DNA of 64,000 nucleotides from Octopus vulgaris (Eukaryota), in NCBI GenBank assembly GCA_951406725.2, contig OX597818.1, forward strand, positions 32,550,001-32,614,000, read 5' to 3'. Position 1 is the first letter of the stretch. The number at the start of each line of letters is the position of its first letter. Positions 1 to 64,000 of the stretch are shown here, piece after piece. Both the position numbers and the translations under genes were made by a program. The notes under the pieces are model-generated. The model ran no database searches. It was not told the DNA's origin and saw nothing but the letters and a program-made list of their open reading frames with translations.

Positions 1-149
1 CTATCTCAATCTTCGCTTTTCTTCTCTCAGCTGATAATCTTGGAATTTTGAACTTAATACATAATGTTATCTGATAATCTGCTGTACATTAGCATCCCAC
101 TTACTGAGAGAAGCCTTTCTCAGCATGATTGATAAACCTGTTTTAACGG

Positions 150-330
150 TACCCTTTTGTTCTTGATCAGCTCTTACTGGAGTTTAATCTGATGCAAGAT
201 TTTGCCTTCATTTTTCCTGTTGATTTTCATCTGCAAATAGTCAAGTTGGTATCTCATACATAGATTATGGGGACTGTTTGTTTCTCCTGAAAAACCAACT
301 ACACGTCCAATCATCTGTGTAACTTTGATT
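150..330 (-). mobile_element. Possible degraded LINE AP-endonuclease fragment
   Basis: A minus frame reads RYQLDYLQMKINRKN, similar to the xQIDY motif, but it is broken by stops. Confidence 0.3.
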
Positions 331-639
331 CAGAAATGGTCTAACTTCTTTAAAAAGACATATTTGCCACGAAGAGTAAAATTCCTTAGCTAAAACGAAG
401 ACAACATCGAATCTCAGTAATTTCGGTTGCAATCATCGTTTAATATGTTTTTAGTATTGTCAACACTAACGCTAACTTTCAAAGAATTACCAAAATGACT
501 TCTAACACATAAGATATCAAAGCTGGGCATGGTGAAAAAATAAGAAGTCGGAAATCTAAAGCATAAGAAATCTGAAACAAACGCATATCAAAACAATGAT
601 GATACCCATAATCTTGAAGAGACGTTTACTATTTACAGA

Positions 640-850
640 TTCCAAATTTTGGCACAAGGCCGACAAAATCGGTCAAGAGAATAAGTCGATTGGATTGGCC
701 TCAATTCCTAAATAATACTTACTTTATCAACCGCGAAAGGATGAAAGGTAAAGTCGACCTCGGCAGAATTTGAATTCAGAATGTAAAGACGGACGAAATA
801 CCACTAAGCATTCCGCCATCATGCTTACGATTCTGGTAGCTCTCCAACTT
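640..850 (-). mobile_element. SINE family B (diverged)
   Basis: Contains aaaggatgaaaggtaaagtcgacctcggcagaatttgaattcaga. Confidence 0.75.
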
Positions 851-883
851 AGATTTACTAATTATTATTAATTAATACCATGA

Positions 884-1062
884 ACGGTGGAGGCTGAATC
901 GTTAAAGCGCCAGTGGTAATACTTTGCGCTATTTATTCCTGTTCTTTACAGTCAGTTAAAATCCCGCCAAGGCTACTTTTACCTATCATTCTTTCAGAGT
1001 TGTTGGGGTCGATGCAATCTCCAGACTCCCACTCCATAACATTTCTAGTGTTGTGCCTAAAT
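884..1062 (+). mobile_element. SINE family B (very diverged)
   Basis: gctgaatcgttaaagcgcc...aatcccgccaagg...ggggtcgatgcaatc...ttgtgccta. Confidence 0.55.
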
Positions 1063-1164
1063 TAAATACTCGTATTATAATAAATAACTTGTTTTTTTAG
1101 CTCCAGTTCAACTTTATAACCGAATGCATTCAAATCGGGGCCGCAATAATTTTCAGGAATATAT

Positions 1165-1392
1165 ATTTCTTTGCTACCCACAAGGGGCTAAACACAGAGG
1201 GGACAAACAAGGACAGACAAACGGATTAAGTCGATTACATCGACCCCAGTGCGTAACTGGTACTTAATTTATCGACCCAGAAAGGATGAAAAGCAAAGTC
1301 GACCTCGGCGGAATTTGAACTCGGAACGTAACGACAGACGAAATACGGCTACGCATTTCGCTCGGCGTGCTAACGTTTCTGCCAGCTCGCCG
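1165..1392 (-). mobile_element. SINE family B (tRNA-like head; gcctttcatcctttcggggtcgataaattaagtacc core resembling the Meta/MESC domain)
   Basis: About 14 homologous copies in the window, with B-box-like GAGTTCAAATTC. The domain name is from memory. Confidence 0.85.
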
Positions 1393-2751
1393 GTCATAGT
1401 ATAATCTGTACTCTTCCTAAACACAGTTGAGTGTAATGTGAGGGAGATGTGGCACATATTTCTAACACGCTGAGCGGCCACGTGGAGGCTCATTTATTGA
1501 CTTAATAACTATTTATTTAGAATGCAATGGTCTGACAGAAACAGATGAACACAAATAGCCAGTCTTTGTAAGGAAGTTGGTATAGTTGATCAAATCAACA
1601 ACTATCTATTTCGTTATTGCAATTACAAAAAGCAGGCGTAAACTGTATCGAATTTTATAGTTCATTGCATAATTAATTAGATGCAATCAAATATTGCATC
1701 GGCGAAAAAAATATGTCTAAATTATGTATAAGACTGTTAATTACGTATCGGATATACATCATAATGCGTGGTGGTGTTGGTGGTGGTAATAACAGTAATA
1801 GTGGAAGTGGTGGTAGCTGCAGTGGCGGTAGTGGTAGCTCAAACCAAAAAAAGGCTATTCACCAACATGTCCAACGTCCAATGATTGCAACCAGTAAAAG
1901 AACGGAGAGAACAAAGATAACTATATATATACACTATGTACTAGAAAGTATTAGATTTAGCGCTGTATGACTTCTGCCGCGACTATGATAACAGCGGTAT
2001 CAGAGTATTTTCCGAGACATTAGCAATTTATTCATTCTCTCACCACTGCTACTTTACTTCTAATTAATTATATATTATTATTATTTATTTATTTATTTTA
2101 TTTTTTTTTTCATGTAATGCTAATGTTATAAGTAGACTAAATAGAGAAAGAGAGGATAGAAAAAATTATATTCAACAGAGACGTCTTTTAGCAGACATAA
2201 AGGTTATTATAGTTACCGCGAATTTCGGTATTGGTGGTGGTGGAGCAGAAATACATAGCTAAACCAGAAGTATTGTTTTATTAAATAAATATATAATAAA
2301 TATGTTGTAAAACTAACCAAAATAAAGTTTATAGAAATAATTACCGAATCGGTATTTTCGATGACGCACATAATAAACGAAGCATTTTGAAGAAAGATGA
2401 AGAGGATATCTGAATACAAAAAAGGGGGTGAAAGAAGAAGAGAGAAATATGCGTGCGCACTTTCTTTCTCTCGTATTATAATTATTCATCATTACGTTGA
2501 AACAACAAATCATTATTGCAGTTCGTCGTCGTATCTAAACTGCCAGTACCCAGTGATGTAATTAGGAGTAAGTTGAGAAAAGAAGTTTATATGCTACATA
2601 GAAACCTAGGAATTAAATGTAATATTTTTCTCTATGTCTGTCTAGCTAGCAAGCTATTTACATACATACATACACACAAATACATATATGTATATACATA
2701 TTCATGCATACACACAAATACACATATGTATATATATATATTCATGCATAC

Positions 2752-2960
2752 TTGCAGACACGTTAGCGCGCCGGGCGAAATGCTTAGTGGTATTTTCGTC
2801 TGTCTTTACGTTCTGAGTTCAAATTCCGCCGAGGTCAACTTTGCCTTTCATCCTTAAATAAAGTACCAGTTTCACACTGGGGTCGATATAATCGACTCAA
2901 TCCCTTCGTCTGTCCTTGTTTGTCCCCTCTATGTTTAGCCCCTTCTGGGCAGTAAAAAAA
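2752..2960 (+). mobile_element. SINE family B
   Basis: Homology to family B. Flanked by the direct repeat tatatatattcatgcatac. Confidence 0.85.
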
Positions 2961-3152
2961 TATATATATATATTCATGCATACATACCCATGTAAATATA
3001 CTCACATACAAACAATAATATGGTGTTGTAGAAGGTAGCCATGTTGATATATGTGGCTGTTCATCTTTTGTGTAATGATTACTGTCCCCCCCTAGAATTT
3101 TGTCTTTGATAAAAGTTTTAGAAAATTTGGTTATCGTCTTCGGATAAGTGAG

Positions 3153-3233
3153 TGCAAAGAGGCACAAATTTTATGGAAGTGCTAAGAGAGACAAATTTTA
3201 TGGAAATGCAAAGAAACACAAATTTCATGGAAA
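3153..3233. repeat. 27-bp tandem repeat, 3 copies
   Basis: tgcaaagaggcacaaattttatggaag / tgctaagagagacaaattttatggaaa / tgcaaagaaacacaaatttcatggaaa. Confidence 0.85.
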
Positions 3234-3515
3234 ATTGTAGCCGTAACCGAAGTGTGAAAATCAACTAAGGCTCAAACACTTGAACTTACTGCTCTATGCA
3301 ACATGGCTGAACAGAAGAGTGGGCTCAGCTATCACTGTTCATGGAATTAACGAGTGAGGTTTCTGTGAACCTTTGAACTGAAACAATACTTTTAATAATT
3401 GCATCCACCCCCTCGCCTGAGGCTGACGGAGAGTATTACCAATACAAGTATTAGACTCATTCTTCACACTTAAAAAATTCAAATGCGTGGCGTCATTACA
3501 ATAAATGTTTTAGAA

Positions 3516-3871
3516 CTGGGGTTCTCAAACAATTTTTTTATCTGTGAACCCCTTTAATTACTATTTTATTCTGGTGAGCCCCCTTAGCCATTCGATATCT
3601 AAAAACGAGTTTTATAGAAACCTCTTTCAAAATTCTTATTTTGTTTTTCAATATTCAACTTGTGTAGGTTGAACTATGTAAAACGTTAGAGAAAGAAACC
3701 CTTTCCTGCAATGTATACCAATGTATACCAATACGTACATCTAAAGCACAATTTTTTCAGGGGCCCTTAAAATACTATTGTGGATCCCCAATTTACTATT
3801 TTATTATGTGGACCACCAAAAATCTTATATAGACCCTCAAGAGCCATATGGAGGCTGATTGAAAACCACTG
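3516..3871. mobile_element. Old hAT (Charlie-like) MITE
   Basis: Termini CTGGGGTTCTCAA and TTGAAAACCACTG. Degenerate 8-bp TSD TTTTAGAA / TATTAGCA. Internal repeated GACCCC-like motifs. Confidence 0.6.
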
Positions 3872-4409
3872 TATTAGCATTAACTTAGTAGTTTGTTTTT
3901 CATGAAGAATGCATCTCTTGATCATCCCTTCCCTCACAAATTCTACTCATTATTTTTCTATTGCCAATACTCTTGACGTTTCAGGACATTTCAATAAATC
4001 GGTGTAGACGACTGAGGCAATGACGCACGTGCAATTGAACCGGTTAACCATATTGAGAGAGAGAGATCCACTGCCTAGTCGCACAACCTGCAATATAAAT
4101 CGACTAAAAATATTTTAAATCACACACCTTGTTATTTATCTTAACGGGAAAAGAAAGATGGCGTGGTGGGTAATCACAGTATGCTTCAAGAAAACAAGAG
4201 GTTACGGCTAAGCCGTTGATCATTGTAGGCTCGCCTAGCGTTAAATGGGAACAACATCCATTTTATTAACTGTATTGTAATCGTAGTCGTATTTTATTTT
4301 GTGATGTGATTGGTTAAAAAGGAAAATAATTTGATCTTAATTCTTAACAACAACGTTGCTTGTACGTTCTCAGTACTTGGAACACTACGTGTGTGTGCGC
4401 AAGCAAATT

Positions 4410-4730
4410 CGCATATGTATATATATGTGTGTGTGTGTGTATACACAAATACGTATATACATACATACATATATATATATATGCATATACAGGTATATAT
4501 ATACATGTATACATATATATATACAGGTATATATATATACATGTATACATATATATATATACAGGTATATATATACATGTATACATATAGGTATACATAG
4601 ATATACATATATATATATATATATATATACATATACATCCATATATGTGTGTGAGTGTACATATATGTATGTATGTATATACAATCGCACAAATTCGCGT
4701 GCACACACGCACAAACGCACACACACACAT
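4410..4730. repeat. TA/CA compound microsatellite with three ACAGGT(AT)nACATGTATAC units
   Basis: Seen directly. Confidence 0.9.
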
Positions 4731-5365
4731 ATTGTTCCAAATATTGAAAACCTACAAGTACTAGTGAAATGCCACGCAATGCCTGTTTCCTACAAAAGAC
4801 TAAACAAGTAACAAAGATCAGCGGGATATTCCAAAATATTTACAAAAATTTTTTTTTCTTATTCAAAAATATTAATTGAAAACTGGTAGTTTAAATAGAG
4901 TCTCAAGATTTTTCTATTAAGTTTAGATAACCCAAAATCATATATGCACGCACGAAACAAACACCTTAATAATAATGCAATTTTACACATGCATTGCAGT
5001 AACACAATCACATGCACGCATCCCCATACATAGACATTCATATGCATATACGCTTACACGCACGCACGCACAAACGTATTTGTGTGGGAAATCCGGTGAA
5101 AATTATTCAATACATTTAAAAATATACTTCGCCTGATTGAAAGAGTGAATCATCAACATTCGAAGGGTAACTATATGCATGAACGTACAGAATGTGAGTT
5201 AAGAAGCGGTGCAATGAGTTCAACTGAGACCAACCTTCTTAAAATATATCTCAGAAATTTTCCTTCCCTGCAACTGAACGGGCTCATCACAGATTTTGCC
5301 TAAAAAACATGCTTGCTCGAAGAATTTCACGTTTTTCCGCAATATTTATAGCTCTAAATGGCTTA

Positions 5366-5886
5366 CCGTAAATCCTCGAGTATAATCCGCATTTTTTCCC
5401 CAAAATTTAAAGGTCAAAATCCCTAGAGCGTATTATATACGAGGTTAAAGATGAAAAATATTTTCTAAGCAATGTGCGAGTCTCTATTTGCTGTCCGCAA
5501 TGTTTATTCAGACGCATTTTGTAATGTCGGGCACGAAAATACCTTAAGCTAAGCCTGAAAGCAATGAAGCCATAAAAGAATCATCCATAACTTGCAGTAA
5601 GCAACATTTATTAAAATAAAAGTAGTCAGAACAAAGAATAACATGTAACTAAAACAATTTGCAAACATATTTACATTCCCATATAACAGTTAAGAACATT
5701 ACTATTATTGTATTACGCATGCGCCGAAGTGTTTGTTCGACTAGGTGCTGCTGGCTTAATTACGCATGATTCAAGTTAGAGAAGGAGTGCGTATTATACA
5801 CAAGGTTTAGGCTTTTCAGAAGGACAGCTCCCTAAAAATCCCCTGCGTATTATACTCAAGGGCGGACTATGCTCGAGGATTTACGG
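5366..5886. mobile_element. Tc1/mariner-superfamily MITE (CCGTA termini, Tc2/pogo-like)
   Basis: TIRs CCGTAAATCCTCGAGTATAATCCGC and GCGGACTATGCTCGAGGATTTACGG, with TA on both sides. Confidence 0.88.
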
Positions 5887-6561
5887 TATTTATTTAATTT
5901 TTTTTTATATCTAGCACTATGTATTTCTCCATTTCTAAGTTAACTGTAAAAATAAAGCAACCCTGCTAAACACAACCGATCTTTACACATAGACGCACAG
6001 AATAACAGCAATCAAATAACAGCAACAGAGTGTACAACAAAAATCAGCGATCTGACTGTCACTAGTACTCTTGACAAGAGATGCCAGTTAGTCTTTTACA
6101 CCTACCAGGTTCGTTCGTACTAGTCTGAGTTGCTGGATAATTTTTCGTTCCATTAAGAATGTTATAGAACGAGAACTTTTCATAGATTGGAATTTAAATC
6201 CTAATCGCTATAGTAATTCATTATTTCAAGAAAAATTGAATTTGAATTTCTCTTAATTTTTATGATTGTAGATAACAACTAGGGTTGTAACTTCTGAGCC
6301 CGAGTCAGGCATCTGCGAACAATGTCGAGGGAACGTGTGCTACGAATGATATTTTTGTGTCTCTTCCCTCAGACGCTGAACAAATATAATGAACTGTGAC
6401 CAGGCTTAATGAAAGGAGCCCGAGTTATGGGCTGCAATTACATACTTGAAGTCACTGTTGGCAGAAATTAAATCAATTTGCAAATACACGTTAAATTTAC
6501 TAAGTTTATACTCGGGCTAAGCCCAAACAGCCCGAGTGTCGAGGTCGCCACTAATATATAA

Positions 6562-6596
<35 letters not shown>

Positions 6597-6599
6597 TTC

Positions 6600-6784
6600 T
6601 TGTATTCTTGTACATGCTTCAGTCATTTAACTTCGCCCATGTTTTTCTTTCTAAGCCTAGGACTTATTCTTTCCAAGCCTAGTACTTCTATCGGGTCTTG
6701 TGCCGAATCGTTGAGTTACGGGGACGTAAACGCACTAATATCGGTTGTCAAGTGACGGTGGGGGGCAAACACAGACAGACAAAT

Positions 6785-6827
<43 letters not shown>

Positions 6828-6932
6828 CGACGGGCTTCTTTCAGTTTCCGTTTTGGTCGGTCCAAGGTGCCACGCAGTGGGACTGAATCCGGCACCATTT
6901 GGTTGGGAAGCGAGCTTCTTACCACACAGCCA
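6600..6932 (-). mobile_element. SINE family A, internally deleted
   Basis: Homology to the family A head, middle and tail. Confidence 0.8.
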
Positions 6933-6967
6933 TTTCAGATAATTTTTATTCTCCAATCCTAACTTAA

Positions 6968-6996
6968 ACCCGGGCAAAGCCGGGTTATACTGCTAG
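6968..6996 (+). mobile_element. Helitron 3' terminus fragment
   Basis: ACCCGGGCAAAGCCGGGT hairpin followed by TATACTGCTAG|T. Confidence 0.6.
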
Positions 6997-7437
6997 TAAT
7001 GAATAAAATTTTACATTAATCTGATGGTTTACTCAACTCTTTTGCAGAATGCAATTTCATTATTCTTATGCAAGAATATTGTTTACAGTGACTTCGAAGT
7101 TTCGGCCAGCTAAGTCATATTCGGACTGCAATCGTACTTCGAGGACACTATCAACAACAATATTGTATTAGAAAAAGGGAGATATTGATTGGGACGACGA
7201 GTAACAATGGAAGGAGGCTCTCAATATATGATAAATGAAGATTAAAAACAAAGGAGGTCTAGTCCTTGTTTTAGTAATTAAAACAGTGGATTCCATTTAA
7301 TGAAATCGGCAGTTGGTAATTTGGTGTAGAATCCTATGACACAGTACGTCTGTATATTAAATTTCTTTGCAAAACTTAGATTTGATAAATACGGTGGGTC
7401 AGTTTCCAGAACTTTTCTAACCACTGGATCAGCGTCA

Positions 7438-7438
<1 letters not shown>

Positions 7439-7482
<44 letters not shown>

Positions 7483-7914
7483 CAGGAATAATTTTAGCTG
7501 TTAGGGCAATTTCACTAGTGGAGTAGTAGTAACAATAGTTGTCTTAGTAGTAGTAGCGCGGGCAATTTCGATAGTATTAGTATTAGGAGGGTAATAATAG
7601 AATAGGATTAGATAGGGCAAGTTAGCAGTAACAAGTAGCAAGGGCAATTGTACTTAGTAGTAGTAGTAGTAGTATCTAGAGCAATAATAGTAGCAGTAGT
7701 AGTATCTAGAGCAATAATAGTAGTAGTAGTAGTATAACATCTTGGGGAAATGTAGTAGTAGTAATAGCTTAGGCAATTTTAGTAATAGTAGTAGTAGCTA
7801 GGGCAGTTGTAGTAATAGCTAAGGAAATTGTAGTAGCAGTAGCATCACCAGCAGTAGTAGCAGCAGCAACTAGGACAGTTTTCGGAGTAGTAGTAGCGCA
7901 GGCAGTTCTCGGAT

Positions 7915-7947
<33 letters not shown>

Positions 7948-7960
7948 TAGTAGTAGTAGT
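7439..7960. repeat. (TAG)n/(CAG)n compound microsatellite with recurring CTAGGGCAA interruptions
   Basis: Seen directly. Confidence 0.9.
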
Positions 7961-8313
7961 TATCCAGCATCACATATAATTAGCATTAATAATCACGTCC
8001 ATTATGCGGCCGATTGCGGCAAGGAGGCGAAAAAATAACGGCTATCTAATGGAGTAGGATATTCGGCATGGAACTATACATATTTCAGAATGGAATGCAA
8101 TGCTGCTCTACCAAAAAATTGCCCGGAGCACAGTCCTCATGGCCTAGTTCTTCCCAGAAGTCTGAAATCTCGAGTCAATTAGAGCCGAAGCCCTTTTTAA
8201 CTACTTCAACTGTAGTTACAACATCATTGAACTTGTATTGAAGAAAGCCACAACTCTAACGACGCGAAAACAAATACAATGCAAGGCATTGAGATAATAA
8301 CAAACTTTGCTTG

Positions 8314-8326
8314 AATAATAATAATG

Positions 8327-8373
<47 letters not shown>

Positions 8374-8821
8374 AATAATGATAATAATATTAATAATAAT
8401 AATGATAATAAGAATGATAATAAGAATAATAGTAATAATAATGATAATAATAATAATGATAATAATAATGATAATAATAATGATAATAACAATGATAATA
8501 ATAATAATAATAATAATAATAGTGATAATAAGAATAATAGTAATAATAATGATAATACTAATAATAATGATGATAATAATAATGATAATAAGAATAATAG
8601 TAATAATAATGATAATACTAATAATAATGATGATAATAATGATAATGATAATAATAATAATGGAAATAATAATAATAATGATAATAATGATAATGAAAAT
8701 AATAATGATGATAATAATGATAATGACAATAATAATGATAATAATAATGATAATGACAATAATAATAATGATAATAATAATGATAATGACAATAATAATA
8801 ATGATAATAATGATGATAATG

Positions 8822-8855
<34 letters not shown>

Positions 8856-8908
8856 TAATAATGATAATAATAATAATGATAATAATAAATAGTAATAACA
8901 ATAATAAA
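8314..8908. repeat. (AAT)n/(GAT) microsatellite, ~600 bp
   Basis: Seen directly. Explains the poly-N/I/L ORFs. Confidence 0.95.
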
Positions 8909-10157
8909 TCATTTATATATGTGTGCCACATGCATACATGCACACACACACGTGAGTGTGTGTATACGAAACATGTATTGTCCAAATTTTACAAAAAATT
9001 AAGAGAAGCCTTTATGGAAAGGCAAAGTGAGTGAAGAGTGACTACAGATAATATAATGTTTGAAGATGAAGATTGTTTTAGAGAAACAAAATTAGATATA
9101 GACACATGCATATATACAGGCTGAGGGGAGAGACACAAAGAGAGAGAGAGAGCAATAGGCTAATTTTATGAAGACGTGCGCCGAAGGTAGATATAAGCTG
9201 CTGCAGCCAAAGGTTGGATGTGTTGAAGGTAGGATTAATAGATGCCGTAGCAGTGTTCGTCAGGATAATTTGTCTAACATCACAACACTAGAAAGATGCG
9301 TTTAATTGATAGCTTTCAGTCACGAATTGCTGTGGAAGGAGACGTGGAGACGTGCAGAACGTAGAAGCAGGTAGAGAATGAAACGTTGGAGATAGATTAA
9401 CAGACAAGAGGGAGGAAAGAGAGAGAAGTAAAGAAATAGAAAAAAGTAGATGGTAAGAGAGAGAAAATGGAGAGGCTTTAGAGGGGAGAGAGAGAAATGC
9501 AAAGAGCTGTGAAAAAGACGATAGAAAAATGAGAAAAATATATATAAAATAAACGAATGCGTATAATGGAATAGGGAGACAGAAGGTCAGAGAGTTGTAA
9601 TTTAAAGACGAGATAATAATGGAGTGGGGCAGAGTTTTCGATCTCAGGAGAAGGAAAATGGTGAGATGAAGACGCTGAGAGTGCTAAAGGGAAGCATAAA
9701 ATGCACACGGTAACAACAGCGAGCGACATATGTGTAAAGAAAGAAATAGACTGGCGGAAAATAAGGAAGAGAGGCGGGAAGAGGAGGAAACAAGGAGAGG
9801 AAAAGAAGGAGGATTAGGTGTCAAAAATTAGTCAAAAGAGAAAAAGAAAAAAAAAATGGACATGGAAGAATGCACATGAACGCCTGTATACATCTGTATA
9901 TATACACACACTTATATATATATACGCCAAGCGTGTATGCGTGTAACACTTAGTGTAATGTAATGGCGAGGCGATTCTATGACTGTTAAATGTGAACACA
10001 ACTTCAGATATTGAGTGCCCTGTTTTCTGTCATCTGCAAAAACACACACACACACACACACGTATATATACACACGCACACACACATATATATAAAGAAT
10101 ATACCTGCTCATAAGGACTGTATAGATACAAACACGCATACACACCATTGTTCATGT

Positions 10158-10199
10158 ATGTATATATCTATCGATATATATATACATACATATATATAT

Positions 10200-10281
<82 letters not shown>

Positions 10282-10306
10282 CATATATATATACATACAT
10301 ATATAT

Positions 10307-10361
<55 letters not shown>

Positions 10362-10502
10362 TATATACATATATATACATATATATATATACATATATAT
10401 ATATATACATATATATATATACATATATATATATATACATATATATATACATATGTATATACATATATACATATATATATACACATATATATATATATAC
10501 AA

Positions 10503-10587
<85 letters not shown>
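10158..10587. repeat. (TA)n/(TACA)n microsatellite
   Basis: Seen directly. Confidence 0.95.
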
Positions 10588-10588
<1 letters not shown>

Positions 10589-10987
10589 CGGAATCAATTT
10601 CTATCAGGGACGAAAAGCAGAGGGGTTGGAAAAATCATGGAAGTGTAATGGAAAGTTTAACCTCGGGGTCTTTGGGCATTCAAAATAGATTAGCCTTTAA
10701 TGAGATGATTTCTTTCTCCCACACTGATAAAAATATTGCAAATTTGAACCCATTTGATGCCTCTTTTCACTCCATTTTCCAATTCCTTCTGACTTCCGTT
10801 TTTCTTTAAACTTATCCATTCGATGTTCTATCTCCATTCTTCATTTTACCTCATTCATATGTCGCTTTTCTGCCGGTTGTTTTTTTAACCTTTTCATATA
10901 CATATGAATATACATACATACATGCATGCATGCATACATACATACATTACGTACATATGTACATTACATACATATGTATATACACGT

Positions 10988-11382
10988 GCCTGTGTGGTGA
11001 GAGGCTTGCTTATCAACCACATGGTTCTGGATTCAGTCCCAATGCATGGCACCTTGGGCGAGTATCTTCTACTATAGCCTCGGGCCGACCAAAGCCTTGT
11101 AAGTGGAGTTGGTTGACGGAAACTGAGAGAAACTCGTCGTATTAGGTGTGTGTGTGTGCGTGTAAGAGAGTGTGCGTGTAAGAGAGTCTGCGTTTGTCCC
11201 CCCAGCATCGCTAGTCAATCGATGCTGGTGTGTTCACGTCACCGTAACTTAGCGGTCGGAAAAAGAGATCAATAGAATCAGTACTAGGCTTACAAATAAT
11301 AAGTCCTGAGTCGATTTGTTCGACTAAAGGCAGTGCTCCAGCATGGCCGCAGTCACATGACTGAAACAAATAGAAGAGTAAA
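10988..11382 (+). mobile_element. SINE family A
   Basis: Homology to 17870-18285. Confidence 0.85.
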
Positions 11383-11386
11383 AATT

Positions 11387-11443
<57 letters not shown>

Positions 11444-11613
11444 ATACACGCAGGCACAATATATCTATGCATTCTGATATTATATAAGCCTTTCACAATT
11501 TCTCAGTGTTGGATTTCTTTCAATCTCTCAATTTCTTTCCCTGCTATTACATATAGTTTTCATTTACTAGTTTTTCTTATATGCCATTTTCACTTTTCTT
11601 CCTCCTCCTTCTT

Positions 11614-11649
<36 letters not shown>

Positions 11650-14580
11650 GGCAGCAGCAGCATTATTATCGTTTCCATTCTGCTTCCCCATCTCCTATCT
11701 TCTGTATAACACCTTCTGCGACATAGAACCGCAAATAATCAATTTGTCGTGTTATTTGGTAGCATATTCCTCTCTGCAATATCTATCTTCCTTTCAACAG
11801 CCCAAAGCAGAATTAATAGCAACTTAATTTATCCTATCGCGGATAGTGTAGATTTGAGTGACTCTCAGATGGAAAAGGGCACTCGTACCGACCACACCAT
11901 AAAGCAGTAATTACCGAGCTGTTATTGAAACAAGTGTACATATTTTATTGGCTACAACCACTAATCAGTAGTTTTGTGAGACATTTTATGGATACATATG
12001 TGTACGTACGTATATAACGAAGTCGCTGTATGGGAAGATTTCAGTTGCGGACGTGATTTTTACGTGCTCTAGGCACCGTATTATGTCGTTGAATGAGCAT
12101 CTGAAATAGACCTGTGAATAAGAAGAAGCTAAATGTATTGGTGAGGTTTCTACTGGATCATATTGATTAGACAAACAATTGAACAATTCACAATCTCCAG
12201 ATCATCGTCGTTCACTAGATCTCCTTTTGTGCATTTATCTATGCATCGTCGGAGTTCTAAGCAGATGAAATGCTCTGCCTTAGAATTCAATGTCATTTGT
12301 TTATTTGGTTGTCGCTCGATGCCACTCGTATCCCCGTGAAGGTTTCCTGAACTGGAAGAATGATATAATCATTTGCGGTTAGCCTGGTTAATTTTTAGGT
12401 TAGATTATTTCAGGTTAATAAGTGGACGCTGTATTAAAAGGATGCAGTTCTATGAAAAATTAGGCATTGGGTAAACAAGGTTCAATATGGTTAAAGATAA
12501 AAAAAAAACTCTGATAACGGATTTGGGTGATTGATTTATATGGACTTGGAACTCAACGCCATCGAAGAAACACTTACTTGCCGGATGATTTGAAAATTTA
12601 AAGCAATTTTCTGATAGAGAAATGCGTTTTTGTTCTATATTCAAATTTCAGTAGTAATCTAATGATTTTAGCGATTTTCTTTAAACCCAAATACACATAT
12701 TTGCATGAGATAAAACAAATTTGTTCAGACTTGAGATGCATCAGATTTCAAATTTTTCTGCAAATAAATTTCAAGTTTACGTTACGAAGTTAAATTTAAA
12801 ATTTAAGTTATATAATTTTATTATAAAGAAAAAAAGTAAATAATATTAAATCGAAATATGGCACTTGGATGTGATATCTACAGGAAACACAATATACTTC
12901 AGTATCGCAGCTTGCCCGCTTATATTTGAAGCGATATATCGTTATACGTCTTCAATGCATTATCAATAATTGTATATCAACGCGAAGTATTATCAATATC
13001 TGCATTGCTAATTGTTAAAGTATTGCCTCGTATTTTACAATGACATAAACTTGTATAACCTTGTTACTGTTAGCTTATATCGTAATTTCATTGAATTTAA
13101 TCTGTCAGCGTATACTTTGTTTGTTGAGAAAACATTTCCGCTGTTTATTGTTAAATATACAAAATGAAATTACTATTCTCAGCATTTCCAAACTGCTATT
13201 TGTTTATACTGCTGTTTTCTTTTTATTTTTTTCTTTCCTTCTTTAAATTGTTGCCTAAGTAATAAAATTTAGCCACTTTGTCGTCAGTTATATTTATCGG
13301 AGGTACGGAACATATTTAGTGAAAAGGGGAAAACTGGTTGGAGTGTTAAGGAAAGGGAGAAAAAGGGAGAAGGAGAAAGAGAGAGGGGGAATGAGATAGA
13401 AGGACAAAGAACAGAAAGCTGGATGGTAAGGGATATATACATACACAGAGAGAAAGAGAGAGGGAGATAGGTGGAAAAGTGGAAGGAAAGGAGAGCAAGA
13501 TGGAGAGTGTCAGAGAGAAACACAGAAGAGAGAAAGTCAGAGGGGATATCAAAGACATGATAGTTAAAGGAAATAAAGCTAGATTAGTATATTGATCAGT
13601 GAGACAGTGATAAAACTGAATGAATGGAGGAGAAGGAAAAAAAAGTAATAAAGACTAGCGATGGAGATGATAAAGCTTGAGAAAGTGCGGCAAAGAGAGA
13701 GGATAGAGGAAAAGAGAGAGAGAAGGGGAGAGAGTTGATAATATCACACTATCAAACAGCTAACATATGTAAGAGGACTCGCGTGATTAACGAAAGTTCT
13801 GTAAAGGACATTCCGTTGTTGATGAAAGATATTAGTAACAGCGATATAACCCCCACCATCCACACACACACACACACACGCAAACTCACACTTACACGCT
13901 CATTCACATACAAGCACACCTCACTCACACACACCCAGTCCTCTCCTCTCCTCTCCTTTTTGCTAATGCCATTGAAAAAGAACACTTCTCAAGAATTCAG
14001 CTCCTTTTCAAAAACAATGACTTGTCATGTTATATTACCTCAACGTACAGAATTTCTCTTTGACTAAGGAATGATAGGAAGTTGATTTTATCATACTTCT
14101 ATAATTCTATCTTTTCTTTGATATTCCCAAGAGATTTCAAACATAACAAAGGATATTCTATTATACTAATAAAAACAAGGGGGGGGGGAGGAAAAAGTGC
14201 ACATTCTCTTACGAGTTATATTACATTAGAGGTCGCTGTCTGCCTGAATTGTGTGAACTAAACGTAGATTAATAGAAGTGCTCGATAATGAAAATACGCC
14301 AATAAAACAAAATATAATTGATCTCACCACAAGAGGATCAGAGTAAATTTCCTTAAACAGGGCCATGATTTATATATTTATATTAAATAATTGTTTTCGA
14401 TGACAATCTTTATCGATGCACATTGATGCCTTGTAACCACAAACATATATATTCGCAGAACTTGTTTATTCATCTCTTCCTTTCGCTTCATGTATATGTA
14501 TGGATATTCTAGTATATATATGGATATGCGCATGTATGCATGTACGAAAGCATATCTTCATATGTATGTAGGAATGCATA

Positions 14581-14815
14581 TACTCTTACACTTTACTCCT
14601 TTACTTGTTTCAGTCATTTGACTGCGGCCATGCTGGAGCACCGCCTTTAGTCGAGCAAATCGACCTCGGGACTTATTCTATGTAAGCCCAGTACTTATTC
14701 TATCGGTCTCTTTGCCGAACCGCTAAGTGACGGGGGCGTAAACACACCAGCCTCAGTTGTCAAGCAATGCTAGGGGGACAAACACAGACACATAAACACA
14801 CACACACACACACAT

Positions 14816-14878
<63 letters not shown>

Positions 14879-15039
14879 ACAGGCTTCTTTCAGTTTCCGT
14901 CTACCAAATCCACTCACAAGGCTTTGGTCGGCCCGGGGCTATAGCAGAAGACACTTGCCCAAGATGTCACGCAGTGGGACTGAACCCGGAACCATGTGGT
15001 TGGTTAGCAAGCTACTTACCACACAGCCACTCCTGCGCC
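14581..15039 (-). mobile_element. SINE family A, full length
   Basis: Near-identical reverse complement of 17870-18285. Confidence 0.9.
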
Positions 15040-15492
15040 TAATCTATCCGAAATATCTTCATATTTCGGATAGATTATTGTAAACGATAACATCGTCCAT
15101 ACTTACTGGTTACGACGGGTCAGTAATTAGGTCATTGCCTTTACGTTAGGAAGAGCTATGAGCATATGTATGCGTAACACAAACGATACAGATACTACGA
15201 TTCATTATTCTTCGGAAGCAACGGATTATTGTTTTTTTTTATTCGTCGATATCAACACCTTCAGCCGATATACATCAACGATTGATATATCTCACACCAA
15301 GCATTAAATAAAAAAATTGACTAATTAATTAATTAATTAATTAATTCATACACACATACATGCACACATACGAGCAACCACAGTTAGTTTCTGTCGACTA
15401 AATCCCCCTCCAAAGTTATACGCACTGAGCACACACACATACACATACATATACAAATATATATGTACACACACACACACACATTATATATA

Positions 15493-15682
15493 GGCGTATG
15501 AGTGGCTGTGTGCTAAGAAGCTTGCTTCCCAAACACATTTTTCTGGGTTCAGTCTCGTTTTGTGAAACCTCAGTGTCTTAAACTGTAGCCTCTTCCTGTT
15601 TCTTGAGTAACGCTGCGATGGACTGGCGTCCCGTCCAGCCGAGGAGAACACATACGCCACAGAAACCCGGAAACCGGGCCCA
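15493..15682 (+). mobile_element. Composite: degenerate SINE-A head joined to SINE-C tail type 2 (V-domain-like)
   Basis: 15493-15592 resembles the family A head. 15590-15682 matches the reverse complement of 61000-61087. Confidence 0.7.
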
Positions 15683-15733
15683 TATATAAATATATATAAT
15701 GTTATGATATACATGAATATATATGTAGATATA

Positions 15734-15812
<79 letters not shown>

Positions 15813-17013
15813 CCATGTTAGTAGAGTACTAATCAGTTATTTGTATCCTGATACCAGTACTCCTTTCCCAAGGGCAATTCACATTCAAATTTCTCAGTAG
15901 TTTTCGCTACTTCCGGATAGAAATAGGTCATACCTCTTGCAGCGCTCTGTCCTCAATCGAAATGCTTTACGGTACTAACGCAATTTCTGTTCAGAGTCAC
16001 TTTTTTAATAGACTGGGAGTCAATGATAAGTCTATACGAAACAAATATATCCCATCCTGCAACTACGCCTATGTTAAAAGTCGCATCTAGAAATATGTGC
16101 AACAAACCAGTTTAAGAAGTTTCCTGGTGAATATAAATGTATGTATGTACGCATGTATGTATATGTGTGTGTATTTCTGAATGTGTGTATGAGAAGCGAG
16201 AAAGAGAGAGAAATAGATCTTTCTAAGCTATCAAAGCGTATAAACTTAGACGAGTTTGATCCATCTCCAGGCTGTCAACGTCTTTCTTTTTTCTTTTTAC
16301 ATGAGCATTGTATGTACGTGTGAGTGTTTATGTATACGCATACATACACACACATATGTATGTCTAATGAAATACTAAAAATAAATTTCAGTCAGAAAAG
16401 AAATAAGGATTAAGGTTGTGTCGGCGCGATAATTGATAACCGGCTAATTAATGATTACCCAGGTGTGACAAAATTTTTTTTGGTTTTCGTTTTTTTCTTG
16501 TTTTTGTTTGCGTCTCAGCTGGATACAGACTAATTACCTACATGTACACACATACATACAGGGGGATGTGAAGATTCACCCTTACTGATAGTAATTATAT
16601 AATATATATACTCTAAACGCAGTTCGTGTTTGTGTGTAGATACACACACACACACATATATATATACATATATAACTGTATAATAATGTATCACAATTAT
16701 ATATATTCTCCGATTTGAAGTGACAATTTTTAAATACAAACAAATGACAAAACAGTGATGAGCTAAACGTAGCCAGAATCGAACCCACAAATCAACGCTT
16801 ACACGGCTCTTTGCGCATCTGATTGGGCCTAACGCTCACCCATTAATTTCAGCCAAATTTAATGAATATATAGTTAAGCTGTCTCATACTACATATAATA
16901 TTTGTGATCAAACCAGAAAAGCTTTGTAAATTACCGAAAGATACAATGGATGACTCATAATATAATGTATGTATGCACATATACACACACACATACACAC
17001 AACACACATTCGT

Positions 17014-17095
<82 letters not shown>

Positions 17096-17304
17096 TACAC
17101 GCATATTCATATCATATATACGTGTATATAAAAAGTGTGTCTTATTCGAAGTTTTACAACCGAAAGTCACTAAAGTAACTGTGGGTACTAGTAAGCAACA
17201 GTATTGCTAGAAATATGAATTAACTCAACTCATAACCACGAGAAGCATTTATCTTAATGTGTGTCTTTGTGTATGTGATCTCTTGAGCACCACCAGCTCA
17301 AATA

Positions 17305-17492
17305 TTTTCTCCCTGTCTTCCCTCCTTGGGATCTTTCCTTCTCCTTGTTTCCGACGAAGAGCTCCGCTCGAAACGTTAAACCCTCCTTCCCTTCTTTCCT
17401 GAGCGTCAATAATACTTTAATTGTTCCACGTCCTGCGTTGCTGTTTTTTTTTCTCTTTTTTTCTCTTTTTTCCTGTGTTTTCTTGTTTGGAT

Positions 17493-17497
<5 letters not shown>
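17305..17497 (+). mobile_element. Penelope-like (pseudo-LTR-type) repeat carrying the HHR, copy 1
   Basis: Homologous to 27690-27902 and to the reverse complement of 57010-57225. Penelope class is inferred from the minimal HHR. Confidence 0.6.
17347..17381 (+). ncRNA. Minimal hammerhead motif, U4C variant
   Basis: GTTT-CCGACGA-A-GAGCTCCGCTC-GAAAC-GTT-AAAC. Confidence 0.55.
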
Positions 17498-17558
<61 letters not shown>

Positions 17559-17869
17559 AACAAGTTGCTTAACCACATACCGAACAATTTAGAAATAGCA
17601 GCCAAAAGACCGTTATTTCTTTTCGATACAAAAATATGACTCCATAGATAAACCCTCTCTGCCAATCATACAGGCAAAAAAGAAGGAAAATAATGAAATC
17701 AAACAGTTTTCGGTTAATTCTGGACGCGTTTTTAGATTAGAATTATAAAACCCATTTCCTTATAAATTACTTATAAATAAAAAAAATGCTAGAAGACTTA
17801 CCCTTTGCAGTTCTGACCAAGCGACATCAGAACATCACACAAAGCAGTTAGCATATTTGAATTTATATA

Positions 17870-18285
17870 GGCGCAGGAGTGGCTGTGTGGTAAGTAGCTT
17901 GCTAACCAGCCACATGGTTCCGGGTTCAGTCCTACTGTGTGGCATCTTGGGCAAGTGTCTTCTGCTATAGCCCCGGGCCGACCAATGCCTTGTGAGTGGA
18001 TTTGGTAGACGGAAACTGAAAGAAGCCTGTCGTATATATGTATATATTTGTATATATATGTATGTGAGTGTGTTTGCTGTGTTTGTCCCCCTAGCATTGC
18101 TTGACAACCGATGCTGGTGTGTTTACGTCCCCGTAACTTAGCGGTTCGGCAAAAGAGACCGATAGAATAAGTACTGGGCTTACAAAGAATAAGTCCCGGG
18201 GTCGATTTGCTCGACTAAAGGCGGTGCTCCAGCATGGCCGCAGTCAAATGACTGAAACAAGTAAAAGAGTAAAAGAGTAAAGAGT
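17870..18285 (+). mobile_element. SINE family A, full length (tRNA-like head, CORE-like cttgggcaagtgtctt, internal microsatellite, (GTAAAAGA)n tail)
   Basis: A-box-like TGGCTGTGTGGT and B-box-like GGTTCAGTCC. About 15 homologous copies in the window. Confidence 0.9.
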
Positions 18286-18489
18286 AAATTAAAAAATGCT
18301 AGAAGACTTACACTTTGGATTTCTGACCAAGCGACATCAGAACATCACACAAAGCAGTTAGCATATCTGAATTTATATAGACGAATGAAATTCATATTTC
18401 CCCCCCAATATTTTACCATGTGCGTCACGAGACAGTACTGCAGAAAATAGATCCGCAGCTTTTTTTTTTGTTATCAGGGAATAAAATAA

Positions 18490-18660
18490 TTATTATAGAT
18501 GTAGGGTAAAAAATTATTAATTTATAATTAATAAATTTCACCAAGTAGTTTCGGTATTGAAAGGAACCATATACGGTAAAAAATTATACAAGAAGTTTTA
18601 TATATAATTATAACAATAATTAAGGGTTTAGCAACAAGTTGCTTAACCACATACCGAAAA
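18490..18660. repeat. Dispersed AT-rich repeat, inverted homologue of 26150-26312
   Basis: tttcaccaagtagtttcggtattgaaaggaaccatatacggtaaaaa...gcaacaagttgcttaaccacataccgaaaa matches the reverse complement of 26150-26312. Confidence 0.6.
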
Positions 18661-19792
18661 ATTTAGAAATAGCAGCCAAAAGACCGTTATTTCTTTTCGC
18701 TACAAAAATGTGACTATAGATAACCCTCTCTGCCACTCACACAGGCAAAAAAGAAGGAAAATAATGAAATCAAACTGTCTTCGGTTAATTATGGACGCGT
18801 TTCTGGATTAGAATTATAAAACTCATTTCCTTATCAACATAATATTCCGATAGTTATAAATTAGAAAATGCTAGAAAAAAAGCTGAATACTCATAGAACG
18901 TTTGGACGGGAGAGTCCAACGATGTATGAAATCCAAAGAAGCGAACTCAGGATTTACCTGTCGAATGAAGTACAGGTATGTTCCTAGTCATTCGATGCGA
19001 TTAGACAGGTGTAGGTTTCATGAGAGTGTTAATAAGTAACCTACCGAATTCCAAATCCCTGTTAAATTACCATCTTATGATTATATTACATAGAGACACT
19101 CTATATGTACTTGACAAACAGAAAATAAAACGAACAGAGAATGGCAACAATAATCAAGTTCTTCAAATACATGAAAATATGTGGCAACACAACAGTTAAC
19201 ACGAGTATATGTTAGTCAAGGGTATCAAGACAACGGACTCTATGAGAAAAATGTTTCTGATGATGTTAACATTTGAAGCTGCAACTGATCAAAGGGATCT
19301 TGGAGAAAGATTAAGAGCTGAAATGTCGTTTCTGTTAACAAGCGGTGACCGAAATGTATCGAGTGAATTATTTTTCCATAAATAACTTTAAAAATGTATC
19401 TGTTTGTGATGAATGATTCTCTTTTGAGCTGAGCCTGTATTTTTTCCGTTGACGCACACACACAAACACACACACACACTGAAAAGCACGCACACGTACT
19501 TATGCATTTGGCGTGTATATTATATACGTATATATATATATATATATATGTGTGTATACATGTATATATATGCATATATGTATATACATATACAGTCAAG
19601 ACTATTGAAATGGTTGCAAGACACAACGAAAGTTTTAGGAAAATGAAAATAAGAAATAAGTGGAAATTTTACCGGAGAGTGTGCTAAATAATAAGGCACA
19701 AAAAGAAAATGACTCTCTCCAGACACAATACAAAATGCTTCAACACACGGACTCACATAAAGAATCTGGCAAATCAAATCCAACAGCGAAAT

Positions 19793-19827
<35 letters not shown>

Positions 19828-20011
19828 CATATATATCTATCTCCCCCTCTCTCTATCTATCTATATATATTCATCGTCATCATTGTTTAACTTCTACTTA
19901 CCTATTCTTGAATGGGACAGAGAGTATTTTTTTGAGATAAATTTGTTTCTGCTTCCTCTTGACAAGCCTCGCATTTTTCAAATCAAAGGAATTAATTCCT
20001 CGTGGCCAATC

Positions 20012-20053
<42 letters not shown>

Positions 20054-20185
20054 CAGCAAAAATCACTTGAAACGAACAAAATCATCAGTGCGTCTAATAC
20101 TCGTTTACAGTCATCATATGATGACAAGACGAGTGCACATAAACACAGGTACACAGAGGCACATACGCACACACAAGCACATTGG

Positions 20186-20261
<76 letters not shown>

Positions 20262-20417
20262 GATTTTAGTGACTATTAGTTTGAAGTCTCTGCGGTGATT
20301 TAATCCGCCTGACAATTCAGTGTTTTAGAGATTTTATACTTATAAGTACATGATTGAACTCTGTACTGAAAACATTGATCCTAATACACGTATTTTTTCT
20401 CTCTCTTCTTTTTTTAG

Positions 20418-20548
20418 GTACTATGTTTTTAGTAATGGTTCTCTCTTTTTCCCGAGTGTCCAAGCCGAAGACAAAGGAATTTACCGTTGTGAAGGAATCA
20501 GCGCTCATCATCCCAAACAAGTCTTTACAGCAGAACTAGAGATGGCAT
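20418..20548 (+). CDS. PTK7: PTK7-like exon, C-terminal half of Ig domain (~Ig3): (R)YYVFSNGSLFFPSVQAEDKGIYRCEGISAHHPKQVFTAELEMA
   Basis: Polypyrimidine tract plus AG at 20416-17 and GTAAGT donor at 20549. Ig D-x-G-x-Y-x-C motif. 131 nt, phase 2 to 1. Confidence 0.92.
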
Positions 20549-21199
20549 GTAAGTAAATATTATATTTTGACGTGGATTTATAATCCAATCATGTCTCTTC
20601 TTTGTATTATAAGATTAGTCTTAACGATGTGTTAGAGACTTTTTCGTCTGGGTATTTCGATTTTCATCCCACTGCGTAGCGCTTTGCACAACTTTCTACC
20701 TTAGTCACCTTTATCAAATGACTTTACGAAGACAGTGCTGAAGCCTATCTTACTCTCCTCTTTTAATCTTATGAAATATCCCACCGTTTCCCTATCCTCA
20801 ATCTACTCTCCTTATTCTCTCTTATACTTAACCTCCTTGTACCTTGAAAGTTCGCTCTAGAACCTCAAGTAGCCATGTGTCTCCTATAACAAGATGATTC
20901 AGCTAATTTCTCGGTTATACATTACCATCTCAATACTTGGATTAAATCCAACTTCCCTCTCTTTCAAATAGACTGGCATTCAATTGTATTGCAAATCACT
21001 TGGTAATCTTACTATCCTGAAAATCACAGCCAATGCGCTCTGTAATGTGTTCGGCATAAGGAAGGGCATCCAGATAAAAGAAATCATGCTGAAGCTGATA
21101 TTTAAGCTCAACGCAATCGTGTGCATGTCTGTAAGCGTGTTGCGAAGATGTTTAATGACGAAATACGTAATCATTGACGAAAATAATAAACTAACGGTA

Positions 21200-21362
21200 C
21201 CGGTGTGGTTGTTTGGTAAGAAGCTTGCTTCGCAACCACGTGATTCCAGGTTCAGTTCCACTGCGTGGCACCTTGGGCAAGTTTCTTCTACTATAGCATC
21301 GGACCGATTAAAGCCATCCTTGTGAGTGGATTTACTAGACGGAAACTAAAAGAAGCCCGTCG

Positions 21363-21395
<33 letters not shown>

Positions 21396-21660
21396 ACGTG
21401 TGTGTGTGTGTGTGTGTACGCGTGTCTGTGTATGTGTGTGTGTGTTTATGTCTGCGTTTGTCTCCCACCATCACTTGACAACCAGTGTTGATGTGTGTAA
21501 CTCTCTGTTACTTAGCAATTTGGCAAAAGTCACCGATAGAATAAGTACTAAGTTTAAAATAAAATATGTCCTCGGGTCAATTTATTCGACTAAAACGCTT
21601 CAAGGCGGTGTTCCAGCATGGTCGTAGGGAAATGACTGAAACAAGCAGTAGAAAAGATAA
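21200..21660 (+). mobile_element. SINE family A (older)
   Basis: Homology to 17870-18285. Confidence 0.85.
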
Positions 21661-21832
21661 CATGCCCAAGGAAAATGCCGAAAAATACCTTATAGTATTT
21701 ATTTTGTTGGGATTTTCTCATGCAGACTGGTTAGTCTCGCCCTCATAAATGAAGCGAAACAGTCATTGGTTTTGGGGTAATCTATGACCCGTGATACTAT
21801 TTTGCTCAGTATGTAGAAAAAAAGAGAACATA

Positions 21833-22262
21833 GGCGCAGGAGTGGCTGTGTGGTAAGTAGCTTGTGTACCAACCACATGGTTCCGAGTTCAATCCCACTG
21901 CGCGGCACCTTGGGCAAGTGTCTTCTACTATAACCTCGAGCCGACCAAAACCTTGTGAGTGGATTTGGTTGACGGAAACTGAAAGAAGCCCGTCGTGTAT
22001 ATATATATATTTATATATATATATATATATATATAAATATATGCGTGTTTGTGTGTGTGTGTGTGTTTGTCCACCTGCCATTGCTTGACAACCGATGCTC
22101 GTGTGTTTATGTCCCCGTTACTTAGCGGTTCGGCAAAAGAGACCGATAGAATAAGTACTGGGCTTTCAAAAGAATAAGTCCCGGGGTCGAGTTGCTGGAT
22201 TAAAGGCGATGCTCCAGCATGGCCGCAGTCAAATGACTGAAACAAGTAAAAGAGTAAAAGAA
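21833..22262 (+). mobile_element. SINE family A, full length
   Basis: Homology to 17870-18285. Confidence 0.9.
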
Positions 22263-22458
22263 TATCATGTATGGATAATGAAATCGCCTCACAGACTCGA
22301 AGAAAATTCAATAAATAATGTTAGCTGTAGTGGTTTTATGTTGCAAACACTCTATTTTAATCCACGCATTAAATCCACTTGCACACGCACACGTCTATGC
22401 GTAGGTAAAATATCGATTTTAATTGAGTTAAAAGCGATGGAGCAATATATATTTATTA

Positions 22459-22840
22459 TCTCTCTCTATATAAACGGCAGTTTGTCTGTGTGTGTTTATC
22501 TGTGTGTGTTTGCTTGTACCCTCACCCTAACCACGGCTTTCAACCGATTCTGATGAAACTTGACACACACATAGCCCAATGTCATAATTCAAAACTAACG
22601 CAGCGAAAATTTTGAAAAGTTCCCCCAGTTCTGAAAAAATCGATAAATTCGACATGGGGTCGAGAATCAGAAACACAAACCACAGACTGTCTAGGGACGC
22701 AACTCAACCTTTTTTAACTCTCAAAAAAAAAAATTTACCATTTTTTCCCATTTTTTTGCTATTTTTTGGCTATAACTCTCTAAAAATGCTTTATAGTTAT
22801 TTCCCTTACAAACCTGAGCAACGCCGGGCGATACTGCTAG
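22459..22840 (+). mobile_element. Non-autonomous Helitron, complete
   Basis: A|TC start, subterminal hairpin CCTGAGCAACGCCGGG, CTAG|T end, no TSD. Confidence 0.85.
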
Positions 22841-23095
22841 TGCTTTATAAAAGAGGTGAGTGAAAAAATTTTGAAGCTGCAGTGTTTCAGCTGGTAGATA
22901 ATTCTGTTTACTAAATTTGAACATTTACAATATTCCCTAGATTCCTTGCTTAGACGGACTGGAACTTATTGATTAGAGTGCAGTAAGTTATCACTAATCT
23001 ATCGATATGTTTGTCTGCAAGCAGGTATATGGTAGTGTGTGTGTGTATGTGTGTGTGCAGAGAGAAAGAGATAGTGGCTGAGTGAGTGAGTGAAT

Positions 23096-23130
<35 letters not shown>

Positions 23131-23323
23131 GGAGGTGGGAATACTTTTATACAGTCTGTCGTTCATTATTCAAAAATATTAACTCATAATTTTGGCAGTA
23201 GGCCACTAATCAAAAATATCAAAACCTACTCTTTGTAAACGTCTGTGAGCGTATATATATATATATTTATATATGTATGTGTATGTCTGTGTGTGTGTGT
23301 CTGTGTGAGTGTAGTTACGCACG

Positions 23324-23364
<41 letters not shown>

Positions 23365-23365
<1 letters not shown>

Positions 23366-23400
23366 CTGGCAGAGATACCCGGCGTTGATCGGGATTAAAA
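23365..23400 (-). mobile_element. Helitron 3' terminus (minus strand), next to a SINE-C insertion
   Basis: actggcagagatacccggcgttgatcggg resembles the reverse complement of the cccgagcaacgccggg...gctagt end. Confidence 0.5.
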
Positions 23401-23421
23401 TGGTATAGTTTGTGTATATAT

Positions 23422-23783
23422 GTGGTTAGGGCTGCGGCCTCGTGGTTGTAAGATCACGGTTTCGATTCCCAGAACGGGCGTTGTGAGAGTTTATTGAGTG
23501 AAAATACTTAAAGCTCCACGAGTCTCTGGCAGGGGCTGGTGGTGAACCCTGCTGTACTCTTTCACCGCAACTTTCTTTCACTCTTTCTTCCTGTTTCTCT
23601 TCTACCTGTAATTCAAAGGGCCAGTCTTGTCACAATGTGTCACGCTGAATCTTCCCGAGAACTACGTTAAAGGTATGCGTGTCTGTGGAGTGCTCAGCCA
23701 CTTGCACGTTAATTTCACGAGCAGGCTGTTCCGTTCGTCGGACCAACTGGAACCCTCATCGTCGTAACTGACGGAGTGCCATC
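23422..23783 (+). mobile_element. SINE family C, tail type 1
   Basis: Colinear with 63349-63730. Flanked by gtatatat on both sides. Confidence 0.85.
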
Positions 23784-24324
23784 GTATATATCAGGTGAAA
23801 CGGGAACGTGCATCATTGACGACAAAACATTTGTGGAATAAATGATTGTCTGATTCGACTAAGCGATATGCAATACGTCCGTTTAGAGGATTCCTAGCAT
23901 GTCATGGAAAATTGGGAGTGAGGTGGTACATAACTTTTGAACACGCCGAAAAGCTGTTGTGGATATACTCGCCTTTGATGCGATCAGCGCTGCGTCTAAC
24001 ACGACCCATTGTGTAGTTGACAATCAAATGAAAGGAGGTGTATTGTAGATATTGTACGTGTAATGAGTACATTCCGGAAACAGGCCGGAATGGGAGACGA
24101 CAATGGGAAAGTGAACAGTTGAAATGTTGCAGAACGCGAAGGGTTGACATTAGATTGCTGGTGTGGCTATAGAATAAGAAATATAAAGCGAGCCTATGCA
24201 GTCACATGAGAACATGTAGTAATGAATTACTTGAAAAATAAGGCATAATGGTTTGCGGCATGGTTGGTGGGAGTAACTGAAGAATATGATTTGATACTGA
24301 AGTCCATGCATGAACTGCTGTGTT

Positions 24325-24366
<42 letters not shown>

Positions 24367-24385
24367 TGTGTAGATGTGTGTGTAC

Positions 24386-25129
24386 GTTTGATAACGTACC
24401 TAACGCGGAAGATATACACTCCATGAGACATATACACTCTCATAAACTTACACACATACAATCACAAACATACACAGTCATATGCAAAACGTGATGTCGT
24501 TGTCGTTGTGGTATAAAATGTCCTGTTGACAATAGAAAGATTATCTCTATGAAATGTTATATTGTTTTAATCGAAAGGAAGATAAAATTTTGTATTGACA
24601 TTGGCCAGTCCTCATATACATATAGTAACATAGACACACACAAGCATGCATTCACGAATGTCAGTCATCGCATATGAATATGTATATGTAGATGTGATTG
24701 TATGAGCTTAATAACGCAGCGTTTGTGTACATATGTGTGTATGTTTAATAACGTACCTAATGCGGAAAGACACACACTGTAAGACATGCACACTCATACA
24801 TTTACATACACTCAAAGTCAGATACACAGTCATATATAAAATGCGGTGTTGTTGTCGTTGTGGTATAAAATGTCCTGCTGACAACAGAAAGATTATATCT
24901 ATGGAATGTTATACTGTTTTAAGAGAAATGAAAAAAAATCGAAATAAAAATAAAATTTCGTATTGACACTGACCAACCCTCACATACATATAATACGTTT
25001 AATAACGCACCCAACGCAGAAAGACACACACACTGTGAGACATATGCACACTCATGCACTCACACACACACATTCACAGATAGATGCACAGTCATATGCA
25101 AAATGTAACGTCGTCGTGGTCGTCGTGGT
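24386..25129. repeat. Diverged local tandem repeat, ~2.5 copies of a ~250-bp unit
   Basis: Units start with ttt(g/a)ataacg(t/c)acc at ~24387, ~24743 and ~24998. Confidence 0.85.
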
Positions 25130-25786
25130 TAGAATTTAAAGTAAAAGTATAAAAGTGAAACTATATCACATTACAATATAGATCTTATTCTTTCACTTTT
25201 ATCCTTTGAATTTTGACACGTAATACTGAACCAGTGCCAATGTTGCATTGTTTTAATCCAAATGACAAAAACAAATTGGATGTTGATACTCACGGTGTCT
25301 GATAGTTTTACCTACCATGTAAACTTTGATTTTGATTTGGTCGAGACACTCTCTCTCGCAATTTCTCTTATGTATGTCTCTCACACTCTATGCGTGTGTG
25401 CGTGCGCGCGCGTGAATATGTGTGTGAGTGTGTGCGTGCGCGCGTGTGAATATATGTGTGTGTGTGCGTGTCAGTGTGTTTGTATGCATGGGTGTAAGGA
25501 ATTTAATTAGGGCGACAGAATCGAAAGACCCTCGCGGAGTTTCAGCAGCAAGCTCGCTCCTGTTGAATGCGTTGCGCCAGGTTACTATACAGAATACACT
25601 TTTCTCTCATCATTTTATAAATCCCATCGACTCTGAAATAAAGGGTTAGGAGGGATTCACTTCGTTCTCTGAGTAAGACATTTGGGAAAAAAGTAAAAAA
25701 CAAACAAACAATGCTCGATGTTTTTTTTTAATTTTCATTCCAACGTAAAACGAAGGGAATAATCAATTAAAATTCTTCATTTACAG

Positions 25787-25916
25787 ATCTTGGAGATTTT
25801 ACACCAGACCTTTTTGAGCCACGCCTCATAACAGATTTTCCAATGGTTATCCCAGTTCATTCTAAATTCGAGGTGAAGGTTTTCCCAGCTACTGGAAAAC
25901 CGAAACCATCTTACAG
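25787..25916 (+). CDS. PTK7: PTK7-like exon, N-terminal half of ~Ig4: (Y)LGDFTPDLFEPRLITDFPMVIPVHSKFEVKVFPATGKPKPSY(R)
   Basis: ttacag acceptor and AG/gtaa donor. 130 nt, phase 1 to 2, in frame with both neighbours. LFEPR and G.P.P motifs. Not in the ORF track. Confidence 0.88.
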
Positions 25917-26099
25917 GTAAATACATTTTCCTAAACGATCGTTCCTTTTACGCTTACTGTGTTTATTTATTTAAAATAATAATATTACCATTATTCGAGC
26001 TCAGACTTAATCATATAGTCTCGAGTTGGCTAGTGCTGTTTGAAATTTAGTAAACAGACACGGTGCGGAAGCGAGGTGGATATACATGTGTGTGTGTGC

Positions 26100-26147
<48 letters not shown>

Positions 26148-26149
26148 GG

Positions 26150-26311
26150 GTTTTTTTTTTCGGTAAGTGGTTTAAGCAGCTTGTTGCGAAAAACCCTTAT
26201 TATTATAATTATATAAATTTTTACCGAATATGGTCCTTTTCCATACCGAAATACTACTAGGTGAAATTTGTTGATTTTATTAAATTAATTATATTTCACC
26301 CTTTATCTGTA

Positions 26312-26312
<1 letters not shown>
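26150..26312. repeat. Dispersed AT-rich repeat, inverted homologue of 18490-18660
   Basis: Reverse-complement homology to 18490-18660. Confidence 0.6.
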
Positions 26313-26366
<54 letters not shown>

Positions 26367-26427
26367 GTGTACAAGAAAAAGAGAGAGAGAGAGCGAGAGA
26401 GATATCTGTGCATAGGCTTAAGTAAAT

Positions 26428-26850
26428 CTGTGAAATAAGATGTTAGCTTCCCAACCATATGGTTCAGGGTTCTGTCTCACTGCGTGACACACTGGGCAAG
26501 TGTCTTCTGCAGTAGCCACGGGCCGAGTAAAGCCTTGTGTGTGGATTTGGTCGACGGAGTCTGAAAGAAACCCGTCGTATATATGCGTGTGCGTGCGTGT
26601 GTATGTGTGTGTGTGCGTGCGTGTATGTTTGCATGTGTGTCTTTGTCCAGGTGGTCGTTCTCTACCACCGCTTGACCGGTGTCGGTACATTTACGCCCCC
26701 ATATCCTTGCGGTTCGGTAAAAAAAAAACCGATAGAATAATTTACCAGGTTTAAAAAAAAAATTGTACAAGAGTCGGTTAATACGACTAAAACATGAAGA
26801 CGGTGCCCCAGCATGGCCGCAGTCTAATGACTGAAACAGACAAAAGATTT
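26428..26850 (+). mobile_element. SINE family A (diverged)
   Basis: Homology to 17870-18285. Confidence 0.8.
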
Positions 26851-27689
26851 AAAAAATATGATGTGTATGTATGTATGAGAGTGTGTCTGTTGATTTTCGA
26901 GGTCATTAATGAACCGTTATGCCGAAAGAAAATACCGCACCGTATTAAGTACCGTCTCAGTTTCCCCCAGTTTAATAAGGAGCCTATGTGATTCTAGATT
27001 TCATCCTTTTGCAATTAGATATCAGACTAAGTGCTGGGGTGGATGTAGTCTTCAGAAAACCCTTGAAGGTTTGTACCTCAACATGGCAGCAGTCCAGTGA
27101 ATGAAACCAATTATACATAATTACATTACGTCTTAATTTAAAACTGATTTCTTTTACTTTAGCTGATTACTCGATGTGGTTTATGCTTCTCCTCTGTAAG
27201 GTTTTCATCATATAGCTGGCAAAAACAGTCTCTGTCTTACCGCCACAAGGCTTAATTACATTTAAATGGGCCTGGTAGAAATAACGGATGTTATTGCCAG
27301 CACTGTAGCATAAACGGTTTTCGGGGACGTGGCCGCGTTACAATAATAATAAAAATAAAGTAAAATTAAATTTTCATTGGCACTACGCTTTTTCTCGAAG
27401 ATAAAGCTACGATTCATTGAATTAATTACACGTGATATTAGCATATAAGTGATACTGGATTTAGTTCATTCGAATTTTATTCTATCTCTATATAACGCTT
27501 AGCCACTGACGTAATTTACTAAGATATAGTACGTCATGTATTACTTGAACAAATTTAACGAAACAAAATTTTTGTTTCACGAAAGTTTATATTTGGAACC
27601 CAAAATTCTTTTGCCTTCTTTGTTTGTGTTCGTTGTTTTTATCATTATCTGTGCATATACATACATGCATACATACATACATACATTTT

Positions 27690-27902
27690 TTCAATATGTG
27701 ACCGCATGTGTATCGTTGGCGATTTTCTTTCTCCGTCTTCTCTTCCTTGGACTTTTTCTTTTTTTCTAGATTTCTGACGAAGAGCTCCGCTCGAAACGTT
27801 AAATCCTCCTTCTTTCTTTCCTTTCCTGAGCGTCCAATAAGACTACACTTGTTCCACGTCCTCACGTTATTGTGTTTTCTCTTTGTTCATTTTTGGATTA
27901 AA
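27690..27902 (+). mobile_element. Penelope-like repeat carrying the HHR, copy 2
   Basis: Shares ctccgtcttc...HHR...cctgagcgtccaataa...gttccacgtcctc...tttggatta with the other copies. Confidence 0.6.
27769..27805 (+). ncRNA. Minimal type-I hammerhead ribozyme motif (Penelope-type)
   Basis: GATTT-CTGACGA-A-GAGC-TCC-GCTC-GAAAC-GTT-AAATC. Stem I GATTT/AAATC, intact core, 4-bp stem II, and a loopless palindromic stem III (AACGTT). Confidence 0.75.
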
Positions 27903-27992
27903 TATACATACATACATACGTACGCACACACACACACACGCATACATACATGTTAAAATTACAAAGCAAACATAAAATCATTGTGAAATTCT

Positions 27993-28115
27993 CCGGATTC
28001 AATCCCACTGCGTGGCACCTTGGCTAAGAGTCTTCTGCCATAGCTTCGGGCCGACCAAAGCCTTGTGAGTGGATTTGATAGACGGAAACTGAAAGAAGCC
28101 CGTCGTATATATGTA

Positions 28116-28181
<66 letters not shown>

Positions 28182-28388
28182 TGTCTGTGTTTGCCTCCCT
28201 CCCCCCTCCCCAACATCGCTTGACAACCGATGCTAGTATGTTTACGTCCCCGTAACTTAACAGTTCGGCAAAGAGACCGATAGAATAAGTACTAGGCTTA
28301 CGAAGAGTAAGTCCTGGGGTCGATTTGCTCGACTAAAGGCGGTGCTCCAGCATGGCCGCAGTCAAATGACTGAAACAAGTAAAAGAGT
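27993..28388 (+). mobile_element. SINE family A, 5'-truncated
   Basis: Starts at the B-box and is complete to the tail. Confidence 0.85.
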
Positions 28389-28986
28389 TATCTGACTACT
28401 TTTTAAAGAATTATACTTTTGGGGGAAAATAAGAGAGAAACCATCCATTTACCTTATTAGCATAATGCTGGAAGCTCAAAAATATTTCTACTGAATAGTG
28501 CATAGAGATCCTGTATTATTTTTATCTAAAGATAATCTCAAATATCAACACACTAACAAAAGGTTAAGAAAATATATTTCGCATGTAACTGAAGAGATTC
28601 CCCTTAAAAGTAGCGATTTATCATTCATTATGCATTTTTCGGTTATCTGATTAATATACAGATGCTTACTGCCAGAATACAAGACATTTTCAAAAGCCAG
28701 TGTTGTAGAAACAAGATAATATAAATTTTTTCCACAGTGCTAATTCAGTTTATGATTCTTATCCTAAAGCACACTATACACTTGGCTATGTACTGGTTAT
28801 GAAAAAACAGGAACATTGGAAGTACACGAGAAGCTGTTTGTAAGTCACAATATTTTGTAAAGACATGGAAAATGATAGTCGTTTGAAACAATAACTGTGA
28901 TGTTGCCTATATCTACGATAACACAGAACGAAAACTTATAGAGGCAGTGATTCTAATGCTAATTAGCCATAATCATGTCTTTATTC

Positions 28987-29152
28987 AGAAGCTGCCGGAC
29001 GAGATAGTGAAGATGCCGATGACCGCTCGGTTCAAAGTCTCTCTTGACCAGAAATGGCCTGAACCCTTTGCAGGAACACCCTTCCTGTACATAACTTCAT
29101 GTCCCCCTACATGGCCTTGCTTTTGCTTTTTGAGCCAAAAACTTAACTTAAA
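28987..29152 (+). mobile_element. CR1/L2-clade LINE 3' end remnant
   Basis: KLPDEIVKMPMTARFKVSLDQKW matches the clade's C-terminal (WN)xLPxxVVxxxxxxxFKxxLD motif. Followed by a short UTR ending in (ACTTA)n. Confidence 0.65.
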
Positions 29153-30064
29153 AATTCTGTTTTGATACATGTGGTCTATGTTTGAGAAAATTACTATGGC
29201 ACATATAAGGGAAGACAAAGTTTAGGTAGGACCGCTTGAAATAGCCACTTTATAAGAATATAAGAATGATAGACTAAATCAAAGAGAAGGGGAAATCGAA
29301 TATTAAGAGAGTATAAAATAAAGAAAGATATTAAATAAGAGAGATCGGGTGAAATAGTTTAGATGATAATGAGTGAAAGATGTGTGATGTCTTGAAGCTA
29401 TTCATAACGTTCGATCTTAGCTTATTTCTTACTGTATTGCAATATATAACCTTCTGTCAATGTTTGCTATCAATATGGCATTCGTGTGGAGATAGATTAT
29501 AACTTCTGTCGCTGCTGGTGGTAATTTGGCGTCAGTCCAAGACCTCCATATTAAATCAGAGTTCAGACATTATGTTTTCATTCTCTTTTCTTTTTAAAGC
29601 AAATCATTTTACCCCCAAACAAATTCAAAGTATATTTCTGAATTCTTTATCTTAGAATTGAAAACTTTTAATGAGAACTGTGTTAGCATAAGAAAATTAT
29701 ATAATATAATAATAATTGTCTGACAGCAATAATTTATGGAATATATTACAGCTGTGTGAATATTATTAGTTCTTGGGTTTAATTTGATTTATTAACTTTT
29801 TAAAATACATTTCTGTCTTATATGAATAGATTATTATAAAGACACTCCAGGCATGATCACCAAATATTTTTTCAGACATAGTATATCTACGATTATTTTG
29901 GCCAATATATCCTCCATATATCTAAGGAACCATTAAAAGGAGTTCGACTGTTATTTCTAAGTGGTTGAGCCAGTACTTAAGCTGGCTTACTTTCATAAAA
30001 AAATGAAGAAGAAAGAAGAAAATGATTCGACATATTATTATTTATCCTTTCCAGTGCACATAAG

Positions 30065-30280
30065 TATCCTTTCTACTAAAAGCACAAGGCCTGAAATTTG
30101 TGGGGAGGGTACTAGTCGATGACACTGACCCCAGTGTTTCACTGGTACTTAATTTATCGACTCTGAAAGGATGAAAGTCAAAGTCGACCTCGGCAGAATT
30201 TGAACTCAGAACGTAGCGGCAGTCGAAATACCTAATCATTTCGCCCGGCGTGCTAACGATTCTGCCAGCACATCGCCTTC
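30065..30280 (-). mobile_element. SINE family B, alternative tail subtype
   Basis: Homology to family B. Flanks cagtgcacataa and cagtgcacttaa are a probable TSD. Confidence 0.85.
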
Positions 30281-30327
30281 AGTGCACTTAAATATATAGC
30301 TGATTCTACGGTTCATTTAATTGGAAA

Positions 30328-30590
30328 TCTATTATATAAAATCCGTTCTGTCTGTCTGTGTGTGTGTCTTCTAGGATCTCGAGCATCCTCCATCCGATTG
30401 CGCTCAAATTTGATATGTAGATACCGACGGTATCAAGGCGTGTATAAGTCTTGAAAAATTACAAAAATCGATTTCAGGTGAAAATGCGATCGATAAAGCC
30501 GTGGGAACGTGCATTTGTACGCGCAAGTACATCAGCTCTTGCGATCGATAATACGCGTACGCGAGAAAAATGCACGGTGTCTCAAATTTA
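30328..30590 (+). mobile_element. Helitron-like 5' portion
   Basis: A|TCTATTATATAAAATCCG, then (TCTG)n/(TG)n and ccgattgcgctcaaattt. Same layout as the 22459 element; 3' end not seen. Confidence 0.55.
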
Positions 30591-30789
30591 GGTTAAATCG
30601 GTGTTTCTCAAAGGGGGTGCCTATGGGACGGTCGGACAAGTTGTTTTGAGAAAATTTGGTTTAAATGTTTGACAACTCAGCACCATTGGACGGGGGGGGG
30701 ACGTTTTGTTATAGATTTTAAAAATTCTCTTTGATAGAACGATCCGAAATTTCGTTTCAGTAACAGTTTTTAACTCGCATATCAAATGT

Positions 30790-30975
30790 GTGTGTACATT
30801 TACATTTATACCCATAACTATTGGCACACTTCGTAATGCTACTAAATATCTGAGAAAAACAAATTATAAAAAAATGGGATTTCAAGGCAAAGAAAGTGAC
30901 CAACTAATTGATATGCACTTTGCAAATCCCATCTGCAAGTGCAGTAAAATGTGCAAATTTTTTTTGCAGAATTCA
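30790..30975 (+). mobile_element. Remnant of a restriction-like-endonuclease non-LTR element C-terminus (R4/NeSL-like)
   Basis: FTFIPITIGTL...KMGF...LI and, frameshifted, VKMCKFFL resemble the PIxIGxLG...KxCKxFL end of such ORFs. Confidence 0.45.
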
Positions 30976-31832
30976 GCGCATGTAAATCTCAGCCATTGTT
31001 ATGCAAATTTTAAGCGACGACCATAATTTCTTCGCTACATAGCAATCTCTTCTTTGTAGGAAGTATTCAAATGATTAAAACAGAAAGGTACCGTACATAC
31101 GTCCATTCGCTCACGTATACACAGAATCATCCACATACAGACTCACGTACATACTTACACACAGGTTTGTAGATCGTAGAGAGAGAGACTTCAAAGTGTT
31201 AGATGGTATTGTTTGGTGTAAGCATTGCAAAACTTAATCCCTGCGTAGTGTGTAAGAGCATCAGCAACTCAAAGAACCTGGCGAACAATTACAAAGGAAA
31301 TAACAAAAAGTAAAGCAAAAGGAAGAAAAGAAAAATTTGGATCCAGTGTCTTGTAACATCAAAGGCTACTGAAGCCCACCACGAAAGAAAAATATACTGA
31401 GCTCGTTGTAACGAGAAAATTAAGGAGAGCTGCGCTTAGTCTGTGACTGCTTACTTGTTCTTAGATAAATCAAACTATTGGTAAGGAGCATCACAGACAG
31501 TATTCTTCCAAGTAGATAAAGAATTGGCATAAAGCAAGAGACCCACAGATGGGTCACATGGTATGAACAATAACATGAGGAAATGTTAAGGAAATAGTAA
31601 GAGCATCAGAATATACCCTTATTTTATACCCCACCCCCTAAAATAAATAAACATGTGGGAATTATACTAATGTCTTTTATCATTTACTATTTAAACTATT
31701 CAAGCACCAACAGCGGTGGGTTGGACTACGAGGATGCAATGGCGACGGTGATGGCGTGGTGGTCTTCGGGAATGTTGTAGTTTATCACCAAGACAACTCT
31801 GATCGATAAGACATTAAGTTTTAAAATATTCC

Positions 31833-32231
31833 GAGTGTGGCTGTGTGGTAAGTAGCTTGCTAACTAACCAACCACATAGTTCCGGGTTCAGTCCCACTGC
31901 GTGGCATCTTGAGCAAGTGTCTTCTGCTATAGCCCCGGGCCGACCAATGCCTTGTGAGTGGATTTGGTAGACGGAAACTGAAAGAAGCCTGTCGCATATA
32001 TGTATATGTATGTGTGTGTTTGTGTGTCTGTGTTTGTCCCCCTAGCATTGCTTGACAACCGATGCTGGTGTGTTTAAGTCCCCGTCACTTAACGGTTCGG
32101 CAAAAGAGACCGATAGAATAAGTACTGGGCTTACAAAGAATAAGTCCCGGGGTCGAGTTGCTCGACTAAAGGCGGTGCTCCAGCATGGCCGCTGTCAAAA
32201 TGACTGAAACAAGTAAAAGAGTAAAAAGAGT
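31833..32231 (+). mobile_element. SINE family A
   Basis: Homology to 17870-18285. Confidence 0.9.
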
Positions 32232-32587
32232 ATGGTAATCCTGTCTTTTTTCGGAATACCTACTCAGAAAGTTTTTCTTTTCCTGTGAGAGGTGGGTGTG
32301 TGATTTGAAAGTAGTCGATTTTTAGTTAACCGATTTAATTCGGAGAGTCTCTTTTCTTTATTCGATGGTGATAGTCATAACGAGAAAGAGAAAGAAGGAA
32401 AAGGAGGAGGGGTAATGGCGATGATAACGGGAATGATGGAATGAAGACGAGAAAATTATATTATTGCTTGCAATATTTTTTCTGAAAATTTGTTTTTTGT
32501 TTGGGAGTTGAATCCATTCTATTGCCTGTGTGACTTATAATTTACTGATGCTTCTACCACCCACCCCACACCACCCCGAATATAATA

Positions 32588-32755
32588 TTCTTTTCTACTC
32601 TAGGTACAAGACCCGAAATTTTGGGGGAGGGGGCCAGGCGAATAGATCGACCCCCAGTATATAACTGGCACTTAATTTATCGACCTCGAAAGGATTAAAT
32701 GCAAAGTCGACCTCGGCGGAATTTGAACTCAGAACACGAAGACAGACGAAATACG
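32588..32755 (-). mobile_element. SINE family B, partial
   Basis: Homology to family B. Confidence 0.8.
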
Positions 32756-33977
32756 TGATTACTGATCATCTCGCTTCAGTCTGCCACTAAGTACTAATCA
32801 TACTGACTCAAAGAGTGGTACTCGTCTTGTACAATCGTTTATTACAATAATTCCACGATGTACAGTCGTCTCTTTAGAGTGACCTCAATTGTCTTTCAAT
32901 CTACTGAAAATCCTATGATGACATACATAGAACTAATCAGCTGGAAACGCATTGAATGTTTAATTTAGTATTTAGCAGACATGCTTTGCACAGACAGGTT
33001 TCTATAAATGTAACCCGGTTGGGAATCGTACCAATAAATTGTGTCCGCACTGACGAAGCAGTATGATGAAGGGTGTATATCTACTTTTGAGATGTGTGTG
33101 TGCGTGTATATATATATATATATATACATGTGTGTGTATGTATGTATATGTTGCAATGGGTTCATCTCCCTCTCTCTCTTTCTCTCTAGAGTGAGAGAAA
33201 GAAATCAAACCTCCTCATTAATCCAGTTCTAAGTAAACAACATTTGAAAAAAATAAAGGATGGTCATAGCTGGAACTCCTTTGATAATATCTATGGCTGA
33301 TAAGGGACGACCTGGATTAAATAATACCAAATAACGTGTTATTGCTTCTATATTATTTTTTCCTTAACACAGAAAGAAGAAAAAAAATAATAAATCACAA
33401 AAAGAAGACAGATAGCTACATAAAAACAATTAAGCAAGGAAACCGCATAAAACGGTACATAAATACGTAAAGGGGTGGGACTAACATCTTAAGAGTAGAC
33501 GACAAAAGAAAATACTAGAAAGGGCGTTGAATAAACTATTAGACGTTTGCACTCTGGGAATATATATTCGTTGCTAGAAGAAATGGTTTTGATCGTAGCT
33601 AGACGAAATGGTTTTGATGAACACTTCTATGATGATATCTTCGCAAATTTCTTAGACAAGATGGCTTCTTTTCATCATCAAAATATTTCTTGATACCCAC
33701 TGGAATATAATACCAATTTTGGAATCTAGATAGCTGAATGCTAAAGAGAATTACGAATGAAAGAATTGTCTTCAACATAAAACATATGGACTGCATTTTG
33801 AAAGACTACTTCTGTCGTCTTGTTTTTGTTCCTATCTAAGATATCATACACACAAACATACATAAAGCATGTTTTGTTGTTTTTTTTCCTTGTAGAAAGT
33901 ATTTTTCGGGATATATTTACAGGTCTAGAATTGTCTATGTATCTATAGGAATGTGTAGATGTTACGTATATGTAGCC

Positions 33978-34026
<49 letters not shown>

Positions 34027-34127
34027 ACAAATAATGTTCGTAGCCACTTCAACATGGCTCTCCGTTCGAACGGACTTTACAGCAATTTTTTAACCCCGAG
34101 AAGACATCTCTAGCTGGTTATTGGCGC

Positions 34128-34142
34128 ATATATATATGATGC

Positions 34143-34218
<76 letters not shown>

Positions 34219-34310
34219 GTATATGTATGTATATATATATATATGTATATGTATGTATATATATATATATGTATATGTATGTATATATATATGTATATAT
34301 ATGTATGTAT

Positions 34311-34348
<38 letters not shown>

Positions 34349-34380
34349 GTATGTATATATATATGTATTATATATATGTG

Positions 34381-34430
<50 letters not shown>

Positions 34431-34604
34431 TATATGTATGTATATATATGAATATATATATGTATGTATATATATATATGTATTATATATATGTGTATAT
34501 ATGTATGTATATATATATGTATGTATATATATGTATACATATATATATGTATGTATATATATGTATATATATATATATATGTATATATATGTGTATATAT
34601 ATAT
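34128..34604. repeat. (TA)n/(TATG)n microsatellite
   Basis: Seen directly. Confidence 0.95.
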
Positions 34605-34677
34605 TTACGTCTATTTAGCTTATCTAGCTGGTCCTCTCATCTTGCGCGCGTGCTCGCGTGTATACGCACACGCAGAA

Positions 34678-34724
<47 letters not shown>

Positions 34725-35278
34725 CATATAAGTGTGTGTTTGTATATCAAAATCGCTTTCTTTGAGTATTGTAGAATTAAGAAAGAGAAATTTACGTTTA
34801 CCTTATTCAAAAAGCATCTACATACCTTATCGTTGAAATTTAAATGATACTCGAGACGTTGTGCGGCGGGGAGGACACAAGATTATCGCTACTTAAATGC
34901 CAGTTTCCATATGATAAATTGCTTCTCATATAAACTCTCTTATTAGCCAATTATTAAACGAATCCCATTCTACGTTTTGGTACTAGTGGATTATATCCTA
35001 CATCAGTATTTACCGGGATCTATTGGATTTCAGCAATTTTCACTCAAATAAATTTCACCAAATTGGCATTATAGGCTTAACGATACATGTGAAGATTAAT
35101 TCTAAAAAGCCTGAAGGATCTGCATTTCTTAACTACGCTGCGACTGTTTTTGGTTTCGTTCGTCTCTCGTATCCCTATAAATCAATTATGTAGGATCATA
35201 CGCATACTACGAAACGCACAAAACCATATGTGCCCGCATTTATACTTAGGCACGAATAAATATGTCTTTGAATGTATG

Positions 35279-35312
<34 letters not shown>

Positions 35313-35581
35313 CGTGTGTATTTGTATATCAATCTCGCTTTCTCCATGAAAGTAAAGCGTGCGAGGCATTCCTAAACGTAAAACAATATGCTAATAACAG
35401 ATTGGATTATCTTAATATAAAGCTGGCAATATTTTGTGAGTCAGGCTGAAAGAGGATACATACGTGCTCTACGTAAGACTACGTGCGTTATATGGTTTGA
35501 GTTTTGAAATTGCATGCACAGGATTATACATCCTATGTGTGTTTCTGTTTGTGTGTATGCATATAAATATATATGCGTGTG

Positions 35582-36502
<921 letters not shown>

Positions 36503-36645
36503 TTATGCTGTTAAAATCTCATATCTATTGGTATGCTTTTCTAGGTGAAGTGATATGTTATGCGTAGGTGGTAGTATCTATATTTCAGGAATTTTAATTA
36601 ATATTTCATTTATACGTATCGCAATATTTATTGGAAATTGTATAC

Positions 36646-36676
<31 letters not shown>

Positions 36677-36953
36677 AGTATATAAAACATTCCACAACGA
36701 TGCAATACGAGGCACATTTTTCTTTAATATGGTATAGCATATTATATTTACCGCTTTATTTTTATCCCCAAGAGATGAATATCGTAACATCAAATTAGTT
36801 GTAATCTCACAATTATTGGTTGAACCCTTTGAAGGGAATTACATTTTGATTACGAAGACTTAAACGCTGCTTTGTTGAAGTGGTTTGAATAACTTGGCAA
36901 TATATTTAGTATGCATACGTGCATCTATAGATATACACAAACATACATATCTA

Positions 36954-37008
<55 letters not shown>

Positions 37009-37064
37009 ACAAATATATGCACACACAAACACATATAGAGACAGAGGGAGAGAAAGAGAGAGAA

Positions 37065-37281
37065 ACGTACTTGCATAGCAAGTGACCAGATCTGAGATCG
37101 TGTGCTGAATCAAAAACAATTGCAACGTGGAATGTGTTCATAAGCCATTTAAAAACACACAAAAACCGTTAGATTCGCTTCAGCATTTAAATTTAATTTG
37201 TCAAAGTATTTTCGTCGCTTTGAGACAGCGACCTGATTCACTGACAAAATGCAGCACAGAATTTTGTCAGTGATCTGGTCG
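37065..37281 (-). mobile_element. Second copy of the foldback family; right arm cut short by SINE-A
   Basis: Homologous to the 59.85-60.2 kb element. Centre reads cactgacaaaat-gcagcacaga-attttgtcagtg. Confidence 0.7.
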
Positions 37282-37283
37282 AA

Positions 37284-37503
37284 GGATTGGCTGTGTGGTT
37301 AAGTAGCTTGCTTACCAGCCACATGTTTCCGGGTTCATTCCCACTGCGTGGTACCTTGGGCATGTGTCTTTTACTATAGCCTCGGGCCGACCAAAACCTT
37401 GTGAGTGGATTTGTTAGACAGAAACTGAAAGAAGCCTGTCGTATATATATATATATATATATAAGCATGTGTGTTTATGTTTCTGTCTGTGTTTGCTCCC
37501 CCC
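37284..37503 (+). mobile_element. SINE family A, 5' half
   Basis: Head through the microsatellite. Abuts the foldback element. Confidence 0.85.
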
Positions 37504-37963
37504 ACCTACATTTCTCTATTGGCGAGGAATCTTGAAATAAACTGAATAATGACGTACATGCACACTCTAAATTCATGTGGGTGGTATCTTCAGTTCCGAA
37601 AACTAAATTCTTTTATCACTGAATAATGATATTATTGAAGATGCAAGACATCAACCTACATTTGTGAGTCGCTTCTTTCTCTAAAATGAAAAACTTACTT
37701 GATTTAATCATTAAATCAAAAATTCCTTTAATGAAAACGGAATTAGAATTTCATTAAGTTAGAAAGATAAAAGCTATAAATACAAGCATCAAATATGTTT
37801 AAATTCTGTGAATCCAAATAAGATTATTTTTCTTTGAATTTAAAACTTTTTGTTAAGTTTCCTAATTATAATACCCCAGTTTTTTTACTTGAGTTTTCAA
37901 TGAAACAATGTTAGAATTTGTATACTGTTAGAAGCCACAAAATATTCTATTTATTATATTTTG

Positions 37964-38019
<56 letters not shown>

Positions 38020-38300
38020 TAATTATAATAATGATGATGATGATAACAACTGTAAATGAAGTAAAGAATTTGTGCTTTCTAATTTCAATAAGCTCTCACT
38101 AATTCTCATAAAGTATTTCTACTCCTATTACTTATTTCTACATTCTTCCATTGATCTTTCTTATGTTTCTTGAGAATTTTCTATTCCTATGTCTTAAGAT
38201 ACGTACGTTTATACACACGTCTATTTGCAAACACGTGCTGCAGTCTCGCTTGCATCAGCATGTATGCTACTGTGTTTGTATGTCTGTGCATGGGCATATA

Positions 38301-38538
38301 TGTTTCTTAATTACCCACAAGGGGCTAATGAAAAACATAGAGGGGACAAACAAGGACAGACAAACGGATTAAGACGATTACATCGACCCCAGTGCTTAAC
38401 TGGTACTTAATTTATCGACCCCGAAAAGATGTAAGGCAAAGTCGACCTCGGCGGAATTTGAACTCAGAATGTAACGGCAGACGAAATACGGCTACGCATT
38501 TCGCCCGGCGTGCTAACGGTTCTGCCAGCTCGCCGCCC
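38301..38538 (-). mobile_element. SINE family B, full length
   Basis: TSD tgtgcatgggcatata at 38285-300 and 38539-554. Confidence 0.9.
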
Positions 38539-39264
38539 TGTGCATGGGCATATAGTTTAGAAGATCTCTTCGCAATCTTATAGTTTCGGGTTCATTTCCT
38601 CTTGATTAAATGTCTTCTACCTTTCATGGTACCGCATCTACCAAAGGCTCTAAACTGTATACATGTTCCCAAGCACATGTTTCGGAACTAGTGCTCAAAG
38701 GATATTAATGTACGTACAAAGAATAAACGTGAGCACCGAAGGTTTGTTATCTAAAGCAGCATGATAATTAATAATTGTGCTTATACATTCAATGTGATTT
38801 TGCTTTTGTCATAGGAAATATTTTACACAACACAAGCGCAAGTGTTTAAGTATGTATATCTATATGTAATCACACCCCTCCCCCATACATATATATACTG
38901 AGAAAGAGAGAGCGATAAACAATGTCATGCCTTTTGTAAGTCTGTACAAGTCGACATTTAGTAATGAATTCTTTCCTTGTATTATCGTGTCTTACATAGC
39001 AGAAAATAAACGGCTGCAAGGTAAGACACAGGGAATGCTAAGAGCGAGGGTTCTAAAAATGTCAAAATAATGGAAGGAGATGAAGTGAAAATAAAGTCAG
39101 ACTGCAAAACATATTGTTCTTCTTCAAGAGAATTAAATAAATTATAATCTCTCTGCTTGAAATCAATGGTTGACGTGCTACACGTGATTTTCTCTAATCA
39201 TTCTCTGTCTCTCTCTCTCTTTCCACCTCTCTTTTTTCTTAGCTCTTTTATATGTCATAAATAT

Positions 39265-39284
39265 ACTGAAAGAAGCCCGTCGTA

Positions 39285-39327
<43 letters not shown>

Positions 39328-39530
39328 ATGTATATATGTTTGTGTGTCTGTATTTGTCCCTCCCCCTCCAACGTCGCTTGACAACCGATCCTGGTGTGTT
39401 TGCGTCCCCATAACTTATAGCGGTTGGGCAAAAGAGCCCGATAGAATAAGTACTAGGCTTACAAAGAATAAGTCCTGGGGTCGATTTGCTCGACTACAGG
39501 CGGTCAAATGACTGAAAACAAGTAAAGAAT
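39265..39530 (+). mobile_element. SINE family A, 3' half
   Basis: Runs from actgaaagaagcccgtcg to the tail. Confidence 0.85.
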
Positions 39531-40337
39531 AATCCATTTATTAATCACGAAATATAACATAATTGCAAATACATAAAATGATGTGTGAGCTTGCTGTGAG
39601 GAGCGAGTCTCTGATATTTTGTAGTGCAATCACAACTTTAGAAAACTCTTTCGATTTATCCGCGCTCCCCAAGGAAGCATATTAATTCTTTTCTATAAAG
39701 CTTTACACGTCATCACTGCAAATCACTTCTGATTTCAACATGCTTGTTTCACATATTTTATTTTCGATGGTTCATTTTTTTTTTTTTTTTTGTCGCCAAT
39801 CAGGTTTTCCCATATTTTTTTTTTTTTTACTTAAATTTTTCTTCCTTCATTCTTTTGCGCGACGAGTATCGTAAAAATTTTAACAAACCACAATTTTACA
39901 AGATATTCAAGACACAAAGACATCAATGCAGAATTAGGCTGACACAGTTGTCGTCTTGTCTATATCACAGATTAAAATATACCGTGCTCAAAGACTACTT
40001 AAATGTACCAGTATTTTCTTGTTTAATGATCATTTTTTTAAAATTTCTATCTACACACAACTTATTTTTTCTTGGAATTTTCCTTGCATTATTTGTCAAG
40101 CAAGAGAAAAAAATTCACTGAATTGAGTTGACGCTTGTAATCCTATTCACGAATAGCATTTGATAGAATGTTGTTCTCTTTTTTTCTAAGTTTTGTCTTT
40201 ATTTTCATTTGTCTGGTAAATATTTTCCAGTTTTAGCTGGAGATTTGCGGATTAATATCATTATCCATACATAATACAAAAGAAAGAACACATACGAATA
40301 TTTAAAGGCATACAAACTTTCTCTCTCTCTCTCAAAG

Positions 40338-40376
<39 letters not shown>

Positions 40377-40599
40377 CCGATGTATAAGACCGTTAGTGTT
40401 ATGGGAAGTAAGTGAAAATAAAAAGACTTCAGAAAATATATAAGCTGAAACAACAATGCATCTTTTTTCGACTGTTTTTCAGTGAAAATTTTCTAACATT
40501 TACTAAACAAACGAATGCTTATTTTACTTCATTTTTCTTAACGGCGTTCTTCGCTTTTCCCTTCTGCACGCCCGCGCGCGCGTCTATTTGTACACACTT

Positions 40600-40855
40600 T
40601 TATATATAATACATATGTATGTATGTATTTGTACATATGTATGTATACATGTAGGTATCTGTCTATCTATATATGTGTGTATATATGTATATATATATAT
40701 GGAAATATATATGTATATGTATATATATACATATAAACATATATATATATGGAAATATATATGTATAGGAATATATATACATATATATATATATATGTGT
40801 GTGTATATATATATTTATATATATATATATTTGTGTGTATATGTAAATGTATATA

Positions 40856-40888
<33 letters not shown>

Positions 40889-40938
40889 GCATATGTGTGT
40901 GTGTCTATGCATATATATATATATATATATGCATGTAT
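40600..40938. repeat. TA/TG compound microsatellite
   Basis: Seen directly. Confidence 0.9.
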
Positions 40939-41361
40939 TACAAAATATAAGACAAATTTGTTGTAGTTTCAAACCTTTCACAATGGAGCTTCAAACCATG
41001 TGTGATTACATCTTATTCGCTTTGTACGCAAGAATATAAAGGTAGTTGTCCTGCCGTATTTCAAAATTCGTTGATCAATCAATAGACTCAAGTAGCATTT
41101 CACGTCTCTGCCTACGAAAAGAACTTATAACTAATCAGTATTTAAATCATGCGCAAATTAGAATTCTAGTGCAATGATTAAAAAATTAATGAATTACTAA
41201 TTACAAATAACGTGTTAGAAAACAGAAAGTATATTCACTGCATTTGTTGAACTGAATCGAGTTTAAATTTTGATAGCGAAAGTTTTAAAAAAATATGCGC
41301 CTATCTGCGTTAAATTTATCTACGCTTTTCTGCGATTAAAGTTTTCTGAGAGAAGATATAA

Positions 41362-41541
41362 TCTTTTCTACTCTTGGCACAAGGATCGAAATTTTGGAGG
41401 AGGGGGTGCCAGTCGATTAGATCGACCCCAGTATGCAACTGGTACTTAAATTATCGACCCCGAAAGGATGAAAAGCAACGTCGACCCCGATGGAATTTGA
41501 ACTCAACGTAAAGGCAGACGAAATACCGCAAAGCTTTTCGC
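41362..41541 (-). mobile_element. SINE family B, partial
   Basis: Homology to family B. Confidence 0.8.
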
Positions 41542-41885
41542 TTTGAAAACCTCTCATCATGGAAGCGTCTTCTTACACACACACACACACACACACGTAG
41601 TCACATAAGCTTACATACACATCTTTTTACTGTCAAGTACATCCTCAGTAGTATCCTTTTTTGTCAAGACGGGCTTTGCTTGTTTTTCCTCCTAACTTTG
41701 AAGGCGATGCTCCAGCATGGCCATAACTCAGTGACTGAAACCATTACGAAAAATTAAAGAATATGGAATAAACTGTATTTTCTCACAATTTTTTTACCCC
41801 TTTATCATTTCACCTGTTGTATTGAGTGTCTACGAATCTGTGTTCAAAATTCGCTTACACGTGATTTCTCTCTAATTTTTTTAAG

Positions 41886-42052
41886 GTGGTTAAATAGAAA
41901 CAACATGCCAATTGGTGAAATGGGTATGATTCGAGTGGAAGACAGTACTCTTGTTTTCGAAGATCCAGAAGAAATTGATACAGGCAACTATACATGTATA
42001 ATGAGTAACTCTGCTGGCGAGAAAAAACAAAACATCTGGATCATGATTTCAG
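41886..42052 (+). CDS. PTK7: PTK7-like exon, C-terminal half of ~Ig4: WLNRNNMPIGEMGMIRVEDSTLVFEDPEEIDTGNYTCIMSNSAGEKKQNIWIMIS
   Basis: T-rich tract plus AG at 41884-85 and G/gtaat donor. Ig Trp and DTGNYTC..N.AG motif. 167 nt, phase 2 to 1. Confidence 0.92.
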
Positions 42053-43777
42053 GTAATTACTGATTCCCTTGATTACTCAATGTGAGACGACTTTTGTCCT
42101 TGGGTAGCAACTGTTATTTCCTATTTGCTTACCCCCTAGAAATTATGAAAAATGGCTAATATTTTCTTCAAACTTTGCTTTTTGTTGCATTTATTCAAAC
42201 CCCCAAAGAATCCCCCTTAACACATGTCTTAATGCTCCCCCACCACTACTTCTGCTCGTGATCAGAGATGCACATATCGTCAGCCACTAAGGGACATGCT
42301 CAAATGGTTATGGTCAAGCAACTGATAAACAAATCTGTGGTACTGAGCAGAATGTTTGTTTGCTATAGCGATCTGTCTCAAATGTAATAGAAAACAGGTT
42401 AGTTTCAAACATTGATTTTCCGGTCACAAAAGCAAAGTGTGAAGGATATATGTGAAGGGAATAGTAGTCATTGCCTTTGATATGTTGACAGAACCAAATA
42501 GAAAATAACACTTCTGACCAAAGGCAAAAAAAAAGGGGGGAAAAAACGAAAAATGTTACACAGTGTGATTTTAGCAATAGGAATGCATACTTTTGTTTCT
42601 TTCCTGAGTGAAACACATTGCCTTGAGAAACGAAATATGAACTCTGACTTCTCAACATAAAAAATAACCGTATCTGATGACATATAACATGTTTTTGTTT
42701 TGTTCTTTCCTCTTTTTTTCTACCCTTCAAATGTCACCAAAAATCACTTCGGGTCCTGTATGTGAAAGTTGACCCTCTCCATAAATTTTAATGCACGGAA
42801 AATTTTTTGTTATGGTTAAGCGCTGATGATGTTTTGGCTACATGTAATATGCACGTGTAATTTTTTTTTTCTTGTAGTATCAGCTACGGTAATACCTGAT
42901 CAATTGCTTTTGCTATATGTCACCCTCCATTAGTAATAATAAGAACAATGATGATGATGATCATCATCATCGTCATCTCTAACAAGGTTGCAAATTCAGT
43001 GGATGAACATAGAAGATATTAGCGATCCAAGAAGTTCTTGACAAACATACTTTATCCAGAGTGAAATGCAAAATTGCCCCAGCAGGTTTTGAACTCAGAA
43101 TATAAAGACATTTAGTTAAATACTGATTAGATTTCTTTTCCTGTGTTCTAACGATTCTACCAACCCATCACTCCTATATATTGTCTAACATTGGTATAAG
43201 AACTGTCTGTTTGGGGCGGGGGTGAATGCATAGTCAATTAACCCGGCTCTAGTACTTGGGTTTCTGAAATAGGTACTGAATCGGGAATTTAGGAAAGCCG
43301 ATTATATCGTTAATAAAAATCATAATGATGGTGCTGATAGGGATGATGATGATGACGATGATGATGACGACGACAACGGCGATGATGGCGGCGATGACGA
43401 CGACTATAAAGATGACGATTTCCATCATTGGCAACAAATGGTTAACAAATTTGTTGAACAAGGTTATTAATAAACTAATGATCGTTTGCATTATTAGTGA
43501 TAGTATGGAATGAAAATACACAGTTAGGTTAGTTCATTTGGTATTAGTACATCCTTAATGACGAAAAGAGAAGTCGATTCCATCCGCGACTTGAACACAA
43601 TTTCCGAACATACTGCTAATTGTTCACTAATCCGGTAATTTCTAAATCTACAGCCTGAATCGGTATCTGTCAAGATACTGCAGGTTGAGCTAATTAACAA
43701 GAGACCCGAGATATAGGCACATTGGGAATCCACGTCGCCATTTGTGTCACTTGAGACCATCTTTTAGAATGTAATGT

Positions 43778-44218
43778 GGATCTTTTCCTTTTGAACGGCA
43801 GATGTCAACACAATTTCTAGTTAACTAAACACTTTTAAACTTCGTATACTGGTAGAATGTGTTTATAAAACATCATTTTTTCTTGGCTTTATTGAGAAAA
43901 TTCTATATGTTGTAACATATTTCCACTTTAAAATCGAGCATTTCGGCAATTTTAACCAATCGCTCACCTCCATTTGGGGTGAAAAGATTCCGTGCTGTAT
44001 GAATATGTCCCTTGTTTAAGAAACAGATTGGGTTTATTTACATTTTCGAAGAAAAAAGATACCCTTCCCCCACCCCTAAACCTAACCCCACCCCTTTTAT
44101 TTTCTCGATAAAGCCAAGAAAAATGTTTTATAAACACATTCTACCAGTATACGAAGTTTAAAAGTGTTTAATTAACTAGAAATTGTGTTGACATCTGCCG
44201 TTCAAAAGGAAAAGATCC
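43778..44218. mobile_element. Unclassified MITE with ~120-bp TIRs
   Basis: GGATCTTTTCCTTTTGAACGGCAGATGTCAACAC... at 43778-43900 is mirrored at ~44100-44218. Confidence 0.88.
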
Positions 44219-45241
44219 TGAAAAACATGATCGTGGCGCGGGCACCTTTAATGAAAAAAGTCTGAACGAACGGATCAGATGCTGATTCATAGTGCTGGAA
44301 ATCTGCAACAACGAGAATAAATTGTGAAACATTTTGAAATATTGTAGCAAGCGCTGCCATAAAAAGACAATATTTTTATACTGTTGCGACTGAAACTGTT
44401 ACCATGGCTACAGGTGCTAATGCTGCTATCGCTTCTACTACCGTTGCTGCTGAGTCTGCAGTCGTCGACGGCGTTACTTTTACTAATGCTCTTTTCTTGT
44501 TTGGTTGTCTTTATATCATAATGCTAATATTTTCCAAGGAGAAATGAAGCTGAAAAAGAAATAGGGTTATTAAAAAGTCTTTAATTACTATGGCAAACGA
44601 TGCTTTCAAATCCTAAATGACAGCAATACCTTCTGATAGAAAGAACAGAGGTATGTAGTTACGCATACTAATAGAAATCGATCCACCGAATACGCCTCGA
44701 TAATTGCAATCACTTCTAGCAATGGTTCGGGTAAAACTTTCTCTCTCATGTCCTACACATGTCGATCACTTGCTGCTGACGCTATAGCTGCCTCTTCTAC
44801 TTCCGGCTTCCCTACATTAACGTCTTACTTATTTAATTAGGCGCTTGCTGTTGCCGCCGGCCGTTCTACGAATATCCAAATGACTTGTCTTATCTCTCCT
44901 ACCACCGGATGTAAGAGAAAAATCTGCCGATTAAAACGAATCACATTTTGATGACTGGCAATATCGTACGTTTATTCGACACTGCCGCTGTCTGTTTGAA
45001 GACGTTATTATTTTTAACTTTCAAATATCTCAAGGATAAAGTAAATTAAAATTTACTATAAAGTATTTTATAAATAGTTATGATTTGCATAAATGACAAG
45101 CAGAGGCTAGTATTTTTAAGGCAAAGAGTGATGGGAGGTGACAGATGTGAAACTAATGGCTGGATTTTAAGAAAAAATTGAACACCAATACGTTTGAAAT
45201 TATATGAAATATTTTGTTGAATATTCAAAAATATTTCTTAT

Positions 45242-45805
45242 ATCTTTATTGCCCACAAGGGGCTAAACACAGAGAAGACAGACAAAGGGATTAAGTCGAT
45301 TACATCAACCCCAGTGCGTAACTGGTACTTAATTTATCGACCCCGGGAGGATGAAAGGTAAAGACGACTTCGGCGGAATTTGAACTCCGAACGTAACGGC
45401 AGACGAAATACCTATTTCTATTTCTTTACTACCCACAAGGGGCTAAACACAGAGAGGACGAACAAAGACAGACAAACGGATTAAGTCGGTTATATCGACC
45501 CCAGTGCGTAACTGGTACTTATTTAATCGACCCAGAAAGGATGAAAGGCAAACGTAACAGTTGACGAAATACATATTTTTTTACTACCCACAAGGGGCTA
45601 AACACAGAGGGGACAAACAAGGACAGACATAGGTATTAAGTCGATTACATCGACCCCAGTGCGTAACTGGTACTTAATTTATCGACCACGAAAGGATGAA
45701 AGGTAAAGTCGAACTCGGCGGAATTTGAACTCACAACGTAACGCAGACGAAATACAGCTACACATTTCGCCCGGCGTGCTAACGTTTCTGCCAGCTCGCC
45801 GCCTT
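45242..45805 (-). mobile_element. SINE family B trimer (one head plus three tandem bodies)
   Basis: Three cccacaaggggctaaacacagag...gacgaaatac units, with a single head at ~45755-45805. Confidence 0.9.
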
Positions 45806-46267
45806 AAAATTTTCTAAATATATACAATCACGCATGTAGTTCTTGGTCTAATGCAGTGTATTCTTATCATTTTGAGCATTTTGAAATACAGCGTGTGATT
45901 CAGACTGTAAACTTCAAATGTACTCATAAACATTATTTATAAAAATAGCAGTTTCTTAATCATATCCACCTGAGTACTATGTAGGCATCTAATTAGTTTC
46001 TTTCATTAGTTGGACAAGGACTGATATTTTCATGGTTTTATATTTGTATCTTTAAATAGCATAATTTGTTTTAAATAATGTAGACAAAGAATTGATAATG
46101 ATGATTTTCCACCAATAAACAAATCAATTTCCCTAAAAATACATAATTTCGAAAGGTTGGTGGGGTGGAGGTTATCACAAAGTCCATGTACAGTTTCGTG
46201 TTCCCCAATCAGTGTGTAAGTATTTTGTTTTATGTAATATAATTTTATATTTTATTATTCATTTCAG

Positions 46268-46407
46268 TTCCACCAATCATCACCAAAGTTCCCCAGCCAC
46301 GCACAGTTAGCGAAGACATGAGTGTTAGCTTCTCATGCAAAGTAATTGCAACTCCGTACCCAGTGACCACAATATTTTGGACGCGAAATGATGTCCCTAT
46401 CGATCCG
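46268..46407 (+). CDS. PTK7: PTK7-like exon, N-terminal half of ~Ig5: (V)PPIITKVPQPRTVSEDMSVSFSCKVIATPYPVTTIFWTRNDVPIDP
   Basis: tttcag acceptor and gtaagt donor. I-set pattern PP.I...P....V......F.C.....P.....W..N. 140 nt, phase 1 to 0. Confidence 0.92.
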
Positions 46408-46684
46408 GTAAGTTTGTACCCACCGTTCTCTTCTATATTAAGCTATAGGTTGAGGGAACAATAAGGAAAGAAAATAAAATTCTGTGTAAAAGCCACAGGC
46501 TCACCTTTAGGAAATGGGAGCAATCAATTCATTTATCTACTTCAGAGGGATGGATAGATTTGGACTCTAGAAGGTACACAAAATATCCCAAAAGTTTTAA
46601 GTAATATTTCAGTATTTTCTAACAAGTTCATAGGTTTTAGAAAGGGAGTATAATCGATTGCTTTGACACCATTACGTGACTAGT

Positions 46685-46922
46685 ATTTTTTTATCTTTAC
46701 TACCCACAAAGGGCTAAACACAGAGGGGGCAAACAAGGACAGACACACAGATCAAGTCGATTACATCGACCCCAGTGCGTAACTGGTACTTAATTTATCG
46801 ACCCCGAAAGGATGAAAGGCAAAGTCGACCTCGGCGGAATTTGAACTCAGAACGTAACGGTAGACGAGATACGGCTACCCATTTCGCCCGGCGTGCTAAC
46901 GATTCTGCCAGCTCGCCGCCTT
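46685..46922 (-). mobile_element. SINE family B, full length
   Basis: 13-bp TSD TTACGTGACTAGT at 46672-84 and 46923-35. Confidence 0.9.
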
Positions 46923-47034
46923 TTACGTGACTAGTGTTTATTATATCAACGCAACAACGATGAAAGATAACTAACCCCTGCAAACCATTGTTTTTGCCGC
47001 GTTACCGATGGTTATATCCATTTTCCTGACAATT

Positions 47035-47215
47035 GTTTCTGATTTGGGGACAAAGCCAACCATGTTGAGAGGTAGGATTAGTTCTTACCGTCGACACCAG
47101 TACTTGACTAGTACTTTATTTCATCGACCCTAGAGGAATGAAAGGGAAAATTGATCTCTGGAATTTAAACTCAGAAAGTAAATATCTGGAAGCACTGACG
47201 ATTCTGCCAGCTCGA
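47035..47215 (-). mobile_element. SINE family B (diverged)
   Basis: Homology to family B. Confidence 0.65.
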
Positions 47216-47579
47216 AGTGCCGCCACTTGGCTTGAAATATTGGCGGACGAGTGAGTCAATTACATAGTTTTACTAATTGGCATATACTTTATTTTACCGA
47301 CCTTGAAAAGATGTAAGACAAATTACTGGAACAAATACCTTGAGGTATTTTTCTGACAATTCTTTAAACGCTAAATATAGACTTTAGGATACTTAAGATA
47401 CAGCCAGGTAAGAAATGCATATATGGAGGCCTACGAACGAGCATCGATGTGTCACTTGGTATGTTAGAAATTAAAGCCAACAGTCCCACAAATCACTCCA
47501 GTCCGTCTTAAATTTGATGTGCTAGTTATGGCTGGGAAGGAGTTAACCATAGTTTTCTTGATTGACATATGGCTAAATA

Positions 47580-47623
<44 letters not shown>

Positions 47624-47654
47624 ACACACATACACACACACATATATACATATT

Positions 47655-47885
47655 CTTTTATTGTTTTTATTTTTTTACTTGTTTCAGTCATTTGACTGCG
47701 GCCATGCTGGAGCACCGCCTGTAGTCGGACAAATCAACCCCAGAACTTATTCTTTGCAAGCGTAGCACTTATTCTATCGGTCTCTTTTGCCGAACCGCTA
47801 AGTTTCGGGGACGTAAACACACTAACATTGGTCGTCAAGCGATAGCCGGAAGGGGCATAGACACACAAATGCACACAAACATATA
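47655..47885 (-). mobile_element. SINE family A, 3' half
   Basis: Reverse complement of the family A tail. Confidence 0.85.
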
Positions 47886-47984
47886 CACACGCACGCGCAC
47901 ACACACACACACACACACATATATGTATATATATGTATATATATATATATATACGTATATGTATGTATATATATATACGCATGC

Positions 47985-48040
<56 letters not shown>

Positions 48041-49449
48041 ATACGCACACGTATAAAGCAGTTTCTAAAATTTCAAAGAAATCACCCGGCTTTTTTTATC
48101 TTATTGTACCGACGCGCGAATACAAGGAGGAAAAAATCCTCGATTTACATGAAATTATTTTAAATTAATTCCCTAAGAAAACAGAACCTATCGGGTAATA
48201 GTCTCAATTTCAAATCAATTATGTCAAAGAGAGTTCGTGTTGTAACTTAATTTGTACATATCTCGATTTCTGTTTATCGTGTGAACCACAACGAAATGTA
48301 AAATGTAAATTTCTGTCTTAGACGCGATTAAATATCGCACGTTCAACCTCTTCTATTCCAAATATATATTTAAACAGCTTGCTTCGTGAAACATGAATAT
48401 CTTTATACCTAGTACATTCAGTTCAAGATTGCATACCATGTGATATAACACATTCCGTATTACGCCTAAATTAGATATGGCTGTTATTTAAGAATCGTTT
48501 TTAAATTAAATTTTATTATGTATTGTAAGCTTTTTGTTCTTGTTCCATGGGAATGGTTTCATGGTTTTGCTGCTGTTGTTGTTTTCCTTGTTCTTTATCC
48601 TATTTAATGTGGGATTTTTTTATGTTTAATGTTTTTTTAACGTTTTTTTTTTTTTTGTGTGTTTTTATGTGGTCCTCTCTTTGCGGGAATGCAGCTTAAT
48701 CAAAGTTCTCCGTTTCTGTCAATAAGTCCAAGTTTGCATAATAAGGGATCAGTTTTATTTTCTGCGTCGAAAAATACATTTCCTCTCCTAAATATGCCTG
48801 GTTACACATCTGGCCCTTATATAGTCAGTGGTATTTAGGTCGAAATAATAGTACCATAATAACAGATGATGACGAATGACGATGATAATGATAATGATGG
48901 TGATGGATGATGATGATGACGACGATGATGATAATGGTGGTGGCGGCGGTGGCGGTGGTGGTGGTAATAATTGCGCTAAGGATGACAGTGATGAGGGCTG
49001 ATGGAGTTGTTATTCTTGGCAGTCGTAATAGCCGTGACAGTTAAGATGATGCGATAAGTTTTGGGACGGCCAGAAACGAAGAGAACTGAATTCTTTATCG
49101 GTTATTCGGTTTAGTGCCTTGCTATTTTGAGTTCGACTCCTGCTGGGGACTTAGTTTGTCTTTCTGAGTCAGTTAAATGGTGACTAGACACCGCTTTTAT
49201 CGCAGTCAATAAAATTACTAGTAAGCACCAATTACCAGGGTTTTTCAATAGATTTCTATCGAACCTGATATTATGTTTGGTATTTATTTTATCGACATTT
49301 TAAAAATAGAGATCAGGGGGCACTGAAAGATAACGTCGACGGAATATAAATGTCACGGACTACGCATTTTAGGTGAAGGGGTGCAATGAGATTATATCCC
49401 ATTCCTGGATTGGAATTGATTTCATGTAATTTCAACATAAATAAATAGA

Positions 49450-49504
<55 letters not shown>

Positions 49505-49545
49505 TAATAATAATAATAATAATGATAATAATAATAATAATCATA

Positions 49546-49710
49546 ATCCTTTCTACTATCGGCGCAAGGGCTCAAATTTTGGGGCAGGTGGGGTTAGTCG
49601 TTTACATTGACCCAGTGAGTAACTGGTACTTATTTCATTGATCCCGGAAGGATGAAAGGCAAAGTCGACCTCGGCGGAGTTTGAACTCAGATCGTAAAGA
49701 CAGACGAATA
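49546..49710 (-). mobile_element. SINE family B, partial, next to an (AAT)n tract
   Basis: Homology to family B. The (AAT)n tract at 49453-49545 lies on the tail side. Confidence 0.8.
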
Positions 49711-50836
49711 ATAAAAATAATAAAAATGTAGTTCACCATTCTCATTCTTAATTCACCATTCTTATACTTATTAGGCTTTGCTAATGAAAAAAGAAAACCC
49801 AGAAAATTCTTTTAATATATGGTTCAATAAATATGCGGTTCAATAAAAATGCCTAGTTTTTCTGCTACCTATCTGCAAAGCACATATTTCTCCATCAGAA
49901 CTGCCCTAAGAAACTACACGACAATAACAATAACAATAACAACTATAATTGTTGTTCTTGTTAAGGTTGAGTCGAGAATAGAATCTGCAACTGACAATAT
50001 GAAACAAATACATTCCTTGCTTGATATTTGCAAGTTTTACTGATCCCCCCTCACAACCCCCCGTTTTCATTATACTTTCATTATACTTTTATAACGTGCT
50101 GAGAACTTTCGCACATATCATGGAACCTGATCTTAGATAGCTTTACGCTATCTATATAACTTCATCTTTTTAAACTAGACCCCTTACAGATTAAGTTTAA
50201 TATTCATCAAGATCGCAGTTCAATGACTGAAAATAGTTCTCTCTCTCCCGCCTTTTCTCTCCTTCTCTCTCTCTCTCACTCACTCACTCATACACACACT
50301 CTCACACACACGCACTCCAGAGATAATGTAGGATATCCGAATCGGAAATAAAATACGGAATTGTGACACATTCATATTCGATGGTTATTCATCAGTGACG
50401 AATCTGTTACAACCAGAAATCACACACTGAGTCACACATAGATTCAAAATCAAACTCTCTCTCTATCTCTCTATGCATTCATTTACACTTTATTTGTCTT
50501 TTGACATTGAAATATACTTCAGTAGTCGATACCAGAAAGATATGGGTCCAATGTTATATACCTCTAGTTTTAAATAAATATCTGAGTAATGAAACAATAA
50601 CACGAAATACATATTGCACACATGACCACTCGATCGACTAGAAATAACAGTAAAATTTCACTCGAACCACACTCATTCGTCTTAAATATGGATGGAGGTA
50701 TGTCAAATTAAAATCTAATTCTGGGATACAGGCATGAAAAAAAGTATTATCATGGTTCAGTCACTTTGTCAGCCCAGTCAGGACAGATCTCGCTAAGACT
50801 AAAACAACAGCAACATCAATAACAACCAACAAGAGG

Positions 50837-50914
<78 letters not shown>

Positions 50915-51211
50915 TAAAAGTTAAAAAAAACACAAACTGGGACAAGAACGTGAAACATTTTGAAGACGGCAAAAAAACACACAGACGGGACTTTCGAAGC
51001 TCTCAGTCATCAGTCAAGAACCAGATCATCTTCGCAATTTCGGCTGTATACACATACAAAATGGGACAAGAACGCAAAACATCCGGACAGTTAGGTGATA
51101 AAAAAATGGGACATCAAAACATCCAGATGGACGATACAAAGAAAAAACAAGGACGGGTCATTCGAAGTTTTCTTTCCTCAGTCAAGTACCAGATTATCTT
51201 CGCAATTTCGG

Positions 51212-51305
<94 letters not shown>

Positions 51306-51421
51306 CCTTCTTCATCTTCCTTTGTGGTACCTCTTCTACTTTACTAAAGGCACTCTAAATCTTTTGTAATACTGTTGTATTACGATAACATCGGCCTAAG
51401 TGTATTTCTCATACTATCCAT

Positions 51422-51474
<53 letters not shown>

Positions 51475-52469
51475 CGGCGAAAGCGAACGAGCATTCGCAC
51501 ACAATTAAACATAATTTTGAAGAAAGTGTGAAATATAAAATACAGAAAAAAAAAATCAACAAATAAACGATAAAATAAGAGAAGAAAACTGACAAAACAG
51601 TGTATAAAAATACAAACAAAAACAGGCACAAAAGTAGTAACCAATAACGATAACAAGTGTCTGAACGTGTGAAAATGTGCGCGTGTATGTACGTTGTAAG
51701 ACTGGTGGGAAGGGAGAAGGTATTACAATAAAGAGATAACTGTAGCTTTTATTGAAGTCTCCACACACACACGCTCCTCTATAAGCCTCATAGAAATAAT
51801 TAAGCTGTACAATGACTACAAAATAAGCATCATAAAACTGTCAAGAAAGGGAAGCGAGATGCTGTTAAATCCTTTTAAAGATCTCTTACTCATTTCTCTC
51901 TGTGGATCGGTCCGTTAGGTCTTTCATTAGAAAGGTTTGGTTGGCTGGCTGGTTGGTTGGTTGGTTGGTTGGTTGGTTGGTTGGTTGGTTGGGTGGTAGG
52001 AGTGACGAAGAAAATGAAAGGCAGATAATATCTTCTTGCTCTCACACATGAAATGTATTATTTGTAATGCCTACCAAGTTTTTATTGTGTAATTTTTCAT
52101 TTTGTTCGTCGTGTGGTGTGAATGCGTGTACATACATGTGTGTAGCTACAAACACACACATATTTCCCTCCATATATACACGTCTTATGCATGTATGTAT
52201 GTATGTATATATGAACGTAGGTATGTATGTATGTATATATGTATGTAGGCAGGTAGGTAGGCTTAGGGTATGTATGTATGCATGTATGTATATACGTATG
52301 TGTGTATGTATGTATGTAGGCTTGTGTAGATTTCTGTATGTATACATGTATGCAGCCTTGTGTACATGTAGGCGTGTATATCCTTACATACATACACATT
52401 AAATGCACACTCAAATATATATAGCATAAATTAATGCAAATATACAAATTTATTTCGAGTACATGCGTA

Positions 52470-52521
<52 letters not shown>

Positions 52522-52882
52522 TATGTATGCGTATATGTATGTGTGTGAGTGCGCGTATTTATATGTCTGTGTCTATCTGATTTATCGAATGTATACATTA
52601 TTCCCTACCAAATATACATTTTTCATCCTCAAATTATACACATGCCTGTTTACATACGTACATTCATATATATATATATATATACATATATACATGCGCA
52701 ACTATGTACGGACGCGTTAGAATGGTGCATGTTGGTATATTTCTCATGACTGAACATTGCGGCTGTTTCAGTGCGTTCACCTAATTCCACGCTTGAGTTA
52801 GTTAAAGTGATAGGAACACAAATTATGGCGTCAGCTGTGATATAAAGGACAGAATTGTATCGCATGGTCGCTGTAGTTAGGA

Positions 52883-52925
<43 letters not shown>

Positions 52926-55900
52926 GTTTTATGTGAACAGTAAACAGTTTCATGAATTCATCTTTACTGATGTAAGTAATTCTCAGAACGCTTTGTTTTT
53001 GTTTTTTTTTTAAACATTTGATATGTTGGAAAGTGTTAATTCAATTTTCGTATTTATGCATTTTAATTTTGTTTACTGGGTCGCCCCTGCTGGTTCTAGT
53101 TCCTGGTCGATTCTGATCAGGTATACCTATAACCAAAGTTATTTTAAACAGTTGAGTATAAGTTAAGGGAAATTCAGCTAATGTTGCCTCATATTGTTTG
53201 TGGTTGTTTGCAAAATTTCGTCTTTGCTGCATGAGATTTTCCCCATGTGAGAATTAGAGTCCAACGCTGCATGTCGACCAGGCACAAATTATGGTGTTTA
53301 TACCGCCATCAGCAATGAAATTAAACTCCGTTTGAATCTGCAACGGAGTCTGTACAGTGTCACTCGATCTACTAAAATTAACGACCAAATCTCTCGAATT
53401 ATATTCTACATGTTATATGGAAAATAGTAAAGGCACTTTGAATAACATAATTACAGATTTATTAAATCACAGAATAGTTATGAATGGAAGGCTTTAGATC
53501 ATCTGTGTACTCGATTAGGGATAACATTTCACTACACAAGAATGACACCAATCTATTTTTTGTACTGATGTTATTTGTTGTAATGAACAGTTTGAATTGT
53601 TTTGCACTCCTAGCTTATATTACTGAAGTTATATTTAACTTATTGTTTCATTGTTGCCGATGTGGCGGTTTTATTGCATCTGTTGCTGTTGTTGCATAAT
53701 GTAAATTATCTTGTCATCTGCCTGAAGGTTATACATGCAAATCGTTGAACTGAAAAGATATAATTAAATGCTGCAAATGGTTTCCAGCTTAAGACTCTAT
53801 TGTCAAACAATTTAGCAAAGTCTTTAAAGTATCCATAGAAGTCGAAAAATTCAAATAGGTATTTTTAAAAAGAAAAAATAATAAGACGTTTCAACGGAGC
53901 AAACTGGCAAATTTAAACAAATGATGACTGTGGACTCCGAGGATGGGTCACAGTTCGAGGATGGGTTACAGTTCAAGACTGACAATTTTATTTTCTGTAT
54001 ATACTAGGATAGATAAAATTAAAACAATGGGGAACGACGGGAATGTGAAGTGAATATTTTGACCGTGTCAAACATATGTTGCACAACACGTAGGAAGGAA
54101 TCACTAACGTCAGCCAGTAAAATCGCACAATTTCCATTATCTAACAGACGAGACACCAATGTATCACAATAAGCAACTAAACTTTACAACGAAAGCATAG
54201 TTGATGTAGTAAAACTGTACAACTCTACATCCTTCCCAAATGCTGCACACTTGTCAGGAACACTATGGTATACTTAACGGTGCCGAGGAACTGGCAATAA
54301 ACTGTTGAAACCATGATGATGATGATGTATCATTTTGTAAATTTTGTCACAAAATTTATGAATGGATGATATTACAAAGGAAAATTGCATAAACAGTTGG
54401 GTAGATGTAGAGAAAACTATTTGAACATATAAAAGCTACAGAAATGCTATATCCCAGCGCCTTCAGAAATCCCTAGGGGCTCTTCATCACTTTAGCGAAT
54501 GCCTTCTTCCAACCAAAATTATATTCAGATCGATGCTATCCAGCTACACAGGACTCCATATTCTCACGCATCTTTTATCAAAGTCGTGGAAAAATAATTC
54601 TTCATTTTTTGCCTCTGTTCTCCTGTTCTAGTGGGTGTGCATATGAATAGTTCAGTGAAAGATTGGTTGAGCTGAAGAGGGAAGCGTCTGTCTTGATTCC
54701 GTGCTATCTTGTTTATCACACGACATTTCTGCCACAAATATCAAACTGAAAACTGCGGGCCCTTCTGTTTAATGAAAATCGGCGACCGGTCTTTACGGTA
54801 GAGTCGGCTGACAGATACATTTTGTCAAGTATTCGATAAAAAATGTTAGATATAAGTAATATGTCAGCAATGTTTGAACACAAATGAGTGCATGCAGAAC
54901 GGTTGTCGTCCACCATCGGTTTTATTCCTGGTCATTCCTGATCAAGTATACATATAACTAAAGTCCTACCACAACTATGTTGGCAGAGAACGAAGCCGTA
55001 TTTGTGAAAAGCTCTCACGAACTCGGAAAGCCTTTGTAGCAATACCAGGCTAAGAACTTTTGAAATTTACCCGGAATCCCTGATCTCAGCCTTCCAGAAA
55101 AAAAAATATTCGGGTAGCTCACGTTGACGCCCAGAAATTTTGTCAGATCATTATCACTTATACTCTCAAATAAACTTCTTTAGGACCCTAGCGTAGACGT
55201 TTCACTGACTGCACCACCTTGTCTGAAGAGTGCAGCGAGCACTTGCCAATATTGCAGTATTACGTGCTTTAACTCATTCTGAGTTTGGCCCACAACTGTA
55301 ACTTAATCGAAGCTGTAGAAAGATGTGTCGCACAAACGGAGGAACATATCAATTAACTGTCAGCGTAACCAAATAATAACTATAGACGGCGCCGTCTCAG
55401 TGCATGAATGCGAATCATTTGCCACAAGATATCGAAACCCTTCTTGACTAGGGTTTGAGAGAGTTGCCGAAAAGTGAATGAGGGCAGCAAGTATGACCAT
55501 GATGAATTGGTATACTCTAAGTTTCAAGCTAGAGAACTCAAGAGAGTGATGAGATTTAACTTTTGAAGCAAGAATAACCCCGGACTCTGCAGAGTTCCAT
55601 GATTGATCCTATGTATGATTTTCACCTGTTTGGAAATTTCATTATGAAAATTTCTATAAAGTCTTTCTTTCCCTCATGTGTAATTTCACAGAGTGAATCC
55701 AATGTAAGCCCTTATCATTTTCTAAGTATTCCTTCTAATATTTTTTCTTGCTTGTCACCATTGTGGAAAATAGAAAAGTAGTAGTAGTAGTAGTAGTAGT
55801 AGTATCCAGCAAGAACTGCAACAAAAGTAACCACAACTAAAACCGCATAAGTAGCCCAGTTTCTTGAATGGGAGTGTAAAAGAAGACCAATTATCTCCCC

Positions 55901-56159
55901 CCAGTTATGTAAACAGCGTTTTATCTTCTCCTCTTTAGAAACTATTATTTCTTCTGCTGTTAGTCAAAACAGGCGAGACGGCGCCAACAATAGGCTGGAA
56001 ACATTTCCACATAGATTGGGTCGGCCTTTTACAAAGACCCTTATTTCAACTGGGCTTTTATCAGGTAAACTTAGATGTCATCTCTGCTTCATTGAATATT
56101 CTCCACCTCTTGTGTCCAGGGACTCTTTGTATTTAGTCTCCAAATAAATACAGAAAAAG

Positions 56160-56190
<31 letters not shown>

Positions 56191-56675
56191 TATGTAATGG
56201 TTCTAAATATACATCGCCATCTGTGTGTATCCGGTGGTGATAGCGGTAGTAGTCGTGATCGTAGCAGCAGTGGAAGTAAAAAACCAACATCGTCAGTAGC
56301 AGAAAGTAACAAGAAATGAAAATAGCAATTTGTTAATATTTAAGCGTATATGTTAATATTCGTGTCCGAATATATACGCTTGGATATGCGTGTGTGTATA
56401 CCTATACACTACTGTTGATTACATCCCCACCTCTCTTTCTCTCTCTCTCACATACAAACATACTCACCCACATGCGTGTAACAAAGTTTTTCGAAGAAAT
56501 TCTTGACTCCGAAGAAAGATTTTTAAAAATTATAAAATATTAATCGTATGAAGTAATTTTTAAAAAAATTATGACAAACCTTATTGAAGGAAGATTTTTA
56601 TTTGTGTTAAGTGCTTAACAACACAAAACTTTCTTTCATAAGGTTTGTGTCTTTCTGTTCATTTTTACTACATAC

Positions 56676-56995
56676 CACAACCATATGGTTCCGAGTTCAA
56701 TCCCACTACGTCGCACATTGAGAAAGTGTCTTCCACTATAGTCACGGGCTGACCAAAGCCTTGTGTGAGGATTTGATAGACGGAAACTGAAAGAAGCTTG
56801 TCGTGTGTGTGTATTTGTCTCACCATCACCGCTTGACAACTGGTGTTGGTGTCTTTACGTCCTCTTAACAGTTCAGCAAAAGAGACTGAGAGAGAATATG
56901 TAATAGGCTTTAAAGAATAAATCCTGGAGTCGATTTATTCGACTAAAACTGTTCACGGGCCGCAGTCAAATGACTGAAACAAGTAAAAGAATAAA
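56676..56995 (+). mobile_element. SINE family A (diverged)
   Basis: Homology to 17870-18285. Confidence 0.8.
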
Positions 56996-57009
56996 AAATG
57001 TATATATAT

Positions 57010-57225
57010 AAAGTTAATCCAAACATGAAAACACAAAGAGAAAACACAACAACGCGAGGACGTGGAACAAATATAGTGTTATTGAACGCTCAGGAAGGAA
57101 GGGAAGAAGGAGGGTTTTACGTTTCGAGCGGAGCTCTTCGTCAGAAATACAGGAAAAGGAAAGATCCAGAGAAGGGAAGACGGAGGAAAAAAATCGCCAA
57201 CGGTACACACGCGGTCACATTTTGA
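57010..57225 (-). mobile_element. Penelope-like repeat carrying the HHR, copy 3
   Basis: Reverse complement of the 27.7-kb copy. Confidence 0.6.
57114..57147 (-). ncRNA. Minimal hammerhead ribozyme motif, same family
   Basis: Minus strand reads TTT-CTGACGA-A-GAGCTCCGCTC-GAAAC-GTA-AAA. Confidence 0.7.
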
Positions 57226-58847
57226 ATGACCGGAAGGAAATGGGTGAAGAAAAGTTCTATACATACATATCCTACCGTAGTGATCACAACGAAGGCCATG
57301 CCGAGGCCATTTTATGTCGCCCTTGTGTTTTTCTGTATACGTAGCATACATAGCCTCTTAATTGGCGAAGCATTGAAGTGGTGAAGTGGCCTACTTTGGT
57401 TGTAGTCTTTTGGTCAGTGACTTATTAACATATTCCCAATGAACTCGATATTGGAATGAACCTCGCGAGTTGTATAAAAAGAATTGGTGGTCTGCTGAAT
57501 TGCAATTTACCTAATGTGAATCTAATGTTGCATTCATTTGAAAAATTCAAATCTGATATGAATTAATATAACCCGAGCACCACCAATCGGTTGTAAATTC
57601 TAATTTAGGTCAACAAAAGATTCCTTCAATCTGCTAGAAAGGGAAGATACAGTCTTGAAAACTGGGCTCGGCAAAGGATGTGGTCCGAAACATGATGTCA
57701 GACATAAAGATGTGACATTCACAAGCGAAACATTTTTCGTTATAGGAATGTTCTCTCAAGGCCGAACTAGAGATAAAATGGAACCAATTTGGAATTTATT
57801 TACCTATTGATTTATTTATTCATTACCAAAAACCTTATACTTGATACTCTACTACAAATAATTAACAACAAACATTGCAATCCTAACCTGAATAAATAAT
57901 AGCATTACAGTGCCGCATACAACATAATTGGAGAAACAAACAAAGCAAAAATAAAGCAAAAGAATGATCTGTAATCATAAAACATTCCCAGCTAATTTGA
58001 TAAGGAACAGCAGTTATCACGTGATATATCCCCAATCCGACTTTTGGCCTGAATCTCACTACGAGAAAACTCGCATTTAGCTTCATTACATAGATTCAGT
58101 ATAAACTTCAGCTGAGACTCTTCCTGGTCGAGTTGTGTTATTGACTTACACAAACGGAACAGACACGTACACAACCCTCACCACAAGGCATAAACCTTCT
58201 CCTCTTCTCACTCATTCACTCTCTCTCTCTTTCTCTCACGCTTTCCATCTCTCTTTCTCATGTGCTTCTGTGTACTCTTTACATTCACGTAGATCTAGAT
58301 AGATGCACCTGTGCAGAGATAGATCTTGTGCGGCTATATCGTTTCCAGATAAGATATCGAAGCTTGTGATGCTTGCATTCACTGACTACAAGTCTAACGA
58401 TTTCGCAAAACATTATCTGTCACAGTTCCATCCCCACATCTTCATTTCTTCTATTGCCTCTTTTGAAATAATCCTTCGTTCTAAGTCTACGCTTCTCACA
58501 CACCATATCTCTCTTTCATTCTGCTTTTCTCCTTTTTTTTCTCCCTTTTTTTTTCTTTTTTCCTACTTACTCTACAATAATCAGTAAGTTGATAATCTCC
58601 TCCTGTACGTACATCTAAATACATGTATATATGTGTAAACGTATGTATGTATGTGTGTGTGTGTGTGTGTGCGCGCGCGCGCGCGTGTATCACTATCTGT
58701 CTGTCTGAGTATGTATGTGTGTATGTATGCATGCTTATTTGCGTGTATGCAAATATACCAGATATATATGTGTGTGTGTATGTGAGTGTCTATGTGTGGC
58801 TGTAAGAAAAAAGTTGTCTTTTAAACAAGTGTTTCACTTTACAAATA

Positions 58848-59105
58848 TTGGCTTGGTGCATAATTATTGCGGCTTTTTTTTTTTCAACAAATGTTATTCA
58901 ACAAGAACAATAACAACATTTAACAAAAACAACTCTAAATGAGATTATTCCGGAGCATATTCGCCATCTACTTCAATTCCTGCTTCCCATTTGCTTGGCA
59001 GACGGTGAGGCCGTCATTTAAAGATGTTTTTGTTTGATGTTGTTATTGTTTTTGTTGAATAAAATTTGTTGAAAAAAAAGCCGCAATGATTATGCACCAA
59101 CTCAA
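58848..59105 (-). mobile_element. Mariner-derived MITE with a transposase C-terminal remnant
   Basis: TA followed by the mariner-type TIR TTGGCTTGGTGCATAATTATTGCGGC, with ~90-bp arms. Minus strand 59010-58945 encodes PHRLPSKWEAGIEVDGEYAPE*. Confidence 0.82.
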
Positions 59106-59853
59106 AATGTTTTAACTTACACATATTGTAAGCTATTCAATCTTCAAAGAATAAATACATTCGAATTTCAGTCGTCTTGTAATTATTTCGTGGTCGCTGC
59201 ATAGACAGAAACATGTGTTCTCGTAATGAATTGTGAAATTTAGTGAATTCTTGAGTCTCGAGATTAACTCTCCCTCTCGCAAGGACAAGGGGAGATAATA
59301 CATATTAATTTTTTCCACACTTTCTTTTATCACATCTTTTCCTCCCCAACTTCTACCCCTCTCGTTTCGTCTATTCCTACACTTCCTCCTCTCTGTCCAA
59401 CCTTTTCTTTTCCTCTCCTTCACTCTTTGCCTTTCTCTTTAACCCCCATTACCCGTCCTCCCCCTTTCTTTCTCTCTCTCTCCGGCTCTCCATCCCGCTT
59501 CTAATTTTATCCAATGCCTGATGCAATGCGCGGTCATATATAGTGATACACTTACAAACAATTTAAATAATTAACAATAATTAACTTCAGTTTACTTTCG
59601 TCCTTTTCCTCATCTCTTCTTGATAGGAACCAGCAATATCATTGTTTCAAAATAACCATTGCTTAATTATTGTCTTTGAAATTATATGACGAAAACAAGT
59701 ACATGCATAGTAATATATATAACATACACTTGTGCATAGGAAATAGAGGTGTGACATCTGTAGGGTCGCTCAGCCTACTAAATGTACCTCAAATTACATT
59801 TTTCCTTTGTATAAAGGAAAGGCATTTTGAATAATAGATTCCAAGATATAGAA

Positions 59854-60202
59854 AACAATTGCAACGTGGAAGGTGTTTATAAGCCATTTAAGAATCACAC
59901 AAAACCGTTAGATTCACTTCAACATTTAAATTTAATTTGACAAAATATTTTCGTCGCTTTGAGACCGCGACCTCTTCACTGACAAAACTTCGTACTGAGA
60001 TGCAGTAGGAATTTTTGTCAGTGAAGAGGTCACGGTCTCAAAGCGACAAAAATATTTTGACACATTAAATTTAAATGAAATGAATCTAACGGTTTTGTGT
60101 GTTTCTTAAATGGCTTATAAACACCTTCCACGCTGCAATTGTTTTCGTTCCAGCACACGATCTCAGATCAAGTCACTCGCTATGCAAGTACATCTCCGTA
60201 AA
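59854..60202. mobile_element. Foldback (palindromic) retro-insertion, probably Penelope-like, with hammerhead-like motifs
   Basis: Inverted arms of ~135 bp at 59851-59987 and 60013-60146. Flanked by an 11-bp direct repeat AAGATATAGAA (59843-53, 60203-13). Confidence 0.7.
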
Positions 60203-60302
60203 AAGATATAGAATGTTTCGAAAGAAACGTTCTGGATGGTCATGATTAGAAATCCCTTAATCATACACAGGATCTGCTGAATAATAGATGACATGAGGTT
60301 AA

Positions 60303-60345
<43 letters not shown>

Positions 60346-60951
60346 TATGCTGAATCGTGGTTTATCTGCAGCTAAACAATCATAAACAGATCTATTAAAT
60401 CAACGATAAGCAGCAACATTGACTGAAAGTTTATGAAAGTTTTCCAAAAAGCATACGGAAGAATAAGACACAGTAGAGAGATGAAGAGAGAAAGATGATA
60501 GAAGCAGAGAATAATGGGATGGAATGAGAGAATAAGAGACTGTATACAAATATGTATATGTGCATATATCTTTGTAAATTTGAATGTGCTTAGTAAGAGT
60601 GTTTTCTGGTGAATGATTATAACAGATGCAGAATCTAGTTAAACGTATATAATTCTAGAATATTACCAAAATAATTACTCATTATATCATAAAATATGAG
60701 CTTTATTGATTATCGCAGCTAAATGGACGACAATAGATTTTCTCACAGTATTAAAATTACATATGCACTAGTTTTAAAGTCGTGAGCTATCAAGGAGCCG
60801 TGCGTAAATTAATGGCGTTTAATGGGGACATCTTGTTTGAATTGAGTAGAATGTAGGAAACAGATAAATGTCTATGAATAGAAAGTACAATTGTCCGGGG
60901 AAAGCAGTGGTATACTCTATGTGTGAGTGTGTGCGCGCGTAAACATTTAAT

Positions 60952-61270
60952 TTTTTTATTTATTTATGCGCCCTTTTCAAGCCTAGCCAGCCTAGCCAGG
61001 CTCGGTTTCCCGGTTTCAATGGCGTATGTGTTCTCCCCAGCTGGACGGGAAACCAGTCCATCGCAGCGTTACTCAAGAAACAGGAAGAGAGAGTGAGAGA
61101 AAGTTGGGGCGAAAGAGTACAGCAGATGTCGCCACCTCCCCTGCCGGAGCCTCGTGGAGCTTTAGGTGTTTTCGATCAATAAACACACAACGCCCTGTCT
61201 GGGAATCGAAACCGCGATCCTCCGACCGCGAATCCGCTGCCCTAACCACTGGGCCATTGCGCCTCCACAA
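60952..61270 (-). mobile_element. SINE family C, tail type 2 (V-domain-like gcgatggactgg...cccgtccag)
   Basis: Same head as the 63349 copy but a different 3' half. 12-bp TSD TAAACATTTAAT at 60940-51 and 61271-82. Confidence 0.85.
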
Positions 61271-61730
61271 TAAACATTTAATACGTTCTGCAAATCAGAA
61301 TAATATGGTGGGCTGAGAATGTGAGTTGTAACGTCGCAAGTTTAAGCAGCTGAAGATAACATTGAGCCACGGTTTAACGCGACCACCTGGTTCTTGGGTG
61401 CATACGGCGGAGTTCCCTCTGCTAGAATTATTTATATCATGTCTCCCGTTTCATGATATCGCTTATAATTTTTTTATTTTGTGCTACTTGATGTTGCATA
61501 CGTACTTACTTACATACACACAAACACACGCATAGCTACACGTACACATGCATACTTGAGTGCATCACTTATATACGTTCAAGCGAAGGTAATATCATGA
61601 GATCAAAACGAAGAATTTCTAAACAGCTACTCTGATCGTACAGCTGTTCAATGTGAATCAAAGATGGCCTGACTTGACCTACCTAAACAGGGATTTGAAA
61701 AAAAATACTCACCATACCATTAGAAAGTTA

Positions 61731-62265
61731 CGAGGGGCTGCTGAAAGGCCTGGTTGGAGGCCCAAACTTCCGAGTTCTTTTACGGGACTTAGAAAAGATG
61801 AAGGACCGCTGCAATATGCGTGTGAATTTGAGAGGGGAAATCTCTATACATATAAACGGCAAAATGTCTATCTGTGTGTGTGTGTGTGTGTGTGTGTATC
61901 CTTTATACAAATCCACAAATTTTCAGTTAGAGGGCTCGCACTTTCTATGGTCATTCAAAACCGTCCAAGGGTGGTCGTGCATATCTTTACATTTCCCCAG
62001 TCACCCCGCAAAGCCGTTAAAAAATCAATAGAAGTGACTTTTTTGTGAATTTTCTATCCAAAACCCAATTAAAATGCCCGGAAATTGATACGCCAATTGA
62101 ATGCCAGCAAGCTGTACGTGATTGGTCGGAAATTTGAACAGTACTCGCATGTATGTACGCACGCACGAAGCTGTATATGCTTGCACTAATGTTAAATAAA
62201 ACCATAATTAAGAAATTCTCTTTATTTTCTTTTACCAAAACCAAGAACTTTTCAGCACTCCCTCG
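61731..62265 (+). mobile_element. Mariner-derived MITE interrupted by a Helitron-like insert
   Basis: TA-CGAGGGGCTGCTGAAA and TTTTCAGCACTCCCTCG termini. LEKMKDRCNMRVNLRGE resembles a mariner transposase C-terminus. Confidence 0.75.
61841..62189 (+). mobile_element. Non-autonomous Helitron-like element
   Basis: A|TCTCTATACATATAAACGGC start and CTAA|T end. Same 5' motif as the 22459 element. Confidence 0.65.
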
Positions 62266-62510
62266 GAAGCACGTGTATATATATCCTGCAAGTTAGAGAA
62301 TGCCAAAAATTTTGACCAGAATATTAGCATCATCTAGACCTGCGATAAATATATTACATCTCGTCTAGATGGTTACACCTTTCCTCTGGAATCCCTGGGC
62401 CCTGAATGTCAGTAGGGGTCAAGATGTGCATTAGTAAACGCCGTGGGAAGGTAAATGAAGGCTGTGATCAGGAGGTAGTAGTTGAGAAGGTAGTAGTTGG
62501 GACAGTAGTT

Positions 62511-62930
62511 AAGGCAGCGAGGTGGCCGAAACGTTAGCACGCTGGGCGAAAGGCTTAGCAGTATTTCGTCTGCCGCTACGTTCTGAGTTCAAGTTACGCC
62601 GAGGTCGACTTTGTCTTTCATCCTTACGGGGTCGATTAAATAAGTACCAGTTACGCACAGGGGTCGATATAATCGACTTAATCCGTTTGTCTGTCCTTGT
62701 TTGTCCTCCCCCCTGTGTTTAGCCCCTTGTGGGTAGTAAAGAAATAGGTATTTCGTCAGCCGTTACGTTCTGAGTTCAAATTCCGCCGAGGTCGACTTTG
62801 CCTTTCATCCTTTTGGGGTCGATAAACTAAGTACCAGTTACGCCCTGGGGTCGAGGTAATCGACTTAATTCGTTTGTCTGTCCTTGTTTGTCCTCTCTGT
62901 GTTTAGCCCATTCTGGGAAGCAAAGAAATA
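62511..62930 (+). mobile_element. SINE family B dimer (one head plus two bodies)
   Basis: The body repeats from ggtatttcgtc. Direct repeat aggtagtagttgggacag at 62488-505 and 62930-47. Confidence 0.9.
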
Positions 62931-63101
62931 GGTAGTAGTTGGGACAGGCCGGAAGTTGATTAAGAAGGTTAACTGATCCAAGCTGGCTTCGGTTATTGCT
63001 TGGTAGATTTTAATTATAAAGAATTTTGAATTAATCCATACATGAATTTATTTTAGGTTTTGATGTATTTAATTTCAATGATCTTCCTCTCATCATTGCA
63101 G

Positions 63102-63249
63102 ACAACTCCTGGATTCCGTGTGAACAAAAAAGTAGGAACTTTATACATCGCCAGCGCTCAGGCAGAGGATAGCGGTAGCTATGCCTGTGTCGCAAATACC
63201 ACAGGCCAACCTCTAGTAGTCTCCAGTCGGGCATATCTCACAGTAAAAA
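63102..63249 (+). CDS. PTK7: PTK7-like exon, C-terminal half of ~Ig5: TTPGFRVNKKVGTLYIASAQAEDSGSYACVANTTGQPLVVSSRAYLTVK
   Basis: ttgcag acceptor and gtaagt donor. GTL.I......DSGSY.C.A motif. 148 nt, phase 0 to 1, continuing the previous exon. Confidence 0.92.
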
Positions 63250-63348
63250 GTAAGTAAATGCTCTTTTCTATATTGTCTTTCATAAATTCGCAAGCGCGCT
63301 CTCTGGTACGCAAGCACTCACAAATCCTCTAGTGTACATATGTCTTGT

Positions 63349-63730
63349 GGAGGCGCAATGGCCCAGTGGTTAGGGCAGCGGCCTTGCGGTCATAGGATCG
63401 CGGTTTCGATTCCCAGACCGGTCGTTGTGAGAGTTTATTGAGCGAAAACACCTAAAGCTCCACGAGGCTCCGGCAGGGGATGGTGGTGATCCCTGCTGTA
63501 CTATTTCACCACAACTTTCTCTCACTCTTTCTTCCTGTTTTTGTCGTACCTGTACTTCAAAGGGCCGGCCTTGTCACTTTCTGTGTCACGCTGAATATCC
63601 CCGAGAACTACGTTAAGGGTACACGTGTCTGTGGAGTGCTCAGCCACTTACACGTTAATTTCACGAGCAGGCTGTTCCTTTGATTCGGATCAACCGGAAC
63701 CCTCGTCGTCGTAACCGATGAAGTGCTTCC
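63349..63730 (+). mobile_element. SINE family C, tail type 1 (tRNA-derived head, possibly the octopus OR-type SINE)
   Basis: tRNA-like head TGGCCCAGTGGTTAGGGC...GGTTTCGATTCCC. TSD atatgtctt. Homologue at 23422. Confidence 0.85.
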
Positions 63731-64000
63731 ATATATGTCTTAGTAATGATTTTAGGTTTCATTTTTGTTAGTTTCTAATGAATATTTACTCCACGAGATC
63801 TATTATTATAATTTCAATTCTTATTTATAAACTTCTGTTATGTACATATATATATATATATATGTATATATCTTGGTGTGCGTGTACAAGTAGACACTTC
63901 GTATAGATACATACCTATGCTAGACACTCAAACAAGAAAAGAAAAATCATGGATGTTAATGGGCATTTCATGAATGGCCTAAAAATATTCTTTGTTAGAA

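Follow-up and report, generated by a model that had tools for sequence, protein, structure and literature searches.

The window analysed here is a 64,000-nt stretch of the Octopus vulgaris genome (GCA_951406725.2, OX597818.1:32,550,001-32,614,000, forward strand; positions are counted within the window), and it holds two foldback copies of an arm that carries a hammerhead-like motif. The repeat listing of this stretch is dominated by microsatellites. The arms at 37.2 kb and 60.0 kb are 87.5% identical over 184 nt, and the two copies are made up as follows.

37067..37249, minus strand: copy 1, tailed arm (3' part of the pLTR and ORF start), the arm 87.5% identical to that at 60.0 kb; it spans arm positions 13-200 (L031)
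37197..37248, minus strand: copy 1, hammerhead-like motif; both stems intact, core with G3 and one base more than the family profile
37262..37281, plus strand: copy 1, start of the inverted arm; G3, U7, C8, U9; ends early
37283..37445, plus strand: repeat interrupting the copy 1 inverted arm, with 9 more matches in the window at 81-90%; presumably SINE-like
59843..59853, plus strand: copy 2, left target-site duplication of 11 nt, an exact match to 60203-60213
59852..59987, minus strand: copy 2, untailed inverted arm; motif at 59936-59986 with G3:G8 (L001)
59988..60012, no strand: copy 2, head-to-head junction, copy-specific; the point where arm 5' ends cluster lies within it
60013..60202, plus strand: copy 2, tailed arm; motif at 60014-60063 with G3:G8 plus G12A
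60110..60202, plus strand: first 31 codons of the element ORF, up to the tail; the peptide start continues into the RT ORF in L228
60203..60213, plus strand: copy 2, right target-site duplication, an exact match to the left one

The four arms described in the first-pass annotation were all found where it had placed them, with the letters as quoted. All four do have G3 as it had claimed, but its assignment of C8 to two of them did not hold up as simply. In copy 1 (37196-37250) nine bases (GUGAAUCA-G) separate stems I and II, compared with eight in the family (GUGAACA-G), and therefore C falls at position 8 only when the one-base insertion is disregarded; the arm at 37270 has C8 but also U9. An intact G3:C8 core is thus present in 0 of the 4 window arms, which are affected by the insertion, by A9U or by G3:G8, the right arm at 60.0 kb having G12A as well. 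The set U4 G5 A6, A9, G12 A13 A14, A15.1-U16.1 and H17, which is the majority state in the family at large (118 old and 26 young arms), is incomplete in every one of them. Canonical minimal hammerheads occur in the window at 27774 (+) and 57144 (-). An Rfam scan of the window returned no hammerhead among the matches listed (the best 150 of 283), these canonical motifs likewise being absent there, and the listed matches were microsatellite-driven miRNA models only.

[quoted passage not shown] Arms joined to such an ORF, the linkage that the first-pass annotation had proposed looking for, were found elsewhere; a search of the 64-kb window for pieces of the element ORF gave none apart from the 31 codons listed above. 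In a young subfamily the open frame is 1,025 aa long and includes a YVDD RT motif. Pfam PF01541 (GIY-YIG) matched this frame at 915-1005 with 25.4 bits (cut-off 22.6), and a Pfam RVT_1 search of the same frame gave no match, the RT assignment being made from motifs and homologues. One arm lies downstream of the ORF and another lies inverted upstream of it, which is pLTR geometry, and in L228 the arm continues into the ORF. The arm or a part of it was present in 21 of 24 sequencing-run rows from 11 studies; three of the runs, taken as RNA only by guess, consist of contigs, and the raw-read DNA run gave 0 reads. When G000 was searched with the Pfam GIY-YIG model, the families retrieved were different ones; the motif was found at 0 of 30 loci, and one locus (L089) had a distal arm piece, its apparent ORF continuation turning out to be a different repeat. 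The octopus element shares with Neptune and Nematis, Penelope-like elements with a C-terminal EN (PMC8557442), a CX3CxxC linker before GIY-YIG, a (TA)n bias, an inverted truncated copy and a tail at one end only. The linker spacing is Nematis-like in a comparison made by eye only (Craig et al. 2021, PMC8557442), and the RT3-RT4 span is 132 aa, compared with 63 aa in a Neptune-like family from this genome.

The foldbacks are twin 5'-truncated insertions, with one tailed arm, one untailed arm and a target duplication. One short and one long outer end were seen in 27 of 34 non-passenger foldbacks and in 10/10 two-ended long insertions, and 49 non-microsatellite flanking duplications, with a mode of 12 nt, were counted among 104 foldbacks (a raw count, with no shuffled control). 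The 5' truncation points are dispersed, only 1 of 27 falling at the predicted cut site, and the junction sequence varies from copy to copy among 30 aligned copies. On whether a foldback derives from one RNA template or two, the signals are mixed: variants common to both arms of a foldback are far above chance (63 versus 6.4), and the arms are also often discordant at variants, as at site 60 (11 both versus 8 one). One element gives rise to foldbacks, solo arms and ORF-length copies alike, so the "foldback family" named in the first-pass annotation was not supported as a unit of its own. Convergent pairs 2.7 kb apart were set aside as a larger repeat with one foldback as passenger.

At the genome level, 1,182 exact 35-nt matches to the family were found, versus 0 for the reversed control; 1,144 of these have G3, and C3:G8 occurs in 0 of the remaining 38. 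C8 is present in 5,534 of 5,858 exact G3 matches. A Watson-Crick pair joins positions 3 and 8 in 101/116 old arms and 26/26 young arms, and in the young, ORF-intact subfamily the whole core, including G3:C8, and both stems are kept in all 26 arms. Within this subfamily 0 of 43 core and stem positions vary, versus 5 of 9 loop II positions; the comparison with the downstream arm (8/138) is not significant (P 0.2). The predicted consensus GUGAWCA with a compensated core was therefore recovered as GUGAACA with G3:C8 in the majority of genomic copies, together with the extra base before stem II (GUGAACA-G), and the literal hammerhead requirement for C3 and G8 is replaced by G3 and C8. As anticipated, searches with the CUGANGA motif would miss the family, in which more than 5,500 exact copies have G3:C8. 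The swap is a single evolutionary event regardless of copy number.

Sister families provide the comparison at these positions. A sister-family C3:G8 pattern gave 1,895 matches versus 21 for the control, and the closest sister motif (L333) shares its stem I core, its additional G and the start of its stem II with the family, departing from it in the conserved core at positions 3 and 8 only. A first metagenome scan found no relative; related metagenome elements are L389, with C3:G8, and L393, from another organism, with U3:A8. Since sister families have C3:G8, a relative U3:A8 and this family G3:C8, the 3:8 pair covaries. In a 14-copy alignment that included the sister families the 3:8 pair is formed in 14/14 and 5 of 10 pairs show a change on both sides, and around the core 91% of cells in stems I and II are paired, in related sequences of about five lineages; the covariation check proposed for positions 3/8 and the stems thus came out in favour. 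Among viral contigs a narrow G3:C8 pattern gave 13 matches versus 29 for an unpaired control, and phage G3:C8 is unconfirmed because 0/13 passed a simple stem I filter.

In the context of a young copy, stems I and II fold with probabilities of 0.7-1.0. Prediction also places G3 opposite U17, a pairing that competes with G3:C8, and gives a weak duplex for stem III (-0.2 kcal/mol for 6 bp). The first-pass annotation had suggested cleavage as a dimer, and the palindromic stem III does fit dimers. However, the foldback is not a suitable dimer source, because its arms are on opposite strands and would pair with each other, sense and antisense folding to one long hairpin with a predicted -206.6 kcal/mol. 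Engineered C3G/G8C partially rescued a Penelope hammerhead, and in vitro insertion of PAc was independent of cleavage (PMC11167929); low in vitro activity has been described for the minimal Penelope hammerheads (PMC4209133).

Our preferred reading, to which we give a probability of roughly 0.58 on the sequence data, is that these are 5'-truncated Penelope-like insertions whose pLTR carries a minimal type I hammerhead, G3:C8 in nearly all copies, which probably still self-cleaves slowly, aided by a second sense copy or by the element's protein. We infer that this protein would make two nicks in AT-rich DNA, one per strand and staggered by about 12 nt, and that reverse transcription would be primed from each nick at one of two sites inside the ORF start (~+32 and ~+92 nt relative to the ATG), yielding one untailed and one tailed arm. 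Synthesis of both cDNAs would halt close to the 5' end of the RNA, a little upstream of the motif, or sooner; the two would then be joined head to head, a short RNA 5' part giving the 350-bp foldback and read-through RNA giving ORF-length arms. In the active fold G3:C8 would take the place of C3:G8, and two sense copies, as present in a tandem pLTR-ORF-pLTR transcript, may build stem III by pairing at the AAUAUU palindrome. Cutting after UUU, ~55 nt upstream of the ATG, would shorten read-through transcripts and would be dispensable for individual insertions.

Perhaps the motif is instead a hammerhead descendant without a useful cutting rate, in which the swap became fixed through drift or at a time when the pair still counted, and the stems are now retained for protein binding or for folding at the 5' end of the RNA. 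We regard this as doubtful, though a real contender. A9C was found in all 8 motifs seen in L327-L332, an active sister family, so that a damaged core is compatible with transposition. Copies with G3:G8 are in excess (~136/5,858, an estimate scaled up from 42 among the 100 listed first, versus 6/1,182 for mutation of that type at position 3; P ~7e-6) and occur on several subfamily backgrounds, no marker for a G8 sublineage having been found. The copies also retain the whole motif and upstream bases, which argues that the templates were uncut, and the UUU site, the competition of G3 with U17 and the weak in vitro activity of minimal Penelope hammerheads (PMC4209133) are consistent with the same view. 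It accounts less well for a reciprocal change exactly at positions 3 and 8 with the remaining core kept in old and young subfamilies, and for three Watson-Crick 3:8 states within one clade.

Two further explanations dispense with the pairing or with the element. G3 and C8 might have been fixed for some other cause, such as splice-acceptor-like AG sites, the pairing being coincidental; both changes lie within or create YAG motifs (UUUUGUCAG ends at G3, and AACAG includes C8), and Penelope pLTR introns end near helix I (PMC4209133). However, a better acceptor, with a branch-point-like sequence, a pyrimidine tract and an AG kept in both subfamilies, is located ~20 nt upstream, and solo and foldback 5' ends cluster there rather than at G3 or position 10, which makes this explanation quite improbable. 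The clustered 5' end has G in 19/32, part of which may derive from the opposite arm, a limit on any comparison of cap-G with splicing. It is hardly credible that the foldback should be a DNA transposon or MITE in its own right and its hammerhead topology due to chance: its inverted repeats are long, and among 90 loci picked by pattern 26 are copies with identical ends, but these are carried inside a larger repeat, junctions differ copy by copy, 5' truncation occurs at many points, and the joining of arms to an RT ORF refutes this reading.

The Penelope-like insertion with a swapped hammerhead has close parallels. The minimal type I Penelope hammerheads (Cervera and de la Pena 2014, PMC4209133) share with the octopus family the pLTR location, the extra base between 9 and 10.1, G10.1-C11.1, the palindromic loopless stem III and opposite-strand pairs 100-700 bp apart, and they differ from it in the 3:8 core. 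Natural 3:8 covariation (U3-A8) had already been described (PMC4209133); the accessible text on core variants in Perreault et al. 2011 (PMC3088659) also has such covariation and names U3-A8 only, in contrast to G3:C8 here. In the searchable supplement of PMC4209133, 0 of 9 GUGA strings were a core, and we found no published report of a natural G3:C8 core in a literature search that did not cover Lunse 2017. PAc, a Poseidon element of Anolis (Frangieh et al. 2024, PMC11167929), resembles the octopus element in having the motif adjoin the ORF start, in a tail defined by two RT start sites within the ORF, and in AT-rich targets with both strands cut and extended. It differs in that it is C3:G8, with G3:C8 as an engineered rescue only, its ORF begins inside the motif rather than ~50 nt downstream, and its tail is 30-40 nt rather than ~60 nt (PMC11167929). 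Non-LTR retrozymes (bioRxiv 10.64898/2026.07.22.740005) are likewise short non-coding pLTR derivatives with type I hammerheads, yet they are direct tandem repeats, whereas the octopus foldbacks are inverted twin truncations, for which a source element of their own was not seen.

Hammerheads of Penelope-like elements have been described as poor cutters in vitro and possibly passengers (PMC4209133, PMC8557442, PMC11167929). An active lineage that has kept a natural reciprocal swap, next to sister families with the usual core and one with A9C, offers a comparison set for selection on cleavage. The strict rule of one short and one long end supports two priming events per insertion, which bears on the mechanism of this retroelement class, and descriptors such as CUGANGA or UUGANAA overlook whole families (here more than 5,500 exact copies). 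We put forward only tentatively that, among high-copy hammerheads of animals, this may be the first whose natural G3:C8 core is catalytically active, and that the C:G, U:A and G:C states in one Penelope clade may reflect selection for cleavage in vivo. If so, eukaryotic genomes would contain G3:C8 ribozyme families that are systematically overlooked, and the one-tailed foldbacks would document two-ended target-primed reverse transcription across the genome.

The foldback arm carries G3 with C8 as its family-level core, which bears out the first-pass annotation. A DNA search for the arm gave 3,973 first-look candidates, and C8 was present in 5,534 of the 5,858 G3 matches to an exact 22-nt pattern in the genome. 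Of 1,182 genome matches to an exact pattern of 35 nt, 1,144 had G3; a hand count of the remaining 38 gave 20 A, 12 T and 6 C, with G8 in none of them. Older arms picked by BLAST (n=116) were G-C in 101 cases, G-T in 7, G-G in 6 and T-C in 2 at positions 3 and 8. Because the arm was found in 21 of 24 sequencing runs, among the runs listed, from 11 studies, it is not an assembly artefact. A protein assigned by NCBI to Octopus vulgaris has a 100% match in the genome G000, which marks the host as an octopus. These core-state counts are of copies and not of independent events: an amplified repeat of greater length has one foldback riding inside it at L181, at L182 and at 26 of the 90 loci picked by pattern, which inflates the copy number. 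The first 100 of the 324 matches without C8 had 42 G, 41 T and 17 A (hand count). Genome-wide, C8-to-G was about 4.6 times commoner than G3-to-C, on several backgrounds; this excess might stem from a hot spot, from minor sources or from exchange with sister RNAs that have C3:G8.

All four arms reported from the window are present. The G3 core read in them stands as such, and each arm is damaged relative to the family:

37067..37249, minus strand: arm of the 37.2 kb copy, core one base too long
37262..37281, plus strand: second arm of this copy (37270), with U9 and interrupted by another repeat
59.85-60.20 kb, minus and plus strands: second copy, G3:G8 in both arms, G12A added in the right arm, flanked by an exact 11-nt duplication
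27774 (plus) and 57144 (minus): two canonical minimal hammerheads, C3:G8, from another repeat family
37283-37445: repeat ending at (TA)n here and in 9 other places, from a family that we take to be SINE-like

Some solo arms are longer on their upstream side, where they take in a stretch resembling a splice acceptor and a microsatellite region; one of these arms extends to the end of a GIY-YIG ORF. In copies retrieved with the GIY-YIG ORF region, the arm lies downstream in sense and upstream in inverted orientation, and at locus L228 the last 31 codons of the arm run on into the ORF. In the young subfamily the open frame is 1,025 aa long; it contains the YVDD motif and a CX3CxxC linker, and it matches GIY-YIG in Pfam. 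The linkage to a Penelope RT/GIY-YIG ORF, which had been proposed as a check, was thus found, and from this continuation the arm joins the pseudo-LTR (pLTR) end and the first part of the ORF in an autonomous Penelope-like element (PLE). GUGAACA-G and both stems are intact in every one of the 26 young arms examined, whereas 5 of the 9 loop II positions differ (P 5e-5, although the loop change may be a single event); the same contrast against the downstream arm was not significant (P 0.2). A separate observation concerns the L217 ORF (G000:C25:44301470-44304545, minus strand) and its homologues P0003-P0022, in which RT motifs 3 and 4 are separated by about 70 residues more (a span of 132 aa versus 63 aa). 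This group has a C-terminal endonuclease; the extra residues lie where Craig et al., in the part covered, describe the insertion-in-fingers, a feature they assign chiefly to telomerases and N-terminal-EN elements (PMC8557442).

A search pattern combining C3:G8 with an identical beginning of stem II gave 1,895 matches versus 21 for the control, and these belong to sister families adjoining related endonuclease ORFs. The proposed covariation was seen in 14 natural copies from about 5 lineages, with 3:8 paired in 14/14; 91% of alignment cells pair and 5 of 10 pairs changed on both sides, scores that kinship among the copies inflates. In the endonuclease tree the G3:C8 copies grouped together (99), as did the C3:G8 copies (100), and the two groups joined at 76 against five outside proteins, with fragmentary rows. 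The motif occurred in 9 of 31 related metagenome loci (7 C3:G8, 2 U3:A8, 0 G3:C8) in a scan that accepted only paired 3:8 states; the two close relatives with the motif are L389 (C3:G8) and L393 (U3:A8). In viral contigs, a narrow G3:C8 search yielded 13 hits versus 29 for a control with the pair broken, and 0 of the 13 met a simple requirement for stem I, which leaves G3:C8 in phages unconfirmed. Since the sister families and these close relatives have C3:G8 or U3:A8, G3:C8 is most likely a derived state arising from one event. A very active 781-aa Neptune-like family (L067-L090, L345, L346) carries a U3:A8 minimal hammerhead.

The 64 non-passenger loci comprised 34 two-arm foldbacks, 29 single arms, judged only inside the stretch fetched for each locus, and 1 complex locus. 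Outer ends fell near arm positions 146 and 205 in 27 of the 34 foldbacks; of the other 7, 1 was short-short, none long-long and 6 had a damaged end. The same short-plus-long rule holds in 10/10 two-ended long insertions (L217-L236). Inner ends are variable, with a different junction in each copy. In searches run without a shuffled control, 90 foldbacks out of 104 had exact flanking duplications of at least 6 nt, 49 of them non-microsatellite with a mode of 12 nt. This end geometry agrees with the inverted 5'-truncated copy and single-end tail published for PLEs (PMC8557442, in part) and with two internal RT start sites at which both strands are cut and extended (PMC11167929, in part). We infer that each insertion would involve two priming events, one at each start site. 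The foldbacks had been proposed as a source of ribozyme dimers; a transcript across one is predicted to fold, at -206.6 kcal/mol, into a single hairpin with a stem of some 145 bp, and they are therefore products and not dimers. Short internal repeats of the 5' half of the motif at L143 suggest that template jumping happened more than once close to the 5' end of the RNA.

Slow, assisted self-cleavage of the G3:C8 motif is the reading we favour, at a probability of roughly 0.6. The reciprocal change at 3 and 8 and the preservation of the core in both the old and the young subfamily count for it, and also argue against a non-cutting hammerhead descendant, which we consider a good deal less probable. 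Cleavage is favoured further by the perfect palindrome of stem III and by predicted folding in context, with stems at 0.7-1.0 in a young copy and stem I at about 0.5 in an old one. In the parts of the sources covered, C3G/G8C partly rescues a Penelope hammerhead (PMC11167929) and hammerheads in general (PMC8495972), and a G3-C8 variant is stated, with data not shown, to have lower activity when position 17 is C than when it is G (PMC3884650). Position 17 of our motif is U, and therefore no G3-C17 pair forms; the pairing predicted between G3 and U17 and the weakness of the stem III duplex speak against cleavage. So do the excess of G3:G8 copies, the A9C change in the core of a young sister family whose frame spans 1,312 aa (L327-L332, L337, L341, L343; older relatives have A9), and the failure of truncations to concentrate at the cut site, with 1 at position 58 among the partner arms of 27 foldbacks.

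Within the literature covered on 3:8 variants and octopus Penelope, seen in part, G3:C8 was found only as an engineered core; Lunse et al. 2017, which reportedly surveyed Penelope hammerhead variants, lies outside that scope, and a prior description is possible. Features known from Penelope pLTRs, in the portion consulted, are minimal hammerheads, opposite-strand pairs and U3-A8 covariation (PMC4209133), U3-A8 also being the natural covariant named by Perreault et al. (PMC3088659, in part); the part of the Craig et al. supplement covered held 0 GUGA strings. Judged from sequence, the octopus motif, a candidate ribozyme, is a genuine and well-supported case of the Penelope minimal hammerhead with a naturally occurring G3:C8 core, and it has become fixed in an element that is active.
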